Translations under genes and position numbers: made by a program | The notes under the pieces: model-generated | The model's database searches: none | What the model was told of the DNA's origin: nothing | What the model saw: the letters and a program-made list of their open reading frames with translations, nothing else | Sequence record: PQ476010.1 | Reading direction: 5' to 3' (one strand) | Length of the DNA stretch: 40,478 nt | Origin: Escherichia phage PhiNW-B1 | Shown: positions 1 through 40,478 of the stretch, piece after piece | Layout of the letters: every line of letters begins with the position of its first letter | How positions within the stretch are numbered: the stretch's first letter is position 1

Positions 1-264
1 ATGACGCAGATGGACTTAGAGAAGTTCCTCTTGATGCTAGATACTGAACGTGCTCGACTCATGCTGCAAGACCTGCGGGATGACACTAAGCGTTCACCTC
101 AGCTTTACAACGCCATTGAGAAGCTACTGGCTCGTCACAACTTCGTGCTAAGCAAGGTGTCTGTCGACGAGAAGACTCTGGCTGATATGGAGGCCCTGAA
201 CGCAGAGTACGATAAGGTGCTCTCGGCTACGGAAGATAATGACACCGGGTATGGTGTTCAATAA
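1..264 (+). CDS. 18: DNA packaging protein A / small terminase subunit (T7 gp18-like)
   Basis: 87-aa ORF; motif LxMLDT...RSPQLYNAIEKLL resembles T7 gp18 by recall; ATG at window position 1. Confidence 0.85.
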   Translation: MTQMDLEKFLLMLDTERARLMLQDLRDDTKRSPQLYNAIEKLLARHNFVLSKVSVDEKTLADMEALNAEYDKVLSATEDNDTGYGVQ

Positions 265-267
265 GTG

Positions 268-312
268 TTAGACTCAAGGTCATTACTGTATGTAGTGGCC
301 TTTATGGTTAAC
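268..312 (+). promoter_or_regulatory. conserved hairpin element (AAGGTCA / TGGCCTT arms), candidate RNase III processing site upstream of 18.5
   Basis: arms 276-282 and 296-302 pair with one G-U wobble; same element recurs at 5472, 9264 and 16633. Confidence 0.4.
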
Positions 313-366
313 ACTAACTAGTGGAGGAGACTCTACGTGAAAATCTGATAAACCGGGAGGGCAACT

Positions 367-810
367 ATGCTCGAATTTTTAAAGAGAGCGGCTCCGTGGT
401 TACTTGCAGCAGTGATGTTTGCTGGTGGCTACCACACCGCTAACAATAAGTGGGAGGCTAAGGTAAATGCAGAATACACCTCGAATCTTAAGGCATCGGA
501 AGATACAAGGCTTGCTGTCCAAGCTGAAGTCAACAAAGTGTCCAAACGGTTTCAGGACGAAATGTCCTCGCTGGAAGGCAGCACTGATAGGATTATTGCT
601 GACCTTAAGTCTGACAATAAGCGGTTGCGCATCCGAGTCAAACCAACGAGTGGAACCACGCAAAGTGACGGTCGATGCGTCATTGATGATTACGCCGAAC
701 TTGACGAACGAGATGCTAAACGTCTTATCTCCATCGGACTGAAAGGAGACGCTTGGATTAAAGCACTACAGGACACTGTGAGATCATTGCAGCAAGATAA
801 GGAGAAATAA
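367..810 (+). CDS. 18.5: i-spanin (Rz-like, T7 gp18.5-like)
   Basis: 147-aa ORF with N-terminal hydrophobic segment; position after gene 18; RBS GGGAGGG upstream. Confidence 0.8.
   Translation: MLEFLKRAAPWLLAAVMFAGGYHTANNKWEAKVNAEYTSNLKASEDTRLAVQAEVNKVSKRFQDEMSSLEGSTDRIIADLKSDNKRLRIRVKPTSGTTQSDGRCVIDDYAELDERDAKRLISIGLKGDAWIKALQDTVRSLQQDKEK
467..742 (+). CDS. 18.7: o-spanin (Rz1-like lipoprotein, gp18.7-like) embedded in +1 frame of 18.5; true start uncertain
   Basis: ORF wholly inside 18.5 in another frame; lipobox-like LTISGC preceded by hydrophobic stretch ALIGLLLTLSL; N-terminal 35 aa before signal is atypical so start may be internal or non-canonical. Confidence 0.5.
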   Translation: MQNTPRILRHRKIQGLLSKLKSTKCPNGFRTKCPRWKAALIGLLLTLSLTISGCASESNQRVEPRKVTVDASLMITPNLTNEMLNVLSPSD

Positions 811-1196
811 TGCTAACCGACTTTACTTACTCAGATGGGAAGTTGTTCAGGAAGGGACGCGAAGTCGGCTCAATGGACAACCACGGGTATCTAAGGACTA
901 CGGTCAACTACCGTAAGTATCTCGTACACCGTCTAATCTACAAGCTACACAACCCTGAGTTCGACCTTGAGTCAGACCTCGTTATTGACCACATCAACCG
1001 CGACCGAACAGACAACAGGATTGAAAACCTTCGGGCTGTGACTAAGGCTGAAAACAACAGGAACAGGGACCTACCGAGAGGCGTGTCTTATTGCAAACAG
1101 ACCGGGAAGTGGAAGGCTATCCAACCTCGCTGGCTCGGTCGATTTGATACTGAACAGGAGGCCATAGATGCAGTTAACGCCGCAAGAGCGGAATGA
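810..1196 (+). CDS. HNH homing endonuclease with C-terminal AP2-like DNA-binding region
   Basis: motif [28 protein letters not shown] (HNH); C-terminal GVSY...WKA...LGRF..EQEAIDA; RBS AAGGAG; ATG overlaps 18.5 stop (ATAATG). Confidence 0.8.
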
Positions 1197-2931
1197 GGCA
1201 GTAACCAATCGGATGAAAGAAGACTTCGTGTTCTTCTTATTTGTCCTCTGGAAAGCACTTAGCCTACCAGTACCAACCAGATGCCAGATAGATATGGCCC
1301 GTAAGCTCTCCGCTGGGGACAACAGGCGCTTCATCCTACAGGCGTTCCGTGGTATAGGGAAGTCCTTCATTACGTGTGCCTTCGTGGTCTGGAAGCTATG
1401 GAATAACCCAGACTTGAAGTTCATGATTGTGTCGGCCTCAAAGGAACGAGCCGATGCTAACTCCATCTTCATCAAGCGAATCATCGACCTCATGCCTCAG
1501 CTTCGGGAACTCAAACCTAAGCAGGGGCAGCGAGATGCGGTTATCAGCTTCGACGTTGGACCAGCCAAGCCAGACCACTCACCTTCGGTTAAGTCCGTTG
1601 GTATCACTGGTCAGTTGACTGGTAGCCGTGCTGACATCCTGATTGCCGATGACGTGGAGGTTCCGAACAACTCAGCGACTCAGGCTGCCCGAGACCGTCT
1701 GTCAGAGCTTGTGAAAGAGTTCGACGCTATCCTGAAGCCGGGAGGTACAATCATCTATCTGGGTACTCCTCAGAACGAGATGACCTTGTATCGTGAGCTG
1801 GAAGGCCGTGGGTACACCACTACTATCTGGCCTGCTCGTTATCCACGCGACAGGAAGGACTGGCAGTCTTACGGCGACCGTCTGACTCCTATGCTTCAGG
1901 CAGAGCTTGAAGAGGACCCTGAGTCCTTCTACTGGCGTCCTACCGATGAAGTACGATTCGATGATACGGACCTGAAGGAACGTGAGCTGTCCTATGGTAA
2001 AGCTGGCTTCGCTCTACAGTTCATGCTTAACCCTAACCTAAGTGATGCCGAGAAGTACCCTCTGAAGCTCCGTGACCTTATCGTAGCAGACTTGGACCCA
2101 GCGTCTAGCCCAATGGTCTACCAATGGCTTCCTAACCCTCAGAACAAGCGTGAGGACGTTCCTAACGTTGGACTCATGGGTGACTCATACCACACGTATC
2201 AGACTGTAGGTTCTGCCTTCAGTTCGTACACCCAGAAGATTCTGGTCATTGACCCTAGTGGTCGTGGTAAGGATGAAACTGGCTATGCGGTACTGTATCA
2301 GCTCAACGGCTACATCTTCGCTATGGAAGTTGGTGGTATGCGTGGTGGTTATGAAGACTCTACGCTGGAAGCACTAGCTAAGATTGGTCGTAAGTGGAAG
2401 GTCAACGAATACGTCATTGAGGGTAACTTCGGCGATGGTATGTACCTTGAGCTATTCAAGCCTGTAGCGGCCCGTATCCATCCTGCTGCTGTAACTGAAG
2501 TGAAGAGTAAGGGTCAGAAAGAACTCCGCATCTGTGACGTTCTGGAGCCTATCATGGGGTCTCACCGACTTATCGTTAACGCTGCTGCTATCGTCCAAGA
2601 CTACCAGTCAGCCTCTGATAAGGATGGTGTGCGTAACCCTATCTACTCTCTCTTCTACCAGATGACCCGTATCTCTCGTGAACGTGGAGCCTTGGCACAC
2701 GATGACCGACTTGATGCGCTGGCTATCGGTGTACAGTTCTTCGTTGAGTCGATGGCTAAGGATGCCAACAAAGGCGAACGTGAAGTCACTGAGGAGTGGC
2801 TGGAGGAACAGATGGAGAACCCACGGAAAGGCTTCGAGTCCATCCACACTGAGTTCTGGGACAATGGGGTCCGGGTGACTCACGATACGGACGACGAGCT
2901 GGGACTAGGGTCATACGTTACGTTCCACTAG
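1168..2931 (+). CDS. 19: DNA maturase B / large terminase subunit (T7 gp19-like)
   Basis: 587 aa; strong similarity by recall to T7 gp19 ([49 protein letters not shown]); RBS AGGAGG 6 nt upstream. Confidence 0.95.
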
Positions 2932-2940
2932 CTTAATGAA

Positions 2941-2989
2941 TAACTATAGGTGAAAACTGCATGAATACGCAGTTAGTAACCTATAGTTA
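2941..2989 (+). repeat. 49-nt palindrome (11-bp perfect outer stem TAACTATAGGT/ACCTATAGTTA with nested 6-bp stem) immediately after gene 19
   Basis: arms 2941-2951 and 2979-2989 are exact reverse complements; inner AACTGC/GCAGTT 2954-2959 and 2970-2975. Confidence 0.6.
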
Positions 2990-3025
2990 CTACCAGTCTA
3001 ACCTACTGTTTTACAAGGAGTTTGG

Positions 3026-3048
3026 ACTTAACTATCACTATAGGGAAG
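3026..3048 (+). promoter_or_regulatory. phage RNAP promoter (phiOR-like), +1 G at 3043
   Basis: ACTTAACTATCACTATAGGGAAG matches the 23-bp consensus repeated 11 times in the window; located between gene 19 and 19.5 as phiOR is in T7. Confidence 0.75.
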
Positions 3049-3227
3049 ACCCCCGGTTACTTATAGTATTACTGTAGTGAATATACATATGCAGACTTTA
3101 TGCAAGACCTTAGGAGGCAGACTCCGAGTTCTTACCTAAGGCTTGCACCGATGGAAGGAGGTGATATTAATCATAATACCTCCAATACAGATAGTCACAG
3201 ACCATAGATACAGGAGGTATGTAGCAT

Positions 3228-3386
3228 ATGGCAAAGACCAAAGCTGTACTTAAAGCTCTGGCGACCAATCGAGCTACATACAGGTTTCTTGCTGCTGTTC
3301 TACTTGCTGCTGGCGTTACTGCTGGAAGTCAGTGGGTCGGGTGGGTCGAGACTCTCATATGTTCTCTGGTGTCTGAGTGTCATTAA
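3228..3386 (+). CDS. 19.5: small membrane protein (gp19.5-like)
   Basis: 52-codon ORF MAKTKAVLKALATNRATYRFLAAVLLAAGVTAGSQWVGWV...; RBS CAGGAGG 9 nt upstream; below the ORF-track size cutoff. Confidence 0.5.
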   Translation: MAKTKAVLKALATNRATYRFLAAVLLAAGVTAGSQWVGWVETLICSLVSECH

Positions 3387-3421
3387 CGCCGTAATGGTAA
3401 CAATCAACGAAAGGAGGTAGT

Positions 3422-3490
3422 ATGGACGAAGAGTCTTACGGTTCGTTCTCTGAAGAGGACTATAAGACGGAGTGGGAATACGCACATTGA
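3422..3490 (+). CDS. 22-codon acidic mini-ORF (MDEESYGSFSEEDYKTEWEYAH), existence uncertain
   Basis: strong RBS AAGGAGG 4 nt upstream of ATG; no homolog recalled. Confidence 0.2.
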   Translation: MDEESYGSFSEEDYKTEWEYAH

Positions 3491-3494
3491 AGAC

Positions 3495-3535
3495 CTAAGG
3501 TCAGTTCATAGCTGACGCTACTCTACTGACCTTAG
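3495..3535 (+). promoter_or_regulatory. hairpin (10-bp perfect stem CTAAGGTCAG/CTGACCTTAG) downstream of 19.5
   Basis: arms 3495-3504 and 3526-3535 are exact reverse complements, 21-nt loop. Confidence 0.4.
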
Positions 3536-3610
3536 CTACTGTAGTCAAGGACTTTAGGTAACACCTTAAGAGAAGCTCACTTAGTGTCATCCTACTTATT
3601 GGTCTATCCT

Positions 3611-3650
3611 AGTGTCGCCTGACCTACGGTCCTTGACCTACAGTGGCTGT
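3611..3650 (+). repeat. short-repeat array (3 copies of GRCCTACRGT) on the right side of the terminal repeat (SRR-like)
   Basis: GACCTACGGT 3611-3620, GACCTACAGT 3625-3634, GGCCTACAGT 3641-3650. Confidence 0.8.
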
Positions 3651-3698
3651 GGCCTACAGTAGTGACGATGAGTTTTGGACCAAAAGTTTGAGACCACA

Positions 3699-3915
3699 TC
3701 TCACAGTTCAAGAACCTCAAGTCTCCCCATAGGCCCTCTTTAAGTCCAGACCAAATGCCCTACCAGTTACTGCTCCTTGCAGTCACAGCCAGTCTATCAT
3801 AAGGTTGGACCGATGGTCAAGACGTTAGGTCGACGATAGGTCTAGGCTATGGCTTAGGGAAGGACGATAGGTGGTGACTATTGGTCTGTCTTTGAGTCTC
3901 TATCTGTATCAGACC
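3699..3915 (+). repeat. putative terminal-repeat segment at the concatemer junction (single copy here); boundaries approximate
   Basis: starts TCTCACAGT...TCTCCCCATAGG resembling the T7 left end TCTCACAGTG...TTCCCCCATAGG by recall; flanked by short-repeat arrays on both sides; contains TATCTGTAT near its end. Confidence 0.45.
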
Positions 3916-3920
3916 ATAAG

Positions 3921-4010
3921 TCACTAACCTACAGTCTCACTAACCTACAGTCTCACTAACCTACAGTCTCAATCATAAGACACCAACACCTACAGTCATA
4001 GACCTACAGT
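3921..4010 (+). repeat. short-repeat array on the left side (3 perfect tandem 16-mers TCACTAACCTACAGTC, then 2 more ACCTACAGT copies; SRL-like)
   Basis: units 3921-3936, 3937-3952, 3953-3968; ACCTACAGT again at 3988-3996 and 4002-4010. Confidence 0.9.
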
Positions 4011-4121
4011 TACTAGACACAAAGCTATAGACTTAAGGTCAAAGACATGTTAGTCAAAGACTATATCCTATTACACCATGGGGCCGACGATAGCTTAATC
4101 AATATTATTTCAAATTACCTA

Positions 4122-4150
4122 TTGACTATAGGTCTAGACTATGGCTTAAT
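4122..4150 (+). promoter_or_regulatory. candidate host sigma70 early promoter (TTGACT-17-CTTAAT)
   Basis: -35 TTGACT 4122-4127 (identical to T7 A1 -35), weak -10; inference. Confidence 0.3.
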
Positions 4151-4262
4151 AGCTTCCGTCAACACGACACGGCAACAACCGGATAGTGAAGACGCCTGGT
4201 CATCCCGGTTAAGTAGACAGCCTGATAAGTCATACGAACAACAGGCAGATGACAGAAAGTAG

Positions 4263-4291
4263 TTGACAAGAAGTAAGACTTAAAGTAGTAT
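4263..4291 (+). promoter_or_regulatory. candidate host sigma70 early promoter (TTGACA-17-TAGTAT)
   Basis: consensus -35 TTGACA 4263-4268, 17-bp spacer, -10 TAGTAT 4286-4291; upstream of first early gene. Confidence 0.45.
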
Positions 4292-4418
4292 GTACCACAT
4301 CAACACGAAACAACGGTGAAGCCTAACACTGAAACAGGCTAGCACGGCGACGACAGCCAGTGCGAATGCTCTTTAACAATCTGGATAACTCTTAATGTGC
4401 GCCGATAGCGACTAACTA

Positions 4419-4450
4419 CAGGGCCTTTTAGTCTACATCTGAAGGCCCTG
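4419..4450 (+). promoter_or_regulatory. hairpin (9-bp perfect stem CAGGGCCTT/AAGGCCCTG), candidate RNase III site before first early gene (R0.3-like)
   Basis: arms 4419-4427 and 4442-4450; followed by ACTGATAGTCACTAAC, which recurs at 4768-4783. Confidence 0.4.
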
Positions 4451-4473
4451 ACTGATAGTCACTAACTTAACGG

Positions 4474-4728
4474 ATGGACACTATGAAACACTTAAGCACA
4501 ATCACTAATCGCAATGAAGTATTCGTGAACACTAAAGGTTATGCGTGGATTCAGCTTAAAGAGATGAGAGGAGCGCGTCACCGTGTGGTAGTTCGCAAGG
4601 TATCAAGCAAGCCGTTCAGCAACTACAGCGTAGATACTATGCGTATAGACAACGAGACTTACCTGATAGACTCGCAGATAACCGTGCGTCCTACAGCGGG
4701 CATCTCAGCTCCTTATTTCGCTAACTGA
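4474..4728 (+). CDS. hypothetical early protein (84 aa)
   Basis: ORF in early region upstream of ocr; no homolog recalled. Confidence 0.55.
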   Translation: MDTMKHLSTITNRNEVFVNTKGYAWIQLKEMRGARHRVVVRKVSSKPFSNYSVDTMRIDNETYLIDSQITVRPTAGISAPYFAN

Positions 4729-4745
4729 GAGTGATTAACTACAGG

Positions 4746-4783
4746 TCGTTAGACTGATAGCGGCCTGACTGATAGTCACTAAC
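4746..4783 (+). promoter_or_regulatory. second copy of early hairpin element (stem CAGGTCG/CGGCCTG plus ACTGATAGTCACTAAC)
   Basis: 7-bp stem with one G-U; shares 5' GA(C/T)TAACTACAGG and 3' CCTGACTGATAGTCACTAAC with element at 4410-4467. Confidence 0.35.
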
Positions 4784-4811
4784 ACATAATTAACTTTGAG
4801 AGGATATAACT

Positions 4812-5315
4812 ATGGAACGTAATGCTAACGCATACTATGAGCTGCTGGCTGCAACCGTTGAGGCATTTATCGAGCGTATTCAGTACGACCACCTGACTCA
4901 AGATGATGACTACAGCGATGCGCTGCATGAGGTCGTAGACGGTCAGGTTCCACACTATTACCACGAGATTTTTACGGTGATGGCTGCTGATGGTATAGAC
5001 CACGAGTTCGAAGACTCTGGGCTGATGCCTGAAACCAAGGACGTAACGCGTATACTACAAGCTCGCATCTATGAGGCGCTTTATAACGATGTGTCTAATA
5101 GCTTGGATGTAGTCTGGTTTGAGGCTGAAGAGGCAGACGAAGAGGATGAATATTGGGTAGTTGACGCTAAAACAGGCGCAATAATTGTGCAAGCTGTAGC
5201 TCTTGAGGTCGCTACTGCATGTGCCAAGGTCAACTATGCAATAGGTCGCCACCTGAAGGTGGAAGACATCAATGATAACGTAGTGTTCGACCCTGCGGCT
5301 GAGGACTGCGAGTGA
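4812..5315 (+). CDS. ocr: Ocr-like anti-restriction DNA mimic (T7 gp0.3 homolog) with about 54-aa C-terminal extension
   Basis: N-terminal ~113 aa align by recall to T7 Ocr ([35 protein letters not shown]); 167 aa versus 117 in T7. Confidence 0.85.
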
Positions 5316-5464
5316 TGGTAACTTATGGTCTCTGCCAGCACCACGTCGCCAACGCCCGGCTTATGGTCAAGACCGGGCGGTTAACCCATGATGAGACTAT
5401 GCGTCTCCTGAAGGTGGTCTACAAGCGCCGCAAGCGCATACACGACAGTTTGCACGCTGAGTGA
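5315..5464 (+). CDS. hypothetical small basic protein (49 aa)
   Basis: ATG overlaps ocr stop (TGATG); [49 protein letters not shown]; below track cutoff. Confidence 0.4.
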   Translation: MVTYGLCQHHVANARLMVKTGRLTHDETMRLLKVVYKRRKRIHDSLHAE

Positions 5465-5471
5465 TAAACGA

Positions 5472-5496
5472 GAGGTCACTACTGATAGGTGGCCTC
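5472..5496 (+). promoter_or_regulatory. hairpin GAGGTCAC / GTGGCCTC, member of the AGGTCA/TGGCCT hairpin family
   Basis: arms 5472-5479 and 5489-5496 pair with one G-U wobble. Confidence 0.35.
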
Positions 5497-5530
5497 AAAG
5501 ATTACCACTTACATTGATAGGAGAATTACT

Positions 5531-5698
5531 ATGAAATTTACAATCATCGCACTTTACGTAACCATTATTCTATCTTGGCTTACTGCGGTGCTCACTGATG
5601 GTAACGCATTACGACTGGGCTGGCTGGCAGTGGACATTATATTCTCTCCGGTAGGTGTCGTGCGCGGTATCTTGATGTGGATTGGACTGGCAGGATAA
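5531..5698 (+). CDS. small hydrophobic early protein (56 aa, predicted membrane)
   Basis: ATG 5531 preceded by AGGAGA 6 nt upstream; track ORF 5489 begins at a GTG without RBS. Confidence 0.5.
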   Translation: MKFTIIALYVTIILSWLTAVLTDGNALRLGWLAVDIIFSPVGVVRGILMWIGLAG

Positions 5699-5701
5699 AC
5701 T

Positions 5702-5899
5702 ATGAGTCTTGCACTATTGATAGCCATAGGCTATGGACTTATCGCCTACGTGCTGGTGAGAGACATCAACAAAGCGCGTAAAGTCTACAAATTCAACTAT
5801 GTACGTCTGGGCCGCTGGACTGTACGTCAACCTAACGGACGATTCATGCGCAACTTAGCGAACGTCTGGGATATAGCAACTATTGGGAGCAAACTGTAA
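5702..5899 (+). CDS. small early protein with N-terminal transmembrane helix (65 aa)
   Basis: MSLALLIAIGYGLIAYVLV hydrophobic N-terminus; tightly packed after previous gene. Confidence 0.5.
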   Translation: MSLALLIAIGYGLIAYVLVRDINKARKVYKFNYVRLGRWTVRQPNGRFMRNLANVWDIATIGSKL

Positions 5900-6159
5900 T
5901 GAAAACCGTATACATTAACAAACCATCTAGCCATAGCCGTGTAGAGCAAATAGAGCGTGACATGTTCTTACATCGCCGCATGAGGGCTGAGGGCCATAAG
6001 TACGAACTGATGAGTCTGGCGTTTGGTGGACGACCGATCACTGACGATGGTAAACTTTTAGTCTCAGGCTGGAAGGCGATAGACCAACGGTCAACCATCA
6101 AGCACACGACTCACGGTGACTTCAGCCATCTCCACGCTAACCCACTGATATGCAAGTGA
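5899..6159 (+). CDS. hypothetical early protein (86 aa)
   Basis: ATG overlaps previous stop (TAATG); no homolog recalled. Confidence 0.55.
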   Translation: MKTVYINKPSSHSRVEQIERDMFLHRRMRAEGHKYELMSLAFGGRPITDDGKLLVSGWKAIDQRSTIKHTTHGDFSHLHANPLICK

Positions 6160-6164
6160 TTATG

Positions 6165-6187
6165 ACTTAACTATCACTATAGGACTC
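6165..6187 (+). promoter_or_regulatory. phage RNAP promoter immediately upstream of the RNAP gene, +1 G at 6182
   Basis: ACTTAACTATCACTATAGGACTC matches the window consensus. Confidence 0.65.
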
Positions 6188-6256
6188 AAGGTCTAAGACT
6201 CCAAGTGAAAGACCAAAGAGACTTTAAGTGAAAGACTAATAACAAGGACTTTAAGT

Positions 6257-8938
6257 ATGAGCGTCATCTCTATTGACAAACACGACTTCTCTGATGTGTC
6301 GAACGCCATTGAGCCGTTTAACCTGCTGGCTGACCACTACGGGCAAGACCTTGCAGTCAAACAGCTTCAGCTTGAGCATGAGGCCTACACTGAAGGTGAG
6401 CGACGTTTCATCAAGAACCTTGAGCGTCAGACTGAGCGCGGGGAACTGGCAGACAATCAGGTCGCCAAGCCTTTGATGCAGACTCTGGTTCCTAAGATTG
6501 CGCAAGCCGTCAAGGAGTGGCACGAAGGTCCAGACGGGAAGCTGTCAACCTCTCGTCCTAGCGTAGCGTTCACCATGTTGAGCACTGAAGAGAAGGCCGT
6601 CAAGGACCGCTCTCTTCGCATCTCCTGCGAGTCTGCTGCGGTTATCATACTGAAGGTCATCCTCTCCAAGCTGGTCAAGCCTGAAGGGATACCGATTACA
6701 CCGATGGCCTCCGCGATAGGTCGCACACTTGAGGACGAAATCCGCTTCGGTCGCATCCGTGACAAGGAGAAGGAGCACTTCAAGAAGGCGATAGCTGAGA
6801 ACTTGAACAAGCGAGCTGGGGCATCCTACAAGAAAGCCTACATGCAAGCGGTCGAGGCCTCCATGTTGGAGCAAGGACAACTGGAAGATGCGTGGGGAAC
6901 TTGGAGTCCGACCGAGGCTGTCCACGTTGGCATCAAGATGCTTGAGATTGTCATCCAGTCAACACAACTGGTCGAGCTTAAGCGGTACGGTGCTGGCAAT
7001 GCAGCGGCTGACGTAGAGATGGTCCACCTGTCAGACTTCTGGGTCAAGAAGATGGCACAACGCGGATTTAGCCTTGCGGGTATCGCCCCAGTCTACCAAC
7101 CTTGCGTCGTTCCACCTAAGCCGTGGACCGGTGTCGTAGGCGGTGGGTACTGGGCCAAAGGTCGCAGACCATTACCACTGATTCGCTTAGGGTCTAAGTC
7201 TGCGGTGGCACGTTACGAAGACGTGTATATGCCTGAAGTCTATGACGCTGTTAACATCATCCAGAATACACCTTGGAAAGTGAACAAGAAGGTTCTGGAC
7301 GTGGTGAACATGGTCGAGAAGTTGAACAACACGCCTATTGATGACATCCCTCAGATGGAGCCACTGAAGCCTGAAGAATATGCGGGTGAGACTGAAGAGG
7401 AACTCAAGGCGTGGAAGAAAGCGGCTGCTGGTATCTATCGCCGCGAGAAGGCCAGACAGTCACGCAGATTGTCACTGAGCTTTATCGTGAACCAAGCTAA
7501 CAAGTTCTCTCAGTTCAAGGCCATCTGGTTCCCGTACAACATGGACTGGCGCGGTAGAGTCTACGCTGTGCCGATGTTCAACCCTCAGGGTAACGACATG
7601 CAGAAGGGTCTCCTGACTCTGGCAGTCGGTAAGCCTATTGGTGCTGATGGTTTCAGATGGCTGAAGGTCCACGGTGCAAACTGTGCGGGTATTGATAAAG
7701 TAACCTTCGAGGAGCGCATCAAGTGGGTGGAAGATAACCACGACAACATCATGGCTACCGCTAAGGCACCGATGGACAGCATTGAGTGGTGGGGTAAGTT
7801 AGACTCTCCGTTCTGCTTCCTAGCGTTCTGCTTCGAGTATGCTGGCGTAATGCATCACGGATTGTCTTACTCCTGCTCGCTGCCGATAGCATTCGATGGG
7901 TCCTGCTCTGGGATTCAGCACTTTAGCGCGATGCTTCGTGATCACATCGGTGGACATGCAGTAAACCTGACGCCTTCCGGTAAGGTCCAAGACATCTACC
8001 GCATCGTGTCTGACCGCATTGAGGAAGAGCTTAAAGTCCTGCTGGTTAACGGCACGGACAACGAGATGGTAACTCACGAGGACAAGAAAACTGGTGAGAT
8101 TACCGAGCGTCTCAAGCTGGGGACACGAGAGCTGGCCCGTCAGTGGCTGACCTACGGTATGTCACGAAAGGTCACTAAGCGTTCGGTCATGACTCTGGCC
8201 TACGGGTCGAAAGAGTACGGCTTCGCAGACCAAGTTTACGAGGACATCGTGATGCCAGCGATTGACTCAGGGTCTGGCGCTATGTTCACTGAACCAAGCC
8301 AAGCATCTCGCTTCATGGCTAAGATGATTTGGGAAGCTGTGAGTGTGACCGTAGTTGCTGCGGTTGACGCGATGAAATGGCTTCAGGGTGCTGCCAAGCT
8401 GCTGGCGGCTGAAGTGAAGGACAAGAAGACGGGTGAAATCCTGAAGCCTTGCCTTCCGGTACACTGGGTCACACCTGATGGGTTCCCGGTCTGGCAGGAA
8501 TACCGCAAGAAGGATACCACTCGTCTGAATCTGATGTTCTTAGGGTCATTCAACCTTCAGCCTACCGTCAACAAAGGCACGAAGAAAGAGCTGGATAAAC
8601 ACAAGCAGGAGTCAGGCATTAGCCCGAACTTCGTCCACTCACAAGATGGTAGCCACCTGCGCAAGACTGTAGTCCACACGCATCGCAAGTATGGCGTGAT
8701 GTCATTCGCAGTGATTCATGATAGCTTCGGGACCATCCCGGCTGACGCTGAATATCTGTTCCGTGGTGTCCGTGAGACGATGGTCGAGACCTACCGCGAC
8801 AACGATGTGCTGCTTGACTTCTACGAGCAGTTTGAATACCAGCTTCACGAGAGCCAGCGCAATAAGTTGCCAGAGCTTCCGAAGAAAGGTAAACTGAATA
8901 TCGAAGACATCTTGTCTTCAGACTTTGCATTCGCTTAA
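6257..8938 (+). CDS. 1: single-subunit DNA-dependent RNA polymerase (T7 gp1 homolog)
   Basis: 893 aa; extensive identity by recall to T7 RNAP (AIWFPYNMDWRGRVYA, NPQGNDM.KGLLTLA, DGSCSGIQHFSAMLRD, HDSFGTIPADA, C-terminal FAFA). Confidence 0.98.
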   Translation: MSVISIDKHDFSDVSNAIEPFNLLADHYGQDLAVKQLQLEHEAYTEGERRFIKNLERQTERGELADNQVAKPLMQTLVPKIAQAVKEWHEGPDGKLSTSRPSVAFTMLSTEEKAVKDRSLRISCESAAVIILKVILSKLVKPEGIPITPMASAIGRTLEDEIRFGRIRDKEKEHFKKAIAENLNKRAGASYKKAYMQAVEASMLEQGQLEDAWGTWSPTEAVHVGIKMLEIVIQSTQLVELKRYGAGNAAADVEMVHLSDFWVKKMAQRGFSLAGIAPVYQPCVVPPKPWTGVVGGGYWAKGRRPLPLIRLGSKSAVARYEDVYMPEVYDAVNIIQNTPWKVNKKVLDVVNMVEKLNNTPIDDIPQMEPLKPEEYAGETEEELKAWKKAAAGIYRREKARQSRRLSLSFIVNQANKFSQFKAIWFPYNMDWRGRVYAVPMFNPQGNDMQKGLLTLAVGKPIGADGFRWLKVHGANCAGIDKVTFEERIKWVEDNHDNIMATAKAPMDSIEWWGKLDSPFCFLAFCFEYAGVMHHGLSYSCSLPIAFDGSCSGIQHFSAMLRDHIGGHAVNLTPSGKVQDIYRIVSDRIEEELKVLLVNGTDNEMVTHEDKKTGEITERLKLGTRELARQWLTYGMSRKVTKRSVMTLAYGSKEYGFADQVYEDIVMPAIDSGSGAMFTEPSQASRFMAKMIWEAVSVTVVAAVDAMKWLQGAAKLLAAEVKDKKTGEILKPCLPVHWVTPDGFPVWQEYRKKDTTRLNLMFLGSFNLQPTVNKGTKKELDKHKQESGISPNFVHSQDGSHLRKTVVHTHRKYGVMSFAVIHDSFGTIPADAEYLFRGVRETMVETYRDNDVLLDFYEQFEYQLHESQRNKLPELPKKGKLNIEDILSSDFAFA

Positions 8939-8952
8939 CAGGAGAGAGAGCT

Positions 8953-9168
8953 ATGAAATATGCACACAAGCATACTGGCGTTAATGGTGGGACTCAAATC
9001 GTGACCGTAACAGAACACAACGGCAAGGGTCTGGTGAAGACCACGGTCATCCCTACCGAGATGTCCAAGCAGCTTAACATCCCGTTCAAGACTCTTGTAG
9101 ATCTGGTCGAGTCCAGCCACGAGAAGTACCTGAAGGACGCAGTGTCCAAGCTGGAGCAGGCCAAATGA
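8953..9168 (+). CDS. hypothetical protein (71 aa)
   Basis: RBS AGGAGAGAG; position just after gene 1. Confidence 0.55.
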   Translation: MKYAHKHTGVNGGTQIVTVTEHNGKGLVKTTVIPTEMSKQLNIPFKTLVDLVESSHEKYLKDAVSKLEQAK

Positions 9169-9242
9169 CAGACCTACAGTTACTGGCCTTGTGGCTAGGA
9201 GCACTCGCAGTATTCATTTTAATCCAACGCAGAAGAGGTTAA

Positions 9243-9265
9243 CCTAAACTATCACTATAGGATTA
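9243..9265 (+). promoter_or_regulatory. phage RNAP promoter (phi1.1-like), +1 G at 9260
   Basis: CCTAAACTATCACTATAGGATTA. Confidence 0.75.
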
Positions 9266-9307
9266 GACTCAAGGTCATGACTCAAAGTCGTGGCCTTCAT
9301 GATTAAC
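9264..9307 (+). promoter_or_regulatory. conserved hairpin element (AAGGTCA / TGGCCTT), candidate RNase III site R1.1-like
   Basis: arms 9271-9277 and 9291-9297; flanks TAGACTCAAGGTCAT ... GTGGCCTTCATGATTAAC shared with copies at 268 and 16633. Confidence 0.4.
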
Positions 9308-9338
9308 CCTAAATAAACACTACTGGAGATTTAACCGT

Positions 9339-9518
9339 ATGTATCAGAATACTATCAACTTCGAGCGCATCCGTGAACGTCAGCAGACTGAAGGCTACAT
9401 CCCTAAGGGCCGCAAGCTGAACAAGACCAAGCGTGGCGGTGGCATCAAAGGAGCTTTCCGAAACGCTGAAGGTAAAGACTCTCTGGTCAACCAAGAGAAA
9501 TACTTCGTAGGAGCATAA
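9339..9518 (+). CDS. 1.1: gp1.1-like small basic protein (59 aa)
   Basis: contains KGRKLNKTKR as in T7 gp1.1 by recall; below track cutoff. Confidence 0.6.
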   Translation: MYQNTINFERIRERQQTEGYIPKGRKLNKTKRGGGIKGAFRNAEGKDSLVNQEKYFVGA

Positions 9519-9522
9519 CCAA

Positions 9523-9786
9523 ATGGGCCGACTTTATAGTGGCAACCTCAACGCTTTCAGAGCAGCGCGCAACAGGCTTTATCAGTTAGACTTCGCTGTC
9601 ATATCTCAGGAGTTTCAAGACTATACGTCACGCCAAGAGTGCATGAAACTCAGGGTGGAGGACCGAGCTGGTAACATCTTCGCGCTTGAGACCTTCGCAC
9701 ACTATGATGAAGACGTTCTGTATAATACCGCAACCGACTACCTCAACGGTCTCGCTGACCAACTCGACACATGGAGCAAAGCATAA
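9523..9786 (+). CDS. 1.2: gp1.2-like (host dGTPase inhibitor family)
   Basis: MGRLYSGNL.AF.AA.N.L.QLD.AVI ... HYDEDVL.N..TD.LN resembles T7 gp1.2 by recall. Confidence 0.85.
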   Translation: MGRLYSGNLNAFRAARNRLYQLDFAVISQEFQDYTSRQECMKLRVEDRAGNIFALETFAHYDEDVLYNTATDYLNGLADQLDTWSKA

Positions 9787-10826
9787 TGACAACTATCAAA
9801 ACTAACCCGCACCGCGCTGTAGATTACTCTGAGTCTGGCATTAAGAAGGCACTGGAAGCAGCCGGGTCTCTGGAAGCTGAAGTGAAGTATGACGGTGTGC
9901 GTCTAAACCTCACGGTCCTGCGTGAAGGTGAGACCTACTGGCTGAGCCGTGAGTCTAAACCTCTTCCAGCCTTGGAGTGGATGAACTCTGAGTTAGGGAA
10001 TGCGTGTACCCAAGCTGACTGGCGATGGTTCCTGCGTCAAGCTGGCTACGAAGGCGTGGGCCTGATGATTGACGGAGAGGTAATGGTAAAAGGAGTGGAC
10101 TTCAATACCTCCTCAGGTCTCATCCGAACGAAGTGGCTGAAGCCCAACAACGAGGCGTTCGCTGAATGCTATCAGGGCCGTGGCAAGAAGGTCCCGTTCT
10201 GGGTCGCCCGGTCCCGACTTCAGGTTGTGGTCTACGGTGTCGTCGACATGACGACCATAGCCGACCCGAAAGCAGAAGGTCCTATCCATAGCGTCACACG
10301 CCTGAAGGCCGAAGCTATCGTACCTCTACTCCAGAAATACTTCCCGGAAATCGACTGGGTTCTGTCTGAGTCACACACGGTCTATGACCTTGAGTCGCTC
10401 AACTCCCTGTACGAACAGAAGCGTCTGGAAGGACATGAGGGTCTGGTGGTCAAGGACCCACTTGGCAAATACAAGCGCGGCAAGAAGTCAGGCATGTGGA
10501 AAATGAAGCCTGAGGAGACAATTGACGGGACCGTGTGTGGACTCGTGTGGGGGACTCCGGGTAAGGCTAACGAAGGTAAGATCATCGGCTTTGAGGTTCT
10601 ACTGGAAGATGGCATGGTGGTTAACGCCTGTGGTCTGACTGAGAAGCAGAAGGACGAGTTCACGGAAGCCTGTAACACTGACACATATATCCTTGGTGGT
10701 GTCAATCCTTACGAGGGCTGGCAGGTTGAAGTCCTCTACATGGAGCGATTCCATGACGGCTCACTGCGTCACCCTAGCTTCAAGTGCTGGCGCGGGACGG
10801 AAGATAACCCGACCATTAAGAGCTAA
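9786..10826 (+). CDS. 1.3: ATP-dependent DNA ligase (T7 gp1.3 homolog)
   Basis: KYDGVR adenylation motif, LRHPSF, EGHEGLVVKDP; start chosen at ATG 9786 (MTTIKTNP as in T7 MMNIKTNP) overlapping 1.2 stop. Confidence 0.95.
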   Translation: MTTIKTNPHRAVDYSESGIKKALEAAGSLEAEVKYDGVRLNLTVLREGETYWLSRESKPLPALEWMNSELGNACTQADWRWFLRQAGYEGVGLMIDGEVMVKGVDFNTSSGLIRTKWLKPNNEAFAECYQGRGKKVPFWVARSRLQVVVYGVVDMTTIADPKAEGPIHSVTRLKAEAIVPLLQKYFPEIDWVLSESHTVYDLESLNSLYEQKRLEGHEGLVVKDPLGKYKRGKKSGMWKMKPEETIDGTVCGLVWGTPGKANEGKIIGFEVLLEDGMVVNACGLTEKQKDEFTEACNTDTYILGGVNPYEGWQVEVLYMERFHDGSLRHPSFKCWRGTEDNPTIKS

Positions 10827-10835
10827 CTAAATGTC

Positions 10836-10874
10836 AACCCAGTGGTCTTAGGACTGCTGGGTTTCTTTGCTTTG
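10836..10874 (+). terminator. early terminator (TE-like) after ligase gene
   Basis: stem 10838-10845 / 10854-10861 (8 bp with 2 G-U) followed by TTTCTTTGCTTTG; position as T7 TE after gene 1.3. Confidence 0.55.
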
Positions 10875-10909
10875 TGCTAGCAAGCTATCGTCTGGGACAC
10901 CAGCTAGAC

Positions 10910-10932
10910 CCTAAGCTATCACTATAGGACAA
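10910..10932 (+). promoter_or_regulatory. phage RNAP promoter, +1 G at 10927
   Basis: CCTAAGCTATCACTATAGGACAA (G at -12). Confidence 0.7.
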
Positions 10933-10956
10933 CCATCAACAACCTAAGGAGACTCT

Positions 10957-11217
10957 ATGTCTAAGAACTTAATGTTCAACCGTTATTCTAATACCTTCCA
11001 CCTGTCCAACAACCCGTTCGCTTGCATTAAGCGCAACGAGAAGATTGGCTACTTCGGGAAGGCCGTTAAGCTGTCACCTACAGTCTACGCTCTGATTACT
11101 CCGGGCAAAGCTGAAGAGGCTCGCCAGAAGCGTGAGACCAACGTACATGTGGTCTACACCAAGTGGCCTCGCGTTCGTCTGTTTGTTGAGTTCGTGAAGG
11201 AGGTGATCAATGGTTAA
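10957..11217 (+). CDS. hypothetical protein (86 aa)
   Basis: RBS TAAGGAGA upstream; no homolog recalled. Confidence 0.55.
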   Translation: MSKNLMFNRYSNTFHLSNNPFACIKRNEKIGYFGKAVKLSPTVYALITPGKAEEARQKRETNVHVVYTKWPRVRLFVEFVKEVING

Positions 11218-11650
11218 GGTTGGGGATACAGTTGCATATGTTGGACCAGTTGAAGCCTACATGGGACGCTACTGTGGCAAGGTGATAGTGGTTAAGAATG
11301 AGCATGTAGCTGTTGTTAAGTGGCCCGGTTTATCTGAACCACGCAGTCACTCCATTAGCTCCTTAAGTATTACCAATCAGGCTCAGTCCGAGCCGACAAC
11401 CATAGGTCAGGGAGATAGCGTCCGTAAGCCGTCGTACTATCAGGTATTTGACGGAGTGGAGTCCATTGAGATTATCGCTCGGTCCATGACTGTCAGCGAG
11501 TTCCGTGGGTTCTGCATGGGTAACGTCCTGAAGTATCGACTCCGAGCTGGTAAGAAGTCCGAGCTGGCTACTATGGAGAAGGACATGGCGAAAGCTGAGT
11601 TCTATGGTGAACTTTACGAGAAACATAAGGACAAGTGTTATGACGCGTGA
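11210..11650 (+). CDS. hypothetical protein, position-equivalent to T7 gene 1.6/1.7 (possible gp1.7-like C-terminal domain)
   Basis: RBS GAAGGAGGTG; segment KPSYYQVFDGVESIEIIA...GNVLKYRLRAGKK resembles a conserved phage domain; assignment tentative. Confidence 0.55.
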   Translation: MVKVGDTVAYVGPVEAYMGRYCGKVIVVKNEHVAVVKWPGLSEPRSHSISSLSITNQAQSEPTTIGQGDSVRKPSYYQVFDGVESIEIIARSMTVSEFRGFCMGNVLKYRLRAGKKSELATMEKDMAKAEFYGELYEKHKDKCYDA

Positions 11651-11867
11651 AGAACTTAAAGCTGTAGGGGTGAAGCGTAGAGCGCTCAGTTTTTACCGAG
11701 CATACAAGGCGCTACGTAAGGGTATGTTAGCGTTCTCATTAGGACACAGTGAGTATTATGACTATGACCTCCTACCGTTTGCTTATATGAAGACTCCTAG
11801 TATGATTATTAGGGTAGAGGAGTATGACCATTCTGACGACTGTGTAATGGTGAACCGATATGCTTAA
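11640..11867 (+). CDS. hypothetical protein (about 75 aa; track start 11604 is alternative)
   Basis: in-frame ATG at 11640 gives smaller overlap with upstream gene. Confidence 0.45.
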   Translation: MTREELKAVGVKRRALSFYRAYKALRKGMLAFSLGHSEYYDYDLLPFAYMKTPSMIIRVEEYDHSDDCVMVNRYA

Positions 11868-11954
11868 ACCGAGTGAGTGGTGCCGGGAGATGTACGAGAA
11901 GACTCTCAACCAGGACTACATTACGTTATACAACCAATGGAAGGAGCGTGGTCT

Positions 11955-12113
11955 ATGACTGACGTAGAAAAGAAATACATCGTGGAGCTTGAGGGTCGCG
12001 TTCAGTCATTCGAGGTTCCGGTGTACGCAAAGTCTCTTGAAGAGGCTACCCTGAAGTCCCAAGAGTATGAGGACGCTGGTTTTGTGGTCGGACGAATCCG
12101 TCCTGAGACCTAA
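11955..12113 (+). CDS. 2: gp2-like inhibitor of host RNA polymerase
   Basis: [14 protein letters not shown]...GF.V.R.RP resembles T7 Gp2 (SFEVPIYAETLDEA...GFEVTRVRP) by recall; ATG 11955 with AAGGAG 8 nt upstream; track ORF starts at an upstream GTG lacking an RBS. Confidence 0.75.
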
Positions 12114-12131
12114 ACTATCACTGTAGGACAG
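12109..12131 (+). promoter_or_regulatory. variant phage promoter (phi2.5 position) with CACTGTAGG instead of CACTATAGG
   Basis: CCTAAACTATCACTGTAGGACAG; A to G at -3. Confidence 0.5.
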
Positions 12132-12170
12132 ACGTCCAGTTCGTAACTTTAAATTAGGAGATTTACACCG

Positions 12171-12869
12171 ATGGCTAAAGAGCAACTGAAGACTTTCACC
12201 ACTCCGGTAGCTGGTATCGTTGAGCCTTACGCATGGCTTAACAAAGCAGACACCAAGTTTAACGAGCGTGGTGAGCATAAGGTTAACCTGACTTTCAGTC
12301 TGGATGACCCGAAGGTCCGTAAGATGATTGATGTCTTACAGAAGATTCACGACGATGCGTATGCGAAAGCACTCGCAGACCACGAGAAGAACCCACCTCA
12401 GGTTCAGCGTGGCAAGAAGCCTATCGAGCCGCGTGAAGGCGATATGCCGTGGATTGAGAATGGTGACGGTACTGTTACCCTGAAGTTTAAATGCTTTGCG
12501 TCTTACCTGAAAGACGGCAAGTCCGAGCCTATCGTATTACGGTTCTACGACACCGATGCTAAACTCATCCGTGACGTCCCGAATATTGGCGCTGGGTCTA
12601 AGCTGAAGGTCAAGTTCAAAGTCCTGCCGTTCAAGTGGAACGCTGCGACTGGTGCAAGCGTTAAGCTCCAGCTTGAGTCCTGCCTTCTGGTAGAACTGAA
12701 GGAGTGGAAAGGTGATGGTGCTGGTGGTGATGGTGGTTGGGGTGACGATGAAGACCTAGGTACTGGGTACAAAGCGTCAACCGATGGTGACTTCGGGTCT
12801 GACGACTTCGGTGACGATGGTTCCGAAGGTGGTGACGACTCCAGCTCTGGTGGCGATTACGACTTCTAA
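12171..12869 (+). CDS. 2.5: single-stranded DNA-binding protein (T7 gp2.5 homolog)
   Basis: 232 aa as in T7; GDMPW..NGDGT.T.KFKC, GSKLKVK..L.P.KWN...GASVKLQLES; acidic C-terminal tail ending in F. Confidence 0.95.
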   Translation: MAKEQLKTFTTPVAGIVEPYAWLNKADTKFNERGEHKVNLTFSLDDPKVRKMIDVLQKIHDDAYAKALADHEKNPPQVQRGKKPIEPREGDMPWIENGDGTVTLKFKCFASYLKDGKSEPIVLRFYDTDAKLIRDVPNIGAGSKLKVKFKVLPFKWNAATGASVKLQLESCLLVELKEWKGDGAGGDGGWGDDEDLGTGYKASTDGDFGSDDFGDDGSEGGDDSSSGGDYDF

Positions 12870-13321
12870 TGGCCCAATGGTCTGCAAAACGGGGGCACTC
12901 TGTGGGTGCCTACCGCTCTGGACTTGAAGCCAAGAACCAGCAGTGGCTGGAACAGAACGGCGTCAAAGCGGAGTACGAAAGCCATTATATCAACTATGTG
13001 ATTCCGGCTTCCGACCACAAGTACACACCAGATTTTATCCTTCCCAACGGTATCATCGTGGAGACCAAAGGTATCTTCGATAGTGATGACCGTAAGAAGC
13101 ACCTTCTGGTACGAGAACAGCACCCAGAGTTAGACATCCGGTTCGTGTTCTCAAGTTCCCGCTCCAAGTTATACAAAGGGTCTCCGACCACGTATGGCGC
13201 ATGGTGCGAAAAGAACGGCTTTAAATTTGCCGATAAATTCATCCCGGTTGAGTGGCTGCGAGAGGCGACTGTACGTCTGCCTTCAGGTATACTCATCCCC
13301 AAGAAGAAAGGAGTTAAGTGA
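12869..13321 (+). CDS. 3: endonuclease I, Holliday-junction resolvase (T7 gp3 homolog)
   Basis: FRSGLE, HKYTPDF.LPNGI.VETKG...DDRKKHLL.REQHPELDIRFVFSSSR.KLYKGSPT.YG.WCEK.G.KFADK match T7 gp3 by recall. Confidence 0.95.
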   Translation: MAQWSAKRGHSVGAYRSGLEAKNQQWLEQNGVKAEYESHYINYVIPASDHKYTPDFILPNGIIVETKGIFDSDDRKKHLLVREQHPELDIRFVFSSSRSKLYKGSPTTYGAWCEKNGFKFADKFIPVEWLREATVRLPSGILIPKKKGVK

Positions 13322-13776
13322 TGACTACCTGTAAAGACCTTGAAGTTGGAACACGTTACAGATTCTCAAAGAACACCCTGTTGAATAACCCCAGCTTCAC
13401 TGATGCTGTTTTCGAAAAGCGAGAAGACCATAGCGTAATTGTGGAGAAGGGGTGGCATCCTGAGGATTATATCGGTGAGACTACCAGCTGGAATGGTCAC
13501 GAGACCTACAGTGTAGAAGTTGTTGACCAGCCTCAAGTCCTGCCAGCTTCGAGCGTACCTCCTGTGACTGTGAAGCGTGAAGTCCTGACAATCGACAAGA
13601 TTGGTGTAGGCCAGACGTTCATCGTCCATGGAAAGCCTGAAGAAGTTTACGTGAAGATTAGCAACTCACACGTCTTCAACCATAAGCGTCTCCAGATGCA
13701 CACCACGGACGCACAACGCTTCACCCAGCACCTGAATCTAGTGGTCGTAGAATTGGTGGTGTACAATGGTAAGTAA
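13321..13776 (+). CDS. hypothetical protein (about 151 aa) between endonuclease I and amidase
   Basis: ATG 13321 with AAAGGAG 7 nt upstream; no homolog recalled. Confidence 0.6.
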   Translation: MTTCKDLEVGTRYRFSKNTLLNNPSFTDAVFEKREDHSVIVEKGWHPEDYIGETTSWNGHETYSVEVVDQPQVLPASSVPPVTVKREVLTIDKIGVGQTFIVHGKPEEVYVKISNSHVFNHKRLQMHTTDAQRFTQHLNLVVVELVVYNGK

Positions 13777-14224
13777 GGTACAGTTCAACCCACGGTCCCG
13801 GACTGACGCTATCTTCGTTCACTGTTCGGCTACCAAGCCAGAGATGGACATCGGGGTAGAGACCATCCGTATGTGGCACAAGCAGCAAGGCTGGCTGGAC
13901 GTAGGCTACCACTTTATCATCAAGCGCGATGGTACTGTGGAAGAGGGTCGCCCGGTAAACGTCGTAGGGTCACACGTTAAGGACTGGAACTCACGGTCTG
14001 TAGGCGTCTGCCTTGTAGGTGGAATTGACGCTAAGGGCAAGTTTGAAGCTAACTTCACTCCGGACCAGATGAACTCCCTACGCAACAAGCTGGCTGACCT
14101 GAAGTCCCTGTATCCTCAGGCAGAAATCAAAGCACATCATGATGTAGCACCAAAGGCGTGTCCAAGTTTCGACTTACAGCGCTGGCTGTCTACTAATGAG
14201 CTGGTCACTTCCGACCACGGTTAA
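13766..14224 (+). CDS. 3.5: N-acetylmuramoyl-L-alanine amidase / T7 lysozyme homolog (gp3.5)
   Basis: VQF..R.RTDAIFVHCSATKP...WLDVGYHFIIKRDGTVE.GR....GSH.K..N..S.GVCLVGGID.KGKF.ANFTP.QM.SLR...HH.VAPKACPSFDL.RW...ELVTSD.G. Confidence 0.95.
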   Translation: MVSKVQFNPRSRTDAIFVHCSATKPEMDIGVETIRMWHKQQGWLDVGYHFIIKRDGTVEEGRPVNVVGSHVKDWNSRSVGVCLVGGIDAKGKFEANFTPDQMNSLRNKLADLKSLYPQAEIKAHHDVAPKACPSFDLQRWLSTNELVTSDHG

Positions 14225-14248
14225 TAAACTCTAAAGGAGAATAACTTA

Positions 14249-14464
14249 ATGATTAAACTTATCGAATTTCTAGGTCGTCTGGTGGTGCGTGGTTATCGTC
14301 GTGCTGCGGTACTGGAACGAAAGGTAGAAAAGAAGACTGCTGATGGCGCGGCTGATGCGGCTGCTCTGGCTGACAAGCTGACCATCGCGTCACTGGAAGC
14401 TGGCATGAAGGCTCGTCAGGCTGATACCAAAGCTGACCAGTTGGCTCAGTTCTTCAAAGACTAA
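14249..14464 (+). CDS. hypothetical protein (71 aa)
   Basis: RBS AAGGAGA 8 nt upstream. Confidence 0.55.
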   Translation: MIKLIEFLGRLVVRGYRRAAVLERKVEKKTADGAADAAALADKLTIASLEAGMKARQADTKADQLAQFFKD

Positions 14465-14482
14465 ACTATCACCTTAGGGATG
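14460..14482 (+). promoter_or_regulatory. degenerate phage promoter-like sequence (CACCTTAGGG instead of CACTATAGGG)
   Basis: GACTAAACTATCACCTTAGGGAT; upstream half perfect, 2 substitutions at -4/-3. Confidence 0.35.
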
Positions 14483-14532
14483 GGACCATGAGTCCTGTCC
14501 CTTTGTTCGCATTTGTGACTAAGGAGTGACCG

Positions 14533-14712
14533 ATGGTTACAGTTATTCTAGTTCTAACGCTTATCAGTGGTAGTGGGCAAACTATCAGCCAAGTACCTAT
14601 AACAGCACCAACATTACAGGACGCATTCACAATATGTGACCAGTCCGGCTCAAAGTGGGCCGACAAGTTTGGCGATGTCTCAAACGTTGCAGCAGGGTAT
14701 GAGTGTATTTAA
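14533..14712 (+). CDS. small protein with signal-peptide-like N-terminus (59 aa)
   Basis: MVTVILVLTLISGSGQ...; RBS TAAGGAGTGACC duplicated verbatim in front of gene 4; below track cutoff. Confidence 0.4.
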   Translation: MVTVILVLTLISGSGQTISQVPITAPTLQDAFTICDQSGSKWADKFGDVSNVAAGYECI

Positions 14713-14719
14713 GGAGTGA

Positions 14720-16423
<1,704 letters not shown>

Positions 16424-16465
16424 TCGGGACATCGCTGACTATAAGAATTTTACGGAGGACCGTTA

Positions 16466-16630
16466 GTGTTAAAGAAACTTAAAGCTCGATACCACATGTT
16501 CATGTACAAATGGTGGAGCGATGAAGCAACCTGCCTGTCGAACATTCTGGGAGACCAGCGGTTCAACTCTGAGGCATGGAAGAAAGCTAACCGGAAGTTC
16601 ATGTATCACTTCTTGCGTACAGACTTCTAG
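16466..16630 (+). CDS. hypothetical small protein (54 aa, GTG start)
   Basis: GGAGG 7 nt upstream of GTG 16466; VLKKLKARYHMFMYKWWSDEATC... Confidence 0.4.
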   Translation: MLKKLKARYHMFMYKWWSDEATCLSNILGDQRFNSEAWKKANRKFMYHFLRTDF

Positions 16631-16632
16631 GT

Positions 16633-16673
16633 CTAGACTCAAGGTCATTCATAGCGAGTGGCCTTTATGATTA
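16633..16673 (+). promoter_or_regulatory. conserved hairpin element (AAGGTCA / TGGCCTT) upstream of DNA polymerase gene
   Basis: arms 16641-16647 and 16659-16665; third copy of the TAGACTCAAGGTCAT...GTGGCCTTTATGATTAA element. Confidence 0.4.
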
Positions 16674-16693
16674 AACTAAAGCGAGGATTAACC

Positions 16694-18865
16694 ATGTTTG
16701 ACCTTAAGAGTATCTGGGGTTCTGACATCGAGACCAACGGTCTCCTTGATACAGTCTCCCAGTTTCACTGTGGGGTCCTGATTAACGCCGAGTCGAATGA
16801 GACCCTTAAGTATGGGGTAGCTCCGATGGTCGGTATCGTCGGCGGCTTCAAAGAGTATGTTCATAAAGTGGAAGAGATTGCCGCATCACCTGATGGTATG
16901 CTGGTATTCCATAACGGTATCAACTATGACGTCCCGGCTATAGACAAGCTGAAGCGTTTGTACTTTGGGAAACGCTTTAACTTCCAGAAACATAAGATGA
17001 TTGATACCTTGGTGCTGGGACGCTTGATGTATCCAAACATTAAGTTCTCAGACATGGGCGCGGTGAAAGCTGGTCGTCTGCCACCTAAGATGATGGGACG
17101 CCAGTCTCTTGAGGCTTGGGGCTATCGTCTCGGTGAGATGAAAGGTGAGTACAAACACGATTACGTTGCCAAGTGCAAGGCTGAAGGTATCGAATATAAG
17201 GCTGGGGACGAATGGTTGTTCCCGTCTCAGGAGATGCTGGACTATAACGTTCAAGACGTTGTGGTCACACTGGCGTTGTTCAAGAAGTTCCTGACTGACA
17301 AGTATTACTTCCAGTCTGAACAGTTCGCTTTCGACCAGATTTATGCGTTGCGTCTGGAACATGATGCTGCGTGGACCTGTGCGAAGATGGAGCGTAACGG
17401 CTATCCGATGAACACCGAGATGGTCGAAGGCTTATATCGTGAACTCACTGTCAAACGTGCAGAGTTGCTGGACAAGCTGCGTTCGACTTTCGGTAGCTGG
17501 TACGCACCAAAGGGAGGCAAGGAGTTCTTCAGGCATCCACGGACAGGTAAGGACCTTCCGAAGTATCCGAGGGTCGTGTATCCTAAGGTCGGTGGCATCT
17601 TTAAGAAGCCGAAGAACAAAGCTCAACGCTTAGGTCTTGAACCTTGTGAACGCGATACGCGAGACACGATGGAAGGAGCACCATTCACGCCAATCACTTA
17701 CGTTGAGTTTAATCCGGGAAGCGGAGACCACTTAGCGAAAGTCCTGATGGAGCGTGGCTGGGAGCCTGTTGACTTCACTGACACCGGGAAACCTGTAGTC
17801 GATGACGAGACGTTGGAACACGTTAAGTTACCAGACGCAGAGGCTCAGGCTTGCGTAGAGCTGGTCCGTGAGTATCTGGTAGTCCAGAAGCGCATCGGAC
17901 AGGCTGCTGAAGGTAAGAACGCATGGTTGAAACTTGTAGGTCCAGACGGACGTATGCACGGTTCAATCAACCCTTGTGGAGCAGTAACCGGACGTGCGAC
18001 CCATAGTTCACCAAACATGGCTCAGGTCCCGGCTAACGGTGCTCCATACGGTGAGACTTGCCGTGGTGCTTTCGGTGCAGCGTGGAACAAGAAGGACGGT
18101 AAGCCAGACCCTTGGATTCAAGTAGGCGTGGATGCTTCAGGTCTTGAGCTTCGTTGTCTGGGGAACCGAGCGGCTCCGTTTGATGGTGGCGCCTATGCGA
18201 AGACTGTGGTCGAAGGTGACATCCACTGGGCCAACGCAGTCAACGCTGGGTTAGCACCTAACGTCCCACGCAATAAGTCCAGCCACGACCATGATGCTTT
18301 CCGTAACAACGCTAAGACGTTCATCTATGCGTTCCTATATGGTGCAGGGGCCGCGAAGATTGGACTGATAGTTGGCGGTGGTAAGAAGGAAGGTTCAGCT
18401 CTCATGAAGAAATTCATTGAGGGTACACCAGCCATTAAGGACCTCAGGGAAGCTGTCAGTAATACGTTAATCTCGGACTCTAAGTGGGTAGACGGTGAGA
18501 ACATCGTGAAGTGGAAACGCCGCTGGCTGAAGGGTCTGGATGGTCGTCGCATTCACATCCGGTCCCCGCACTCAGCACTTAACGCCCTACTTCAGGGTGA
18601 CGGTGCGGTGGTCTGTAAGCACTGGATAGTCGAGACCGAGCGTATGCTTGAAGAAGCTGGCTATGTCCACGGCTGGGAAGGTGACTTTGCGTACATGGCT
18701 TGGGTTCACGATGAGCTGCAAATTGCGTGTCGTACTCAGGAGATTGCCGAAGAAGTCGTCAAGATTGCTCAACTTGCTATGCGTAAGGTGGGCGAGTTCT
18801 ATAACTTTAAATGCGTCCTTGACACCGAAGGGAAGATTGGACCAACGTGGAAGGAGTGCCATTGA
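16694..18865 (+). CDS. 5: DNA polymerase (T7 gp5 homolog, family A)
   Basis: SDIETN.LL..V.QFHCGV, GSWY.PKGG.E.F.HPRTGK.LPKYPR, NAKTFIYAFLYGAG, YMAWVHDELQ; start at ATG 16694 (RBS GAGGA) since track GTG start lies inside the hairpin. Confidence 0.97.
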   Translation: MFDLKSIWGSDIETNGLLDTVSQFHCGVLINAESNETLKYGVAPMVGIVGGFKEYVHKVEEIAASPDGMLVFHNGINYDVPAIDKLKRLYFGKRFNFQKHKMIDTLVLGRLMYPNIKFSDMGAVKAGRLPPKMMGRQSLEAWGYRLGEMKGEYKHDYVAKCKAEGIEYKAGDEWLFPSQEMLDYNVQDVVVTLALFKKFLTDKYYFQSEQFAFDQIYALRLEHDAAWTCAKMERNGYPMNTEMVEGLYRELTVKRAELLDKLRSTFGSWYAPKGGKEFFRHPRTGKDLPKYPRVVYPKVGGIFKKPKNKAQRLGLEPCERDTRDTMEGAPFTPITYVEFNPGSGDHLAKVLMERGWEPVDFTDTGKPVVDDETLEHVKLPDAEAQACVELVREYLVVQKRIGQAAEGKNAWLKLVGPDGRMHGSINPCGAVTGRATHSSPNMAQVPANGAPYGETCRGAFGAAWNKKDGKPDPWIQVGVDASGLELRCLGNRAAPFDGGAYAKTVVEGDIHWANAVNAGLAPNVPRNKSSHDHDAFRNNAKTFIYAFLYGAGAAKIGLIVGGGKKEGSALMKKFIEGTPAIKDLREAVSNTLISDSKWVDGENIVKWKRRWLKGLDGRRIHIRSPHSALNALLQGDGAVVCKHWIVETERMLEEAGYVHGWEGDFAYMAWVHDELQIACRTQEIAEEVVKIAQLAMRKVGEFYNFKCVLDTEGKIGPTWKECH

Positions 18866-19026
18866 TGAAGAAGCAGACCTTTACAAGACAGGAGGTCATA
18901 GACCTTATGAGAAGTGCTTGGTGGAGTGGTCACGAGACCTCTCGCTATTGCCCGAACTTGTCAGGGTCTTGTGCTTCTGACATCCGTGAGCTTCTTACAC
19001 CTGATGCCGAAGAGGAGAAAGACTAA
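18865..19026 (+). CDS. hypothetical small Cys-containing protein (53 aa)
   Basis: ATG overlaps gene 5 stop (TGATG); AAGGAG 8 nt upstream. Confidence 0.45.
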   Translation: MKKQTFTRQEVIDLMRSAWWSGHETSRYCPNLSGSCASDIRELLTPDAEEEKD

Positions 19027-19316
19027 TGGCTATGACCAAACGTATGCGAGTATCGTTCTCGCTGGGTGCTGTGCTATCTACTGAAGACGTGAAGCAGTTC
19101 GAGAAGTCTCTCTGTGAGCTGAGCCGTAAGGTCCTGAACGGTGAGAAAGTCTCAGGGTTCGAGCGTAAGATGGTTGAAGTTGGCGTGACTGAAGGTCTGG
19201 AAGCTGTAGTCGAGCTGGTCTTCAAGAAAGGTATCGTCGATGGTCTGAAAGAGGACCTGAGCCACTACGCCGACCAACCGTCCTTCGGTGACTTCCGAGT
19301 GGAGTTCAAACGATGA
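19026..19316 (+). CDS. 5.5: gp5.5-like protein (T7 gp5.5 binds H-NS)
   Basis: N-terminus MAMTKRMRVSF versus T7 MAMTKKFKVSF by recall. Confidence 0.8.
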   Translation: MAMTKRMRVSFSLGAVLSTEDVKQFEKSLCELSRKVLNGEKVSGFERKMVEVGVTEGLEAVVELVFKKGIVDGLKEDLSHYADQPSFGDFRVEFKR

Positions 19317-19522
19317 GCGAATACTTACGGGTCCTCGCGGCCCTTAAGTCCTGCCCGAAGACCTTCCAGTCCAACTATGTGCGCAACAACGCTGCACTGG
19401 TGGCTGAGGCTGCGAGTCGTGGACATCTAAGCTGCCTGTCTATGGACGGGCGTAACAACGGTGCGTGGGAGATTACCGCTGCTGACACCAAGTTCCTGAA
19501 CCAACATGGAGGCTGTCTATGA
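19313..19522 (+). CDS. 5.7: gp5.7-like protein
   Basis: MSEYL.VL.A.KSCPKTFQSNYVRNNA.LVAEAASRGH.SCL...GRN.GAWEITA almost co-linear with T7 gp5.7 by recall. Confidence 0.85.
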   Translation: MSEYLRVLAALKSCPKTFQSNYVRNNAALVAEAASRGHLSCLSMDGRNNGAWEITAADTKFLNQHGGCL

Positions 19523-19968
19523 AGATACCTGAAAGTCTGAAAGAGCTGGTCCTTGAAAGGGGTGAGTGCGAGATGACGCACCGTAAGTATGCTGAGTTCT
19601 ACGCATCTTGGTCTTACACCCTGACCGAGAAGGACGTTGAGTCCTACACCGAGTCTCCTTCTGATGCTTATGAGTGGAGTCCGTTCATCGGACTGACCAT
19701 CGTAGCTAGCGGTATGGGGGATGACAGCTACGGCTCAGAGGTAAACGACTGGGACGTGTACCGCCAAGTTGAGAAGGAGACCGAAATGTCTTCCAACTTC
19801 TGGAGCCTGATGTCCCACCTCAACTCAGATGACAACGACATGGCCCATGAGTTCGCCAACAAATGGTTGAAGCCTGAGGTGACTCTGGAACGTATTGAGG
19901 AGCCTAAAGTTCCCTTGATGCCATATGCAGTCGCTATGGCTACAGGAGGTCTGGACGATGGGTGCTGA
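19519..19968 (+). CDS. hypothetical acidic protein (149 aa) in the position of T7 gene 5.9
   Basis: GGAGG RBS; many D/E residues; no similarity to T7 gp5.9 recalled. Confidence 0.6.
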   Translation: MKIPESLKELVLERGECEMTHRKYAEFYASWSYTLTEKDVESYTESPSDAYEWSPFIGLTIVASGMGDDSYGSEVNDWDVYRQVEKETEMSSNFWSLMSHLNSDDNDMAHEFANKWLKPEVTLERIEEPKVPLMPYAVAMATGGLDDGC

Positions 19969-20827
19969 GAAGAAGATAGCTCTTGTTCTTGATGGCGATT
20001 ACCTAGTATTCTCTTCTATGGCTGCTGCCGAGGACGAGACAGACTGGGGTGATGACATCTGGACCCTTATCTGCGACCACGAGAAGGCTCGCCGTATCCT
20101 TGAGAACACCATCGCTGAAATCATTAAGAAGCGAAAGGCGTGGAAAGACGCTAAGATTGTGATGTGCTTCACCGATGACGTGAACTGGCGCAAGTCAATA
20201 TTACCTACCTATAAGGCCAACCGTAAAGGTTCTCGCAAGCCTGTAGGATACAAGAAGTTCGTAGCCGAAGTGATGGCTGACCCACGGTTCAACAGCTTCC
20301 TGCGTCCTACGCTTGAAGGTGATGACTGTATGGGCATCATCGGGACCCGACCTCAGATTGTCGGCTGTGATCATGCGGTTCTGGTATCCTGCGATAAGGA
20401 CTTCAAGACCATCCCGAACTGTGAGTTCTTCTGGTTAACCACTGGTGAAATCCTGAGTCATACGACTGCTGAGGCAGACTACTGGCACATGGAGCAAACC
20501 ATCAAGGGTGACACTACAGATGGCTACGGTGGCATTCCGGGGATGGGTGAGGACACCACTCGTGCGTTCCTTGACGAGCCGTACTACTTCGTGCAGGAGA
20601 GCCGTGAGCTTAAGACTGGTAAGAACAAAGGCCAGATTAAGACTGAGTGGAAGAAGTATCCAAAGCGTGAAGACATGACGCTGTGGGACTGCATGGTGAC
20701 TCTGGCTGCTAAAGCGGGGATGACCGAGGAGGAACTTCTGGTCCAAGCTCAGGTCGCTCGTATTTGTCGAGCCTCTGACTACGACCCTAAGTCAAAGGAG
20801 GTCATCCTGTGGACACCATCCATGTAA
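19958..20827 (+). CDS. 6: 5'-3' exonuclease (T7 gp6 homolog)
   Basis: LVLDGDYLVF, KANRK...KPVGY, SCDKDFKTIPNC, QTIKGD.TDGY.GI; start at ATG 19958 with AGGAGG upstream. Confidence 0.95.
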   Translation: MGAEKKIALVLDGDYLVFSSMAAAEDETDWGDDIWTLICDHEKARRILENTIAEIIKKRKAWKDAKIVMCFTDDVNWRKSILPTYKANRKGSRKPVGYKKFVAEVMADPRFNSFLRPTLEGDDCMGIIGTRPQIVGCDHAVLVSCDKDFKTIPNCEFFWLTTGEILSHTTAEADYWHMEQTIKGDTTDGYGGIPGMGEDTTRAFLDEPYYFVQESRELKTGKNKGQIKTEWKKYPKREDMTLWDCMVTLAAKAGMTEEELLVQAQVARICRASDYDPKSKEVILWTPSM

Positions 20828-20901
20828 TTTACTGGGCCGGACTTCTGGCCCTTTACTGCATGTACAAGTGGTTCGGGTCGAACAACCGCCCTAAACACTG
20901 A
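20809..20901 (+). CDS. small hydrophobic peptide (30 aa, GTG start), gp6.3-position
   Basis: AAGGAGGT exactly 6 nt upstream of GTG; VDTIHVIYWAGLLALYCMYKWFGSNNRPKH. Confidence 0.4.
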   Translation: MDTIHVIYWAGLLALYCMYKWFGSNNRPKH

Positions 20902-20953
20902 GTCTAACCGATAGTCATATCCTATCAATCCAACAGTCATCCATAGGTGAAAT

Positions 20954-20976
20954 ACTAAACTATCACTATAGGGACT
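20954..20976 (+). promoter_or_regulatory. phage RNAP promoter (phi6.5-like), +1 G at 20971
   Basis: ACTAAACTATCACTATAGGGACT. Confidence 0.75.
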
Positions 20977-21037
20977 TTAGGACCTAAGATATGACTATAA
21001 GATAGACTTTAGTCTTAACTTAAAGAGGAGATTCAAG

Positions 21038-21310
21038 ATGGCGATTAATGCTATTGAAAACGTTGTTAAGCAGTTACAGGAAGAAAGACTTGATGTCCCT
21101 AACATCTCCCAGTCTGCCATCCAGTTCCTGCACGTATTGTTCAACGCAAGCTATGCTGAGAAGATGGGAGCTATCAGTCTCCTCAAGCAGCAAGGCTACA
21201 GCGATGCGTTCATTGCCGGGTTCATCAAGGGTCTCCAGTATTGTTCTGACACTCTCGACTCTGCGATTGCTATGCGTCGTGAGCTGAAAGATACCGTTCA
21301 GTTCGATTAA
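21038..21310 (+). CDS. gp6.5-position hypothetical protein
   Basis: 90-aa ORF downstream of promoter; RBS AGAGGAGA. Confidence 0.65.
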   Translation: MAINAIENVVKQLQEERLDVPNISQSAIQFLHVLFNASYAEKMGAISLLKQQGYSDAFIAGFIKGLQYCSDTLDSAIAMRRELKDTVQFD

Positions 21311-21324
21311 CTGTAGGAGGGACT

Positions 21325-21549
21325 ATGTGTTTCAGTCCAAAGATTAGCACTCAGAAGCCTTCGGTCCAAGCACCTGAACCAGCACCTCTGAGTGAGGAAG
21401 TTGCGTCAGTTGACATCGGGGCTGAATCGGATGTTGACACCAACAAGACCAAAGGTATCAAAGACCTGAAGGTCAAGAAGGAGTCTGCACCTAAAGATAA
21501 ATCGTCAGTTAGCCGCGCTATGCGAGCCTCTGGCGTCAACATGGGGTAA
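21325..21549 (+). CDS. 6.7: gp6.7-like virion protein
   Basis: N-terminus MCFSPKI...PEPAPL as in T7 gp6.7 by recall. Confidence 0.8.
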   Translation: MCFSPKISTQKPSVQAPEPAPLSEEVASVDIGAESDVDTNKTKGIKDLKVKKESAPKDKSSVSRAMRASGVNMG

Positions 21550-21553
21550 GACA

Positions 21554-21958
21554 ATGCTACCATATCTCAACTCACGCGAAGGTCGCCACATGTGCGCTTG
21601 TCGCCTCTGGGAAGACGGGCAGTCTAACTTCAAGTCATTCGAGGACTTCAAGGCTCATACTTACCGTATGGCTGACGAGTTCGATGGTGAAGAGTACACA
21701 ATCTACGATGTCTCAGGTCAACCAGTAGCGTATCTCTACATGCTGGCTACCGCATCTTGGCACCGACCGACTCCCGGTCTTGACCTTTCAATCGTCGCTA
21801 TCCGTCGTGACTCGCAGTCCTCCCGTAAGGTTCTTGAGACTGTCAGGCACATCATAGACGAAGAGTGCAAGCGTTGGGGTCTTGGCTGGTATTCTCGTGT
21901 CAAGCATGTTTCCGGGTCGGTAGACATCGTAACAACTAAGGAGATTAATCGTGGGTAA
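21554..21958 (+). CDS. 7: gp7-position protein (T7 gp7 host-range/virion protein)
   Basis: 134 aa (T7 gp7 is 133); position between 6.7 and 7.3. Confidence 0.7.
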   Translation: MLPYLNSREGRHMCACRLWEDGQSNFKSFEDFKAHTYRMADEFDGEEYTIYDVSGQPVAYLYMLATASWHRPTPGLDLSIVAIRRDSQSSRKVLETVRHIIDEECKRWGLGWYSRVKHVSGSVDIVTTKEINRG

Positions 21959-22199
21959 ATCAATCAGTAAGGCATTCAAGAAAGTGGTGAAAAGTACGCT
22001 AGGGACCGTTGGTCTCGGCTCTGATGACGCGCCTAAGGTTGTTGAGGCTCAGACCCCAGCAGCACCAGTGGAAGTACCGAACGACAAAGTGGAGGATGTG
22101 GATACTGAAACAACCGCATCTGACGAGAAGAAAGTGAAGCGTTCCGGTAAGCGTAGTCTTCAGGTCTCTCGTACCTCTGGTGGCGGTATTTCTATATAG
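21951..22199 (+). CDS. 7.3: gp7.3-like tail assembly protein
   Basis: lysine-rich N-terminus and C-terminal SGKRSLQVSRTSGGGISI (T7 ...SLSVARSSGGGINI); GTG start with TAAGGAGA upstream. Confidence 0.85.
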   Translation: MGKSISKAFKKVVKSTLGTVGLGSDDAPKVVEAQTPAAPVEVPNDKVEDVDTETTASDEKKVKRSGKRSLQVSRTSGGGISI

Positions 22200-22209
22200 G
22201 AGGTGACGA

Positions 22210-23778
22210 ATGGCTGAACGTGAAGGGTTCGCTGCTGAAGGAGCCAAAGCGGTCTATGACCGACTGAAGAACGGTAGACAGCCATATGAGACACGCGCTC
22301 AGAACTGTGCTGCTGTCACTATCCCGTCACTGTTTCCTAAGGAGTCCGACAACTCGTCTACTGAGTACACAACTCCGTGGCAAGCTGTAGGTGCTCGATG
22401 TTTGAACAACTTGGCTGCAAAGCTGATGTTGGCATTATTCCCTCAGTCACCGTGGATGCGACTGACAGTCTCCGAATATGAGGCCAAGACCTTGAGTCAG
22501 GACTCAGAGGCTGCTGCTCGTGTTGACGAAGGGCTTGCTATGGTCGAGCGTGTGTTGATGGCCTACATGGAGACTAACAGTTTCCGTGTGCCATTGTTCG
22601 AAGCTCTGAAGCAGCTTATCGTCTCCGGTAACTGTCTGCTTTACATTCCAGAGCCTGAACAGGGTACTTACAGTCCTATGCGAATGTACCGCTTAGTGTC
22701 ATACGTTGTTCAACGTGATGCTTTCGGTAATATCTTGCAGATTGTGACTCTCGACAAGGTAGCGTTTAGTGCTCTACCGGAAGACGTTAAGTCACAACTC
22801 AACGCAGACGACTATGAGCCTGACACCGAGCTGGAAGTATATACGCACATCTACCGTCAGGACGATGAGTATCTGCGCTACGAGGAAGTGGAAGGCATTG
22901 AGGTAACAGGGACCGATGGTTCCTACCCGCTGACTGCATGTCCATACATCCCGGTACGAATGGTTCGACTGGATGGTGAAGACTACGGTCGTTCTTACTG
23001 CGAGGAGTATCTGGGAGACCTGAACTCGCTGGAGACGATTACAGAAGCTATCACCAAAATGGCTAAGGTAGCCTCCAAAGTGGTGGGCCTCGTTAACCCG
23101 AACGGTATCACGCAACCTCGTCGTCTGAATAAGGCGGCTACAGGTGAGTTCGTGGCTGGTCGCGTTGAGGACATCAACTTCCTGCAACTGACGAAAGGTC
23201 AGGACTTTACGATTGCTAAATCGGTGGCTGACGCTATCGAGCAACGTCTAGGCTGGGCCTTCCTTCTTAATAGTGCTGTTCAGCGTAATGCCGAGCGAGT
23301 CACTGCCGAAGAGATTCGTTATGTTGCTGGCGAACTGGAGGCGACCTTAGGTGGCGTGTACTCAGTACAGTCACAAGAGCTTCAGTTACCTATCGTCCGT
23401 GTGCTGATGAACCAACTTCAGTCTGCTGGCATGATTCCTGACCTTCCGAAAGAAGCGGTAGAGCCTACGGTCTCCACTGGTCTGGAAGCTCTGGGCCGTG
23501 GTCAGGACTTGGAGAAGCTGACTCAGGCGGTTAACATGATGACAGGTCTTCAGCCGCTATCTCAGGACCCGGACATCAACTTGCCGACCCTTAAGCTGCG
23601 CCTCCTGAACGCTCTGGGCATCGACACCGCTGGCCTACTCCTGACGCAAGACGAGAAGATTCAGCGCATGGCTGAGCAGTCGTCTCAACAGGCAGTTGTC
23701 CAAGGTGCTAGTGCTGCTGGTGCTAACATGGGTGCTGCTGTAGGTCAAGGAGCTGGTGAGGACATGGCTCAAGCCTAA
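22210..23778 (+). CDS. 8: portal (head-tail connector) protein (T7 gp8 homolog)
   Basis: YETRAQNCA, TPWQAVGAR.LNNLA.KLMLALFP, YVVQRDAFGN, RMVRLDGE.YGRSY.EEYLGDL, VTAEEIRYVA.ELE.TLGGVYS. Confidence 0.98.
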   Translation: MAEREGFAAEGAKAVYDRLKNGRQPYETRAQNCAAVTIPSLFPKESDNSSTEYTTPWQAVGARCLNNLAAKLMLALFPQSPWMRLTVSEYEAKTLSQDSEAAARVDEGLAMVERVLMAYMETNSFRVPLFEALKQLIVSGNCLLYIPEPEQGTYSPMRMYRLVSYVVQRDAFGNILQIVTLDKVAFSALPEDVKSQLNADDYEPDTELEVYTHIYRQDDEYLRYEEVEGIEVTGTDGSYPLTACPYIPVRMVRLDGEDYGRSYCEEYLGDLNSLETITEAITKMAKVASKVVGLVNPNGITQPRRLNKAATGEFVAGRVEDINFLQLTKGQDFTIAKSVADAIEQRLGWAFLLNSAVQRNAERVTAEEIRYVAGELEATLGGVYSVQSQELQLPIVRVLMNQLQSAGMIPDLPKEAVEPTVSTGLEALGRGQDLEKLTQAVNMMTGLQPLSQDPDINLPTLKLRLLNALGIDTAGLLLTQDEKIQRMAEQSSQQAVVQGASAAGANMGAAVGQGAGEDMAQA

Positions 23779-23796
23779 ACTATCACTATAGGAACA
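23774..23796 (+). promoter_or_regulatory. phage RNAP promoter (phi9-like), +1 G at 23791
   Basis: CCTAAACTATCACTATAGGAACA overlapping gene 8 stop codon. Confidence 0.75.
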
Positions 23797-23886
23797 GCAC
23801 AACTTGAGTGAGTGAACGCATGGCCAGCCGTAACGGGATGGCAGGTTGTTGTGTTTCCTATTAACGACTTAAAGGAGAATGACTTA

Positions 23887-24768
23887 ATGTCTCAATCAGT
23901 TTATGCCGAGTTCGGCGTTAGCTCTAATGCAATCACTGGTTCCGTTGAGGACCTGAACGAACACCAGAAGTCTATGCTTGAACAGGACGTAGCTGTTCGT
24001 GATGGCGATGACGCTATTACCTTCAAGCAACTGGAAGCCGAAAACGAAGAGGCGACCGAAGAAGACGAGAACGTCGAAGAGGCTGAAGGTGAAGACCACG
24101 AGTCCGATGACGAAGAGTCTGAGACAGATGGTGAGCAGCCTGAGTTCATTGAACTGGGTGATGCACCTAAAGAGCTGACCGAAAGTGTCACCGCTCTGGA
24201 TGAAAACGAAGCTGCATTTGACGACATGGTGTCTTCTGCTGTAGAAGCCGGCAAGGTCACTGCTGATGAAATTACCGCTATCAAGGCTGAATACGCCAAG
24301 GACGGTAAGCTGTCTGACGCATCCTACGCTAAGTTGCAGGAAGCAGGTTACACCAAGCGCTTCGTAGATTCGTTTGTCCGTGGTCAGGAAGCTCTGGCTG
24401 AACAGTATGCTGCTGGTGTGGTTCGCTACGCTGGTGGTGCTGAACAGTTTAATCGCATCCTGTCACACCTTGAGTCAAACGACCCATCAACTCGTGAAGC
24501 ACTGGAAGCTGCTATCGTTCGCAAGGACATTGCTACTACCAAAGCTCTGCTGAATCTGGCTGGCAAGACTCTGGGTAAAGCTGTGGGTGTTAAACCACAG
24601 CGTACCATCACCACTCAGGCTAAACCTGTGGTAGCACCTAAGGCTCCTCAGACAGAAGCATTCAGCTCAAAGTCTGACATGATTAAGGCTATGAGTGACC
24701 CGCGATACCTGCGTGACGCTAAATACACGATGGAAGTTCGCGCTAAGGTAGCTGCCTCAAGCCTGTAG
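23887..24768 (+). CDS. 9: capsid assembly scaffolding protein (T7 gp9 homolog)
   Basis: VYA.FGV.S....GSVE, acidic middle, GYTK.F.DS..RGQEAL.EQY, MIKAMSDPRY; start at ATG 23887 with AAGGAG upstream (track start 23812 lacks RBS). Confidence 0.9.
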   Translation: MSQSVYAEFGVSSNAITGSVEDLNEHQKSMLEQDVAVRDGDDAITFKQLEAENEEATEEDENVEEAEGEDHESDDEESETDGEQPEFIELGDAPKELTESVTALDENEAAFDDMVSSAVEAGKVTADEITAIKAEYAKDGKLSDASYAKLQEAGYTKRFVDSFVRGQEALAEQYAAGVVRYAGGAEQFNRILSHLESNDPSTREALEAAIVRKDIATTKALLNLAGKTLGKAVGVKPQRTITTQAKPVVAPKAPQTEAFSSKSDMIKAMSDPRYLRDAKYTMEVRAKVAASSL

Positions 24769-24769
24769 G

Positions 24770-24792
24770 ACTAAACTATCACTATAGGGATA
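24770..24792 (+). promoter_or_regulatory. phage RNAP promoter (phi10-like), +1 G at 24787
   Basis: ACTAAACTATCACTATAGGGATA; about 100 nt upstream of capsid gene. Confidence 0.8.
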
Positions 24793-24894
24793 CCAAGAGA
24801 TAGACTCAAGGTTTCCCTATTACTTCAGTCCATACGGATTGGGCATACAGTAAGTAATAAACTTTATCTTTCAATTGAATAGGAGAATTATCAT

Positions 24895-25938
24895 ATGGCA
24901 AACGTTCCGGGTCAGAAAATTGGTACAGACCAAGGTAAAGGCAAATCCAGTTCCGACGCTCTGGCGTTGTTCCTGAAGGTATTTGCTGGTGAAGTCCTGA
25001 CCGCATTCACTCGCCGCTCTGTAACTGCTGACAAGCATATTGTCCGTACCATTCAGAACGGTAAGTCTGCTCAGTTCCCTGTCATGGGTCGCACCTCTGG
25101 TGTGTATCTGGCTCCTGGTGAGCGACTGTCCGATAAGCGTAAAGGTATCAAACATACCGAGAAAGTGATTACCATTGATGGTCTGCTGACTGCCGATGTG
25201 ATGATTTTCGACATTGAAGACGCGATGAACCACTATGACGTGGCTGGCGAGTACTCCAACCAGTTGGGTGAGGCTCTGGCTATCGCTGCCGATGGTGCGG
25301 TTCTGGCTGAAATGGCTCTCCTGTGTAACCTCCCGGCTGCATCCAACGAGAACATTGCCGGTCTGGGCACTGCGTCAGTACTTGAAGTTGGTACTAAAGC
25401 CGCCCTGAACACTCCGGCTAAGCTGGGTGAAGCAATCATCGGTCAACTGACCATTGCTCGTGCGAAGCTGACCTCCAACTACGTTCCTGCTGGCGACCGT
25501 TACTTCTACACCACGCCGGACAACTACTCTGCAATCCTCGCGGCTCTGATGCCGAACGCTGCTAACTATGCTGCGCTGATTGATCCAGAGACTGGTAACA
25601 TCCGTAACGTGATGGGCTTCGTTGTTGTTGAAGTCCCGCATCTGGTACAGGGTGGCGCTGGTGAGACTCGTGGTGACGATGGCATCTCTATCGCTTCCGG
25701 TCAGAAACACGCATTCCCGGCAACTGCTACTGGCGACGTTAAAGTTGCTATGGACAACGTTGTGGGTCTGTTCTCTCACCGTTCTGCTGTGGGTACTGTG
25801 AAGCTGCGTGACTTGGCGCTGGAACGCGACCGTGACGTCGATGCTCAGGGTGACCTGATTGTGGGTAAATACGCTATGGGTCACGGTGGTCTGCGTCCTG
25901 AAGCGGCTGGCGCACTGGTTTTCAGCCCAGCGGCGTAA
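24895..25938 (+). CDS. 10A: major capsid protein 10A
   Basis: 347 aa (T7 10A is 345); position after scaffold; strong RBS; followed by Tphi-like terminator. Confidence 0.97.
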   Translation: MANVPGQKIGTDQGKGKSSSDALALFLKVFAGEVLTAFTRRSVTADKHIVRTIQNGKSAQFPVMGRTSGVYLAPGERLSDKRKGIKHTEKVITIDGLLTADVMIFDIEDAMNHYDVAGEYSNQLGEALAIAADGAVLAEMALLCNLPAASNENIAGLGTASVLEVGTKAALNTPAKLGEAIIGQLTIARAKLTSNYVPAGDRYFYTTPDNYSAILAALMPNAANYAALIDPETGNIRNVMGFVVVEVPHLVQGGAGETRGDDGISIASGQKHAFPATATGDVKVAMDNVVGLFSHRSAVGTVKLRDLALERDRDVDAQGDLIVGKYAMGHGGLRPEAAGALVFSPAA

Positions 25939-26069
25939 GCACATTTAGCCAACCTAACGTCGCTACAGTAGCGGCTGCACCTGAAGAGGGGACTCTAACT
26001 CCTCAGCAGAAAGCTGCGCGTACTCGTGCTGCGAACAGGGCCGCTAAACTGGCTGAGTCCAACAACTAA
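24895..26069 (+). CDS. 10B: minor capsid protein 10B by programmed -1 ribosomal frameshift near 25917-25923
   Basis: GGTTTTC at 25917-25923 about 15 nt before the 10A stop; the -1 frame is open for 50 more codons to TAA 26067-26069, just before the terminator; T7 makes 10B this way. Confidence 0.6.
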
Positions 26070-26072
26070 TTG

Positions 26073-26112
26073 AAACCCCTTGGGTGCCTTCGGGTGCTTG
26101 AGGGGTTTTTTG
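26073..26112 (+). terminator. Tphi-like late terminator
   Basis: long hairpin AACCCCTTGGGTGCC-TTCG-GGTGCTTGAGGGGTT with UUCG tetraloop (26089-26092) then TTTTTTG; resembles T7 Tphi by recall. Confidence 0.8.
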
Positions 26113-26126
26113 CTTAAGGAGGGACT

Positions 26127-26216
26127 ATGGTCCTTATTTACACAGGGTTAGCACTATTCGTCTTATTCTGGGCGTACCTGCTGTCCAGCTCACCGTCTAG
26201 CGCCTATGACCGTTAA
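26127..26216 (+). CDS. 29-codon hydrophobic mini-ORF between terminator and gene 11, existence uncertain
   Basis: AAGGAGG 4 nt upstream of ATG; MVLIYTGLALFVLFWAYLLSSSPSSAYDR. Confidence 0.25.
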   Translation: MVLIYTGLALFVLFWAYLLSSSPSSAYDR

Positions 26217-26227
26217 GGAGTAAACCT

Positions 26228-26794
26228 ATGGCTCAATACATTCCACTGAATGCTAACGATGACTTAGATGCCATCAACGATATGTTAGCTGCTATCGGTG
26301 AACCAGCAGTCCTACAGCTTGACGAAGGCAATGCTGACGTCTCGAATGCTCAACGTATCCTGCATCGTGTCAATCGTCAGGTCCAAGCTAAAGGATGGAA
26401 CTTTAACATTAATGAAGCTGCTGTCCTGACACCTGATGTCCAAGACAATAGGATTCGATTCTTGCCGTCATACCTTCGTATAATGACCGCTGGGGCCACC
26501 AGCTACTACAGCAACATGGGTGGATACCTGTACGACCTATCCACTCAGTCAACCACTTTCACCGACCCTATCACAGTAGAGCTTGTGGAGATGAAGCCAT
26601 TCTCCGAGATGCCTGTGGTCTTCAGGGACTACATCGTCACTAAAGCTAGCCGTGAGTTCAACGCTAAGTTCTTCGGTAGCCTAGAGTCTGAACTGTACCT
26701 TCGTGAGCAGGAAGCAGAACTCTATCAGCAGGTCATGGAATACGAGATGGATACTGGTCGCTACAACATGATGTCCGACATTGGGAGGGACTAA
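26228..26794 (+). CDS. 11: tail tubular protein A (T7 gp11 homolog)
   Basis: 188 aa; position and size; RBS TAAGGAG. Confidence 0.9.
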   Translation: MAQYIPLNANDDLDAINDMLAAIGEPAVLQLDEGNADVSNAQRILHRVNRQVQAKGWNFNINEAAVLTPDVQDNRIRFLPSYLRIMTAGATSYYSNMGGYLYDLSTQSTTFTDPITVELVEMKPFSEMPVVFRDYIVTKASREFNAKFFGSLESELYLREQEAELYQQVMEYEMDTGRYNMMSDIGRD

Positions 26795-29151
26795 TGCCGC
26801 TTATTACGCAAAGCATAAAAAATCTTAAGGGTGGCATTAGCCAACAGCCTGACATCCTGAGGTTCTCAGACCAAGGAGAGGCACAGGTTAACTGCTGGTC
26901 ATCCGAGAGTGATGGACTCCAGAAGCGCCCACCTACAGTCTTCAAGCGACGTCTTAACATCGACGTTGGGAGCAACCCTAAGTTCCACCTGATTAACCGT
27001 GACGAGCATGAGCAGTATTACATCGTGTTCAATGGGTCCAACATTCAGGTAGTTGACTTGAGTGGTAATCAATACTCAGTGTCAGGTGCTGTAGACTACG
27101 TTAAGTCCTCCAACCCACGAGATGACATCCGTGTCGTTACCGTGGCAGACTATACGTTCGTCGTTAACCGTAAGGTTGTCGTCAAAGGTGGAAGCGAGAA
27201 GTCACACTCTGGTTATAACCGCAAAGCACGAGCTTTAATTAACCTACGTGGTGGACAGTATGGTCGAACCCTTAAGGTGGGAATCAACGGTGGCGTTAAG
27301 GTCTCGCATAAGCTACCAGCAGGTAATGATGCCGAGAATGACCCGCCTAAGGTGGACGCTCAAGCCATTGGTGCAGCTCTGAGAGACCTTCTTGTTACTG
27401 CCTACCCTACCTTCACGTTTGACCTTGGGTCTGGATTCCTGCTAATCACAGCTCCTTCAGGTACCGATATTAACTCAGTGGAGACGGAGGATGGCTACGC
27501 TAACCAGCTAATAAGCCCAGTCCTAGACACTGTGCAGACAATCTCTAAACTACCTCTTGCCGCTCCTAATGGGTATATCATTAAGATTCAAGGTGAGACA
27601 AACAGTAGCGCCGATGAATACTACGTGATGTATGACTCCAACACTAAGACGTGGAAGGAGACAGTGGAGCCGGGAGTTGTCACTGGGTTCGATAACACCA
27701 CAATGCCACACGCTCTGGTACGACAATCTGATGGCTCCTTTGAGTTCAAGGCTCTGGACTGGTCTAAGCGTGGTGCTGGTAATGATGACACAAACCCTAT
27801 GCCTAGCTTCATGGATGCTACGATTAACGATGTGTTCTTCTACAGGAACAGGCTAGGGTTCTTGTCAGGCGAGAACGTAATCATGAGCCGTTCAGCAAGC
27901 TACTTTGCTTTCTTCCCTAAGAGTGTGGCGACACTGAGTGATGATGACCCTATTGATGTAGCTGTAAGTCACCCTAGAATCTCAATCCTTAAGTATGCCG
28001 TTCCGTTTAGCGAGCAGCTACTACTTTGGTCAGATGAGGTGCAGTTCGTGATGACAAGCTCAGGGGTCCTTACCTCGAAGTCTATCCAGCTTGATGTAGG
28101 CTCAGAGTTTGCCTTAGGAGATAATGCCAGACCATTCGCTGTAGGACGCTCAGTCTTCTTCTCAGCGCCTCGTGGGTCATTCACCAGCATTAAGCGATAC
28201 TTCGCTGTAGCAGATGTGTCTGACGTGAAGGATGCCGATGATACCACTGGTCACGTACTATCCTATATCCCTAACGGGGTGTTTGACATTCAGGGAACAG
28301 GGACTGAGAACTACATCTGCGTCAACTCTACAGGTGCATACAACCGAATCTACATCTACAAGTTCTTGTTTAAGGACGGCGTACAACTTCAAGCCTCTTG
28401 GTCGCACTGGGAGTTCCCTAAAGCTGATAAGATTCTGGCGTCTGCGTCGATTGGCTCTACCATGTTCATTGTTCGTCAGCACCAAGGCGGCGTGGACCTT
28501 GAGCACCTTAAGTTCATCAAGGAGGCAACTGACTTTCCGTCAGAGCCATATAGACTCCACGTTGACTCCAAGGTGTCTATGGTAATCCCAATTGGCTCAT
28601 ATAACGCTGACACCTATGAGACTACGGTCGACATTGGTTCTGCTTATGGTGGAAACGCTCCGTCTCCCGGTCGGTACTATCTGATTGACAGTCAGGGTGC
28701 CTATGTGGACCTTGGTGAACTGACCGACATCTCAACTGTGGCTATACTCAATGGCGATTGGTCGGGACGTACAGTGTTCATCGGACGGTCTTATCTGATG
28801 TCCTACAAGTTCTCACGGTTCCTGATTAAGATTGAAGATGAGAGTGGCACTCAGTCTGAAGACACTGGACGTCTACAACTTCGCAGGGCTTGGGTCAACT
28901 ACAAGGACACTGGCGCTCTTAGACTCATTGTCAGAAACGGTGAGCGGGAGTTCGTGAACACCTTTAATGGGTACACCCTTGGTCAGCAAACCATCGGGAC
29001 TACCAACATTGGGGATGGACAGTATCGCTTCGCTATGAATGGTAACGCATTAACCACGAGCCTAACCTTAGAGTCAGACTATCCTACCCCAGTGTCCATC
29101 GTTGGGTGTGGCTGGGAGGCGTCATACGCTAAGAAAGCTCGTTCCGTCTAA
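26794..29151 (+). CDS. 12: tail tubular protein B (T7 gp12 homolog)
   Basis: 785 aa (T7 794); N-terminus MPLITQSIKNLKGGISQQP resembles T7 gp12 by recall. Confidence 0.95.
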   Translation: MPLITQSIKNLKGGISQQPDILRFSDQGEAQVNCWSSESDGLQKRPPTVFKRRLNIDVGSNPKFHLINRDEHEQYYIVFNGSNIQVVDLSGNQYSVSGAVDYVKSSNPRDDIRVVTVADYTFVVNRKVVVKGGSEKSHSGYNRKARALINLRGGQYGRTLKVGINGGVKVSHKLPAGNDAENDPPKVDAQAIGAALRDLLVTAYPTFTFDLGSGFLLITAPSGTDINSVETEDGYANQLISPVLDTVQTISKLPLAAPNGYIIKIQGETNSSADEYYVMYDSNTKTWKETVEPGVVTGFDNTTMPHALVRQSDGSFEFKALDWSKRGAGNDDTNPMPSFMDATINDVFFYRNRLGFLSGENVIMSRSASYFAFFPKSVATLSDDDPIDVAVSHPRISILKYAVPFSEQLLLWSDEVQFVMTSSGVLTSKSIQLDVGSEFALGDNARPFAVGRSVFFSAPRGSFTSIKRYFAVADVSDVKDADDTTGHVLSYIPNGVFDIQGTGTENYICVNSTGAYNRIYIYKFLFKDGVQLQASWSHWEFPKADKILASASIGSTMFIVRQHQGGVDLEHLKFIKEATDFPSEPYRLHVDSKVSMVIPIGSYNADTYETTVDIGSAYGGNAPSPGRYYLIDSQGAYVDLGELTDISTVAILNGDWSGRTVFIGRSYLMSYKFSRFLIKIEDESGTQSEDTGRLQLRRAWVNYKDTGALRLIVRNGEREFVNTFNGYTLGQQTIGTTNIGDGQYRFAMNGNALTTSLTLESDYPTPVSIVGCGWEASYAKKARSV

Positions 29152-29158
29152 CTTATTG

Positions 29159-29208
29159 AAGGGCCTATAGATTTACCTTAACTATCACTATAGGGACTAT
29201 AGGCCCTT
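29159..29208 (+). repeat. 12-bp perfect inverted repeat (AAGGGCCTATAG / CTATAGGCCCTT) enclosing the phi13 promoter
   Basis: arms 29159-29170 and 29197-29208 exact reverse complements; 26-nt loop contains promoter -17..+4. Confidence 0.85.
29176..29198 (+). promoter_or_regulatory. phage RNAP promoter (phi13-like), +1 G at 29193
   Basis: CCTTAACTATCACTATAGGGACT. Confidence 0.75.
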
Positions 29209-29227
29209 AAGGTTATAAGGAGACTTT

Positions 29228-29698
29228 ATGTATATTCGCAAGGCTACGGAACCAGATGTCCACTACTTTCTGTGGCATCTTTCAGCAGATGATGTTAATG
29301 AGTGCAAAGCAAACTATGGGTCAACCGTTGGTCTCTCTGAGAGACTGCTTAAGCATCTATCTCCTTCATCTGTGGTTTTAACGAACTGTGTAGGCGAAGT
29401 GTTTGCCTATGGTGGAAACCAAGGGGATAACGTATGGTTCTTGACTTCAAGTCTTGTCGAAAGGTTAAGTCCGAAAGACAAGCGGGAGTTCATTCAGCGC
29501 ATCTCTGAGTACAGGGACTTAATGTTAGACCAATACGGGACCATCTGGAACTACGTGTGGTCAGGCAATAAGTCTCACATTAGATTCTTGCGGTTACTGG
29601 GAGCTAAGTTCCACCATGATGCGACTATCAGTCCAGTAACAGGTGAGCGTTTTCAATTATTCACAATCTCTAAGGAGGACGTATGTGCGAACCCGTAA
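29228..29698 (+). CDS. 13: internal virion protein (gp13-position)
   Basis: 156-aa ORF after phi13 with RBS AAGGAGA; position-based. Confidence 0.75.
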   Translation: MYIRKATEPDVHYFLWHLSADDVNECKANYGSTVGLSERLLKHLSPSSVVLTNCVGEVFAYGGNQGDNVWFLTSSLVERLSPKDKREFIQRISEYRDLMLDQYGTIWNYVWSGNKSHIRFLRLLGAKFHHDATISPVTGERFQLFTISKEDVCANP

Positions 29699-30270
29699 GT
29701 ATCGGTTTAGGTATCATGGCTGTAGCCGGGGCCACTATGTCCGCATCTCAACAGGCCAAAGCTGAGGGTGCTGCTATCGACGCTCAGAACAGACAGGCTC
29801 AGGAAATGGTTAAGCAGATGAACTACTCTGACGCCAACCTGAAGATGCAGGAGCGAGACCTGAAGGAGCAGCAGATGGCTGAACTGACAGAGACCACGTT
29901 AAATGGTATCCGCAATCAGGGTATGGTCCGAGCTGCTGTAGCTGAGTCCGGTCTGGAAGGCAACTCTATGGACAGGATTGAACGTCAGGTCGCTGGAGAC
30001 ACGGTCAAGGAGAGAGCCGGGATTACCGAAAGCTACAACCGTGACTATGCGGCTATCTTCGGGAACCGTATCGCCAACATTGAGAACACCAAGTCTGCTA
30101 TCCGTGGTCAAGGTAAAATCATCAAGACCAGCCCACTAGCTCATGCACTTAATGTTGCTAACGCCGGGATGCAGGGGTACGCTGCTGGTAAGTCAATATC
30201 TGGGGCATCAAGCTCTGGTGGTTCTGCACCGATTAGTGCTGCTAAAGGCGCACCTACAGGTCATAGCTAA
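29683..30270 (+). CDS. 14: internal virion protein A (T7 gp14 homolog)
   Basis: 195 aa (T7 196); MC...I..G..A.S..Q..A and overall pattern similar by recall. Confidence 0.85.
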   Translation: MCEPVSIGLGIMAVAGATMSASQQAKAEGAAIDAQNRQAQEMVKQMNYSDANLKMQERDLKEQQMAELTETTLNGIRNQGMVRAAVAESGLEGNSMDRIERQVAGDTVKERAGITESYNRDYAAIFGNRIANIENTKSAIRGQGKIIKTSPLAHALNVANAGMQGYAAGKSISGASSSGGSAPISAAKGAPTGHS

Positions 30271-30281
30271 GAGGAGGACTA

Positions 30282-32564
30282 ATGGCTAGTAATATTGAAT
30301 CAGCTCTGGCTAATCGGACTATGGGTCGTGGCAGAGCGCCGGGTAAAACTATCGCCGTCAACTATCAAGCAGCCAGCGTTCAGGCTCCGACTGGTGACTC
30401 CGGTCTGGCCCGTGCGTTAACCAACTTCGTTGAGTCTGGAACTGGATTGTACAAGCAGTTCAAAGATGATGAGAAGACGCGGGCTGACGAGAGGTCTAAC
30501 GAGATTATCCGTAAGCTGACCCCTCAGCAGAGACGAGAGGCTATCCAGAACGGGACACTGCTGTATCAGGACGACCCGTATGCTATGGAAGCACTTCGAG
30601 TCAAGACAGGTCGTAACGCTGCCTTTGCGGTGGATGACGAGATTAACGTTAAGATTCAGAACGGTGAGTTCCGTACACGTCAGGACATGGAAGAGTATCG
30701 CCACCAGCGACTTCAGGACGCCGCTAAGTCCTATGCTGAAGAGGCGGGTATTAACCCTACAGATGAGTTCTTCCAGCGCGGGTTCAACGATAACATCACA
30801 GACCGAAACATCGCTATCTATGGGTCTTTCAATAAGTATTTCAGTAAGCAGTCTGAAGAGACAGCAATGTTGAATACTCGTATTGAGATGAACTCATTCC
30901 TGAACGATGGCGACCTGATGCGTTCACCTGAGTCTGGCAAGACCTTCATGGCCTACCTTCGTGATGGACTAACTACTGCTGCTATCCCTTCGGACCAGCG
31001 AGCACGGGAGGTAATTACCCAGACGGTCCGTGACGCAATCCAGAAGTCAGGCGGCTCCAACTTCCTACAGCAAGTACGAGGCGAGCGAATCACCCTTAAC
31101 GGTGTGGATGCTACAGTCGAAGAGATTGTAGGACCTGATGTCTTCAACGCTGCTATTGTTGAGGCGCAAGGAACTGAGTACAAGCTGGTGGCTAAGTATC
31201 AGGAGGACTTAGCGTTAGGCGTTCAGTCTGCGATTCTTCAGGACGACCCAACCATCGGTCTGGACCAGATTCAGAAACTCAAGGAGCAGAACAACCTGCT
31301 TCAACCGGGTGAAGAACTCACGCCTCAGCGTCAGATGCTTATTAATGCCGAAGCCAGCTTGCTTGAAGCGGTAAAGCGTAAGTCTGCTGAACAGGCGAAG
31401 GAGAACACTAAGTTAATCCAGACTCAGAACAAGCAACTGGTAATTGACCAAGTGTATCAGCGACGTCTGGCTGGGGACAACGTGTCCACCAACTATGAGG
31501 ACCTTCCAGTCTCAGATGCTACAGGCGAGTTCAAGCGTTCTGACATGAACAACTATGCGTCTGCCAAGCTACAGCAGATTGACCAGATGGACATACCTGA
31601 GGCTGCTAAAGACGCTCAGAAGGTGGCATTGTTAAGAGCTGACACTAACAACGGTCCGTTCCGTAATGCCTTCCAGACTCTAACTCAGGACGCTGCTGGC
31701 GAGTGGCAAGCTGCGGTCATCCGGGGACAGTACGACCCAGACAAGATGCAACGCTTCGAGTCTCTTCGTCGTGCCTACACTCAGGACCCTTCAAGTTTTG
31801 CAGCTCTGTATCCTGACCAAGCTCAGTTGTTCTCTACGTTCGACCAGATGGACAAGATGGGTCTGGACCCTCAGACGATGATTGAAGCTGATAAGCAAGC
31901 TGCAAGTCAAAGCCGTGAGATGCGAATGGAGTCAGACAAGGCGTGGCAGGAGTTGAAGAACGACTCCAAGAACACCCAGTTGTCTCGCCTCCCAACGTCT
32001 CTGGACTCAAGTGCTCGTAAGGTCTGGGACTCATGGTACTATCGTACAGGGAACGCTGACGCTGCAACTCAGCAGACTCAACGCTGGCTTAACGAGAACA
32101 CCGTAACGTTCCAATCTGAAGGTTCGGACGGTAAGTCCATCGGCATGGTGTCCAAACACCAGCTTATGGTCGGGGATAACCCAGAGTCGTGGCAGGTGGG
32201 TCGAGACATTATCGACACAGCTCGTCAGCAGCTCATTAAGGCCAACCCTTGGGTAGTGAACTCTCAGCTCTCCGTAGTTGAGCAGAACGGCTCGGTCTTC
32301 CTTCAGGACGCTACCGGGACTATTCGTATTCGATACGATAAAGAGCTGGTAGGCAAACTGTACCGTGAACAGCAGAAGCAAGCCGAGGATAAAGCCTACG
32401 CTGAGGCCGAACGTAAAGCCAACACCCGCGCTCGCATTGTCGAGACTAAAGCGGCTGGTGATAAGCGTCGTAACGAGCGTGAAGCTAATATCCAGAAACG
32501 GGGCGGTATGTACAGCGATGTCTCTCTGGAGGGTATCGCAAACACCTTAATCGGTAAGGAGTAA
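30282..32564 (+). CDS. 15: internal virion protein B (T7 gp15 homolog)
   Basis: 760 aa (T7 747); position. Confidence 0.9.
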   Translation: MASNIESALANRTMGRGRAPGKTIAVNYQAASVQAPTGDSGLARALTNFVESGTGLYKQFKDDEKTRADERSNEIIRKLTPQQRREAIQNGTLLYQDDPYAMEALRVKTGRNAAFAVDDEINVKIQNGEFRTRQDMEEYRHQRLQDAAKSYAEEAGINPTDEFFQRGFNDNITDRNIAIYGSFNKYFSKQSEETAMLNTRIEMNSFLNDGDLMRSPESGKTFMAYLRDGLTTAAIPSDQRAREVITQTVRDAIQKSGGSNFLQQVRGERITLNGVDATVEEIVGPDVFNAAIVEAQGTEYKLVAKYQEDLALGVQSAILQDDPTIGLDQIQKLKEQNNLLQPGEELTPQRQMLINAEASLLEAVKRKSAEQAKENTKLIQTQNKQLVIDQVYQRRLAGDNVSTNYEDLPVSDATGEFKRSDMNNYASAKLQQIDQMDIPEAAKDAQKVALLRADTNNGPFRNAFQTLTQDAAGEWQAAVIRGQYDPDKMQRFESLRRAYTQDPSSFAALYPDQAQLFSTFDQMDKMGLDPQTMIEADKQAASQSREMRMESDKAWQELKNDSKNTQLSRLPTSLDSSARKVWDSWYYRTGNADAATQQTQRWLNENTVTFQSEGSDGKSIGMVSKHQLMVGDNPESWQVGRDIIDTARQQLIKANPWVVNSQLSVVEQNGSVFLQDATGTIRIRYDKELVGKLYREQQKQAEDKAYAEAERKANTRARIVETKAAGDKRRNEREANIQKRGGMYSDVSLEGIANTLIGKE

Positions 32565-32566
32565 AC

Positions 32567-33016
32567 ATGAAGAACGGGACAGCCAGTGAGAGACTGGCAG
32601 AACTGTCAGTAGCTGAAGAGTCTGGCTGTATCCGCTTCACCGGAAGCATTGAGAAGTCCGGGTACGGAAGGATAATGGTCAACAGGGTCAAATACGGAGC
32701 GCATAGACTTGCTTACGAGCTTGCTAACGGTCCTATACCCGATGGGTACGTTGTTCGCCATAAGTGCGACAACCCGTCCTGTATAAACCCAAGCCACCTT
32801 GAAGTCGGCACCCAAGCTGATAACATAAAGGATAAGGTGACTAGAGGTCGCCAAGCGTCAGGATGCTCCATAGGAGTATCTAAGCTCACTGAGGAAAGTG
32901 TGCGTGACATAAGGTCCAGCGACCTAAAGGTTTCACTCTTGGCTGAACGCTATGGAGTGAGTACGGTTTCTATTAGAAATATCTTGAGGAGAAAGACATG
33001 GCAACACGTGGAGTAA
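32567..33016 (+). CDS. HNH homing endonuclease inserted between genes 15 and 16
   Basis: motif VVRHKCDNPSCINPSHLEVGTQADN (HNH with Cys/His ligands); TAAGGAG RBS; packed with 2-nt gap to gene 15 and 19-nt overlap into gene 16. Confidence 0.85.
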   Translation: MKNGTASERLAELSVAEESGCIRFTGSIEKSGYGRIMVNRVKYGAHRLAYELANGPIPDGYVVRHKCDNPSCINPSHLEVGTQADNIKDKVTRGRQASGCSIGVSKLTEESVRDIRSSDLKVSLLAERYGVSTVSIRNILRRKTWQHVE

Positions 33017-36000
33017 GGAACGCAAATCCGGGCAATATCCGTAAGTCAAAAGACCAATGGGAAGGTGCTGTTGGCGATGACGGTGCATTCGTTATCTTCG
33101 ATAGTCCTGAATCTGGAGTAAGAGCATTAGCGAAAAACCTTCAAAGCTACGGTCGACAGGGCTATGACTCAATCGAGAAGATTATCAACCGCTGGGCACC
33201 ACCTAACGAGAACGACACTCAGTCCTACATCGACTCGGTTGTGGCTGCGACTGGTATTCCTGCAACCCAAAGTATCGACCTGAGCAACCCTGATGTACTC
33301 GCCTCTCTGTCTGAGGCTATCGGCTACCATGAGACTGGTTCCCGGTATGACCCTGAGGTCTACAAGACTGGCGTATCTCGTGCCTTAAGTGGTGCTGGAG
33401 GCATCACCCCAAAGACCTCACCAGTAAGCGCTAACGTCTTCGACGCTCTCACGGAGGGCTTGAAGTCGAAACCTAAAGTCGCTCTGGGAGAGAACCTTCC
33501 GGGCGTTACTGGTATGAACATCGAAGGTCAAGCACCTGAGGCTCCCAACGAGTCCTTCGGAGAGATGTTCTATAAGTCAACTGGCGAGACGCTGGACCAA
33601 CGGGCTGACCGCTCTACGTGGTTCGGCTTCGGTGGAGCTGCTGAGGCTGAAGTGAAGAACTCTATGGTCGGCGTGGCTATCCGCGCTGGTCAGACTGAGG
33701 ACTCACTGGATGTCATTGGCGATGTGTTCAACCCAACCCGATGGAACAACCATAAGTGGACTCGTGAGGAGCTGGACCAGATTCGTAACGCTGGGGTTCT
33801 GCCTCAGTATTACGGAGTCATTACTGGCGGCTCTCCTCAGAACCTGACTGAGCTTATTAACTTGGCGCTTGAGAACCAGAAGTTGGACCAAGAGAAGGCC
33901 AAGGCGGGGACTGGCGCTCAACTGGCGGCTGGTGTGATTGGTGCTGGCGTGGACCCTCTGACCTACGTTCCTATTGCTGGGCAGGTAGGTAAGGGCGGGA
34001 AGCTAATCAACAAGATGTTCACTGTGGCTGCTCAGTCTGGTGCTCTGGCTGGGGCATCCGAGATTGCTCGAACCTCAGTTGCTGGTGGGGACGCTCATGT
34101 GGCTGAGGCAATTATGGGCGGTGCTCTCTTCGGTGGGGGAATGACAGCTATCGGGGACGCTATCGGCAAGGCCTTAGGCAAGTCAACCAACGAGTTCGCC
34201 GGGCCAGCCACACGTCTGGAAGCCCGTGAGACTGCACGTAATGTTGATGGTCAGGACCTGTCGCGTATGCCAATCCGTGAAGGAGAGGAGACCTTTAGGC
34301 ATCAAGGAGTTAAGTTCGCTGACGTTCCGAATGAGCCGGGTAGTGTACGGCTTGAAGACGGCTCAATCCTGATTGGTGAGAACCCTCTGAACCCTAAGAC
34401 ACGTCAGGTCTTTGACGAAGTGATTGAGCCTGAACGGGCCGCTGCTGGTGTGAACCTTGGTGGTCTGACTGAGATTGGCCTGAAGCTGCTTCGGTCTGAG
34501 AACCCTGAGATTCGTGGAGTAGCTGCTGACTTAGTGCGTTCACCGACTGGTATGCAGTCTGGGGCATCAGGTAAAATCGGGACCACTGCGTCTGACGTAT
34601 TCGAGAGACTTCGTGCTGTGGACCATCGGTTCTACAACGACATCGACGATGCGGTTACTGAGGCACTAAAGGACCCGTACTTCCAGACAGCATTCTGGCG
34701 AGACTCTGGAGCATTCCGTCAGGACATCTACCAGCGCGTGTCTATGGCTATCGAAGATGGTAGCGGAAATCTGAAGGCTGAACTGACTCCTGGAGAACTG
34801 AAAGTCTATGACCTACTGAAGAACCAGTTTGACGCCAAGCGTGAGATGATGGAGAACCCGGCGATGTTTGGTCGTCCAGACGCTCAGTCTATCTTTCCGG
34901 GCAGCCGCTTCAAGGGAACATACGTCCCGCATGTGTATAGCAACCAGATGAAGGAGCTGTACATCAAGGAGCTTGGGAGTCCAGAGGCACTACAGGAGGC
35001 CATCAAGAAGTCATGGTTGACCAGCTATGCGTCTCGACCTGAGGTCAAGAAACGTGTGGACGAGGCACTCTTAGAGGCTGACCCTACGTTGACTCCAGAA
35101 GGACTTGCGGCTGCGGTCGATAAGTACGCCAACGATAAGGCTTATGGTATCTCTCACACCGAGCAGTTCGAGCGTTCATCCGTAATGGAAGAGAACATCA
35201 ATGGTCTGGTGGGTCTGGAGAACAACAGCTTCCTTGAGGCTCGTAACCTGTTCGATAGCGATATGTCAATCGTCCTACCTAACGGTCAGACCTTCAGTGT
35301 CAACAACCTGCGTGAGTGGGACATGGACAAGATTGTCCCGGCCTACAACCGTCGAGTTAATGGCGATATTGCTATCATGGCTGGTACAGGCAAGACCACG
35401 AAGGACATGAAGGACTTGGTTGAGACCATGATGAACAAGGCTGGGGATGACGGTAAGTTGAAAGGTGAAGTATCTACCTTACGTGACACTTTGAAGATTC
35501 TAACCGGTCGTGCTAGACGTGATGGTGCTGATGATGCGGCCTTCGCTACCGTGATGCGCACAATGACAGACCTATCGTTCTTCGCTAAGAATGCCTACAT
35601 GGGTGTTCAGAACTTAACGGAGATTGGTGGTATGCTGGCCCGTGGTAACGTTCGTGCAATGCTGCATGGAGTCCCAATTTTCCGTGACCTAGCCTTCCGT
35701 AACAAGAAAGTTGGGGCCTCAGAGATTAAGGACCTGCACAATGTTATCTTTGGTAAGGAGCTGGATGACTCAATCCGTCCGTCTAAACAGGATGTCATTG
35801 ACCGCCTGCGATCTTACAGTGACCTCGGTCGTGGTACAGCTACAGCTCTGGGGACTGCCAAGTATTACACTGGCGAACTTGCAGTACGCTCTCCGTTCAC
35901 TAAAGTCCTCAACGGTACGACCAACTACCTGTTAGATGCTGGACGTCAAGGCTTCCTGTCTGACATCGTGGAGCATAGCCTGACTGGTAGTAAGCGTAAG

Positions 36001-36894
36001 TTCGATGACCGCTGGCTTAAGACCGCTGGTATCTCTGACGAGCAGTGGAAGGGCATTAAGTCCCTCATCCGTGAGTCAGTGACTCGTGGTCCAGACGGGA
36101 AGTACACCATTAAGGATAAGAAGGCGTTCAGTCAGGACCCAAGGGCTATGGACCTGTGGCGTATGGGTGATACCATCGCTGACGAAACGTTACTACGTCC
36201 TCATAAGCTGTCCAACATGGACGCAAAGGCTTATGGTCCTCTCGCTAAGACTGTCCTTCAGTTTAAGAACTTCGTCATCAAGTCCATCAATGGACGTACC
36301 ATGCGAACCTTCTATAACGCCACGAAGAACAACCGAGCGATGGACGCTGCCCTGTCCACTGTGATCTCTATGGGTCTTGCTGGTATCTACTACATGGCTC
36401 AGGCTCATGTCAAGGCTTACGCTATGCAGGATGGTCGAGACCGTGACTACCTCAAGCAAGCTCTAGACCCGACGATGATTGGATATGCAGCTCTATCGCG
36501 TAGTTCACACCTTGGTGGACCACTTGGGGTAGCTAACATTCTGGGTGGCATCGCTGGGTATGAGGACACTAAGATGCTCCGTTCGTCTATCCTACCTCGT
36601 TCGCCCACAGAGAAGCCTGAACGTGCAATCGCGTATGGTGCAGCTACAAGTGACCCTGTGATGAATGTTGTTGGTAACTTCTTGGAGCAGGTTCCAGCTT
36701 TCGGATATGCTGCTAACGTTGGTGCTTCGGCTTATAACTTGGCTGGCTACCTGAAGGCCGACACTCGGGTAAACGAGCGAGACTACATGACCGGGATGTA
36801 TAACACCTTCCGTGAACTGGTTCCGAACGACCCGATTACTCAGAAGTTGCTACTGGGAACGTTTGAGGAGCAAGGTATCCACATCAAGGACTAA
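32998..36894 (+). CDS. 16: internal virion protein D (T7 gp16 homolog) with divergent N-terminal domain
   Basis: 1298 aa (T7 1318); from about residue 200 onward co-linear with T7 gp16 by recall (TWFGF..AAEAE, RWN.H.WT.EEL, PVDPL.YVP, LVRSPTGMQSGASGK, NDKAYGISH, NGDIAIM); first ~130 aa differ. Confidence 0.95.
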   Translation: MATRGVRNANPGNIRKSKDQWEGAVGDDGAFVIFDSPESGVRALAKNLQSYGRQGYDSIEKIINRWAPPNENDTQSYIDSVVAATGIPATQSIDLSNPDVLASLSEAIGYHETGSRYDPEVYKTGVSRALSGAGGITPKTSPVSANVFDALTEGLKSKPKVALGENLPGVTGMNIEGQAPEAPNESFGEMFYKSTGETLDQRADRSTWFGFGGAAEAEVKNSMVGVAIRAGQTEDSLDVIGDVFNPTRWNNHKWTREELDQIRNAGVLPQYYGVITGGSPQNLTELINLALENQKLDQEKAKAGTGAQLAAGVIGAGVDPLTYVPIAGQVGKGGKLINKMFTVAAQSGALAGASEIARTSVAGGDAHVAEAIMGGALFGGGMTAIGDAIGKALGKSTNEFAGPATRLEARETARNVDGQDLSRMPIREGEETFRHQGVKFADVPNEPGSVRLEDGSILIGENPLNPKTRQVFDEVIEPERAAAGVNLGGLTEIGLKLLRSENPEIRGVAADLVRSPTGMQSGASGKIGTTASDVFERLRAVDHRFYNDIDDAVTEALKDPYFQTAFWRDSGAFRQDIYQRVSMAIEDGSGNLKAELTPGELKVYDLLKNQFDAKREMMENPAMFGRPDAQSIFPGSRFKGTYVPHVYSNQMKELYIKELGSPEALQEAIKKSWLTSYASRPEVKKRVDEALLEADPTLTPEGLAAAVDKYANDKAYGISHTEQFERSSVMEENINGLVGLENNSFLEARNLFDSDMSIVLPNGQTFSVNNLREWDMDKIVPAYNRRVNGDIAIMAGTGKTTKDMKDLVETMMNKAGDDGKLKGEVSTLRDTLKILTGRARRDGADDAAFATVMRTMTDLSFFAKNAYMGVQNLTEIGGMLARGNVRAMLHGVPIFRDLAFRNKKVGASEIKDLHNVIFGKELDDSIRPSKQDVIDRLRSYSDLGRGTATALGTAKYYTGELAVRSPFTKVLNGTTNYLLDAGRQGFLSDIVEHSLTGSKRKFDDRWLKTAGISDEQWKGIKSLIRESVTRGPDGKYTIKDKKAFSQDPRAMDLWRMGDTIADETLLRPHKLSNMDAKAYGPLAKTVLQFKNFVIKSINGRTMRTFYNATKNNRAMDAALSTVISMGLAGIYYMAQAHVKAYAMQDGRDRDYLKQALDPTMIGYAALSRSSHLGGPLGVANILGGIAGYEDTKMLRSSILPRSPTEKPERAIAYGAATSDPVMNVVGNFLEQVPAFGYAANVGASAYNLAGYLKADTRVNERDYMTGMYNTFRELVPNDPITQKLLLGTFEEQGIHIKD

Positions 36895-36912
36895 ACTATC
36901 ACTATAGGAAAC
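36890..36912 (+). promoter_or_regulatory. phage RNAP promoter (phi17-like), +1 G at 36907
   Basis: ACTAAACTATCACTATAGGAAAC overlapping gene 16 stop. Confidence 0.75.
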
Positions 36913-36958
36913 TGGAGGCGCTACCATAGGTCTCCGTTTAAATAACAAAGGAGGCATA

Positions 36959-39900
36959 ATGTCCACGATTACACAATTCCCTTCAGGAAACACTCAGTAC
37001 AGGATTGAGTTCGACTACCTAGCCAGAACGTTTGTTGTTGTTACGCTGGTGAATAGCTCTAACCCTACCCTGAACCGTGTACTGGAAGTTGGTCGAGATT
37101 ACCGATTCCTTAATCCAACGATGATTGAGATGTTGGTTGACCAATCAGGTTTCGACATCGTTCGTATTCACCGTCAGACTGGAACTGACTTAGTGGTAGA
37201 CTTCAGGAATGGCTCAGTGTTGACAGCTAGTGACCTGACCAATTCAGAGCTTCAGGCTATCCATATTGCAGAAGAAGGTCGAGACCAAACGGTTGACTTA
37301 GCGAAGGAATATGCCGATGCTGCTGGTAGCTCTGCTGGCAACGCTAAGGATAGCGAGGACGAAGCACGCCGAATCGCTGAGAGTATCAGGGCAGCTGGTC
37401 TAATTGGCTATATGACCCGTCGCTCCTTCGAGAAAGGCTACAACGTTACAACATGGAGCGAGGTCCTGCTATGGGAAGAGGATGGTGATTATTACCGCTG
37501 GGATGGTACGCTTCCAAAGAACGTTCCTGCTGGTTCAACTCCTGAAACTTCCGGTGGGATTGGATTAGGTGCGTGGGTTAGTGTTGGTGATGCTGCTTTA
37601 AGAAGTCAGATTTCAAATCCTGAAGGGGCAATACTCTACCCTGAATTACATAGAGCACGCTGGCTTGATGAAAAAGATGTTCGTGGTTGGGGTGCTAAAG
37701 GGGATGGTGTCACTGATGATACAGCAGCATTAACGAGCGCATTAAACGACACACCGGTTGGACAAAAGATTAATGGCAATGGGGGAACATATAAGGTCAC
37801 ATCCCTGCCTGACATTAGTAGATTCGTCAATACTCGTTTTGTATATGAACGTATTCCTGGTCAGCCGCTTTATTATGTCTCTGAAGAATTTGTTCAAGGT
37901 GAACTGTTTAAAATAACGGACACCCCTTATTACAATGCGTGGCCACAGGATAAAGCGTTCGTTTACGATGATGTTATTTACTGCCCGTTCATGGCTGGTG
38001 ATAGACATGGGGTCAGTCGTCTGCATGTATCATGGGTTAAGTCTGGTGATGACGGTCAAACATGGTCTACTCCAGAGTGGTTAACTGATCTGCATCCAGA
38101 TTACCCTACAGTGAACTATCATTGTATGAGCATGGGTGTATGTCGCAACCGTCTGTTTGCCATGATTGAAACACGTACTTTAGCCAAGAACGCACTAACC
38201 AATTGTGCATTGTGGGATCGTCCTATGTCTCGTAGTCTGCACCTTACTGGTGGTATCACTAAGGCTGCAAATCAGCAATATGCAACAATACATGTACCAG
38301 ATCACGGACTATTCGTGGGCGATTTTGTTAACTTCTCTAATTCTGCGGTAACAGGTGTATCAGGTGATATGACTGTTGCAACGGTAATAGATAAGGACAA
38401 CTTCACGGTCCTTACACCTAACCAGCAGACTTCAGATTTGAATAACGCTGGAAAGAGTTGGCACATGGGTACTTCTTTCCATAAGTCTCCATGGCGTAAG
38501 ACAGATCTTGGTCTAATCCCTCGTGTCACAGAGGTGCATAGCTTTGCTACTATTGATAACAATGGCTTTGTTATGGGCTATCATCAAGGTGATGTAGCTC
38601 CACGAGAAGTTGGTCTTTTCTACTTCCCCGATGCTTTCAATAGCCCATCTAATTATGTTCGTCGTCAGATACCATCTGAGTATGAACCAGATGCGTCAGA
38701 GCCATGCATCAAGTACTATGACGGTGTATTATACCTTATCACTCGTGGCACTCGTGGTGACAGACTTGGAAGCTCTTTGCATCGTAGTAGAGATATAGGT
38801 CAGACTTGGGAGTCACTGAGATTTCCACATAATGTTCATCATACTACATTACCTTTTGCTAAAGTAGGGGATGACCTTATTATGTTTGGTTCAGAACGTG
38901 CAGAAAATGAATGGGAAGCAGGTGCACCAGATGATCGTTACAAGGCATCTTATCCTCGCACCTTCTATGCACGCTTGAATGTAAACAATTGGAATGCAGA
39001 TGGTATTGAATGGGTTAACATCACTGACCAGATTTATCAGGGCGGAATAGTTAACTCAGGTGTAGGTGTTGGTTCGGTAGTTGTGAAGGATAATTACATC
39101 TACTACATGTTTGGTGGAGAGGACCATTTTAACCCATGGACATATGGCGATAACTCAGCGAAAGACCCATTCAAATCGGATGGTCACCCCTCGGATTTGT
39201 ATTGCTACAAAATGAAGATTGGCCCAGACAATCGTGTTTCCAGAGATTTCAGATATGGTGCTGTACCCAACAGAGCTGTTCCCGTGTTTTTTGATACGAA
39301 TGGGATTCGCACTGTTCCTGCGCCAATGGAATTTACAGGGGATTTGGGTTTAGGTCATGTGACCCTTAGAGCCAGCACCAGTAGTAACATTCGCTCTGAA
39401 GTTTTAATGGAAGGTGAATATGGGTTTATCGGGAAGTCTATACCGACTGATAACCCGGCAGGGCAGCGCACCATATTTTGCGGGGGTGAAGGCACCAGTT
39501 CAACGACTGGCGCACAGATTACGCTTTATGGTGCAAATAACACCGACTCAAGGCGAATAGTTTACAATGGTGATGAGCATCTGTTCCAGACTGCTGATGT
39601 TAAGCCTTATAACGATAACGTCACTGCGCTTGGTGGGCCTAGCAACCGTTTCACCACTGCATACCTCGGAAGTAACCCTATTGTTACTTCTAATGGGGAG
39701 AAGAAAACAGAGCCGGTAGTTTTTGATGATGCTTTCCTAGATGCCTGGGGTGACGTTCACTACATCATGTATCAATGGTTAGATGCTGTTCAACTGAAAG
39801 GCAATGATGCTCGTATTCACTTCGGGGTTATTGCTCAGCAAATTCGTGATGTATTCATTGCACACGGTCTGATGGATGAAAACAGTACGAATTGTCGTTA

Positions 39901-40153
39901 TGCCGTTCTGTGCTATGACAAGTATCCACGGATGACCGATACGGTATTTTCGCACAATGAAATCATTGAACACACTGACGAGGAGGGCAATGTCACTACT
40001 ACGGAAGAGCCTGTATTCACTGAGGTTGTTATCCATGAAGAGGGTGAGGAGTGGGGTGTTCGGCCTGACGGAATTTTCTTTGCTGAAGCCGCTTATCAGA
40101 GAAGAAAACTGGAAAGAATCGAAGCCAGACTTTCTGCTCTTGAACAGAAGTAA
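36959..40153 (+). CDS. 17: tail spike: T7 gp17-like N-terminal adaptor fused to endo-N-acetylneuraminidase (endosialidase) and C-terminal intramolecular chaperone domain
   Basis: 1064 aa; N-terminus MSTITQFPSGNTQYRIEFDYLARTFVVVTLVNSS resembles T7 gp17 N-terminus; two Asp-boxes SGDDGQTW (38042-38065) and SRDIGQTW (38786-38809); same length as the K1F endosialidase precursor by recall. Confidence 0.93.
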   Translation: MSTITQFPSGNTQYRIEFDYLARTFVVVTLVNSSNPTLNRVLEVGRDYRFLNPTMIEMLVDQSGFDIVRIHRQTGTDLVVDFRNGSVLTASDLTNSELQAIHIAEEGRDQTVDLAKEYADAAGSSAGNAKDSEDEARRIAESIRAAGLIGYMTRRSFEKGYNVTTWSEVLLWEEDGDYYRWDGTLPKNVPAGSTPETSGGIGLGAWVSVGDAALRSQISNPEGAILYPELHRARWLDEKDVRGWGAKGDGVTDDTAALTSALNDTPVGQKINGNGGTYKVTSLPDISRFVNTRFVYERIPGQPLYYVSEEFVQGELFKITDTPYYNAWPQDKAFVYDDVIYCPFMAGDRHGVSRLHVSWVKSGDDGQTWSTPEWLTDLHPDYPTVNYHCMSMGVCRNRLFAMIETRTLAKNALTNCALWDRPMSRSLHLTGGITKAANQQYATIHVPDHGLFVGDFVNFSNSAVTGVSGDMTVATVIDKDNFTVLTPNQQTSDLNNAGKSWHMGTSFHKSPWRKTDLGLIPRVTEVHSFATIDNNGFVMGYHQGDVAPREVGLFYFPDAFNSPSNYVRRQIPSEYEPDASEPCIKYYDGVLYLITRGTRGDRLGSSLHRSRDIGQTWESLRFPHNVHHTTLPFAKVGDDLIMFGSERAENEWEAGAPDDRYKASYPRTFYARLNVNNWNADGIEWVNITDQIYQGGIVNSGVGVGSVVVKDNYIYYMFGGEDHFNPWTYGDNSAKDPFKSDGHPSDLYCYKMKIGPDNRVSRDFRYGAVPNRAVPVFFDTNGIRTVPAPMEFTGDLGLGHVTLRASTSSNIRSEVLMEGEYGFIGKSIPTDNPAGQRTIFCGGEGTSSTTGAQITLYGANNTDSRRIVYNGDEHLFQTADVKPYNDNVTALGGPSNRFTTAYLGSNPIVTSNGEKKTEPVVFDDAFLDAWGDVHYIMYQWLDAVQLKGNDARIHFGVIAQQIRDVFIAHGLMDENSTNCRYAVLCYDKYPRMTDTVFSHNEIIEHTDEEGNVTTTEEPVFTEVVIHEEGEEWGVRPDGIFFAEAAYQRRKLERIEARLSALEQK

Positions 40154-40287
40154 TAAACAAAACCCTTTTGCCATTAAGTTGGTGGGGTAGATGTTAGAAG
40201 GTTGTGGAGGTAGAGGCTAACTACACGCTAAACAACATAGGGTAACAACTTTGGGTCACGGACGACCCGCTTTAAACTGGAGGTTTT

Positions 40288-40478
40288 ATGATTGAGTTAG
40301 ACTTCAAGAATGAGGTCCTTAAAGCCTCTCCTATAGTCGGGACCGCTGCGGCTGATGGTGCCAGTCGGTTCTTCTTCGGACTCACACTTAACGAATGGTT
40401 CTACGTTGCAGCTATCGCGTACACCGTTGTCCAGATTGGTGTGCTAGTCTACAAAACGATTAAAGGAGGTGGTAAAAC
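40288..40478 (+). CDS. 17.5: class II holin (T7 gp17.5 homolog), 3' end truncated by window edge
   Basis: MIELDFKNEVLKASPIVGTAAADGASRFFFGLTLNEWFYVAAIAYTVVQIG resembles T7 gp17.5 by recall; GGAGG RBS. Confidence 0.85.
   Translation, partial: MIELDFKNEVLKASPIVGTAAADGASRFFFGLTLNEWFYVAAIAYTVVQIGVLVYKTIKGGGK

Follow-up and report, generated by a model that had tools for sequence, protein, structure and literature searches.

The genome of Escherichia phage PhiNW-B1 (PQ476010.1) carries a short gene between those for the Rz-like inner-membrane spanin (gene 18.5) and the large terminase subunit (TerL, gene 19), a place where T7 has no gene (18.5 ends at position 37348 and 19 starts at 37370). This raises the question of whether the gene is part of the phage backbone or a mobile element, and how it is accommodated between its two neighbors. 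The window analyzed here, i.e., the whole stretch of 40,478 nucleotides, is a complete-looking T7-like genome whose numbering opens at the small-terminase gene (TerS), and it was placed within Kayfunavirus (K1F-like Studiervirinae; top Megablast match Kayfunavirus BDX03P1, 95%). The gene in question is an open reading frame (ORF) of its own, with its own ATG and stop codon, and lies outside any intron or intein (Table 1). Direct reading of the junction bore out the coordinates and both overlaps given in a preliminary description of the locus: the HNH ATG (810-812) has one A in common with the spanin stop codon (TAA, 808-810, giving TAATG), and the last 29 nt of the gene (1168-1196) are dual-coding with the start of TerL. 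An antisense ORF (1071..1493, minus strand, 140 aa) runs across the HNH and TerL genes and is presumed to be spurious.

Table 1. Features of the window around the Rz/TerL junction, with the TerS and tailspike genes
Feature	Coordinates	Strand	Basis
TerS (small terminase)	1..264		
Gene 18.5 homologue, Rz-like inner-membrane spanin	367..810	+	PHROG 1327 1.8e-59; Pfam Phage_lysis 6e-5; ORF list
Shine-Dalgarno AAGGAG for the HNH ATG, 5 nt upstream	799..804	+	direct reading; junction alignments
405-bp block without counterpart in insert-free relatives	805..1209	+	blastn, alignments, TerL N-termini
Free-standing HNH-AP2 endonuclease gene (predicted), 128 aa	810..1196	+	ORF, domains, fold
HNH_3 (His-Me finger, 'HNN' type) catalytic core, aa 37-84	918..1061	+	Pfam 6.1e-18
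Catalytic-core codons D60/H61; N73; N82	987-992; 1026-1028; 1053-1055	+	
C-terminal AP2-type DNA-binding domain (predicted), aa 89-127	1074..1190	+	predicted fold, signature
Shine-Dalgarno AGGAGG for TerL, 6 nt before ATG 1168	1156..1161	+	direct reading
Gene 19 homologue, large terminase TerL	1168..2931	+	PF22530 6e-38; PHROG 38 2.7e-131
TerL codons 19-80, protein conserved, synonymous divergence strongly elevated	1222..1407	+	dS, 100-bp identity bins
Tailspike = endosialidase	36959..40153		

The encoded HNH-AP2 protein

The 128-aa protein matched PHROG 99 "HNH endonuclease" (8.3e-40) and, over the full profile (1-46), Pfam PF13392 (HNH_3; 64.6 bits against a cut-off of 24.8). The sole sequence match in the PDB was I-HmuI (1U3E), which was weak (E 0.05, identity 19-22%), so the claim of an I-HmuI-like enzyme rests on Pfam and on a fold search. 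Residues D60, H61, N73 and N82 aligned on D74, H75, N87 and N96 of I-HmuI, and in an alignment of 84 homologues D60, H61, N69, N73, L74 and R75 were invariant while N82 was conserved in at least 90%. The protein sequence has no CX2C dyads (its one cysteine is C95) and is for this reason assigned to the "HNN" subclass. Structure prediction by AlphaFold from the single sequence was unusable (pLDDT 56.5, HNH core <50) and was replaced by an AF2 model built on the 84-sequence alignment (pLDDT 95.1, pTM 0.73), in which the HNH core takes up the beta-beta-alpha-metal fold and the C-terminal part forms a three-stranded antiparallel sheet packed on a helix at the C-terminus, an arrangement that superposes on AP2/ERF domains of known structure. 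Foldseek searches with this model retrieved 1U3E (1.9e-4) and the AP2 domain of WRI1 (probability 1.0). The Pfam AP2 score was by itself sub-threshold (PF00847, 18.4 bits against a cut-off of 33.3, E 0.0027, profile 3-40 of 54), so membership in the AP2 group rests on the predicted fold and on the visible signature RGV...GKWKA.I...WLGRFDT.QEA..A...A; a precomputed PF00847 match is present on several homologues. Domain matches, predicted fold and intact catalytic residues thus agree with the preliminary description in indicating that a homing endonuclease gene of the free-standing HNH-AP2 kind occupies the 18.5/19 junction; metal-dependent DNA cleavage by its product is predicted from the sequence, and sequence-specific DNA binding by the AP2 region from the model.

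Known enzymes resemble the protein to differing degrees. I-HmuI of Bacillus phage SPO1 is encoded in an intron, is 174 aa long and binds DNA at its C-terminal end through helical and helix-turn-helix modules, whereas the window's protein is free-standing, shorter and has an AP2-type end. Its domain grammar (boxes HRL..., D-H, DNR, NLR and EN, then AP2, with no CX2C) is that of the HNN-AP2 enzymes of Xanthomonas phages Xp10/OP1/Xop411, T5, T1 and RB43, a class defined by Mehta 2004 and Magnani 2004 as these are cited in PMC2248197; its AP2 domain is short, with 38 residues structurally aligned with plant AP2. T7 gp3.8, gp7.7 and gp5.3 are likewise small free-standing putative HNH genes in a T7-like genome, but the T7 genes occupy other loci (before gene 4, before gene 8) and show 27-29% pairwise identity in partial alignments. 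A profile of the HNH-AP2 family matched gp3.8 (8.6e-22) and gp7.7 (8.4e-9) as distant relatives, and left gp5.3 undetected.

Occupied and empty junctions

To delimit the insertion, the window was compared with the empty allele of phiHAO1-1. Matches by blastn to phiHAO1-1 L002 covered segments 1-804 and 1210-2200, homology ending after 804 and returning at 1210, and the intervening 405-bp block takes the place of 50 bp in the empty allele (L002 1005-1054). The block comprises the HNH gene together with a substitute TerL 5' end (Shine-Dalgarno sequence [SD], ATG and ~14-15 codons). The SD used by the HNH gene lies within the last codons of the Rz gene; in insert-free relatives AAGGAGG is the SD of TerL, whose TTG start there overlaps the Rz stop, and all insertions observed here have the AAGGAG motif as their left boundary. 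The new SD, ATG and first codons of TerL are all encoded in the 3' end of the HNH gene among the codons of the AP2 helix, the SD falling inside those for a conserved Q-E-A. The GGAGG before the TerL ATG was kept in seven of eight copies of the HNH-AP2 family (type A) that were compared, with fPS-59 having GGGAGGGAG there. The TerL N-terminus of insert-bearing genomes differs over ~14-15 codons from that of the empty allele (LSKDLVARQALM... or LSKDLVARQALMTT). This tight interlocking of an HNH cassette with translation initiation of both neighbors is mildly unusual.

Within Kayfunavirus the HNH-AP2 gene is rare and patchy. Window positions 300-1700 matched 550 phage records, only seven of which contain the insert: BDX03P1 (two records), Cronobacter phage vB_CtuP_B1, phiYIO1-1, BUCT788, Klebsiella phage P7124 and pO91. 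Most Kayfunaviruses show a 356-bp gap in their match to this region. With a 171-bp query spanning the phiHAO1-1 junction, an uninterrupted junction was found in 120 of 137 records, K1F included, and the junction DNA of these empty relatives was 88-100% identical. Tallied by occupancy, the HNH-AP2 gene was present in 7 records, no gene in 120, another HNH gene (type B) in 55 and unrelated ORFs in a few, placing the HNH-AP2 gene in only ~4% of sampled Kayfunavirus-like junctions. The presence/absence comparison across relatives proposed in the preliminary description therefore revealed a sporadic distribution. Among 80 TerL loci sampled from IMG/VR, none carried the HNH-AP2 family; three had a type-B-like HNH gene and the rest were empty or other junctions. 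In Yersinia fPS phages (Helsettvirus), the gene was found in 16/16 isolates (20 records) from a single sampling campaign, and in these sampled phages it looks fixed rather than sporadic.

Within Kayfunavirus and beyond, the family keeps to the same place. All members examined, the most divergent at 52% identity, were located at the Rz/TerL junction and had 8-53 nt in common with the start of TerL, and the ORF was full length in every copy examined. Homologues fell into identity tiers of 93-99%, 67-70%, 57% and 52%, all between Rz and TerL. Those at 67-70% identity (tblastn), directly 5' of TerL, came from the Yersinia fPS phages, Morganella phage Lilpapawes (Minipunavirus) and pO91, and metagenomic and genomic homologues at 80%, 68%, 70%, 57% and 52% had the spanin/TerL position on T7-like contigs, the 52% homologue sitting in a chromosome contig of Pseudomonas fluorescens. 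Hosts of the family thus span E. coli, Klebsiella, Cronobacter, Yersinia, Morganella and Pseudomonas. Because diverged homologues across genera all sit at Rz/TerL, the HNH-AP2 gene is, as judged from these sequence comparisons, an old lineage specialized for one junction. In this strict site fidelity it is unlike the HNN-AP2 genes of Xanthomonas phages, which occur at varying positions without conserved flanks (PMC2248197).

The same gene family has already been deposited and annotated at the same spot in other phages. Gp043/Gp045 of the fPS phages, gp57 of Lilpapawes and the pO91 copy belong to the group of relatives with 67-99% identity to the window's protein at this position, and copies 93-99% identical to it are labeled "hypothetical proteins" in vB_CtuP_B1, BDX03P1, phiYIO1-1, BUCT788 and P7124. 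All of these except Lilpapawes have the same 29-nt overlap with TerL (26 nt where the stop codon is TAA), and a TerL N-terminus of the form MQ(L/S)... is common to them. By sequence, the window's gene is accordingly a new allele with no difference in kind from deposited family members. Several homologues bear the GenBank label "homing endonuclease" or "putative homing endonuclease", and Gp045 of the fPS phages was noted as an apparent homing endonuclease, unusual among late genes (Salem & Skurnik 2018, PMC5923468); our literature search for a cleavage or homing experiment on type A or type B found annotations and remarks only. The preliminary description had taken the junction for a distinct insertion site, and it does lie apart from the HNH loci of T7, but it was already known from the fPS phages (PMC5923468) and, for a second HNH gene, from PMC8861465.

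That second gene, type B (e.g., CR8 gp3.8A and vB_EcoP-101120B1-2), likewise stands free and encodes an HNH_3 protein. Its insertion point after AAGGAG is the same to the nucleotide, its start codon is coupled to the stop of Rz, and it both overlaps the TerL start and carries recoded TerL 5' codons of its own. It differs from the window's gene in that the two share 42% identity over the HNH core alone, in its length of 145 aa with a different C-terminal region, and in a TerL overlap of 8 nt versus 29 nt. In Hafnia phage Ca, a 397-bp HEG-containing fragment (HEG, homing endonuclease gene) lies between the lysin (Rz) gene and TerL, overlaps both and is polymorphic within the lysate, its presence or absence being linked to differences in plaque size; its best BLASTP match was CR44b (PMC8861465). 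We infer that this gene (ORF48) and the CR44b match are type B, because they are absent from the type-A matches at >60% identity and because the type-B search gave one Hafnia and five Citrobacter records (a list at the level of records). Unrelated ORFs at the junction were found in CLB_P1 (263 aa), Baskent_phicoli_1 (56 aa) and the Berlinvirus vB_YpP_T3 (256 aa), and every occupant begins directly after the same AAGGAG. CLB_P1 gp18.8 and vB_YpP_T3 ORF41 were considered as HNH relatives and rejected, since each proved dissimilar both to the HNH gene and to the other ORF.

Divergence, selection and mosaic flanks

The nearest copy of the window's HNH gene is that of Cronobacter phage vB_CtuP_B1 (99.2% aa identity, 94.6% nt identity). 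Nucleotide differences among Kayfunavirus copies amount to 5-13%, and dS between the window's gene and the other Kayfunavirus copies was 0.26-0.34. The preliminary description had regarded the acquisition as likely recent, which is not sustained by a nearest copy ~5% away in nucleotide sequence, by these dS values or by a family that is junction-bound across genera to 52% identity; with the nearest copy at a dS of ~0.26, no recent transfer from a sequenced donor is visible. Among HNH copies, dN/dS computed outside the TerL overlap was 0.03-0.16, and the HNH protein is therefore under purifying selection.

The histories of the HEG and of its backbone disagree, since their nearest relatives differ: the TerL backbone of the window is closest to that of HEG-free phiHAO1-1, and its HEG is closest to that of vB_CtuP_B1. 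In pO91, a patch of ~800 bp that runs from the 3' end of Rz through the HEG into the 5' end of TerL has 57-76% identity amid a backbone of 95-100%. These mosaic flanks, together with seven carriers against 120 uninterrupted junctions, support the initial view of a mobile rather than a backbone gene. Downstream of the insertion, dS relative to the window over TerL codons 19-80 ranged from 0.2 to >1.4 (some pairs saturated) for copies with a different TerL 5' allele, compared with 0.03-0.25 further downstream, and identity over 1222..1407 falls to 75-94% in 100-bp bins. No clear dS excess in these codons was seen for BDX03P1 and vB_CtuP_B1. From its sequence, this segment is a putative co-conversion or target-immunity tract beside the insertion site, in which altered TerL codons might confer immunity. 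No flank differences beyond the replaced 50 bp were fixed between HEG-bearing and HEG-free junctions (at K-E-D versus K-A-D, for example, pO91 deviates), and because no such position is fixed, we infer rather than observe the target.

Proposed homing and its alternatives

Probably, ORF 810..1196 is a free-standing HEG of the I-HmuI-like HNH ('HNN')-AP2 class, specialized for the 18.5/19 junction. When HEG-bearing and HEG-free phages infect the same cell, a long site in the insert-free allele would be bound by the AP2 domain together with the N-terminal beta-sheet region; this site most likely lies in the ~50 bp that run across the Rz stop and the start of TerL, or else in the earliest of the conserved TerL codons. 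Nicking or cutting would follow at the one HNH active site of the protein, with H61 as general base and D60 and N82 as metal ligands, and recombinational repair templated by the HEG-carrying genome would transfer the HEG, along with markers next to it, to the genome that had been cut. Since I-HmuI, the closest solved relative, is a monomeric enzyme that nicks DNA, the window's protein may plausibly cleave one strand and not both. Carriers of the HEG are proposed to be immune because the insert splits the site and the neighboring TerL codons are recoded. On insertion, the cassette would take over the SD at the Rz 3' end, its start becoming coupled to the Rz stop, and would provide TerL, from within its own 3' end, with an SD, an ATG and ~14-15 initial codons.

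This last property suggests, as a possibility that we regard as doubtful, that the HEG lineage has become wired into expression of the essential terminase, having captured the ancestral TerL SD and supplying in its stead an SD, an ATG and ~15 codons, the replacement SD being formed by the codons for the conserved Q/E-E-A in the AP2 helix. If so, loss by simple deletion would be impossible and the HEG could set the level of TerL synthesis, making it a partly "addictive", expression-coupled selfish gene and not a neutral passenger. Such coupling could explain the fidelity to the junction, the purifying selection and the plaque-size polymorphism of Hafnia phage Ca.

As a counterpoint to a HEG, a role that benefits the phage would also fit two of the observations, namely that the gene strictly adjoins TerL and that purifying selection on it is strong. 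One such role, which we consider unlikely, is that of a competition weapon by which the phage cuts co-infecting HEG-free relatives and excludes their terminase-region markers ("marker exclusion"). The molecular mechanism would be that of homing and only the selective reason would differ. Marker exclusion is exerted by the Seg and Mob enzymes of T4. For I-HmuI and I-HmuII in SPO1/SP82 it is said to have been described by Goodrich-Blair and Shub in 1996. A weapon of this kind would be consistent with the low dN/dS (0.03-0.16), with the persistence of the family at the junction across genera, with its apparent fixation in the fPS Helsettvirus isolates and with the rivalry for one site between two HNH lineages, both of which have a recoded TerL 5' allele of their own; a strong general advantage, however, would predict far more than the ~4% of junctions that are occupied.

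Much less credible is a function as a terminase accessory protein that aids cleavage of concatemers by terminase during packaging, on the model of HK97 gp74, an HNH protein adjoining the terminase genes that assists terminase cleavage according to the mention of Kala et al. 2014 in PMC8861465. The HNH gene always adjoins and overlaps TerL, and such a function was raised by the authors of Hafnia phage Ca for the other HNH gene at this junction, where plaque size varies with the 397-bp HEG fragment (PMC8861465). Against it, 120 close relatives are viable phages without any gene at the junction, T7 itself has nothing between 18.5 and 19, and TerL is of the T7 type with its own RNaseH-like nuclease domain (PF22530). 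Moreover, an I-HmuI-like HNN core with AP2 and no CX2C zinc motifs is characteristic of the homing class and not of the gp74 class; a packaging factor of the gp74 type was thus rejected on both distribution and domain type, the gene departing from that class in each respect. That the gene is an inactive relic or an AP2 DNA-binding regulator, kept for the ribosome-binding site and start of TerL, is highly improbable. In favor of such a relic, the ORF contains the SD, ATG and first codons of TerL, so that its 3' end is constrained and a simple deletion would be lethal, and degeneration after fixation is known for HNN-AP2 genes (PMC2248197). Against it, dN/dS is 0.03-0.16 on the part outside the TerL overlap, all catalytic and metal-binding positions are conserved and every copy examined is full length, the conserved catalytic residues and low dN/dS in particular making a dead relic unlikely.

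A homing endonuclease gene at this junction leaves the current understanding of homing endonucleases unchanged, and its main value lies in annotation and engineering. Several copies now listed as "hypothetical protein" can be named HNH-AP2 homing endonucleases. If the protein proves active, it would represent a site-specific nickase or nuclease of compact size (128 aa) that recognizes DNA through an AP2 module. The Rz/TerL junction is a candidate marker of recombination boundaries in therapeutic Kayfunavirus phages. Having received two HNH lineages and several unrelated ORFs, the junction has served repeatedly as a landing site in T7-like phages and is therefore a candidate permissive site for phage engineering, and the two HEG lineages competing for it would offer a tractable system in which to study HEG competition.

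Occupancy of the Rz/TerL junction

An open reading frame (ORF) nested within the Rz gene in another frame carries a lipobox-like motif, and is probably the Rz1/o-spanin (gene 18.7) expected here. This ORF ends 68 nt ahead of the HNH start, and Rz1 is therefore untouched by the insertion. In the other T7-like phages CLB_P1, vB_YpP_T3 and Baskent_phicoli_1, the Rz/TerL junction is filled by unrelated ORFs; those of CLB_P1 and vB_YpP_T3 resemble neither one another nor the HNH genes. CLB_P1 and Baskent_phicoli_1 keep their native TerL start region 3′ of the insert. In Yersinia phage fPS-53, an additional 58-aa ORF (g046) sits between Rz and the HNH gene, and a further ORF (g049) separates the two annotated pieces of TerL, an arrangement that could reflect an intron, intein or homing endonuclease gene (HEG) insertion within the terminase gene.

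A member of the HNH family (52% identity) also occupies the equivalent junction in a T7-like late-gene block of Pseudomonas fluorescens (tail fibre, holin, TerS, spanin-like ORF, HNH family member and TerL). Embedded in a 232-kb bacterial contig and adjoining efp, this block looks like an integrated T7-like prophage that carries this HEG family at the corresponding site.

Features of the window and of the compared loci
Feature	Source	Coordinates	Strand	Details
TerS-Rz intergenic spacer	window	265..366		no gene in window
ORF inside Rz gene, other frame	window	467..742	+	lipobox-like LTISGC motif
Synonymous-divergence spike	window	1222..1407		TerL codons 19-80
ocr DNA-mimic gene	window	4812..5315	+	
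Internal virion protein gene 15	window	30282..32564		upstream of second HNH_3 gene
Second free-standing HNH_3 gene	window	32567..33016	+	149 aa; Pfam 1.9e-17
Internal virion protein gene 16	window	32998..36894		downstream of second HNH_3 gene
Tailspike	window	36959..40153	+	End_beta_propel 9e-221
Rz/TerL junction ORF	CLB_P1 (L004)	1012..1803		263 aa
Rz/TerL junction ORF	vB_YpP_T3 (L094)	560..1330		256 aa
Rz/TerL junction ORF	Baskent_phicoli_1 (L005)	1010..1180		56 aa
TerL in two annotated pieces	fPS-53 (L009)	1859..3084		g048 + g050, 'Phage DNA packaging'
T7-like late-gene block	P. fluorescens GCA_005233585.1, contig QGAI01000010 (L100)	60070-66456		

Synonymous divergence in the TerL 5′ region

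In copies with a different TerL 5′ allele, dS across codons 19-80 ranged from 0.2 to >1.4 (rest of TerL: 0.03-0.25), with the protein almost unchanged despite this divergence; BDX03P1 and vB_CtuP_B1 had no clear excess. The pattern, common to genomes with the HNH-AP2 gene, without it, or with the second (type B) HNH lineage at the junction, suggests a recombination or co-conversion hotspot adjoining the insertion site.

Tailspike and further HEG sites

The tailspike has the full endosialidase architecture, which points to a K1-capsule-specific coliphage, resembling K1F in this indicated specificity. Gene 16 is overlapped at its start (19 nt) by a second HNH gene that is sporadic (16 of 217 matching records) and whose CR44b homologue is annotated '7.7C predicted homing endonuclease'. 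The TerS-Rz spacer is occupied by a further HNH or 'homing endonuclease' gene in BUCT788, phiYIO1-1, Morganella phage Lilpapawes and a metagenomic contig (L097), and the packaging/lysis module would thus contain at least two HEG landing sites.

Follow-up and report, generated by a model that had tools for sequence, protein, structure and literature searches.

Concatemer junctions in the T7 group

In T7, as in T3 and K11, the joint between successive genomes of a concatemer follows a single layout, comprising an array termed SRR, a terminal repeat of 160 bp, a class II pause site, and a second array termed SRL. The names SRR and SRL reportedly go back to Dunn and Studier in 1983. The unit of the T7 arrays is CCTAAAG, with two copies in the 110 bases that precede the right repeat, eight in the 175 bases that follow the left one, and three inside the repeat itself. 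At the right edge of the repeat, all three phages share the same register, in which ...GTGTCCCT is followed immediately by the pause signal ATCTGTT (...GTCCCT, then ATCTGTT), and the K11 record annotates positions 180–188 as 'concatemeric junction'. Polymerase pausing and the roles of pacB and pacC have been described for T7 and T3 (PMC3276506, PMC9860248), and work on concatemer processing in these two phages is also cited in PMC10438801.

At least 10 relatives of Escherichia phage K1F within the genus Kayfunavirus are deposited with two repeats, one at each end of the record, and for three relatives, the Citrobacter phages SH3, SH4, and SH5, the ends have been mapped by run-off Sanger sequencing of virion DNA (PMC4925675). 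Short-read assembly is documented to place such repeats in mid-contig, or to delete them, in T7-like phages, as described for przondoviruses (PMC10438801).

The window analysed here is the whole 40,478-nucleotide stretch of Escherichia phage PhiNW-B1 (sequence record PQ476010.1), and it differs from these relatives in carrying a single repeat in mid-sequence. Judged from the sequence, 3491–4020 is very probably a Kayfunavirus concatemer junction, with ends at about 3699 and 3901 and one repeat copy collapsed. Test junctions were rebuilt from the ends of K1F and SH3 by joining right-end unique DNA, one repeat, and left-end unique DNA; 3493–4270 aligns with both rebuilt joints end to end and without rearrangement, which upholds the proposal of a preliminary description that the window contains a concatemer junction.

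The phage and its gene order

PhiNW-B1 is a K1F-like relative of T7. A 24-kb query from the window is 94%–96% identical, over 94%–97% of its length, to phages 216Ecol046PP, Vec13, Pipis, and Mt1B1_P3; the nearest genomes are those of Escherichia phages 216Ecol046PP and Vec13 (approximately 96% identity), and no record in the collection compared reaches 99% identity or more over this query. On nucleotide identity and synteny alike, the phage can be assigned to Kayfunavirus.

The window opens with gene 18 (1–264, + strand), encoding the terminase small subunit (phrog_1351, E 1e-34), the ATG of which was an arbitrary choice of starting point for the record. It is followed by an Rz spanin (367–810), an HNH endonuclease (810–1196), and gene 19 (1168–2931, + strand), encoding the terminase large subunit (phrog_38, E 3e-131), the enzyme expected to cut the junction. 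The terminase is thus of the T7 type, with the two subunits gp18 and gp19 both recognised through PHROGs. A gene 19.5 homologue (3228–3386, + strand; phrog_2193, E 4e-24) closes the series of conserved genes ahead of the right end; in Dev2 and SH4, gp19.5 has 52–53 aa (PMC4925675). A long non-coding stretch, at about 3490–4470, then contains the junction, beyond which lie gene 0.3 (4812–5315, + strand), an ocr-like anti-restriction gene that marks the genetic left end (phrog_2568, E 4e-54), and the phage RNA polymerase gene (6257–8938). Gene 0.3 is the first early gene here to be given a function, and in K1F it is the first annotated gene.

By PHROG assignment, the junction therefore sits between the packaging genes (18, 19, and 19.5) and the early region (gene 0.3 and RNA polymerase), in the order terminase small subunit, Rz, terminase large subunit, gp19.5, junction, ocr, RNA polymerase. 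Gene order around the junction is the same in T7, T3, K11, and K1F; as in T7, T3, and K11, the junction follows genes 19 and 19.5 and precedes gene 0.3, with a promoter in the phiOR position upstream.

The termini

The left boundary of the repeat is fixed by the first bases of related genomes. The motif TCTCACAGT, which stands at the left terminus of T7 and T3, begins at 3699, and 3699–3728 (TCTCACAGTTCAAGAACCTCAAGTCTCCCC) equals bases 1–30 of K1F, SH3, SH4, HC12, phiYIO1-1, Mt1B1_P3, and Milel; position 3699 is base 1 of these phages and of Vec13 as well. When 3680–3925 was used as the query, all four K1F records began at query base 20, which is window position 3699, as did HC12 and phiYIO1-1. 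The left terminus was the same in all relatives examined. Scanning IMG/VR with the first 24 bases of the repeat returned 28 loci, and in seven of these genomes the 24-mer lies at base 1–3 with a second copy 179–196 bp from the other end, which is the signature of a direct terminal repeat starting with the 24-mer.

The right boundary rests on genomes that carry both copies of the repeat, since repeat lengths can be read from the two ends of a deposited genome. Six such genomes share one register, in which the repeat ends in ...GAGTC(T/C)CT and is followed by ATCTGTAT (in Milel, by the variant GAGTCCAT), and this shared register sets the boundary between 3901 and 3902. The terminal repeat is accordingly 203 bp long (3699–3901, + strand), is present as a single copy in the window, and has both edges drawn from the genome ends of relatives. 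The junctions of K1F, SH3, SH4, SH5, Mt1B1_P3, Milel, and Vec13 resemble that of the window both in the first 30 bases of the repeat and in this right edge. Alignment to the termini of relatives, put forward in the preliminary description as a check, matched both boundaries, and the mature ends very probably lie here as it had supposed, 3699 being base 1 of the relatives and 3901 the last base of the repeat in six genomes. Its placing of the repeat end at about 3915 was 14 bases too long; with the end at 3901, a doubling of read coverage is predicted across 3699–3901 and not across 3699–3915.

Consensus right edges are found in the repeats of Vec13 (179 bp), contig 2974592685 (189 bp), contig 2974590285 (190 bp), SH4 (191 bp), Mt1B1_P3 (202 bp, exact), and Milel (202 bp, exact). 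The right edge is one base short of this consensus in K1F (178 bp), one base long in contig 2700988881 (181 bp), and four bases long in SH3 (184 bp). The K1F repeat has been quoted as 179 bp (PMC4925675), whereas the K1F record itself holds 178 exact bases. Such variation among deposited relatives raises the question of whether the junction is correctly located with its exact cuts lying a few bases away from 3699 and 3901, for instance with an end at 3900 or 3905, the boundary being set by nicking and fill-in. In one IMG/VR genome the start falls two bases earlier and the end one base later, and the extra A added by the sequencing polymerase is a recognised source of ambiguity (PMC4925675). 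Against this stand the six independent genomes sharing ...CT followed by ATCTGTAT, the identical register of T7, T3, and K11, and a left terminus that is constant among the relatives. An offset of this kind is therefore improbable, if not negligibly so, and the sole realistic uncertainty about the boundaries is whether the right cut lies a few bases away.

A different possibility is headful packaging, in which the DNA would be truly circularly permuted and the T7-like segment would only mark where packaging starts, or be a relic, and no ends would be fixed. The record is indeed devoid of terminal redundancy and behaves as a circle; a collapsed repeat, however, is a known assembly artefact. At least 10 relatives, 92%–100% identical at the boundaries, are deposited as linear genomes with exact repeats of 178–202 bp starting at the same sequence, the ends of three relatives have been mapped experimentally, and the terminase is of the T7 gp18/gp19 type. 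Phage F, a relative of K1F, is moreover grouped with packagers using short direct terminal repeats in terminase phylogeny (PMC5582158). Headful packaging would be signalled by relatives with arbitrary ends and no exact short repeat, and among the relatives the repeats instead start at one fixed sequence. Fixed ends at a concatemer junction are thus strongly preferred, and headful packaging is most improbable. Both boundaries of the repeat are, in addition, homologous to ends that were determined on virion DNA, namely those of SH3–SH5.

The interior of the repeat is more variable in length. Identity across 3699–3901 is 93% to Mt1B1_P3, 92% to Milel, and 86% to K1F. A 24-bp segment inside the repeat (3765–3788, + strand) is missing in K1F, SH3, and 17 other relatives (0% column occupancy in the alignment), and it is this segment that accounts both for the mere 86% identity of the K1F repeat and for the length of 203 bp here against 178–191 bp in K1F, SH3, SH4, and Vec13. 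Mt1B1_P3 and Milel have repeats of the long form, each 202 bp in length, and the match to Pipis is just as long; from the alignment, the segment appears to be shared with the Mt1B1_P3/Milel subgroup. Across all aligned relatives, repeat length ranges from 166 to 231. No 20-mer of the repeat was found elsewhere in the window, and folding at the right edge of the repeat revealed no structure (z +0.8).

The likeness to the T7 left terminus is real, with TCTCACAGT present at 3699, though 'close', the word first applied to it, overstates a resemblance that is moderate: 29 of the first 40 bases match T7, and identity across the whole repeat is 53% to T7 and 59% to T3, compared with 86% to K1F. A second T7-like block is also present, in which the sequence given earlier as CCCCCATAGG reads CCCCATAGG in the window, with four C and not five. 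In the left-edge region, T7, T3, and the window share AAARTYTGAR-N6-TCTCAYAGT, the N6 reaching the repeat start, and at the right edge they share TSTSTGWGTCYCT followed by ATCTGTW, or in the common form ...TGWGTCYCT followed by ATCTGT.

Flanking repeat arrays

The octamer CCTACRGT is heavily over-represented in the 40,478-base window, with 18 copies where 2.65 would be expected from shuffles; not one of 100 shuffles contained as many as 18. Eight of the 18 lie on the + strand within a single 388-bp span, where an even distribution would place 0.17 (Poisson P about 2e-11). These eight form two arrays, one on either side of the repeat. The left array, equivalent to the T7 'SRR', holds three copies (3623–3660, + strand; starts at 3623, 3637, and 3653); three copies had already been recognised here, with coordinates of 3611–3650 that need correcting. 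The right array, equivalent to the T7 'SRL', holds five (3921–4010, + strand; starts at 3928, 3944, 3960, 3989, and 4003). Here, the earlier account of three perfect 16-mers plus two copies at 3921–4010 is borne out by Tandem Repeats Finder and by the octamer positions: three perfect tandem 16-mers occupy 3921–3971 (period 16, 3.2 copies, 100% matches, unit TCACTAACCTACAGTC), and two further CCTACAGT lie at 3989 and 4003.

Both arrays extend beyond this phage. Three copies are retained in the left array of 15 of 19 relatives, and a right array of CCTACAGT is present in all, with two to seven copies compared with the three perfect 16-mers of the window. In common with the window, the Kayfunavirus relatives also possess the 208-bp block upstream of the repeat, its hairpin, and the three CCTACRGT. 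The T7-like order of SRR, repeat, and SRL therefore holds, as had been suggested, with T7 carrying CCTAAAG twice upstream and eight times downstream of its repeat; in T7 and the window alike, short repeats flank the terminal repeat on either side, and the left flank has the smaller number. The systems differ in their unit, which is CCTACAGT here and CCTAAAG in T7, and in the interior of the repeat: PhiNW-B1 has CCTACRGT three times before the repeat, five times after it, and not at all within it, whereas T7 has three CCTAAAG inside. No exact copy of the octamer was found inside the repeat in any of 20 Kayfunavirus junctions. The CCTACAGT arrays may best be regarded, by analogy with CCTAAAG in T7, as flanking elements.

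Repeat arrays embedded in conserved non-coding DNA might also be taken for a purely regulatory region, or a replication origin with arrays for protein binding, unrelated to the genome ends. Candidate early host-type promoters do lie downstream, at about 4120–4290, and there is a precedent in T7, the replication origin of which is reportedly associated with phiOR (Chung and Hinkle, 1990). This leaves unexplained, however, why many independent linear records start and end exactly at the equivalents of 3699 and 3901, and why the repeat is free of the octamer in 20 of 20 junctions. Regulatory roles are compatible with a concatemer junction and do not replace it, and the chance that the region has nothing to do with the ends is very slight.

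Right-end DNA, promoters, and the putative pause motif

Upstream of the repeat lies a conserved non-coding block of 208 bp (3491–3698, + strand) within the right-end unique DNA, which is a candidate packaging-recognition region. Its mean identity to 19 relatives is 92.4%, against 48.8% for the adjoining upstream coding DNA, in a comparison whose relatives were picked by an exact 24-mer at the terminus and in which identity near the terminus is consequently inflated. On the same basis, mean identity is 49% for coding DNA at 3369–3490, 92% for the non-coding block at 3491–3698, 89% for the repeat at 3723–3764, 71% for the mid-repeat at 3789–3880, 89% for the right edge with ATCTGTA at 3881–3909, and 67% for the right array at 3910–4015. 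Despite the selection bias, the abrupt change at 3490 suggests that the non-coding DNA of the right end is under constraint.

Within this block, a hairpin-capable inverted repeat (3495–3535) consists of perfect 11-bp arms around a 19-nt loop, with its centre 184 bp upstream of the repeat. As single-stranded DNA it has a predicted folding energy of −11.2 kcal/mol (z −4.4), none of 200 shuffles being as stable, and in 19 relatives its arms are 100% and its loop 84% conserved. A 'hairpin end' is reported for T7 by Chung, Nardone, and Hinkle (1990). In the window the strongest inverted repeat is the one at −184, while the best-scoring ones lie at −110 in T7, at −116 in T3, and at −112 and −171 in gh-1; T7 and T3 have weak, 79%-complementary inverted repeats centred at about −190 and −184, respectively, and in K11 none was found in this comparison of distances from the terminal repeat. 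Positional conservation of the −184 hairpin across Studiervirinae was thus not consistently seen, and with distances so inconsistent among T7, T3, gh-1, and K11, equivalence to the 'hairpin end' is no more than a lead. The palindrome TTTTGG-A-CCAAAA at 3673–3685 was rejected as a structure, since it folds no better than shuffled sequences (z −1.3).

Immediately beyond the repeat, ATCTGTA (3902–3908, + strand) stands precisely where T7, T3, and K11 have the class II pause signal ATCTGTT, and agrees with it at six of seven bases, ending in A where T7 has T. The motif has a single + strand occurrence in the window, its columns are invariant in 19 relatives, and the junction of gh-1 also carries ATCTGTA. 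For T7 polymerase, any base change in the signal has been reported to abolish class II termination (bioRxiv 10.1101/2021.01.11.426313).

A phage RNA polymerase promoter in the phiOR position (3030–3046, + strand), in the interval separating genes 19 and 19.5, 653 bp ahead of the repeat, matches the consensus AACTATCACTATAGGRA with no mismatches; phiOR is annotated at the equivalent place in T7, T3, and K11. The consensus, itself derived from this window, has 11 sites there, all on the + strand, against 0.19 expected. T7, T3, and K11 annotate phiOL in addition, whereas the window has no phiOL-type promoter within three mismatches of the consensus from 3902 to 6168; as an accessory feature, phiOL plays no part in defining the repeat. 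A candidate early promoter of the host sigma-70 type (4263–4291, + strand) is proposed from its consensus match, TTGACA and TAGTAT separated by 17 bases (10 of 12 consensus positions); it is the best such candidate in 2900–4900 and stands where T7 has its A promoters, before gene 0.3. Neither intrinsic terminators in 2900–4900 nor Rfam families at E values up to 1 were detected. The ORF at 4047–4262 (phrog_30192) was considered as the true first gene and rejected: 17 of 19 relatives show an interruption or a frameshift in it, and the ORF shares sequence with the early-promoter region.

It is conceivable, although we would not call it probable, that block 3491–3698 is the packaging-recognition site of Kayfunavirus, that its hairpin is the priming hairpin proposed for duplication of the T7 repeat, and that ATCTGTA is a version of the class II pause signal peculiar to the genus and read by the K1F-type polymerase.

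A possible course of concatemer processing

By analogy with T7 and T3, replication would yield head-to-tail concatemers with one shared copy of the repeat at each joint, and it would be this form that the assembler collapsed. Phage RNA polymerase initiating at the phiOR-like promoter (3030) may then cross the junction and pause at ATCTGTA (3902–3908), and the gp18/gp19 terminase with a prohead might engage the conserved right-end DNA at 3491–3698. The small terminase would recognise pacB and the large terminase would cut at pacC, with cuts expected between 3698 and 3699 and between 3901 and 3902. Synthesis of a second copy of the repeat would allow each packaged genome to carry two copies, with no sequence lost.

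A permuted record and the predicted virion DNA

The record is circularly permuted and begins at the small terminase ATG. One copy of the repeat is collapsed, the sequence was handled as a circle, and that circle was opened exactly at the gene 18 ATG. The window has no terminal redundancy, and its last 300 and first 300 bases are contiguous in 207 related records, running from holin to terminase small subunit; this wrap-around confirms the earlier assertion that position 1, at gene 18, is no genome end. An opening placed exactly at the small terminase ATG, and not at random, suggests deliberate re-orientation. The outcome resembles that of collapsed przondovirus repeats, in which one copy is kept, the contig acts as a circle, and the repeat becomes internal, with the difference that the opening point here is exactly the small terminase ATG. 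Kayfunavirus records of the OZ0357xx series follow this convention too. In OZ035813 (LM33P1) the sequence starts 29 bases before the small terminase ATG, and LT594300, which represents the same phage, begins inside the repeat at the equivalent of window position 3707. Architecture and genus are thus both already known, and the form of the record follows a common assembly convention.

The virion DNA is predicted, by analogy with T7 and T3 and by homology to the relatives, to be a linear molecule running from 3699 to 40478 and on from 1 to 3901, about 40,681 bp in length with the 203-bp repeat at each end. Virion molecules are predicted from the sequence to begin TCTCACAGTT... and to end ...GAGTCTCT.

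For practical purposes, the record should start at 3699 and include a second 203-bp copy of the repeat, giving about 40,681 bp. Left uncorrected, it would carry errors into genome length, gene numbering, and comparisons with K1F-type references, as well as into synthetic rebooting and the design of transducing particles, and caution is due with ORFs called across the junction and promoter region (e.g., 4047–4262). Biologically, PhiNW-B1 adds a further instance of a well-described architecture, and the value of the finding is mainly practical, in correcting the record. Within the genus, the termini, the right-end block, and ATCTGTA are fixed, while the mid-repeat and the copy number of the right array drift. 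Were the right-end block, its hairpin, and ATCTGTA to act in packaging and pausing as tentatively proposed above, the genus would supply a natural sequence variant in which to test both the hairpin model and the pause model of concatemer processing in T7.

Flanks of the concatemer junction

To the left of the terminal repeat lies a hairpin-capable inverted repeat (3495–3535) with perfect 11-bp arms and a fold z of −4.4. This element is strongly conserved, and its arms are unchanged across the 19 relatives whose junctions were aligned. A 22-codon open reading frame (ORF) (3423–3491), with AAAGGAGGT ahead of it, ends in a stop codon that is followed directly by the inverted repeat.

Further left, an HNH endonuclease ORF on the + strand (810–1196; phrog_99, E 8e-40) is flanked by the Rz spanin gene on one side and on the other by the large terminase gene, gene 19, whose start it overlaps. 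Of 121 related records, just 6 contain the complete stretch, and in some relatives this position is occupied by another HNH gene. The ORF looks like a sporadic homing endonuclease.

To the right, a 71-aa ORF (4047–4262, + strand) matches phrog_30192 (3e-49), and the annotation of some relatives lists it as a hypothetical protein. This ORF is unlikely to be a real gene, because it overlaps the early-promoter region, which comprises the host sigma-70-type candidates ahead of gene 0.3, and because 17 of the 19 aligned relatives have an interruption or frameshift in it.

Promoters and pause-like motifs

The first phage-type promoter on the right-hand side of the junction (AACTATCACTATAGGAC; 6169–6185, + strand) has one mismatch to the consensus derived from the window and lies 72 bases 5′ of the phage RNA polymerase gene (6257–8938). 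A scan with this consensus, allowing up to 3 mismatches, found no phiOL-type phage promoter after the left repeat (the copy predicted to start virion DNA) at 3902–6168, although phiOL is annotated in each of T7, T3, and K11.

The terminal repeat itself contains a candidate leftward sigma-70-like site (3791–3820, − strand), consisting of TTGACC, 18 bases, and TAGACT with an upstream TG, and identified by consensus match only. This candidate is reminiscent of the A0 leftward promoter, whose annotated position is within the repeat in T3 and slightly beyond it in T7.

In Pseudomonas phage gh-1, the sequence across the repeat boundary is CCCCTATCTGTC|CCTATCTGTAAG, with two pause-like motifs in tandem. 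The pair includes ATCTGTA, the variant also found in PhiNW-B1.

Length of the terminal repeat

Within the terminal repeat, a 24-bp segment (3765–3788) is missing in K1F, SH3, and 17 other relatives, and appears to be carried by a subgroup comprising Mt1B1_P3, Milel, and Pipis. The genus therefore has both short (about 180–190 bp) and long (about 202 bp) terminal repeats.

Follow-up and report, generated by a model that had tools for sequence, protein, structure and literature searches.

Among the described systems, the early transcript of bacteriophage T7 is the closest to the locus considered here. Its early RNase III sites R0.3 and R0.5 were reportedly defined by Dunn and Studier in 1983, and R1.1 is said to have served as the model substrate of the Nicholson laboratory. 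The polycistronic RNAs of T7 are processed at ten RNase III sites (PMC6938266), with internal loops limiting the E. coli enzyme to one cut, which leaves a protective hairpin at the 3' end of the product (PMC1540722). T7 also grows where the host has no RNase III (PMC6938266), and any benefit of the processing would thus be a quantitative one. For K1F, or for any other Kayfunavirus, neither RNase III cleavage data nor RNase III sites were found in the literature searched.

The stretch of DNA analysed here (the window: 40,478 nucleotides of Escherichia phage PhiNW-B1, record PQ476010.1) is, as judged from its sequence, a Kayfunavirus genome, namely a K1F-like relative of T7 in the subfamily Studiervirinae, the region 4000-5400 being 99.7% identical to Escherichia phage vB_EcoP_LNA3 and 94-96% identical to many Kayfunavirus genomes. 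It holds the whole genome in a circularly permuted form, with late genes followed by the genome-end repeats and then by the early region. A 128-aa ORF at 810-1196, located between ORFs positioned as T7 gene 18.5 and the large terminase, has a translation that looks HNH-endonuclease-like by eye and may be a homing endonuclease insertion. Near the genome end (3921-3971) a 16-nt unit, TCACTAACCTACAGTC, is present in three exact tandem copies, and its CACTAAC and CTACAG motifs recur in the sequence flanking the RNase III-type sites.

Two host-type promoters are found on the + strand of the early region. The T7 A1-like one (sigma-70; 4122-4150; TTGACT, 17 nt, CTTAAT) was identified by local alignment to the T7 A1 region, and has a weak -10 hexamer and no entry in the list of the consensus promoter scan. 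The T7 A3-like one (4263-4291; TTGACA, 17 nt, TAGTAT) is the top match of the region in that scan, with 10 of 12 positions, and can be aligned with T7 A3 over a stretch that takes in the start region, GTACCACAT. A 71-aa ORF at 4047-4262 (phrog_30192), annotated as gp0.1 in K1F and LM33_P1, covers the A1-like promoter and stops at the -35 element of the A3-like one; the early promoters would not give a transcript of the whole ORF, which may be an annotation artefact. Downstream, the 84-aa + strand ORF at 4474-4728, which is present in the ORF list as the preliminary description had it, is gene 0.2, and it precedes an ocr-like anti-restriction gene of 167 aa (4812-5315, + strand; Pfam PF08684, E 3.6e-30; phrog_2568). 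The Pfam domain covers residues 8-94 only of the latter protein, and many relatives match just its first 103-110 residues, so that its C-terminal portion is apparently variable. A small + strand gene (5315-5464; phrog_5058, annotated as gp0.35 in K1F) overlaps the ocr stop codon, with which gene it would share a transcript, and is placed like T7 0.4 and K1F 0.35.

Gene 0.2 is flanked by two related hairpin elements, as had been reported. Their size and anatomy are different from those first given: in RNA folding each has a lower stem of 8 bp and an upper one of approximately 10 bp, separated by an asymmetric internal loop, and forms a two-stem hairpin of 56-65 nt instead of an element of roughly 50 nt. 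Site 1 (4406-4470, + strand; -25.3 kcal/mol, z -5.6; 61.1 bits with the covariance model presented below) is the counterpart of T7 R0.3, with which it aligns; its upper stem is of 10-12 bp, and the perfect 9-bp stem claimed for it is found in the sequence (C4419-T4427/A4442-G4450). Site 2 (4729-4787, + strand; -23.3 kcal/mol, z -5.1; 73.2 bits) is T7 R0.5-like, begins immediately after the stop codon of gene 0.2 and ends 25 nt upstream of the ocr ATG. Its stem, previously given as 7 bp at 4746-4768, is actually formed by C4742-A4751 and T4758-G4767, with 10 pairs including 2 G.U. The energies of sites 1 and 2 hold for the folded stretches 4405-4466 and 4728-4783. The elements are not limited to a pair, since besides the two flanking the gene there are three copies elsewhere in the window and a third early one, site 3 (5459-5515, + strand; 56.4 bits; -19.7 kcal/mol, z -4.7), which has the same shape and is located 3' of the small gene downstream of ocr.

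The 16-mer ACTGATAGTCACTAAC is indeed identical in the two elements and is present in exactly two copies (4451-4466 and 4768-4783). Allowing for up to 3 mismatches, 4 matches are obtained versus 0.42 expected, a number reached in 0 of 100 shuffles, and the exact repeat is in fact the 20-mer CCTGACTGATAGTCACTAAC (4447-4466 and 4764-4783). Rather than being a separate tail that follows the stem, as initially thought, the 16-mer pairs back with the 5' flank to give the lower stem, and thus makes up the 3' side of the latter and of the internal loop. A second shared block lies on the 5' side of the stems, as ACTAACTACAGG and ATTAACTACAGG, i.e. (A/T)TAACTACAGG. The two strands of site 2 fold with different stability (-23.3 kcal/mol for the + strand versus -10.7 kcal/mol for the - strand), because the G.U pairs turn into C.A in the latter, and this asymmetry points to a function at the RNA level. 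In some relatives the first site (L008 821-908 and L017 716-803) contains an insertion of approximately 23 nt at the hairpin tip (CCGCGAGACGGGCTTGACTTGAGCGAC), which leaves the conserved lower part unchanged.

The window elements align with T7 R0.3, R0.5, R1, R1.1 and R1.3 in sequence and structure, and these T7 regions fold like them. The alignment shows invariant AGG...G.CCT columns and a frame common to the two phages, ACU..AGG(U/G)C ... G(G/C)CCU...UGAU..CAC, and RNAalifold returns 17 consensus pairs, among which 10 show compensatory changes. Like the window sites, R0.3 and R0.5 are two-stem hairpins with an asymmetric internal loop, placed between cistrons in the early transcript of the host polymerase and just 5' of the ocr ribosome-binding site. 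As to the layout, the window differs from T7 by one additional site and gene 0.2 between the promoters and ocr, and the site that follows ocr and the gene at the 0.4 position corresponds to T7 R0.5. In the hairpins themselves, the apical loop is longer in site 1 than in R0.3 and R0.5, the upper stem opens with a C-G pair in the window and in T7 R1 but with A-U in R0.3 and R0.5, and the letters of the internal loop are ACUA/ACU in the window versus ACUC/UAU in T7. As to the proximal and distal boxes, for which rules on inhibitory base pairs have been laid out (PMC1540722), the comparison covered the loop-adjacent pairs, CAGG/CCUG, which are the same as in T7 R1.

A covariance model (R1), built from the early elements of the window and the five T7 early sites, finds 6 strong sites in the window, 6 of 6 on the + strand, and half of them are outside the training set. 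One of these three (263-322; 55.0 bits, E 8e-10; fold z -4.4) is at the T7 R18.5 position, between genes positioned as T7 genes 18 and 18.5. Another (9258-9317; 42.0 bits, E 6e-7) is at the R1.1 position, 3' of the RNA polymerase gene, where it overlaps a copy of the phage promoter (9236-9261), as is also the case for phi1.1A and R1.1 in T7. The last (16630-16679; 41.1 bits, E 1e-6) is near the R4.7 position, with the primase/helicase gene on one side and the DNA polymerase gene on the other as placed by ORF context, and has a weak lower stem, with only the upper stem folding (z -1.3). When applied to T7, the model recovers three held-out sites (13854-13903, 18502-18580 and 36817-36872) at the positions of R4.7, R6.5 and R18.5, it gives no other match at E < 1, and it misses R3.8 and R13. 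A candidate site 3' of the promoter at 24763-24788 was dropped for want of support from the model. The 4227 Rfam models give no gathering-score match in the whole window and none at E <= 1 for 4300-5600, and K1F records carry no annotated feature at the R sites.

Conservation among relatives extends these findings. In 47 of their early regions the matches to R sites are all on the + strand (65 of 65), and the sites whose place was mapped are intercistronic. Compensatory changes on both sides are present in 11 of the 17 pairs; in the alignment of the relatives 96.7% of the pair cells are paired, as compared with 79.5% after shuffling and 21.6-48.1% when the partners are slid, a percentage inflated by having fitted the alignment to the model, which does not affect the slide control. 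Of 48 regions anchored on ocr (the 47 relatives and the window) 26, that is all those with a site detected at that place, have it ending 15-31 nt 5' of the ocr ATG. The early layout is not a one-to-one copy of that of T7, as no convincing site like T7 R1 is present before gene 1, where only a half motif, GACTCAAGGTC, was found at 6183-6193 with no stable fold (z 0.03). In this region (6161-6260) the phage promoter consensus recurs (TTAACTATCACTATAGG) immediately 5' of the RNA polymerase gene, and this copy is followed by GACTCAAGGTC and by two 21-nt tandem repeats (6196-6216 and 6219-6239), whereas in T7 no phage promoter is annotated before gene 1.

Stable, G+C-rich stems between genes could also be read as intrinsic terminators or attenuators, which would limit read-through by the host RNA polymerase between the early genes. 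Neither stem is followed by a T-run, the sequence that follows being ACTGATAG, and a terminator scan of 3400-6400 gave 0 sites, on which grounds this reading was rejected. It is also at odds with the read-through needed by the downstream early genes, that for the RNA polymerase included, and with the non-terminating nature of the homologous T7 sites, the early terminator TE of T7 being found after gene 1.3; a role in termination is therefore highly unlikely. No more credit can be given to the idea that ACTGATAGTCACTAAC and its flank are a promoter of the phage RNA polymerase, or the operator of some DNA-binding protein, with the hairpin as an incidental feature. It stems from the loose resemblance of GTCACTAAC to TCACTA, the core of the consensus CTAAACTATCACTATAGG found for the phage promoters of the window. 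These promoters form a family with no fewer than 11 copies, each of which has ATCACT(A/G)TAGG or ATCACCTTAGG, while the elements have neither the TAGG start nor the upstream AACTAT; 4451-4466 and 4768-4783 fall outside the CTAAACTATCACTATAGG family, and the phage promoter was rejected. Moreover, ACTGATAGTCACTAAC is base-paired within the element with a partner that co-varies. Mobile hairpin repeats of the REP or MITE type were likewise discarded, all copies in the window and in the relatives being on the + strand.

Homology in sequence and structure, position and covariation thus support the initial suggestion that the elements are RNase III-type sites like T7 R0.3 and R0.5. We estimate at about 0.85 the probability that the three sites at 4406-4470, 4729-4787 and 5459-5515 are signals for processing of the early polycistronic transcript by the host RNase III, a reading that draws on sequence comparison. 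In the proposed scheme, E. coli RNA polymerase would start at the A1-like and A3-like promoters (approx. 4122-4291) and run rightwards, and each element, once transcribed, would form a hairpin with the asymmetric internal loop breaking its roughly two helical turns. RNase III would cut once, as it does in T7, on the 3' side of this loop. The T7 cuts, whose coordinates (890, 1468, 3138 and 5887) were reportedly given by Dunn and Studier in 1983, share a single column of the alignment, CCUnnnU^(G/A). Placed by that column, the cuts in the window would occur after T4453 (CCCUGACU^GAU), T4770 and A5499. They would release a monocistronic gene 0.2 mRNA of 317 nt and an ocr + 0.35 mRNA of 729 nt, the latter closed by site 3, with short and defined 5' leaders of 29 nt (gene 0.2) and 41 nt (ocr). 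The upper hairpin would be kept at the 3' end of each mRNA, where it may shield it from 3' exonucleases. The cut positions and any effect on mRNA stability or translation are inferred.

With respect to the gene released by the first two cuts, the preliminary description could recall no homolog, which needs to be amended. The protein matches phrog_10124 (E 1.1e-38), belongs to the K1F gp0.2 family, present in 103 phage records, and is 93.8% identical to annotated K1F gp0.2 (YP_424910). As in the window, the K1F gene lies between the early promoters and ocr with the same two flanking sites; there is no difference of substance between the two, and the window copy is the ortholog of the K1F one. 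The analysis shows the gene to be truly coding. A start at ATG 4483 (4483-4728, + strand, 81 aa) is likelier than that at ATG 4474 (84 aa), because a Shine-Dalgarno-like ACGGATGG is found upstream of it, at 4470-4477, and most homologs are of 81 aa.

Homologs of gp0.2 span Przondovirus, Ermolevavirus phiKT, N4-like Gamaleyavirus and the 150-kb Phapecoctavirus myophages. Those of phage nepoznato (L068), phiKT (L070) and EC1-UPM (L071), with 48-73% identity, have small hypothetical genes as neighbours, the host genomes being those of a 150-kb myophage, an Ermolevavirus and N4-like phages. The presence of unrelated lineages among the 103 phage records indicates that gene 0.2 is a horizontally mobile accessory gene. 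R sites were looked for and none was found beside the homologs in Phapecoctavirus, Ermolevavirus and Gamaleyavirus. As they flank gp0.2 in T7-like phages only, the sites belong to the T7-like operon and not to gp0.2. With regard to function, Pfam, NCBIfam and the PDB sequence profile gave no match, and the only matches of a Foldseek search of viral models were early proteins, uncharacterised, from other podophages. The structure model predicts beta strand for the most part; gp0.2 is a small, largely beta-strand accessory protein, and probably a host-takeover or anti-defence factor, as suggested by ocr next door and by the spread over unrelated phages.

Comparison of the relatives between the first site and ocr reveals six arrangements, with single-gene cassettes that are present, absent or permuted; the phages named here are examples. 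Nothing separates the first R site from ocr in L006-L009, L012, L014 and L017 (R-ocr); gp0.2 is found in the window, K1F and LM33_P1 (R-0.2-R-ocr), a 58-aa gene in L010, L015 and GA2A (R-58 aa-R-ocr), and a 92-aa gene in TM1 (R-92 aa-R-ocr). Two genes are present in PM129, with gp0.2 followed by the 92-aa gene (R-0.2-R-92-R-ocr), and in L011, with the reverse order (R-92-R-0.2-R-ocr). In every arrangement the gene-specific sequence begins just 3' of ...GTCACTAAC and stops at (T/G)AGTGATTAAC. The cassette junctions are therefore located within the sites, which implies that the crossovers fall inside them. Chimeric sites, in which a type-1 hairpin carries a type-2 5' arm, are present in PM129 and L013. 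Furthermore, in the Teetrevirus phiYe-F10 a homolog of the 92-aa protein is found in another slot, downstream of ocr and between two sites; across genera the site 3' of the 92-aa gene is 87-89% identical and the protein only 55-61%. In this Yersinia phage (L072) the homolog, at 1578-1859, has no CDS in the public record, and its flanking R sites are at 1502-1555 and 1860-1917.

These data raise the question of whether the elements are mainly recombination junctions of the early cassettes, acting at the DNA level with RNA processing as a secondary feature. Like the boundary sequences of lambdoid phages, they would then be portable blocks of homology through which early accessory-gene cassettes could be inserted, deleted and reordered. 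The six arrangements, the bounding of gene-specific sequence by GTCACTAAC and (T/G)AGTGATTAAC, the chimeric sites and the better conservation of the site than of the 92-aa protein speak for such junctions. However, the helices are maintained through compensatory and G.U changes, which matter only in the + strand RNA, all copies have a single orientation, the same family is found at conserved, non-variable junctions (the R18.5, R1.1 and R4.7 positions), and the T7 homologs are proven RNase III substrates; by-product crossovers are, besides, expected in any conserved 55-nt block. A mainly DNA-level role is thus improbable, and can in any case hold alongside processing by RNase III.

On a more tentative note, and at rather less than even odds, the R sites may do two jobs, being at the same time RNA-processing signals and the junctions of an array of cassettes, loosely integron-like, at the genome's leading end. 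The cassette unit would consist of a leader, one accessory ORF and the 3' site. The near-identical sites of approximately 55 nt would provide homology for the phage's own recombination to insert, delete or permute units, which could be exchanged through them both within a genus and between genera, and a newly acquired gene might then be expressed immediately, from a discrete mRNA with a protected 3' end. The six arrangements, the chimeric sites and the companion site of the 92-aa gene are consistent with such a dual job, with no implication that it has been selected for. Phage accessory, or moron-like, cassettes have their own promoter and terminator; here it is an RNA-processing signal that bounds each cassette. 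As in the accessory regions studied by Silas et al., small, variable and horizontally exchanged genes cluster by ocr (bioRxiv 10.1101/2023.04.06.535777), and orf24, an accessory gene from an ocr-containing region, was found by these authors to trigger cell death in one E. coli strain. Those supplements of that work (10.1101/2023.04.06.535777) that were searched contain no peptide strings of gp0.2 or of the 92-aa or 58-aa protein.

Overall, the finding is in part an ordinary one, as the elements are close relatives of the T7 RNase III sites. The class of RNase III sites was already known, and so was gp0.2: the 84-aa ORF is no orphan, having been already catalogued in K1F. What is new is that the cassette junctions of the relatives fall inside R sites. 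Public Kayfunavirus records do not annotate the R sites, nor does Rfam have a family for them, and a covariance model like the present one could annotate them throughout Studiervirinae. If RNA-processing sites also mark gene swaps, R sites would be natural insulated slots for the insertion of genes into therapeutic phages, and would offer a simple route to candidate anti-defence genes in T7-like phages. As for this Kayfunavirus, signals that come from the T7 lineage probably divide its early operon into two messages, one for gene 0.2 and one for ocr + 0.35.

Follow-up and report, generated by a model that had tools for sequence, protein, structure and literature searches.

[quoted passage not shown] The protein has 117 aa, the last of which form a disordered acidic tail. 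EcoKI is still blocked, both in vivo and in vitro, by T7 Ocr that has lost its C-terminal 17 residues (PMC3439906), which makes the tail a permissive site able to accept an insertion. PARIS, Ronin and EcoR22I are Ocr-sensing systems (PMC11464382; bioRxiv 10.1101/2023.04.06.535777).

A longer form of Ocr has been present in databases since the K1F "ocr-like" deposit and is folded into PHROG 2568. Our literature search, with the K1F genome paper outside its scope, found no description or test of this K1F/Kayfunavirus long form or of its C-terminal domain or extension. Here we describe a long form from Escherichia phage PhiNW-B1, a natural Ocr variant with a predicted folded, selected orphan domain at the place where T7 Ocr tolerates deletion. 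K1F gp0.3 (YP_338090, 169 aa) has the same architecture and is 83% identical to it overall and 68% in the tail; other Kayfunavirus "Ocr-like" proteins also share the architecture, and the PhiNW-B1 protein is a member of this group with no structural difference. K1F-like phages are used and engineered against K1/uropathogenic E. coli, which makes their counter-defence repertoire practically relevant.

The Ocr gene of PhiNW-B1 and its surroundings

The analysed stretch of 40,478 nt (sequence record PQ476010.1; hereafter the window) is an essentially complete Kayfunavirus genome (K1F-like, Autographiviridae) in permuted orientation. The first ORF, whose size and position suggest the terminase large subunit, is followed by the early region and then by the phage RNA polymerase gene (Table 1). 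Ocr occupies the class I early-gene position upstream of the polymerase and, like T7 Ocr, is an early gene transcribed ahead of it. The five small early ORFs flanking Ocr each match a PHROG of unassigned function, with zero matches to Pfam. A gp0.7-type kinase is absent from the interval between Ocr and the RNA polymerase gene in the window, in which the Przondovirus and Teseptimavirus relatives differ.

Table 1. Coordinates of Ocr, its parts and neighbouring genes in the window
Feature	Position	Strand	Basis or remark
587-aa ORF, putative terminase large subunit	1168..2931		First ORF in the window
Five small early ORFs around Ocr	4047-4262, 4474-4728, 5489-5698, 5702-5899, 5899-6159	+	
Shine-Dalgarno-like GAGAGGA	4798..4804	+	7 nt 5' of Ocr ATG; read from sequence
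Ocr ORF	4812..5315	+	167 codons, ATG start, TGA stop
Ocr DNA-mimic core, residues 1-103, up to the conserved VVWFE motif	4812..5120	+	Pfam and T7 Ocr homology
Poly-acidic linker, residues 104-113, first half of the ancestral acidic tail as aligned	5121..5150	+	Alignment, AF2
GAGGA direct repeat, copy upstream of the module	5142..5146	+	Sequence and alignment
Predicted inserted beta-beta-alpha-beta-beta domain, residues 114-161 (YWVVDAKTG...NVVFDP), 48 residues	5151..5294	+	AF2, dN/dS, homologs
Terminal AAEDCE and TGA stop, second half of the ancestral acidic tail as aligned	5295..5315	+	Codons common to short alleles
GAGGA direct repeat, copy downstream of the module	5301..5305	+	Sequence and alignment
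Next early ORF, 50 aa	5312..5464	+	GTG start overlapping Ocr stop (GTGATGG); PHROG 5058, function not assigned
893-aa phage RNA polymerase	6257..8938		

The overlap of the GTG start of the 50-aa ORF with the Ocr stop suggests that its translation is coupled to that of Ocr. In CHX131, this downstream ORF carries the label "NinH protein". Annotation of the Ocr gene itself is uneven: the window protein has a 100% identical counterpart in Escherichia phage MirsaeidiM_Esher2 that is named "hypothetical protein", its K1F orthologue is annotated as gene 0.3, and several records (e.g. ZH4, CY1, IME177, LM33_P1, vB_Kp1 and SHAK7854) mislabel the gene as "protein kinase", "Phage protein kinase" or "similar to N4-like RNA polymerase".

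Judged from the sequence, membership in the Ocr family is secure, because sequence match, acidic composition and genomic position agree. Pfam PF08684 ("DNA mimic ocr") covers residues 8-94 with 104.9 bits (E=3.6e-30; curated cut-off, 25 bits), and phmmer against the PDB aligns query residues 11-111 with residues 11-115 of T7 Ocr (1s7z_A, E=1.2e-25). PHROG 2568 ("ocr-like anti-restriction") matches at E=4e-54, with a profile reaching residue 142. Residues 47-90 are mostly identical to T7 Ocr in the phmmer alignment, including F54, the position at which an F54V substitution in T7 Ocr was reported to evade PARIS. The core (residues 1-103) possesses a net charge of -17 and a pI of 4.16, and the full 167-aa protein a net charge of -30 and a pI of 4.08; a pI of ~4 is common to the window protein and its T7 homolog. 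The core is 77-90% identical to the short Ocr alleles (108-119 aa) of Kayfunavirus, Przondovirus and others, and its pairwise dN/dS among six long alleles is 0.06-0.25. We infer that it works like T7 Ocr against type I R-M and BREX.

These matches bear out the preliminary description of the ORF as an Ocr homolog with an extra segment of ~54 aa: residues 114-167 (YWVVD...AAEDCE, nt 5151-5312), 54 in number, reach past all of T7 Ocr. That description had also aligned residues 1-113 with the whole of T7 Ocr. The homology holds, but the confident alignment stops near residue 94-103. The acidic stretch beyond this point, previously equated with the T7 acidic tail, is low-complexity and is aligned by phmmer with low posterior probability and gaps; it corresponds better to the first half of the tail of short alleles.

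The AF2 monomer model places core helices at residues 2-26, 35-59, 62-66 and 75-95, with a pLDDT of only 51-60 over residues 51-80. A Foldseek search of the PDB with the full monomer model, low-confidence core included, missed 1s7z. The Ocr fold is helical and forms a bent, DNA-like homodimer; this obligate dimerisation is the likely reason for the low confidence and merged helices of the core and for the missed 1s7z match. Monomer models of DNA mimics need caution when used in fold searches.

Long and short forms of the acidic tail

Comparison of allele ends among Ocr ORFs catalogued at 47 loci reveals a short and a long form with the same core. The short alleles (108-119 aa), found in Kayfunavirus, Przondovirus and other contigs, end with VVW[FWY]E, an acidic run and (E)EDC(E/DD) before the stop codon, in the C-terminal pattern ...EAEE(SDE)EDCE, and are without residues 114-161. 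In the long alleles, the acidic stretch is followed by YWVVD...VVFDP and then by AA(A)E(E)DCE and the stop codon. Ahead of the tail, a conserved S(S/L)DVVWFE motif of the window protein takes the place of the distal part of T7 Ocr helix D (~residues 95-106). In the DNA alignment, long and short alleles have identical terminal codons, GAGGACTGCGAGTGA, and in Kayfunavirus they also overlap the following gene in the same way (GTGATGG).

What separates the long from the short form is an in-frame indel (159-171 nt) with GAGGA or GAAGAGGA repeats at its borders, the flanking repeat in the long allele L004 being the 8-nt GAAGAGGA. Were the 159 nt between the two GAGGA copies of the window excised, the 114-aa product would match the natural short allele of L015, VVWFEDEEADEEDCE, almost perfectly. 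For the T7 early region, deletion between repeats is a well-documented event. As read from these alignments, the domain is located within the ancestral acidic tail and not after it, as had been proposed, and EDCE remains C-terminal, the terminal (E)EDCE being common to short alleles.

Since the domain splits the tail, the acidic stretch ahead of it is one half of a split tail that now forms a linker. Eight of the ten linker residues are acidic; AF2 predicts coil over residues 96-113, with pLDDT <50 at residues 107-109, and linker length among homologs ranges from 0 to ~25 residues. The closing (E)EDCE or EDCDD is a conserved Cys-containing C-terminal motif of Kayfunavirus- and Przondovirus-like Ocr that T7 Ocr is without; it is encoded at 5295-5312 in the window, and the short alleles are found in L001, L011-L044 and neighbouring contigs of the 47-locus catalogue.

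In a tblastn search of 50,697 phage genomes with residues 114-167 (E<=1), the tail is recovered from 71 phage records, with 66-100% identity and always in frame behind an Ocr core. Overall, the domain is carried by ~71-80 GenBank phage genomes, or roughly 80 of 573 Ocr-bearing phage records. A protein search returned 501 matches; among the 120 listed, almost all are 162-179 aa long and carry the tail, and at least ~118 distinct 90%-identity clusters in this length range carry it, the extension being conserved in over 100 metagenomic protein clusters. Pairwise comparison of six long alleles yields a tail dN/dS of 0.11-0.57 at dS 0.24-0.75. The ratio is below 1, so the tail is translated and constrained; by this measure, the inserted domain is under purifying selection. 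The tail evolves somewhat faster than the core, with the biggest contrast between K1F-type and window-type alleles.

The extension could in principle be created by a sequencing or assembly frameshift, a possibility the preliminary description had named, or by read-through into the neighbouring ORF. Deletion fusions do happen at this locus. The Ocr of Escherichia phage vB_EcoP_IMEP24 (L005, 462-1022) is a 186-aa chimera composed of the Ocr core, the first half of the domain and the C-terminal 49 aa of another gene, which is a separate early ORF in SH3, SFPH2, Dev2 and other Kayfunaviruses; it looks like a natural deletion fusion across several early genes. In the metagenomic protein P0092 (167 aa), the domain breaks off behind GRHLK, where the C-terminal part of the next early ORF takes over (...VYEGHKRIHDSLHAEDK), and this next-ORF part is tagged Pfam PF26807 in the source database. 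However, the tail is in frame in 71 independently sequenced phages and in hundreds of metagenomic sequences, dN/dS is below 1, the fold is confidently predicted and the tblastn, profile and pattern searches found no standalone copy as a fusion source, so that the chance of an artefact is negligible.

Long and short alleles are mixed inside the Kayfunavirus clade when the 5' 300 nt of the gene are placed on a neighbour-joining tree, which is without bootstrap support and could also be shaped by recombination; K1F (long), for instance, is the neighbour of L013 (short), and L004 (long) that of L017 (short). This interspersion argues that the module was repeatedly lost or gained, or exchanged. The Ocr of the Teseptimaviruses Ebrios and IME15 carries a divergent version of the domain, ~35% identical, so the module occurs in more than one genus. 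On the genomes searched, the domain is lineage-restricted, occurring in Kayfunavirus and a few Teseptimaviruses, and is always fused to Ocr. Because domain-less natural alleles exist in otherwise near-identical phages, the domain is dispensable for viability. It is thus a real but uncharacterised variant of the Ocr tail, kept or lost among relatives.

Predicted fold and possible relatives of the inserted domain

AF2 modelling of the tail alone gives a pLDDT of 92.4 and a pTM of 0.75, with all five models above 91. The predicted domain is composed of four strands (tail residues 2-5, 11-13, 35-38 and 44-46) and one helix (18-30), and the same elements appear in the full-length model with pLDDT 83-88, following the coil or low-confidence residues 96-113. 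Residues 114-161 are accordingly predicted to form an independently folding, compact and well-folded domain, which disagrees with the disorder that had been considered earlier as a possibility. In an alignment of 57 sequences, restricted to Kayfunavirus-type relatives of at least ~70% identity, W115, L131, A134, Y142, G145, V150, V157, F159 and P161 are invariant or nearly so; we take them to be mostly buried core positions, as a reading of the model and not a computed result. C137 of the inserted domain is also nearly invariant.

These features bear on whether the extension is a disordered or neutral, functionless passenger en route to loss. Short alleles are common and interspersed with long ones, and T7 Ocr inhibits EcoKI without its C-terminus, both of which would suit a passenger. 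Against it stand the pLDDT of 92, the dN/dS of 0.11-0.57 measured over dS 0.24-0.75, the retention of the domain in two genera, including the ~35%-identical version in Ebrios and IME15, and the W115...P161 set that is invariant or nearly so across the 57 Kayfunavirus-type sequences. A passenger is therefore improbable.

The domain carries a net charge of -2, compared with -17 for the core, and 6 acidic residues among its 48, compared with 22 of 103, in line with the earlier impression of a less acidic segment. A domain that lengthens or re-shapes the acidic rod, giving the mimic a longer footprint (type III R-M, BREX or RNA polymerase), would be compatible with the charge of the whole protein (net -30, pI 4.08) and with the conserved, acidic VEDINDN hairpin and the acidic flanks. 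However, at net -2 the folded part is unlike an additional DNA mimic, and a low-confidence linker of 0 to ~25 residues provides no fixed register with the mimic surface. The domain thus probably does not extend the DNA mimic, and we give this reading little credence.

Searches with the tail alone found nothing significant in Pfam and PHROGs or among PDB sequences, consistent with the preliminary view of a non-Ocr segment without assigned origin. A six-frame HMM search of the window found no second copy, and the tblastn search of the 50,697 phage genomes (E<=1) detected Ocr-fused copies only, with no standalone or otherwise-fused tail. A HMMER profile run against 1.84 billion representative proteins gave three weak, repeat-driven matches, none of them credible; this set did not return the long-Ocr family either, which is presumably represented there by a tail-less protein. 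Pattern scans of 185,579 prokaryotic genomes and IMG/VR added no new tail homolog. Thus none of tblastn, profile search or pattern scans found the tail encoded by an ORF of its own in another phage, which had been suggested as a search target. A botulinum neurotoxin C motif match to the tail (E=0.027) was judged to be chance.

At the structural level, Foldseek of the domain against BFVD gives best matches at E >= 0.09, all to uncharacterised small phage proteins. T4 Dmd antitoxin (5HY3_B) and AcrIF9 (7CHR) are small phage inhibitors whose compact alpha/beta fold may be similar; structural matches overall are weak. The ClpS and L7-L12 C-terminal domains share a beta-alpha2-beta-alpha-beta fold, of which the tail, with a single helix in AF2, is short by two of three helices; neither matching topology nor profile similarity was found, and hhalign against an E. 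coli ClpS sequence gives a probability of 0.3%.

The tail might instead be a circularly permuted PepSY-like domain of the peptidase-inhibitor type. The PepSY fold consists of one helix followed by four strands, an arrangement from which that of the tail could be derived by permutation. The segment VVDAETGAIIEQE matches the last 15 positions of the PF03413 profile with 18.8 bits (E=0.002), which is below the curated gathering score, and the hint is limited to the VDAxTGxII hairpin. The circular-permutation test failed, and we regard this relationship as very improbable.

One further likeness comes from P0121, a 2313-aa metagenomic protein. Its repeated module WRVLSIDxTTGEV...CKxLY...ARSMTVEDxNKAxGYDP, located near residues 1190-1290, 1500-1600, 1740-1830 and 2100-2200, echoes the tail in the same order. 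HMMER scores the pair at E=4e-6 library-wide, and hhalign gives a probability of only 37%, restricted to the C-terminal half. The likeness may reflect distant homology or convergence. No Pfam family covers the module, and the N-terminus of P0121 looks pilin-like by eye.

Candidate roles of the inserted domain

The best explanation, which we consider somewhat probable, is a bipartite Ocr in which the folded domain inserted into the tail has a conditionally useful, accessory protein-binding role. The protein runs from the Ocr core (residues 1-103) through a flexible acidic linker (104-113) into the predicted folded domain (114-161) and the terminal EDCE, and at either outer end of an Ocr dimer one copy of the domain would be tethered, two in all. 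Because the C-terminus is permissive in T7 Ocr, classical anti-restriction probably does not require the domain; it would act as an accessory protein-binding module that is useful under some conditions. A small, folded and mildly acidic domain on a variable tether, present or absent in near-identical phages, is what would be expected of such a module.

As for its partner, the domain could bind a second host (defence) factor or alter the recognition of Ocr by the abortive systems PARIS, Ronin and EcoR22I. The preliminary description had suggested that the extra segment might shift the target range (RM, BREX) or help the protein avoid Ocr-sensing defences. Our best guess, a tentative one, is engagement of a second host factor or an altered view of the mimic by the Ocr-sensing systems. 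An anti-defence or anti-sensor module would neutralise a second immunity protein or keep AriA (PARIS), Ronin or EcoR22I from recognising the mimic, and its repeat-mediated gain and loss would follow the host defence repertoire; this is conceivable, if doubtful.

The main rival to protein binding in host defence is a role in stability or assembly, by which the domain would alter the oligomeric state, solubility, proteolytic stability or toxicity of Ocr. T7 Ocr is known to bind RNA polymerase, and a lowered binding of this enzyme, with no binding of a defence protein, would be an example. The negligible hhalign probability against ClpS and the two helices by which the tail falls short of that fold count against such a role, and we consider it unlikely.

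Joining of two activities in one early protein has a precedent. T7 gp0.7, composed of a kinase and a host-shutoff C-terminal domain, is a class I early protein that joins two separable host-takeover functions. It is unrelated to the window Ocr in sequence and fold and serves as a precedent only.

The matched natural alleles with and without the domain provide a ready construct pair for the trade-off between Ocr as inhibitor and Ocr as trigger. If the domain has no phenotype, the finding shrinks to a catalogued domain polymorphism. Comparison of early regions found no gene that is present or absent in step with the long or short allele. In Ebrios (L050, 1-57), a gene labelled "SAM-dependent methyltransferase" lies upstream of the long-form Ocr, and gp0.2 of Cronobacter phage Dev2, at the orthologous position, carries the same RefSeq label.

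Follow-up and report, generated by a model that had tools for sequence, protein, structure and literature searches.

What fills the space that separates the ocr-like gene from gene 1, the RNA polymerase gene, in Escherichia phage PhiNW-B1, where T7 gp0.7 would lie, and do the small genes found there stand in for the missing kinase? The window, the whole 40,478-nt stretch of DNA that was analysed, had been annotated once before from its letters alone. This first-pass annotation placed less than 1 kb between the two genes, and indeed 941 nt separate the end of the ocr-like gene (5315) from the start of gene 1 (6257). The interval encodes four small proteins, gp0.35 to gp0.38 (Table 1), and is probably the right half of a K1F-like class I (early) operon of the T7 group that carries a diverged Gp0.4 orthologue. 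The product of the ocr-like gene on the left belongs to phrog_2568, is 50% identical to T7 Ocr and matches the Pfam ocr family (PF08684, E 3.6e-30) over residues 8-94 only. On the right, homologues of gene 1 in related loci (96-100% identity by N-terminal blastp) carry the Pfam domains RPOL_N and RNA_pol.

Table 1. Features of the PhiNW-B1 early region between the ocr-like gene and gene 1, with flanking elements
Feature	Position	Strand	Assignment or basis
RNase III-type hairpin, R0.3 equivalent, upstream of ocr	4729..4785	+	Context only
ocr-like anti-restriction gene (K1F gene 0.3), long form, 167 aa	4812..5315	+	Left boundary
gp0.35, 49 aa, basic, pI 10.3	5315..5464	+	Diverged member of the T7 Gp0.4 (FtsZ inhibitor) family
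RNase III-type hairpin, R0.5 equivalent, gp0.35/gp0.36 spacer	5458..5511	+	Fold and alignment
gp0.36, 55 aa, two hydrophobic helices	5531..5698	+	Putative accessory small membrane protein
gp0.37, 65 aa, predicted N-terminal membrane anchor and basic tail	5702..5899	+	T3 gp0.6 family, by sequence
gp0.38, 86 aa, three-helix core and strongly conserved C-terminal tail	5899..6159	+	Clade-restricted orphan
Phage-RNAP promoter just upstream of gene 1	6165..6187	+	ACTATCACTATAGG at 6170-6183; right boundary
Gene 1, T7-type single-subunit RNA polymerase, 893 aa	6257..8938	+	ORF; context only

The region is closely related to that of known phages. Its nucleotide identity is 99.4% to vB_EcoP_LNA3 and 92.8% to K1F, the type species of Kayfunavirus, and both vB_EcoP_LNA3 and UFJF_EcSW4 (99%) are nearer to it than K1F. 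K1F likewise lacks a kinase, carries the four genes in identical order between ocr and gene 1 and differs from the window by sequence drift only. The same kinase-less layout is found in the Kayfunavirus "Escherichia phage JSS1", which is distinct from the Salmonella T7-like phage to which the literature on the JSS1_004 kinase refers. Nor are the four ORFs themselves new: the GenBank records of K1F (AM084414 and DQ111067) already name genes 0.35, 0.36, 0.37 (called "0.6" in DQ111067) and 0.38. On the basis of these annotations the layout is an ordinary Kayfunavirus early region that was known already, and the general understanding of T7-group early regions is unchanged by our analysis.

The signals around the genes resemble those of T7 and T3. 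A hairpin in the gp0.35/gp0.36 spacer folds with -22.8 kcal/mol (z = -4.19; none of 200 shuffles was as good); it can be aligned to the R0.5 site annotated in T3 and to the 0.4/0.5 spacer of T7. For a second one upstream of ocr (-24.7 kcal/mol, z = -3.65), the aligned counterparts are R0.3 of T3 and the stretch that precedes gene 0.3 in T7. In position, in their arms (…AGGTC…GTGGCC…GATTA.CAC) and in their irregular hairpin type, both match R0.3 and R0.5 of T7/T3, and judged by sequence the spacer hairpin is a homologue of R0.5. The spacer between gp0.38 and gene 1 was also considered as an R1 RNase III site and rejected (z = -0.83, no alignment with R1 of T7 or T3). The first-pass annotation described all ORFs as tightly coupled, which is correct for the overlaps of ocr with gp0.35 (TGATG) and of gp0.37 with gp0.38 (TAATG). 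The other two junctions do not overlap: gp0.36 and gp0.37 lie 3 nt apart, and gp0.35 is separated from gp0.36 by 66 nt because the R0.5-type spacer intervenes.

Matches to the phage promoter motif number 11 in the window, against 0.32 expected by chance. One of them lies between gp0.38 and gene 1, in a spacer that is conserved in K1F, GW1 and CR44b. No phage promoter occurs between 3031 and 6170, and the scanned segment 2900-6400 contains no terminator-like site. With host-type promoter-like sites upstream and gene 1 downstream, this agrees with the earlier classification of the ORFs as early genes. By comparison with T7/T3, transcription of the interval by host RNA polymerase would start at promoters that precede ocr. 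RNase III may then cut the R0.3- and R0.5-type hairpins, as their homology and folding suggest, which would yield [ocr-gp0.35] and [gp0.36-gp0.37-gp0.38] mRNAs; the T7 counterparts are [0.3-0.4] and [0.5-0.6-0.7].

The first gene of the interval, gp0.35, encodes a protein of the T7 Gp0.4 family, as indicated by profile match, fold model and gene position. In precomputed tables, PF26807 (Phage_T7_GP04) is assigned to 52 of 52 gp0.35 homologues, the close ones being 76-100% identical. Those with PF26807 (E <= 1e-5) include three 49-aa proteins whose blastp identities to gp0.35 are 97%, 97% and 100%. T7 Gp0.4 itself matches phrog_5058, the group of gp0.35, with E 9e-5, and gp0.35 matches the Gp0.4 PHROG with E 0.049. 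A family-to-family comparison in hhalign gave a probability of 86% and E 5e-6 (unrelated control pairs, E 0.4-0.55), and plain pairwise BLAST between gp0.35 and Gp0.4 is marginal (E 0.063). The AF2 model of gp0.35 is a two-helix hairpin (helices 8-20 and 25-47, pLDDT 89.6), T7 Gp0.4 consists of two antiparallel helices (PMC13423816), and the BFVD structure matches to gp0.35 are small proteins from other T7-like phages. Both proteins have about 50 residues, and in both cases the gene directly follows gene 0.3, overlaps it at the start codon and precedes R0.5. They differ in charge (about +6 in gp0.35, about -2.5 in Gp0.4) and share 34% identity. Given the charge shift, the target or binding mode of gp0.35 may have moved.

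T7 Gp0.4 was described as an FtsZ inhibitor by Kiro et al. 2013 (cited in PMC9372555), and its toxicity via FtsZ requires V15, V22, W28, M32, L35 and Y39 (PMC13423816). Residues V11, V18, M29, L32 and Y36 of gp0.35 correspond to V15, V22, M32, L35 and Y39 of Gp0.4, so that 5/6 positions of the FtsZ face are identical vs 9/35 elsewhere (Fisher p = 0.013). These five are invariant or at least 90% conserved across the gp0.35 family. The sixth, W28, is essential for FtsZ binding in T7 Gp0.4 and aligns with His25. Only one of the six Gp0.4 residues that are read by CapRelEbc is kept.

The K1F literature describes a candidate phenotype for this gene. Infection by K1F leads to filamentation with multiple Z-rings and mislocalisation of FtsZ (PMC9372555). 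The authors of that study state that the phage "lacks the 0.4 genes" and call the inhibitory peptide unknown (PMC9372555). This makes gp0.35 a specific candidate for a gap that they state openly, and by sequence it is the obvious candidate for the K1F FtsZ inhibitor. Its most likely target is the synergy-loop face of FtsZ; binding there would stop Z-ring polymerisation, and infected cells would grow into filaments. We further predict that gp0.35 escapes CapRelEbc because the face that Gp0.4 presents to this sensor is not conserved.

Taken together with the genes downstream, we tentatively propose that gp0.35 is a naturally recoded Gp0.4, in which the FtsZ-blocking face would be retained and the CapRelEbc-read surface swapped, and that gp0.37-gp0.38 form a host-takeover or anti-defence module. 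If true, gp0.35 would exemplify how a phage effector can evolve to get around guard-type immunity. The BASEL phage collection, considered as evidence on CapRelEbc evasion, contains no Kayfunavirus. A rather doubtful alternative holds that gp0.35 is a retargeted structural homologue of Gp0.4 that has lost FtsZ inhibition, and that another K1F protein causes filamentation. The replacement of W28 by histidine, the altered charge and the low identity would fit a retargeted protein. However, five of the six FtsZ-toxicity residues are identical and conserved in the family, K1F does disturb Z-rings (PMC9372555), and K1F is not reported to carry any further gene of the Gp0.4 or Kil type (PMC9372555).

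A gene with a more scattered distribution, gp0.36, follows the hairpin. It has an AGGAG motif 7 nt upstream of its start, belongs to phrog_7319, and occurs in only 50 phage records; one phage that is otherwise 98.8% identical lacks it. Homology with T7 gp0.5 was rejected (hhalign probability 0.2%, different PHROGs), and the two proteins have position and membrane character alone in common. We speculate that gp0.36 is dispensable and fills a slot after R0.5 that is taken by gp0.5 in T7 and by a 29-aa membrane peptide in relatives.

The next protein, gp0.37, falls by sequence into the T3 gp0.6 family. It aligns with T3 gp0.6 at 39.7% identity over 63 aa (blastp E 7.5e-10), and both match phrog_2385 (E 5e-32 for gp0.37, E 9.1e-30 for T3 gp0.6). 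Hydropathy and pI (about 11) are alike. T3 gp0.6 is likewise 65 aa long and encoded after R0.5, has a hydrophobic helix at its N-terminus and carries the RFTVR..NGRF motif in a basic tail. In gp0.37, which is present in 222 phage records, a single hydrophobic segment lies at the N-terminus, and the family motif R(F/W)TVR..NGRF is conserved. The protein would combine a membrane anchor with a basic tail that is probably cytoplasmic.

The last gene, gp0.38 (phrog_7066, 223 phage records), is restricted to this clade. Its homologues form only 12 clusters among 1.84 billion representatives, and neither sequence nor fold searches found a match beyond its own small family, the PDB included. The AF2 model is confident for residues 14-61, and the tail (63-86) has a pLDDT below 50. 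This tail is nevertheless strongly constrained: dN/dS is 0.08 in the tail and 0.07 in the C-terminal half, the latter with 96 synonymous vs 24 non-synonymous differences, and T70, G73, D74, F75, H77 and L78 are invariant. Synonymous divergence is lower too in the 3' half (pS 0.15 vs 0.45), and the final codons look like the upstream sequence of a different phage promoter; some of the conservation may thus reflect selection on the DNA itself. We suggest that the invariant TxxGDFxHL tail, which is probably disordered, is held out by the core towards a host protein that is conserved across Enterobacterales. The genes gp0.37 and gp0.38 are always adjacent, and their products may act as a module in which gp0.37 is anchored in the membrane and the soluble gp0.38 docks its tail on a conserved enterobacterial protein.

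The gene order also raises the possibility that gp0.37-gp0.38 is a diverged version of the T3 gp0.6-gp0.65 pair, with gp0.38 as a remote homologue of gp0.65. In both cases overlapping genes come right after a gp0.6-type gene, and the proteins have an L..(M/L)AYG(A/G) motif in common (pairwise hhalign E 0.0015, 15 columns). The hhalign probability is just 17% over this 15-residue motif, the PHROGs differ and show no cross-matches, and the conserved GDFxHL tail has no counterpart in gp0.65 proteins, making such kinship unlikely. Searches of Pfam, NCBIfam and the PDB by sequence gave no match for gp0.36, gp0.37 or gp0.38, and a literature search found no functional study of gp0.35 to gp0.38 or T3 gp0.6. 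The earlier description of all four ORFs as candidates for uncharacterised activities thus applies to three, which have no known function, and not to gp0.35 with its place in the Gp0.4 family. The remote-homology check that it called for connects gp0.35 to the T7 Gp0.4 family and gp0.37 to the T3 gp0.6 family, and leaves gp0.36 and gp0.38 as the only two apparent orphans. Of these, gp0.38, with its constrained but probably disordered tail, is the one that deserves to be screened for interaction partners.

The lack of a gp0.7 kinase, asserted by the first-pass annotation for the interval, extends to the rest of the window: tblastn with T7 and T3 gp0.7 against all 40,478 nt recovered no kinase (best E 2.5-3), and like searches readily recover the 244-aa kinase of relatives. 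None of the four ORFs is similar to the T7 gp0.7 kinase/shut-off protein. We also rejected gp0.37 and gp0.38 as a detached shut-off (C-terminal) domain of the kinase (hhalign probability 0.3% and 0.4%), and dropped a GDF likeness of gp0.38 to the C-terminus of T7 gp0.7, noted on visual inspection, that T3 does not conserve. Relatives encode a 244-aa kinase-only version of the protein, a type found in about 48 phage records. In Cronobacter phage GW1 this kinase (phrog_15752, E 4.5e-114) adjoins gp0.37-gp0.38 on the upstream side, and gp0.37 and gp0.38 also occur together with the short kinase in SFPH2, ST29 and CR8. A gp0.6-type gene lies upstream of the kinase in T3-like phages, whereas it lies downstream in the kinase-bearing relatives of PhiNW-B1.

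These distributions contradict the claim that the ORFs are carried instead of a kinase. That they are novelties in its place, compensating for its loss, for example as anti-defence substitutes, has some appeal, as they are early genes of which three have no known function, and the T7 kinase acts broadly against host defences (PMC13645617), so that its absence might call for substitutes. Such compensation is very unlikely, however, given the co-occurrence of gp0.37 and gp0.38 with the kinase in four relatives, the presence of gp0.35 and gp0.37 homologues in kinase-bearing T7 and T3, and the dissimilarity of gp0.37 and gp0.38 to kinase and shut-off domain. The kinase is present in some members of the clade and absent from others, and the four ORFs are no replacement. 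Because this polymorphism exists within one genus, Kayfunavirus provides a natural system for studying which benefits and costs the absence of the broad anti-defence kinase brings to a T7-type phage.

The four ORFs are real genes, as first proposed; they are conserved across related phages, and all are under purifying selection (pooled dN/dS 0.42 for gp0.35, 0.15 for gp0.36, 0.37 for gp0.37 and 0.31 for gp0.38; 0.25 for the Ocr domain). The notion that some are non-genes conserved as regulatory DNA or RNA, to which their very short length and the promoter-like 3' end of gp0.38 next to a conserved promoter might point, is hardly credible in view of these ratios, the value of 0.07 in the C-terminal half of gp0.38, and reading frames that are intact in 15-20 diverged loci and accompanied by ribosome-binding sites or coupled starts. 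The sizes of 49, 65 and 86 aa stand as originally given, and the second ORF encodes 55 residues rather than 56.

The interval between the ocr-like gene and the RNA polymerase gene (gene 1) spans 941 nt and encodes four small proteins, gp0.35 to gp0.38, numbered as in phage K1F. Their reading frames are unbroken across 15-20 diverged loci, pooled dN/dS is low (0.42 for gp0.35, 0.15 for gp0.36, 0.37 for gp0.37 and 0.31 for gp0.38; 0.25 for the Ocr domain), and each start is either coupled or preceded by a Shine-Dalgarno-like sequence; we thus conclude that all four are real genes. This bears out the first-pass annotation, which had placed four small ORFs in less than 1 kb and described the first as basic and the next two as membrane-type. 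The pI of gp0.35 is 10.3, gp0.36 has two hydrophobic segments, and gp0.37 has a single N-terminal hydrophobic segment and a tail with a net charge of about +8.5; gp0.38 is soluble and basic. The second ORF had been given as 56 aa and has 55, whereas the other three sizes hold. Coupling of all four by stop/start overlap had also been proposed; it applies to the ocr/0.35 (TGATG) and 0.37/0.38 (TAATG) junctions, but gaps of 66 nt and 3 nt precede gp0.36 and gp0.37, respectively.

Features of the early interval in window coordinates
Feature	Position	Description
R0.3-type hairpin	4729-4785	upstream of ocr
ocr-like gene	4812-5315	167 aa, long form
gp0.35	5315-5464	49 aa
R0.5-type hairpin	5458-5511	putative RNase III site
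gp0.36	5531-5698	55 aa
gp0.37	5702-5899	65 aa
gp0.38	5899-6159	86 aa
gp0.38/gene 1 spacer	includes 6165-6256	
Phage-RNAP promoter	6170-6183	ACTATCACTATAGG
RNA polymerase gene (gene 1)	6257 (start)	

The description of this region was essentially correct, yet the layout from ocr to gene 1 is already known from GenBank records of K1F. AM084414 annotates exactly the same genes as 0.35, 0.36, 0.37 and 0.38, and DQ111067 annotates three of them, naming the third "0.6"; the UFJF_EcSW4 record enters each of the four as a hypothetical protein. Over 4400-6300, which takes in the interval and both flanks, identity reaches 99.4% with Escherichia phage vB_EcoP_LNA3, 99.1% with UFJF_EcSW4 and 92.8% with K1F. 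This segment matches 227 phage records, mostly Kayfunavirus and close relatives, with Escherichia, Salmonella, Enterobacter and Citrobacter hosts. The window represents a ~40 kb genome in circularly permuted form; K1F coordinate 1114 (gene 0.3) corresponds to 4812, and there is no long terminal duplication.

Two of the four proteins, gp0.35 and gp0.37, belong to known T7/T3 early families, one of which has a characterised mechanism. The other two are an accessory membrane peptide and a clade-restricted orphan.

gp0.35 resembles Gp0.4, the FtsZ inhibitor of T7. All 52 database homologues of gp0.35 carry PF26807, named Phage_T7_GP04 in the locus tables; these hits come from database tables, and a direct Pfam scan was empty because the Pfam set used lacks PF26807. 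T7 Gp0.4 matches the gp0.35 family phrog_5058 (E = 9e-5), gp0.35 matches the Gp0.4 family phrog_7202 (E = 0.049), and both match phrog_25044. Alignment of the two families by hhalign gives a probability of 86% (E = 5e-6, residues 2-43 against 6-46), compared with E = 0.4-0.55 for unrelated control pairs. Both genes directly follow gene 0.3 with an overlapping start and precede R0.5, an RNase III processing site of T7 and T3. AlphaFold2 predicts a two-helix hairpin for gp0.35 (pLDDT 89.6), in agreement with the published description of Gp0.4 as two antiparallel helices (PMC13423816). These comparisons identify gp0.35 as a Gp0.4 homologue. In BFVD, its structural matches are small proteins from other T7-like phages. 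As a separate observation, the early region of phage ZG49 carries two Gp0.4/gp0.35-like genes of 76 and 49 aa (L019 1828-2058 and 2213-2362).

The toxicity of Gp0.4 is abolished by each of V15A, V22A, W28A, M32A, L35A and Y39A, while A12, T14, L16, S19, R23 and K36 are required solely for recognition by the defence protein CapRelEbc (PMC13423816). When the two families are placed in the hhalign register, gp0.35 retains five of the six FtsZ-face residues (as V11, V18, M29, L32 and Y36), with H25 replacing W28, compared with one of six on the CapRel face. Identity is enriched on the FtsZ face (5/6 versus 9/35 elsewhere, p = 0.013), and these conserved residues vary little or not at all among gp0.35 family members. 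The charge is reversed, from -2.5 in T7 Gp0.4 to +6 in gp0.35. K1F infection produces filaments with multiple Z-rings; the same study reports that K1F lacks gene 0.4 and describes the inhibitory peptide as unknown (PMC9372555). gp0.35 is the obvious candidate for the K1F FtsZ inhibitor, with the W28-to-His substitution and the charge reversal as caveats, and is predicted to escape CapRelEbc sensing. This testable assignment is the main value of the analysis.

The 66-nt gp0.35/gp0.36 spacer region forms an irregular hairpin (-22.8 kcal/mol, z = -4.19; 0 of 200 shuffles equally stable) that matches the annotated T3 R0.5 and the T7 0.4/0.5 spacer in an arm-by-arm alignment. We infer that it is cleaved as an R0.5-type RNase III site. 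The segment upstream of ocr likewise folds and can be aligned with R0.3. None of the sigma-70-like promoter matches starts within 5315-6159, a scan of the early region found no terminator-like site, and the closest phage promoters are at 3031 and 6170. Because of these hairpins and the lack of an internal promoter or terminator, the early transcript would, by analogy to T7/T3, probably be processed into an ocr-gp0.35 mRNA and a gp0.36-gp0.37-gp0.38 mRNA. The promoter directly upstream of gene 1 would let the phage polymerase transcribe its own gene. Conservation of the whole gp0.38/gene 1 spacer extends to K1F, GW1 and CR44b, and the spacer does not align with the R1 region of T7 or T3. Two more RNase III-type sites (TTAGACTCAAGGTC…GTGGCCTT.ATG.TTAAC), mutually 83% identical, occur at 268-320 and 9263-9315, the latter after a phage promoter at 9248.

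gp0.37 and T3 gp0.6 share 39.7% identity over 63 aa (E = 7.5e-10), and phrog_2385 holds both. In this family an N-terminal hydrophobic helix occurs together with an R(F/W)TVR..NGRF motif, and gp0.37 is of the T3 gp0.6 type. In T3-, Kvp1- and K11-like phages the family always follows R0.5 and usually lies upstream of the kinase; a literature search found no functional study of it. gp0.36 is an accessory membrane peptide. It occurs in 50 phage records, compared with 222-223 for gp0.37 and gp0.38, and 216Ecol046PP lacks it despite 98.8% identity elsewhere. T7 has gp0.5 in this slot, to which gp0.36 has no detectable relation (hhalign 0.2%). In relatives, a conserved 29-aa single-helix peptide occurs there instead of or besides gp0.36. 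This membrane micro-protein (MSVGYWVCLAPVIWMIGYGIYDCIKRKSL) immediately precedes gp0.37, its stop codon overlapping the gp0.37 start (L008 2632-2721, L010 3218-3307, L018 2016-2105 and others); it is not in the window, and most records leave it unannotated.

A T7-type gene 0.7 kinase is indeed absent, as had been noted: tblastn with T7 and T3 gp0.7 against the whole window found none (best E 2.5-3). The idea that the small ORFs are carried instead of the kinase is not supported. Cronobacter phage GW1 (L023) encodes, in order, a SAM lyase, a DUF7300 protein, a 41-aa ORF, a 115-aa HTH protein, a 244-aa kinase (phrog_15752, E = 4.5e-114; 2439-3173), gp0.37, gp0.38 and gene 1, and Salmonella phage ST29 also carries gp0.37 besides a kinase. 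gp0.37 and gp0.38 are therefore not kinase substitutes. The GW1 protein is a kinase-only version of the T7 enzyme, without the C-terminal shut-off domain. Kinases at least 60% identical to it occur in ~48 phage records, for example SFPH2 and ST29, and that of CR8 is more distant (54.5%). The kinase is thus polymorphic within the clade.

The interval is a mosaic cassette region. The Ocr slot of relatives holds a short (110-114 aa) or long (163-169 aa) form, a SAM lyase or a 174-aa phrog_11084 protein, and endonuclease VII-type and HTH genes are variably present. In the 167-aa Ocr homologue, residues 8-94 alone fall within the Pfam ocr domain, and a C-terminal extension accounts for ~55 aa. Given the broad anti-defence role of T7-type kinases (PMC13645617), lineages without one, such as that of this phage, presumably lose host range or make up for the loss by other means. 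The LM33_P1 record (LT594300; L063 713-1216) labels the 167-aa Ocr homologue "Phage protein kinase", which we checked and found to be a misannotation, and the Vec13 record (MH400309) has a "protein kinase" label within this region. Such labels could mislead kinase searches across Kayfunavirus.

gp0.38 is a true, clade-restricted orphan. Pfam, NCBIfam and PDB sequence searches gave no match, and a profile search run in full against 1.84 billion representatives returned only 12 clusters. A word-indexed search yielded 131 proteins; identity is at least 68% throughout the 120 listed. gp0.38 shows no similarity to the kinase or its shut-off domain and a weak motif match (probability 17%) to T3 gp0.65, whose gene follows gp0.6 in T3. 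AlphaFold2 models three helices confidently (residues 14-61) but not the tail (63-86), which is the most conserved part: T70, G73, D74, F75, H77 and L78 are invariant even among members 35-60% identical, and dN/dS is 0.07 for residues 44-86, 0.08 for the tail and 0.34 for the N-terminal half. We can only hypothesize that the tail is a short linear motif, which would fold upon binding a host partner. Some of the conservation may be at the DNA level, because the 3' half also has reduced synonymous divergence and a 52-nt direct repeat (2993-3044 and 6132-6183, 79% identical) pairs the last ~nine codons of gp0.38 plus the gene 1 promoter with sequence that precedes the leftmost phage promoter (3031). 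This suggests a duplicated promoter context that overlaps the gp0.38 coding sequence. In many relatives (alignment A1; L013, L015, L017, L018) gp0.38 is N-terminally extended to 108, 130 or 139 aa, and some extended forms contain a DKNGVEWKYVG..SRG.NYWEKTG segment.

Follow-up and report, generated by a model that had tools for sequence, protein, structure and literature searches.

A probable promoter for the phage's own RNA polymerase immediately upstream of the polymerase gene in the K1F-like Escherichia phage PhiNW-B1

The RNA polymerase gene (gene 1) of phage T7 is preceded by a minor E. coli promoter, promoter C, and the T7 record shows no T7 promoter between phiOL (405) and phi1.1A (5848). 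In the T3 record the homologous interval is annotated with promoter C and the RNase III site R1. In both phages this genomic slot directly before gene 1, the interval between gene 0.7 and gene 1, is served by a minor host promoter and not by a phage promoter, while phiOL, located 2.6-2.8 kb upstream of gene 1, lets the phage polymerase into the early region. The original prediction for the locus studied here assumed that T7 has no promoter of its own in the gene 1 slot, which agrees with the T7 record. It also held that T7 gene 1 is transcribed only by host RNA polymerase, which is too absolute because phiOL of T7 and T3 precedes the whole early region. No cognate promoter was found before gene 1 in T7, T3, KP32 (Przondovirus), P694 (Berlinvirus) and PPWS4 (Pektosvirus), and a phiOL-type site lies near the left end in T7, T3, KP32 and PPWS4.

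A polymerase gene placed directly behind its own promoter is found in other T7-like phages. gh-1 (Ghunavirus) harbours phi1, a 'putative gh-1 RNAP promoter' at 939-961 with the full gh-1 consensus, ahead of gene 1 at 1058. NOI (Ghunavirus) and PPpW-4 (Phutvirus) display the same layout, in which a full-consensus cognate promoter ~100-140 nt before the polymerase gene is followed by a structured leader. The arrangement has also been engineered in T7. Dubendorff and Studier in 1991 reportedly constructed a T7 'autogene', with the polymerase gene under control of its own promoter. When T7 gene 1 is relocated so that a T7 promoter drives it, auto-amplification is expected, as modelled by Endy et al. 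2000 (cited in PMC3737178). In LUZ100, phage-specific promoters were defined from ONT-cappable-seq data, and one of these, phi1, lies directly upstream of the polymerase gene. In the feed-forward model proposed for this phage, the initial polymerase comes from host read-through and goes on to activate its own promoter (PMC10134795). Promoter phi-A8 of phiA318 precedes the kinase and polymerase genes, an arrangement that the authors read as autoregulation (PMC4099482).

The DNA analysed here is a stretch of 40,478 nt from Escherichia phage PhiNW-B1 (PQ476010.1), referred to below as the window. Megablast of positions 5000-9000 retrieved coliphage K1F and many K1F-like phages (Kayfunavirus) at 93-98 % identity. 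Position 1 of K1F aligns with window position 3699, and the window is therefore a circularly permuted complete genome of ~40.5 kb, derived from a linear genome and with its terminal repeat collapsed. A phiOR-like promoter (+1 = 3043) lies ahead of the left end, as does the gene for the terminase large subunit (Table 1), and window 3035-3764 aligns to the right end of Ro103C3lw. The gene 1 product shares 99.1 % identity with K1F gp1 and 62.5 % with T7 gp1. RefSeq records call this T7-like polymerase 'N4-like RNA polymerase'. In the record of Enterobacter phage 04_vB_Eclo_IJM (L124) the polymerase gene (2805-5453) is annotated as many short fragments, which suggests frameshift sequencing errors and not biology. 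No homologue of the gp0.7 kinase was found in the window. IME278, Dev2, P7124 and SFP20, also members of Kayfunavirus, carry a kinase gene and have kept the gene 1 promoter as well.

Table 1 Features of the window discussed in the text
Feature	Position	Strand	Remarks
Phage RNA polymerase promoter, K1F-type	6165-6187 (-17 to +6)	+	ACTTAACTATCACTATAGGACTC; predicted +1 = G6182
+1 positions of the 11 promoters	3043, 6182, 9260, 10927, 12126, 14477, 20971, 23791, 24787, 29193, 36907	+	
Next phage promoter	9243-9265	+	+1 = 9260; followed by canonical RNase III-type hairpin
Leader of the predicted phage-polymerase gene 1 transcript	6182-6256	+	75 nt
GACTCAAGGTC	6183-6193	+	Identical to 5' half of T7-type RNase III site motif
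Candidate irregular hairpin in host-made read-through RNA	6171-6234	+	5' arm, promoter core; 3' arm, GAGACTTTAAGTGAAAG
Two tandem 21-nt direct repeat units	6196-6216, 6219-6239	+	86 % identical
Ribosome-binding region and start codon	6244-6259	+	AAGGACTTTAAGTATG; invariant in 29/29 distinct sequences
Gene 1, single-subunit RNA polymerase	6257-8938	+	893 aa; from ORF list
Early ORF, counterpart of K1F gp0.38	5899-6159	+	86 aa
Sigma-70-like host promoter, best of the early region	4263-4291	+	TTGACA-17-TAGTAT, 10/12 matches
TE-like intrinsic terminator for host RNA polymerase	10836-10863	+	12-bp stem, then T-run
gp2 homologue, host RNA polymerase inhibitor	11952-12104	+	tblastn with T7 gp2: 44 % identity, E = 1e-9
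gp3.5 lysozyme homologue	13769-14221	+	tblastn with T7 gp3.5: 68 % identity, E = 2e-70
Terminase large subunit	1168-2931		Precedes left end

A search of the window for the promoter core, the 14-mer CTATCACTATAGGA, with at most 3 mismatches gave 17 matches against 3.3 expected. With a weight matrix, 11 promoter sites were found in the whole window with scores of 34.9-42.5 bits, all on the plus strand, and the next best site scored 13.7 bits. The gene 1 promoter reached 36.9 bits in this matrix, which was built with all sites. Circularity was avoided by rebuilding the matrix from the other ten sites, leaving the gene 1 promoter out. Its score was then 32.4 bits, mid-range of the set, against a background maximum of 13.8 bits in 50 shuffled genomes and 15.6 bits for the next genomic site. 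The promoter is intergenic. It begins 5 nt past the stop codon of the early ORF, in the 97-nt gap that separates this ORF from gene 1, and the predicted leader runs from +1 to the gene 1 ATG at 6257-6259. The claim that a phage promoter is situated 75 nt before gene 1 is borne out by this position, by membership of the 11-site family and by the leave-one-out score, compared to the maximum of the shuffled genomes. Its description as a 'full consensus' promoter holds from -13 to +2, where all positions match, and fails at -14 only, which is T where the majority of the promoters have A; T is also present at -14 of promoters 3043 and 29193. The start at the predicted +1, GGACTC, is class-II-like. 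Further along the window a weak promoter-like site of 13.7-15.6 bits was noted at 20983-21005 (GACCTAAGATATGACTATAAGAT, predicted +1 = 21000). The strong promoter 20971 is located 29 nt upstream, and the weak site may be a degenerate tandem copy of it.

The element is already known, as it is conserved across the genus, is annotated in PE3-1 and is of a kind described for gh-1, LUZ100 and phiA318. A 123-nt query over the promoter region matched 218 phage records, while a polymerase of at least 80 % identity was found in about 220 records. The promoter lies 74-81 nt before gene 1 in every relative compared, and the phages that carry it infect E. coli, Citrobacter, Enterobacter, Salmonella, Klebsiella, Cronobacter and Shigella. 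K1F, Pipis, PE3-1, Peacock, SH3, NS1, Dev2, ST57, IME278 and P7124 all have the promoter and the leader, as do 21 IMG/VR contigs. A 16-mer scan of IMG/VR yielded mostly unrelated contigs and one further distinct Kayfunavirus leader variant (L034). The 23-bp element is identical in K1F, Pipis, PE3-1, SH3 and Peacock. In K1F (AM084414/DQ111067) the promoter is the same as that of the window in 23/23 positions and the 75-nt leader differs by one base. The window represents a further isolate of the K1F-like group, with no substantial difference at this site. The site also matches the consensus that Scholl and Merril (2005) gave for K1F, in the form in which it is quoted in the ASO2B record; in that record the gene 1 promoter itself is unannotated. 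The PE3-1 record (NC_024379; L118) carries a promoter annotation on exactly this 23-bp stretch (2874-2896). The name given there, 'host RNAP promoter', is probably a mistake. A literature search retrieved no Kayfunavirus transcriptome and no specific description of K1F or Kayfunavirus promoters. Because the layout is conserved, has been present in published genomes since 2003-2005 and has been discussed for other T7-like phages, the locus opens no new question.

Conservation is uneven along the region. Among 29 distinct sequences, 7 of the 23 promoter positions are variable, compared to 31 of 56 in the middle part of the leader and 0 in the final 16 nt through the ATG. The segment from +1 to +12 (GGACTCAAGGTC) is nearly invariant, with variants of 1 or 2 bases in a few of the 29 sequences.

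A switch of promoter specificity within the genus bears on the function of the site. Polymerase residues 748 and 756 of T7 and T3 read bases -8 to -11. In Ro103C3lw (L026) and contig L025 all 11 syntenic promoters, that of gene 1 included, read AACCCTCACTATAGG instead of AACTATCACTATAGG, and share the substitutions -10 T>C and -9 A>C. At two positions the polymerases of these two carry D and R, compared to N and N in the window and in K1F. The two residues align with N748 and R756 of the T7 specificity loop (N748D and N756R in T7 numbering), and the AT-rich recognition loop is different as well. Within the genus, AACTATCAC has thus changed into AACCCTCAC at all 11 promoters, which makes them T3-like at -11 to -8. 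The gene 1 promoter has followed this switch, which would not be expected of an inert relic. The switch in Ro103C3lw is the most useful by-product of the analysis, as it provides a clean internal control for selection on the site as a promoter. It is accordingly very improbable that the site is a relic without function or resembles the consensus by chance. Substitutions at -2 or -3 in some lineages could be taken in that sense, but A at -2 is normal in the functional T7 promoters phi1.5, phi1.6, phi3.8 and phi4c. Furthermore, a relic or chance match is at odds with a leave-one-out score far above the shuffle maximum (32.4 versus 13.8 bits), with genus-wide conservation of the site inside an otherwise variable intergenic region, and with substitutions at -10 and -9 that accompany those in the polymerase specificity loop.

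The sequence evidence makes it very likely that the phage's own polymerase uses 6165-6187, immediately before its gene, as a functional promoter of class II type. Transcription of gene 1 would be initiated by the host. Host RNA polymerase would start at one or more early promoters, e.g. that at 4263-4291, and would read through the early genes and gene 1 to TE (10836-10863), giving the first phage polymerase molecules. The promoter at 4263-4291, whose homologous position carries a host promoter annotation in ASO2B, probably gives rise to the first gene 1 mRNA. The TE-like terminator follows the ligase gene, the same position as that of TE in T7 and T3. Terminator-like sites were found neither from the early promoters to gene 1 nor between +1 and the ATG, so that at the sequence level the host promoter would provide an independent first source of polymerase, with no terminator until TE. 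The class II pause signal ATCTGTT has no copy between the early region and gene 1, and the nearest (8754) is inside gene 1. The copies at 8754, 14925 and 39579 were rejected as pause signals, their number being at chance level and a downstream T-run being absent.

The newly made phage polymerase would then initiate at G6182, producing a gene 1 mRNA with the 75-nt leader, and would continue into the class II genes. A transcript from G6182 must contain gene 1 because the leader lacks terminator-like sites, and transcription of the polymerase gene by its own product is therefore the expected result. The original prediction that the phage polymerase could transcribe its own gene is supported by the membership of the promoter family, by the conservation and co-variation of the site and by the lack of a terminator. 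Polymerase synthesis would in this way amplify itself, and would be independent of the host polymerase once gp2 has inactivated the latter. Limits on the loop are probably set by the gp3.5 lysozyme, as polymerase inhibitor, and by the non-optimal GGACTC start, to which substitutions at -2 or -3 of the gene 1 promoter would be added in some lineages. According to the T7 record the lysozyme of T7 is an inhibitor of the polymerase, and the gp3.5 homologue is the expected brake on the polymerase of this phage. The in vivo start at G6182, the extent of the feedback and its limitation by lysozyme are all deduced from sequence features.

Of the systems described above, gh-1, NOI and PPpW-4 share the layout of the locus but differ in promoter sequence and specificity, in a longer leader and in the other early genes upstream. 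In gh-1, moreover, the annotated R1 lies upstream of the promoter and not downstream. LUZ100 and phiA318 are distant relatives; the arrangement in LUZ100 is coupled to a lysogeny cassette and the promoter of phiA318 is also ahead of a kinase gene. The engineered T7 autogene and the T7 with displaced gene 1 likewise have the polymerase gene behind its own promoter and auto-amplification as the outcome, but these are artificial constructs, whereas the arrangement in the window is natural, conserved and placed inside a normal early operon.

Polymerase output need not be the main selected role of the promoter, because the promoter also drives everything downstream. It has to be considered, as a rather unlikely alternative, that the promoter works but that polymerase amplification is not what it was selected for. 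As the leftmost entry point of the phage polymerase it would be a functional stand-in for phiOL, starting class II transcription together with fast genome internalisation, or priming DNA replication in the manner of the origin promoters phi1.1A/B of T7 and phi1.05 of T3, and self-transcription would be a by-product. Consistent with this, the window has no other phage promoter, and no phiOL-type site, between the left end (3699) and gene 1. T7, T3, KP32 and PPWS4 have the left-end site, and their gene 1 slot lacks a cognate promoter. The leader is A+T-rich (63 % A+T, 37 % G+C and 64 % purine, in a genome of 50 % G+C), as are the origin regions beside T7-group promoters, and in T3 an origin is annotated right after phi1.05. 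However, promoter 9260 is also inside the cell once polymerase exists, so that little would be gained for DNA entry, and in PPpW-4 a left-end site and a gene 1 promoter seem to coexist, so that the two are not simple alternatives. A role as entry point would also leave room for feedback, gene 1 being part of every transcript that starts at G6182.

The leader between the promoter and gene 1 had been noted for its direct repeats, and these are exact. AAGTGAAAGAC occurs exactly twice in the whole window (6203 and 6226), and so does GACTTTAAGT (6220 and 6247). Both copies of AAGTGAAAGAC are contained in the tandem 21-nt units, which span 6196-6239, and the second copy of GACTTTAAGT sits within the ribosome-binding region. 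Tandem Repeats Finder reported nothing for 6100-6300, because there are just two imperfect 21-nt copies. For the further suggestion that the repeats modulate expression no supporting evidence was obtained: the middle of the leader is its most variable part (31/56), and the predicted structure comes without compensatory change. An epsilon-type translational enhancer (TTAACTTTA) is absent as such from the leader; ACTTTAAG occurs twice, solely in the leader.

A second, doubtful alternative assigns the region chiefly or also to RNA processing or structure, as an equivalent of R1, the RNase III site of T7 and T3. When host polymerase reads through, the promoter core in the resulting RNA would form the 5' arm of a hairpin and GAGACTTTAAGTGAAAG the 3' arm. 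The direct repeats would be a consequence of this pairing, since GAGACTTTAAGTGAAAG includes one copy each of AAGTGAAAGAC and GACTTTAAGT, and host-made and phage-made mRNAs would differ in 5' structure. R1 of T3 is annotated in exactly the same interval, and the T7 interval before gene 1 folds into a hairpin similar to that of the window. The leader opens with GACTCAAGGTC, and its RNase III 5' arm, ACUCAAGGUC(AU), is the same as that of the sites at 271, 9266 and 16636 and of T7 R1.1. The predicted hairpin of 64-67 nt has a free energy of -17.4 kcal/mol (z = -2.6, equalled in 1 of 200 shuffles). An analogous hairpin is predicted in two other leader variants, so that a z near -2.6 is found in three diverged versions of the leader. 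Furthermore, in the clade with an 81-nt leader, TATCACTAAAG and CTTTAGTGATA form a perfect 11-nt inverted repeat that includes the A at -2 of this clade. As a leftward promoter the inverted copy CTTTAGTGATA was rejected, being off the consensus at -17 to -11 and at +2 on the minus strand.

Several findings speak against such an R1-like element. The canonical 3' arm, (G)UGGCCUUUAUGAUU (GTGGCCTTTATGATTAA), is absent from the gene 1 leader, where without it only GGUCU/AGACC (5 bp) and CUC/GAG can pair. The folds of longer contexts and of the whole leader are no more stable than those of shuffled sequences (z = 0.0 and +0.78), and Rfam gave no match in 5800-6600 at a permissive threshold. RNAalifold on 15 distinct leader versions returned a consensus hairpin with compensatory change in 0 of 15 pairs, several pairs being broken by natural variants. 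Pairing also cannot explain the co-variation with polymerase specificity, and at most it adds to the function as a promoter. An R1-like structural role of the modelled hairpin is possible to this extent.

The module at 9260 shares with T7 phi1.1A-R1.1 the layout of a promoter, GACTCAAGGTC within the first 20 nt and a hairpin, and the gene 1 module differs from both in having no canonical 3' arm and a shorter, irregular hairpin. The window holds three canonical T7-type RNase III hairpins (268-330, 9262-9320 and 16633-16700), of the form GACTCAAGGTCAT...GTGGCCTTTATGATTAA and nearly identical to T7 R1.1. The sequence ACTCAAGGTC occurs 4 times on the plus strand, against about 0.04 expected, and its reverse complement GACCTTGAGT 3 times on the same strand (963, 10386 and 22488), with at least one of these copies inside the ligase gene.

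Three lineages deviate from the consensus close to the start, and do so at the gene 1 promoter alone. The clade with the 81-nt leader (L033, L119, L123, L032 and L018-L023) has A at -2, while its other promoters keep T. SFP20 (L125) has G at -2 and ASO2B (L003) has T at -3, both at the gene 1 promoter only. As A at -2 is usual in the T7 class II promoters phi1.5, phi1.6, phi3.8 and phi4c, these variants are probably weaker but not dead. They would fit selection for a modest feedback gain, with three events only to go by. The GGACTC start and the T at -14 may likewise make the gene 1 promoter weak. Given the substitutions in three lineages, selection may favour low activity, and the gain of the feedback loop could be small.

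The two functions of the region could also be combined. It is quite unlikely, though worth stating, that the promoter is built into the 5' arm of the hairpin, such that host-made mRNA has an R1-like element which phage-made mRNA lacks, and that A at -2, T at -3 and G at -2 reflect a trade-off between the two. The A at -2 of the 81-nt-leader clade does have a perfectly complementary 3' arm. If this were true, there would be two gene 1 mRNAs with different fates, and the substitutions at -2 in the 81-nt-leader clade, at -3 in ASO2B and at -2 in SFP20 would tune the feedback gain against RNA structure.

The preferred reading remains that of a promoter from which the polymerase transcribes its own gene. 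If the loop works as proposed, K1F-like phages naturally run the 'autogene' circuit that is avoided by T7, and their polymerase output would become independent of host transcription very early. This would be of relevance to the timing of infection, to phage engineering, K1F being used as a chassis in therapy and synthetic biology, and to models of T7-type expression.

Follow-up and report, generated by a model that had tools for sequence, protein, structure and literature searches.

The RNase III processing sites of bacteriophage T7 were reportedly described by Dunn and Studier in 1983, and one of them, R1.1, is said to have become the model substrate of the Nicholson laboratory. The 11-bp recognition helix of the Escherichia coli enzyme was defined using R1.1 and comprises a proximal box of G-C, A-U and A-U pairs, a middle box of U-G and C-G pairs, and a distal box of U-G and U-A pairs; internal loops limit cleavage to one phosphodiester, and the resulting 3' hairpin shields the RNA from exonucleases (PMC1540722). 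R3.8, R4.7, R6.5 and R18.5 are strong sites in T7 (bioRxiv 10.1101/106799), and it is from the biology of T7 that a single cut, a protective hairpin at the 3' end and effects on the downstream RNA are known (PMC1540722; bioRxiv 10.1101/106799; PMC6993053). Other E. coli RNase III substrates, such as the rRNA precursor stems, the lambda N leader and sib, and the rnc and pnp leaders, are likewise irregular stems of ~20 bp acted upon by the same host enzyme (PMC1540722), although they display no sequence homology to the family considered here and many of them are cut on both strands, which destabilizes the RNA, in contrast to the single cut and protective 3' hairpin brought about by the T7-type internal loop. 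In the T3 record (NC_003298) ten stem-loops are annotated as 'RNase III recognition site', and as the T7 records used for comparison are without RNase III features, T3 was taken as the annotated reference.

The window analysed here, that is, the whole 40,478-nt stretch of DNA from Escherichia phage PhiNW-B1 (PQ476010.1), is a circularly permuted T7-like genome of the K1F-like type (Kayfunavirus, a relative of T7), in which every long open reading frame (ORF) lies on the plus strand. In sequence comparison, the 3-kb stretch surrounding the element under study is 98% identical to Escherichia phage 216Ecol046PP and also matches hundreds of Studiervirinae genomes, the closest being Kayfunavirus (K1F-like). 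The window opens with the end of gene 18, followed by genes 18.5 and 19, a non-coding genome-end region at ~2930-4260, and then the early, DNA-metabolism and structural genes. Short direct repeats (ACCTACAGT, CACTAACCTA, GACGATAGGTCTAG among others) are numerous in the long non-coding region at 2930-4260, which also has a phage promoter (3028-3044) and is presumably where the ends and terminal repeats of the permuted T7-like genome are located.

A first-pass annotation of this DNA had described four hairpins with a common stem, at 276-302, 5472-5496, 9271-9297 and 16641-16665, three of them with extended flanks in common, and we find all four at these positions, with the flanks exact in the three copies starting at 269, 9264 and 16634. 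The 5' flank TAGACTCAAGGTCAT occurs at 269, 9264 and 16634 and the 3' flank GTGGCCTTYATGRTTAA at 295, 9290 and 16658, when 0.22 occurrences of the latter would be expected. The pattern AGGTCA-N5-25-TGGCCT is found five times on the plus strand of the window (277-301, 5473-5495, 8169-8201, 9272-9296 and 16642-16664), against 0.08 expected from shuffled sequences. The match at 8169-8201 is located inside the RNA polymerase ORF; because it has no flanks and is not recognized by the covariance model described below, it was rejected as a family member and is probably due to chance. A common core, ACUCAAGGUC...GUGGCCUU(U/C)AUGAUU, unites the window hairpins with T7 R0.5, R1.1, R4.7 and R18.5, and the core sequence of the window sites is also that of T7 R0.3, R0.5, R1, R1.1, R1.3, R4.7 and R18.5. 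The four-member family is real as far as it goes, but the window holds at least six members, the additional ones being located at 4403-4469 and 4726-4786.

The T7 RNase III cleavage coordinates, which we take to be 890, 1468, 3138, 5887, 6448, 11203, 13892, 18563, 27281 and 36856 after Dunn and Studier (1983), served to read the corresponding T7 sequences, and seven of the ten display the core ACTCAAGGTC...GTGGCCTTTATGATT. In those seven sites the assumed coordinate falls in the same structural place, after ...CCUUUAU, which provides a consistency check of an internal kind only. T7 R0.5, TAGACTCAAGGTC...GTGGCCTTTATGATTA, is essentially the window consensus. A covariance model (R1) was trained on four window sites and seven T7 sites and searched with filters off; besides its training sites it finds T7 R6.5, which was outside the training set. 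In T3, the same model returns exactly eight matches at E<1, all eight of which are annotated 'RNase III recognition site' stem-loops, and misses T3 R3.8 and R13, which have a different form. In the window it matches six sites, at 31-66 bits, including the two at 4403-4469 and 4726-4786 that had been overlooked, while minus-strand scores are ≤13 bits. A scan of the whole window against Rfam gave no match, none of the 4227 families reaching its gathering score on the hairpins.

All six sites lie on the plus strand between ORFs, some of them overlapping the stop codon of the upstream ORF, in positions syntenic with T7 and T3, and all six are conserved in K1F at syntenic positions. T7 R0.3, R0.5, R1, R1.1, R1.3, R4.7, R6.5 and R18.5 resemble the window sites in the core ACUCAAGGUC...GUGGCCUUUAUGAUU, in the two stems with an asymmetric loop and in their intergenic location on the transcribed strand, synteny being observed for R0.3, R0.5, R1.1, R4.7 and R18.5. 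The proposed equivalence of three of the hairpins to T7 R18.5, R1.1 and R4.7 is upheld by the T7 alignment, by the T3-checked model and by synteny. Cleavage has been mapped at the T7 sites, whereas those of the window are known by their sequence and predicted structure.

The element that drew attention to the family is the R1.1 counterpart, at 9255-9316 on the plus strand, which starts at the transcription start of a phage promoter and precedes the gene 1.1 homologue (9339). It comprises an upper stem (9271-9282/9286-9297), an internal loop with ACUC opposite CAUGA, and a lower stem (~9258-9266/9303-9311), and it scores 64.3 bits in the model (E 2e-12) with a fold of -20.2 kcal/mol (z -3.9). 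Its extent had been given as 9264-9307; the element is real, but the functional unit is larger, reaching from ~9258 to ~9311 once the lower stem is included. The phage RNA polymerase promoter (TAAACTATCACTATAGG) occupies 9245-9261 on the plus strand, so that the hairpin's lower stem comes first in the transcript made from it; the promoter consensus has 11 matches in the window against 0.14 expected. The same arrangement, a promoter followed by R1.1, is found in T3, in which R1.1 overlaps the 3' end of its promoter. T3 differs from the window in promoter specificity and in loop and lower-stem sequences, and its annotation is based in part on homology to T7.

The R18.5 counterpart (260-321, plus strand) is located between gene 18, which ends at 264, and gene 18.5, which starts at 367. 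Its upper stem (276-286/292-302) is identical to that of T7 R1.1 in the first nine pairs, its lower stem spans ~264-270/309-315, and the model score is 66.3 bits (E 7e-13), with a fold of -23.4 kcal/mol (z -3.6); the K1F orthologue is found at 36444-36505. The R4.7 counterpart (16625-16684, plus strand) lies between gp4.3 (stop 16628-16630) and the DNA polymerase gene (ATG 16694), in the same manner as T3 R4.7, which is directly before gene 5 and ends 25 nt upstream of it. In this site, which scores 63.8 bits, all ten pairs of the upper stem (16641-16650/16656-16665) are those of T7 R1.1, but the lower stem is weak, with six of seven pairs and one C.A mismatch, and the minimum-energy fold has the upper stem only (z -1.3). 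The hairpin at 5472-5496 had been correctly placed in the early region without being matched to a particular T7 site. It belongs to a site at 5456-5515 on the plus strand (upper stem 5472-5480/5488-5496) that overlaps the TGA (5462-5464) ending the gene 0.35/0.4 homologue and lies upstream of gp0.36 (likely ATG 5531), with a score of 55.8 bits and a fold of -19.9 kcal/mol (z -3.6). Since its outer flanks, CUGAGUGAUA.AC...GAUUA.CACUU, match those of T7 R0.5 (in DNA letters CTGAGTGATA.AC / GATTA.CACTT), it is the orthologue of R0.5.

Both of the additional early sites carry a variant core, ACUACAGG..CCUGACUGAUAGUCACUAAC, which resembles R1 of T7 and T3. The more upstream one (4403-4469, plus strand) is just 5' of an ORF at 4474-4728 encoding a homologue of K1F gp0.2, and with its core ACUACAGGGCC...GGCCCUGACUGAUAGUCACUAAC obtains 30.9 bits (E 1.9e-4) and a fold of -26.2 kcal/mol (z -3.8); orthologues are present in K1F (705-771) and PP328844 (1504-1570). 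The other (4726-4786, plus strand) occupies the R0.3 position, between gp0.2 (stop 4726-4728) and the ocr-like gene 0.3 (4812). It has a T7-R1-like core, ACAGGUC...GGCCUGA, in which the first six upper-stem pairs are those of T7 R1, and scores 41.2 bits (E 6.5e-7) with a fold of -23.8 kcal/mol (z -4.6), the K1F orthologue being located at 1028-1088.

The window and T7 sites have the same predicted fold, in which an asymmetric internal loop, with ACUC facing U/C-AUGA, separates a 9-12 bp upper stem from a lower stem of 6-9 bp, and structure prediction, which had been suggested as a check, indeed returns this two-tier hairpin. The z-scores range from about -3.3 to -4.6 in five of the six window sites, the exception being 16625-16684; for the T7 sites and the hairpins first described, with the same exception, they are between -3.3 and -3.9. 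When the 11 window and T7 sequences were analysed with RNAalifold the two-helix structure was returned, with 10 of 18 pairs covarying. In order to assess covariation on a larger scale, loci were collected by a pattern scan of IMG/VR followed by model searches, yielding two sets of 74 and 71 distinct sequences. Paired cells amount to 95.2% and 94.8%, respectively, compared with 24-50% after sliding the 3' partners by 1-3 columns, and double-sided changes occur in 15 of 18 and 16 of 18 pairs, values that none of 500 shuffles reaches. The collecting pattern fixed the loop together with the basal part of the upper stem, where conservation is consequently overstated, and left the covariation of the lower and apical stems unaffected; as the alignments are in addition fitted to the model, the informative covariation is that of the lower stem and of the upper stem's apical half. 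An unfitted MAFFT alignment of 16 R1.1 orthologues from four promoter-specificity groups (K1F-type, ATTAGGTAGCACTATAGG-type, T7-type and T3) gave the same structure, with covariation in 7 of 18 pairs. Lower-stem pairs switch between lineages from U-A to A-U, from C-G to U-A, and from G-U to U-A to A-U. Thus, the stems are maintained in relatives by compensatory changes, one of the points on which the first-pass annotation had staked its proposal. The U.G pair within GGUC/GGCC is retained in ~85% of the sequences, and at five of the six sites plus-strand folds are much stronger than minus-strand folds; this conserved wobble and the strand asymmetry therefore indicate an RNA element and not a DNA palindrome.

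Based on sequence homology, fold, covariation, synteny and strand, we hold with high confidence that the hairpins are the K1F-group counterparts of the T7 and T3 RNase III processing sites, from which we infer cleavage by the host enzyme and, by analogy with T7, the precise bonds that are cut and the consequences for stability and translation. Rho-independent terminators or attenuators partitioning the gene blocks would be another use for hairpins in such positions. In fact, MZ726794.1 labels five orthologous hairpins, at 1060-1095, 1860-1892, 2298-2333, 6255-6291 and 13475-13509, as 'rho-independent terminator; discovered using WebGeSTer', all coinciding with model matches, and the stems do contain G+C and are followed by a few U residues. 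However, a terminator scan of positions 1-20000 listed none of the six hairpins, because they are devoid of a U-tract, their tails being UAUGAUUAA, UAUGGUUAA, CAUGAUUAA, AAAGAUUAC or ACUGAUAGU, while it did list the true early terminator at 10836-10863. Furthermore, one of the sites is at +1 of a phage promoter and another is directly before the DNA polymerase gene, with no promoter between, and termination would leave both the conserved internal loop and the covarying lower stem unexplained. In T7, both polymerases read through the homologous elements. We consider the reading as terminators or attenuators extremely improbable.

Base-pair changes are also known that allow RNase III to bind without cutting (PMC1540722), and the site at 9255-9316 has a non-canonical pair in its distal box. 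Given that the conserved loop, in addition, holds an AUG near the next ribosome-binding site, the hairpins might be structured elements, of RNA or of DNA, that serve some purpose besides cleavage, such as a stabilizing hairpin, binding without cutting, a translational operator or a DNA palindrome. The last of these was ruled out, being opposed by the G.U pairs and the strand asymmetry. As for the others, the core is near-identical to that of T7 sites with mapped cleavage, the family occupies the same positions as the cleavage sites of T7 and T3, and no extra conserved partner element was seen, and we consider a non-cleavage role very unlikely.

As processing sites, the hairpins differ in how closely they follow the recognition rules established with R1.1. 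The box pairs of 260-321, with 9 bp identical to T7 R1.1, and of 16625-16684, with 10 bp, are compatible with the E. coli enzyme. In contrast, the first distal-box pair of 9255-9316 is G-C, U-A being the optimum there in the minimal R1.1 substrate, 5456-5515 has G-C at position 3 of the proximal box and C-G, U-G in the distal box, and 4403-4469 and 4726-4786 use CAGG/CCUG, the last three sites departing further than 9255-9316 from the R1.1 consensus boxes. Nevertheless, the functional T7 sites R0.5 and R1 depart from the rule to a comparable degree, and the rule was derived on a minimal substrate.

By homology with T7, host RNase III would bind the coaxial stack of ~20 bp formed by an irregular hairpin of ~50 nt with an AAGGUC.../...GGCCUU upper stem, and would cut only the 3' strand, owing to the internal loop. 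With the scissile bonds placed by the T7 coordinates assumed above, the predicted cuts, 3' of ...CCUU(U/C)AU, come after positions 305, 5499, 9300 and 16668, and after 4453 and 4770 in the variant sites. The long early transcripts of the host polymerase and the later ones of the phage polymerase would thereby be split into defined mRNAs, the upstream product ending in a hairpin that may protect it against 3'-exonucleases and the downstream product having its 5' end ~25-40 nt ahead of the following ribosome-binding site. Early transcripts initiated at host-type promoters (best match 4263-4291) are expected to run to the terminator at 10836-10863 and to be cut at 4403-4469, 4726-4786, 5456-5515 and 9255-9316; in phage-polymerase transcripts the cuts would fall at 9255-9316, 16625-16684 and 260-321. 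Transcripts initiated at the 9245-9261 promoter would form a lower stem two pairs shorter than that of read-through transcripts and would lose a 5' leader of ~41 nt. The intrinsic terminator (10836-10873, plus strand) is located after the ligase gene, at the T7 TE position, and consists of a 12-bp stem followed by UCUUUGCUUU, with a fold of -19.4 kcal/mol (z -4.3); in the terminator scan no other early-region hairpin has a U-tract. Both T7 and T3 have TE annotated after gene 1.3, and we propose that the host-polymerase transcript, the one that would be cut at the early sites, ends at 10836-10873.

Compared to T7, the window shows one additional early site, ahead of gene 0.2 (4403-4469), and is without a canonical site before gene 1, where a phage-type promoter (6167-6183) is found instead, without R1.3, because genes 1.2 and 1.3 overlap, and without a convincing R6.5. 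Model, sequence comparison and fold point to no convincing counterpart of R1, R1.3 or R6.5 in the window. The candidates rejected were 6184-6220, after the promoter before gene 1, with a 5-bp stem and z -0.17; 20935-20996 as R6.5, with z -0.47 and no model match; and 4028-4042, where TAGACTTAAGGTCAA has no partner arm and the fold z is +0.14. The promoter at 6167-6183 (TTAACTATCACTATAGG, with one mismatch to the consensus) lies directly 5' of the RNA polymerase gene (ATG 6257), in the place occupied by R1 in T7 and T3. Downstream of it, ACTCAAGGTCT represents the 5' half-motif of the RNase III family, with no canonical hairpin, and the 100-nt polymerase leader is almost invariant in six Kayfunavirus genomes.

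We may also hypothesize that the Kayfunavirus set is a rewired T7 processing map and not a copy of it, a reading that we regard as rather doubtful and which may follow from the extra gene 0.2 site, the lack of a canonical pre-polymerase site and the non-optimal distal box of 9255-9316. If true, processing of the polymerase mRNA would take a different course, the polymerase could transcribe its own gene in a positive feedback, and 9255-9316 could bind RNase III weakly, acting as a regulated rather than a constitutive site.

Two further candidate sites are of the forms that the model does not capture. At 14476-14515 (plus strand), an 11-bp hairpin (14476-14502) stands at the 5' end of the transcript from a variant promoter (14462-14478, TAAACTATCACCTTAGG), with a fold of -19.5 kcal/mol (z -4.1), and in sequence comparison is followed by the tail CUUUGUUCGCAUU, as in R3.8 of T7 and T3. 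Six Kayfunavirus genomes conserve this candidate R3.8-type site, most of the changes being in the loop, the only variable part of the hairpin, and a few substitutions downstream of it; the site is outside the reach of the model, as are T7 and T3 R3.8. The candidate R13-type site (29160-29208, plus strand) is a perfect 12-bp inverted repeat (29160-29171/29197-29208) around a promoter (29178-29194) before gene 13, with a fold of -21.5 kcal/mol (z -3.2). Its hairpin can form on read-through transcripts only; T3 R13 and R6.5 are likewise annotated with a promoter inside the loop. The sequence is 100% identical in six Kayfunavirus genomes and so carries no covariation information.

The processing sites also bear on the assignment of gene starts. 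The GTG at 16658, which opens a 735-aa polymerase ORF, lies within the 3' arm of the hairpin, and the claim that this upstream start is spurious agrees with the starts in relatives. In PP328844, the polymerase CDS begins 11 nt past its hairpin match, and in T3 gene 5 opens 25 nt past R4.7, both supporting a later start, and the true start is likely to be the ATG at 16694, preceded by GAGGA. At two sites, 5489-5491 and 16658-16660, the conserved 3' arm (G-GUG-GCC) contains a GTG that shares the reading frame of the following gene, and therefore mechanical ORF calls over-extend both gp0.36, with its likely ATG at 5531, and the DNA polymerase, with its ATG at 16694. The AUG of the conserved loop, at 16667, likewise belongs to the polymerase frame.

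The 49-nt core of the 9255-9316 element is present in 621 phage records, and in the sampled rows of these the sole feature annotated under it is the 'RNase III recognition site' of T3. Both K1F reference records are without annotation of these sites, and our literature search found no paper combining RNase III with Kayfunavirus and no transcript-end data for Kayfunavirus. The element is of a textbook kind and already known, its instances being orthologous to, and nearly identical in core with, the T7 sites. What is new are the two previously overlooked family members, some departures from the map of T7 sites, and the extent of missing or wrong annotation. The importance of the finding is mainly one of annotation, the understanding of RNase III or of T7-type gene expression being unchanged by it. 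Recognizing the sites leads to correct gene starts and transcript maps, and they constitute ready-made processing parts for the engineering of K1F-type therapeutic phages.

A half-motif occurs in one more transcript of the window. At 24801-24815 only the 5' half is found, UAGACUCAAGGU without a partner arm, inside the 5' stem-loop of the capsid-gene transcript, and it was rejected as a site. This transcript, from the capsid promoter at 24772-24788, starts with the stem-loop GGGAUACC...GGUUUCCC (24787-24817, z -2.3), which is analogous to the 5' stem-loop of the T7 gene 10 mRNA.

Follow-up and report, generated by a model that had tools for sequence, protein, structure and literature searches.

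A two-module acidic protein in the gene 5.9 slot of Escherichia phage PhiNW-B1 shares a short module with gp5.9-type RecBCD inhibitors

Introduction

Among phage inhibitors of RecBCD, the literature names Gam, gp5.9 and Abc2, which in turn are sensed by guard systems that have evolved to do so. In phage T7, gp5.9 (PF25708; PDB 8B1R and 9GMB) forms a parallel coiled-coil dimer acting as a DNA mimic at the RecB arm, with an N-terminus that lies near or contacts the RecBCD core, and its inhibition is weakened by an N-terminal tag (PMC9836394). The same protein also inhibits MukBEF (PMC7617805), and T7 escapes the retron Ec48 by a point mutation in gp5.9 (10.1101/2020.06.21.156273). The 52-aa gp5.9 occupies the slot between genes 5.7 and 6 of the T7 genome, among the class II DNA-metabolism genes. 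Lambda Gam, P22 Abc2 and T7 Ocr are likewise small, acidic and non-enzymatic, and they belong to the early or middle gene class.

Here, we analyzed the same slot in Escherichia phage PhiNW-B1 (sequence record PQ476010.1), whose whole stretch of 40,478 nucleotides is called the window below. The original prediction was that an acidic 149-aa protein, with no visible resemblance to gp5.9, replaces it in this position and is a candidate DNA mimic or anti-RecBCD/anti-defence protein of a different fold. The slot, the strong acidity and the surrounding class II DNA-metabolism genes are indeed those of T7 gp5.9, and an anti-RecBCD function of the 149-aa protein appears plausible from its sequence relationships, which are described below together with the alternatives.

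Results

The window corresponds to a T7-like phage of the Kayfunavirus (K1F) type, and the 2.1-kb region around the open reading frame (ORF) shares 91-97% identity with Escherichia phages vB_EcoP_F, Pipis and Vec13. The ORF lies on the plus strand at 19519..19968, starts with ATG and encodes 149 aa plus a stop, confirming the predicted gene between its flanks, and with 149 aa against 52 aa the product has, as had been proposed, about three times the size of gp5.9. The genes run in the order DNA polymerase (16658-18865, upstream of the 149-aa ORF), a 5.3-like ORF, gp5.5 (19026-19316; PF11247, E 3.9e-9), gp5.7 (19313..19522, plus strand, 69 aa), the 149-aa ORF and the gene 6 exonuclease (19945..20827, plus strand), so that the ORF stands between genes 5.7 and 6 of a Studiervirinae genome. 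A Shine-Dalgarno (SD) sequence, GGAGG, read directly from the letters at 19508..19512 on the plus strand, precedes the ATG by 6 nt, and the start codon (19519-19521) shares bases with the TGA stop of gene 5.7 (19520-19522) in the arrangement ATGA, which implies translational coupling of the 149-aa ORF. At its other end, the ORF overlaps gene 6 by 11 nt, taking as start of gene 6 the ATG at 19958 that is used in annotated homologues and is preceded by its own SD, GGAGG, at 19945-19949; the mechanically called gene 6 ORF begins further upstream, at the ATG at 19925. Annotated relatives of the 149-aa protein are all labelled "hypothetical protein". Its neighbors gp5.5 and gp5.7 are host-directed factors in T7. 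According to the note in the T7 record itself, gp5.5 abolishes H-NS-mediated inhibition of transcription.

Two further observations were made in this region. A 59-aa ORF (phrog_20928) at 18847-19026 on the plus strand overlaps the end of the DNA polymerase gene; the corresponding place in phage Pipis is taken, after a gap, by an HNH endonuclease with homology to T3 gene 5.3. This interval is a second variable spot, just upstream of the 149-aa cassette. Two records, OR786095.1 ('Staphylococcus phage MBBL139') and MT350292.1 ('Enterococcus phage EFA-1'), share 91-93% identity with this coliphage region, and their host assignments look doubtful.

The 149-aa ORF is a real gene under purifying selection. 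Single-ORF copies were found in more than 100 phage records, and the full-length ORF is kept in more than 100 phage genomes that cover three Studiervirinae genera plus Ounavirinae; close homologues, at 78-97% identity and 148-150 aa, are present in many phage genomes and metagenomes. Pairwise dN/dS, calculated by region among the Kayfunavirus copies, was 0.15-0.21 for the whole gene and 0.11-0.28 for the N-terminal domain (residues 1-87). The most constrained part was the stretch of residues 88-118 (0.03-0.09), while the C-terminal tail (residues 119-149; 0.24-0.65) is under relaxed selection. Variants with an in-frame internal deletion or a lost start were also seen, on phage contigs that are otherwise complete (P0029, P0032, P0036 and L020:3417-3623), for example a 91-aa form without residues 52-110 and a 43-aa form, suggesting that the gene is dispensable under some conditions.

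The protein can be divided into three parts. Residues 1-87 (19519..19779, plus strand), here named the N-domain, belong to phrog_4382 and adopt an alpha/beta fold in the model, with the predicted elements H5-14, E16-21, E26-34, H37-43, H47-56, E59-68 and E72-86 and the motifs EHRKYaEFY (also given as EHRKYsEFY) and GmWsDSyG. In family alignments of this domain, G65 and G72 are invariant and K23 is almost so; since apart from the glycines only K23 comes close to invariance, the protein has a non-enzymatic appearance. Residues 88-118 (19780..19872, plus strand) form what we call the SHLN module, a predicted helix-loop-helix (H89-100 and H107-116), which reads FWSLMSHLNSDDNDMAHEFANKWL in the window, with the consensus F..L(M/L)SHLN(S/A)E(D/E)NxMAxEF and the motif also written LMSHLNSxDNDMAxEF. 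The C-terminal tail, residues 119-149 (19873..19965, plus strand), has one predicted strand at 120-125 followed by a proline-rich segment of low confidence, and its four prolines leave no room for a long helix or coiled coil after the SHLN module. The invariance of TGGLDD in this tail is explained by dual coding with the SD and the ATG of gene 6, and it was therefore not taken as evidence of a protein motif. Codon 67 (19717-19719) encodes a glycine in the window copy (GMGDDSYG) where nearly all close and most distant relatives have tryptophan (GMWxDSYG); the change may be functional, may reflect host adaptation or may stem from a sequencing error.

Comparison with libraries, using either the protein or profiles as queries, gave a full-length match to phrog_4382 (E 7.4e-46; residues 1-130 against profile positions 6-129 of 130) and no other match in Pfam, NCBIfam or PDB sequences. 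AlphaFold reached a pLDDT of 63 with close homologues alone and of 82 with a more diverse alignment, and the latter model places two short helices after the alpha/beta domain, then a strand and the proline-rich tail. Structure comparison found no solved relative of the N-domain or of this model, and neither sequence nor fold similarity was seen to the lambda Gam, P22 Abc2 and Ocr families; solved anti-defence proteins likewise gave no similarity. A match of 'SHLNS' to RGMB (E 0.29) was attributed to chance, and a match to PADLOC PDC-M02B (E 0.005, 14 bits) was judged to be probably noise. The different fold that had been proposed thus holds for most of the protein, as far as the pLDDT-82 model goes: an alpha/beta domain with no solved relative is predicted, unlike the coiled coil of gp5.9.

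The predicted richness in acidic and aromatic residues was borne out by calculation: the 149-aa protein has a pI of 4.31, a net charge of -18, 30 D+E against 12 K+R, and 17 aromatic residues. By acidity per residue it ranks second among the roughly 50 putative proteins of PhiNW-B1, exceeded only by Ocr, and the property is family-wide, with pI values of 4.2-4.9 in all 36 relatives examined, even those at 25% identity. A small protein whose large net negative charge is kept across homologues would fit the DNA-mimic class, which is further defined by surface carboxylates spaced like the phosphates of DNA and by competition with DNA for a DNA-binding protein. The Ocr DNA mimic of this phage is encoded at 4812-5315 on the plus strand (167 aa, pI 4.08, net charge -30; PF08684, E 3.6e-30); it exceeds T7 Ocr in length by about 50 residues, and its Pfam match spans residues 8-94 only.

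We then compared the 149-aa protein with the gp5.9 family. BLASTP against T7 gp5.9 gave nothing (E 4.2), and PF25708, which is matched by T7 gp5.9, YeO3-12 gp5.9 and the Kc166A, ZH4 and Pistou proteins, was matched neither by the full protein (E<=1) nor by its C-terminal fragment (E<=10). A faint tblastn match, on the other hand, led to a 65-aa "putative host recBCD nuclease inhibitor" of Erwinia phage Pistou, a PF25708 member (E 1.7e-15) whose start contains FDDLLSHLNSEENGMALEF. Used as a query, the Pistou protein matched the 149-aa family with its residues 2-41 and YeO3-12-type gp5.9 proteins with its residues 32-61, and YeO3-12 gp5.9 in turn ties this core to T7 gp5.9 (phrog_9014, E 2.9e-8). 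The SHLN module is therefore also the N-terminal module of genuine PF25708 gp5.9-family proteins (phrog_6163 positions 1-30): the C-terminal fragment of the window protein matched phrog_6163 positions 3-29 with E 3.6e-4, and the Klebsiella homologue did so with E 4.6e-5. A local HMM built from 12 gp5.9-family proteins and run against all six-frame ORFs of the window picked out the 149-aa ORF alone, through its SHLN module (E 5e-8; domain E 6.7e-11).

The SHLN-type gp5.9 proteins of phrog_6163 (Kc166A QVV96871, ZH4 ULF48590, Pistou WJN64750 and Y2 gp58) have a nearly identical module core, in a different setting. These proteins carry the module at the N-terminus, ahead of the gp5.9 core and an acidic tail, whereas in the window protein a different domain precedes the module and the proline-rich tail comes after it. 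In Pfam and MAFFT alignments of the SHLN-type members, the second helix of the module (MAxEF...) aligns with the start of the gp5.9 domain. Compared with T7 gp5.9, the window protein has an extra 87-residue N-terminal alpha/beta domain and lacks both the long coiled-coil helix and GVDNWxGY.

This gp5.9 core, made of a strand, a long coiled-coil helix and mostly GVDNWxGY plus an acidic tail, is absent from the 149-aa protein: core-only HMMs scored about 0 bits, and the family, aligned by hhalign with 21 distinct gp5.9 proteins without the SHLN module, reached probabilities of 0.1-0.2%. The motif GVDNW occurs nowhere in the window, and no gp5.9 core was found elsewhere in the window or in the whole genomes of Klebsiella phage 117 and Citrobacter phage Moogle, indicating that the two-module protein and the gp5.9 core are alternatives in three lineages. 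Two possible traces of the core were rejected, namely 'AMATGGLDD' as a truncated 'ALKACGVDNW' motif (hhalign 0.2%, with an invariance explained by the gene 6 SD/ATG) and 'VNDWDVY' in the N-domain as an echo of 'GVDNWDGY' (0.2 bits). The absence of resemblance to gp5.9 that had been noted thus stands for the core, by PF25708, HMMs and hhalign, and fails for residues 88-118, which are shared with PF25708 proteins. Judged by these matches, the 149-aa protein is best regarded as a modular relative or cassette alternative of gp5.9, and not as an unrelated intruder.

Some contigs (L050 and L052-L054, ORFs 601-735) encode gp5.9 proteins of 45-48 aa that combine a T7-like N-terminus (ETVTIPR) with GVDNWDGYSDA. 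According to these sequences, T7 gp5.9 itself is a derived form, in which the motif GVDNWDGYSDA has been lost and the helix lengthened.

Comparison with phages of the same genus showed how the two types of gene replace each other. Kosakonia phage Kc166A and Escherichia phage ZH4, both Kayfunavirus, carry in exactly this slot proteins of 67 and 78 aa composed of SHLN plus gp5.9 core (PF25708, E 8e-13 and 5.5e-12, respectively). In blastn against these two genomes, the window is 92-95% identical up to the last base of gene 5.7 (19522) and 81-89% identical again from 19944-19954, and the swapped cassette spans 19523..19943 on the plus strand. The only DNA inside the cassette that can still be aligned with Kc166A is a 39-nt island at 19806..19844 (plus strand), which encodes LMSHLNSDDNDMA and is 87% identical to the gp5.9-type gene of that phage. 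The slot is therefore an exchangeable accessory cassette with sharp boundaries.

A scan of viral contigs showed that both modules of the 149-aa protein are found in other combinations. The SHLN module is joined to at least four unrelated partners: the gp5.9 core, in many 53-56-kb Erwinia and Escherichia phages and in Kolesnikvirus; the N-domain, represented by phrog_4382 (the window type) and phrog_24684; and two other unrelated C-terminal domains of the phrog_13236 type. In L031:3483-3974, on a metagenomic contig, the order is the reverse of that in the window, with SHLN first and an N-domain-like domain (phrog_24684) fused after it. ORFs near 3480 in L023, L025, L026, L028 and L030 combine SHLN with a phrog_13236-type domain carrying the motif GGxDGS.YP...ET.QVP, and these proteins are further candidates for small host-directed proteins.

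The N-domain is likewise found by itself, with unrelated tails, or as a gene of its own 3' of gp5.9-type genes. Its HMM matched the ORF directly 3' of the gene for SHLN plus gp5.9 core in L022 (E 7e-7) and L029 (E 0.011), as well as L027, which is Erwinia phage Y2 gp59 (E 9e-5; a BFVD structural neighbor with probability 0.99), with weaker matches in L033 and L034. In these Y2-like phages (L022, L027 and L029, at about 3631-4100), the SHLN-plus-gp5.9-core gene and the N-domain-like gene form a two-gene cassette after the dUTPase gene. As both adjacency and fusion are seen, the N-domain is tied to gp5.9-type genes. Other relatives on long contigs consist of the N-domain only and have no gp5.9 or SHLN gene within 4 kb.

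For the family as a whole, an exhaustive profile search of 1.8 billion representatives returned just 19 clusters. By tblastn, this slot also holds members in Pectobacterium phage Jarilo and in Przondovirus phages of Klebsiella, the latter with 127 aa and about 43% identity. At about 30% identity, they are found in the 88-kb Ounavirinae myoviruses (Moogle, SUSP1/2 and Sf13-17), where the Moogle gene sits between nrdD and nrdG. The N-domain is common to the window protein and the phrog_4382/phrog_24684 proteins (the Klebsiella 127-aa protein, Moogle gp14, phiSUSP1 and Y2 gp59), with E-values of 1e-42 to 1e-66 against phrog_4382 and predicted-structure matches in BFVD of E 7e-14 to 1e-4. Unlike the window protein, the Klebsiella and Moogle forms lack the C-terminal tail, and the SHLN module is missing from Y2 gp59 and from many metagenomic relatives. 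No characterised member of the family was found in the literature on accessory-gene screens, AntiDefenseFinder, EVADES, BASEL or Kayfunavirus.

Discussion

Based on these results, we propose that the 149-aa protein may be a non-enzymatic acidic binder that substitutes for gp5.9 against the RecBCD hub, a reading to which we assign a probability of about 0.4. It is suggested by the common slot and module, by the way in which the protein and the gp5.9 core exclude each other, by an acidity kept across the family and by the link of the N-domain with gp5.9-type genes, together with the non-enzymatic look of the protein, purifying selection that is strongest on the SHLN module, and the neighboring gp5.5 and gp5.7. 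According to this model, two mobile modules, the alpha/beta N-domain and the SHLN helix-loop-helix, would be carried in one exchangeable accessory cassette, expressed together with the class II DNA-metabolism genes, and would take over the job of gp5.9 in phages without its coiled-coil core. The acidic surface would bind the host hub that processes double-stranded DNA ends, meaning RecBCD and, possibly, MukBEF or another of the DNA-binding targets of gp5.9, and this binding would protect linear replicating and concatemeric phage DNA. We infer both the target and the binding mode from these relationships. A rationale for alternative cassettes would be provided by guards of the retron Ec48 type, because they select against canonical gp5.9.

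Several observations count against gp5.9 substitution. The protein shows no detectable homology to the coiled coil that binds RecBCD, and sharing the SHLN module does not imply sharing a target, because T7 gp5.9 works without SHLN and is impaired by an N-terminal tag. Y2-like phages have an N-domain relative in addition to a complete gp5.9-type gene, which points to roles that complement each other and are not identical or redundant. The N-domain-only relatives without such neighbors, the nrdD/nrdG location in Moogle and the deletion variants count against substitution as well.

Some of these observations favor a different target, a possibility that we consider only slightly less probable than substitution for gp5.9. 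Here, the 149-aa protein would be an anti-host or anti-defence protein that is complementary to gp5.9 and acts on something other than RecBCD, such as a nuclease, a defence system or a guard that responds to RecBCD inhibition, with the SHLN hairpin as a shared adaptor or oligomerisation module. The attachment of SHLN to at least four unrelated partners would fit such an adaptor, and the missing gp5.9 core, the Y2-like pairs, the N-domain-only proteins and the presence of the family in a nucleotide-metabolism cluster of unrelated myoviruses are all in line with it. It would, however, leave three lineages without a recognisable RecBCD inhibitor, though the slot is otherwise used for one, and no solved anti-defence protein is similar, the weak PADLOC match being of little help.

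A more specific and rather doubtful version of these ideas takes SHLN as a portable module, for host targeting or for docking into heteromers, that phages of several families place on interchangeable effectors. The 149-aa protein would then be an inhibitor of new fold, which either blocks RecBCD in a way unlike coiled-coil DNA mimicry, possibly without tripping guards of the retron Ec48 type, or neutralises a new host factor linked to the RecBCD hub.

We consider it improbable that the protein serves the DNA metabolism of the phage itself, for example as a partner or modulator of the gene 6 exonuclease, the DNA polymerase or the single-strand-binding protein. Its gene lies among replication and recombination genes with the 11-nt translational link to gene 6, and relatives are found between nrdD and nrdG (Moogle), after dUTPase (Y2) and near Thy1 and RNR genes (metagenomic contigs). 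Some copies moreover end in an acidic ...DDDFE, similar to T7 gp2.5 and gp4, whose acidic C-terminal tails have F as their last residue. Against this stands the fact that the gene swaps with a RecBCD inhibitor while its flanks stay unchanged, and that T7 and T3 do not have it and natural deletion variants do without it. The C-terminal motif is accounted for by dual coding with the ribosome-binding site and start of gene 6, under relaxed selection, and is missing in the Klebsiella and Moogle homologues; an imitation of the gp2.5/gp4-type tail was rejected on the grounds that the tail is variable, weakly selected and absent from distant homologues.

Finally, a decaying remnant or filler in a recombination hot spot, without current function, as the deletion and start-loss variants and the loss of a nearly invariant tryptophan at G67 might suggest, is very improbable in view of the low dN/dS overall and above all in SHLN, the full-length ORF in more than 100 genomes of Studiervirinae and Ounavirinae, a model that is confidently folded (pLDDT 82), a good SD and translational coupling.

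In conclusion, T7-like phages have a polymorphic cassette site in their 5.9 slot, in which an uncharacterised acidic protein replaces canonical gp5.9 in many Escherichia, Salmonella, Shigella and Klebsiella phages, many of the phages that carry it being candidates for therapy. SHLN is a short and very conserved module common to this protein, to gp5.9-type inhibitors and to other small phage proteins, and it offers a concrete starting point in the search for more anti-host proteins and for the binding partner of the module. If the 149-aa protein does inhibit RecBCD, as substitution for gp5.9 would require, it would solve that problem with a new structure; otherwise, these phages would either manage without a RecBCD inhibitor or target something new.
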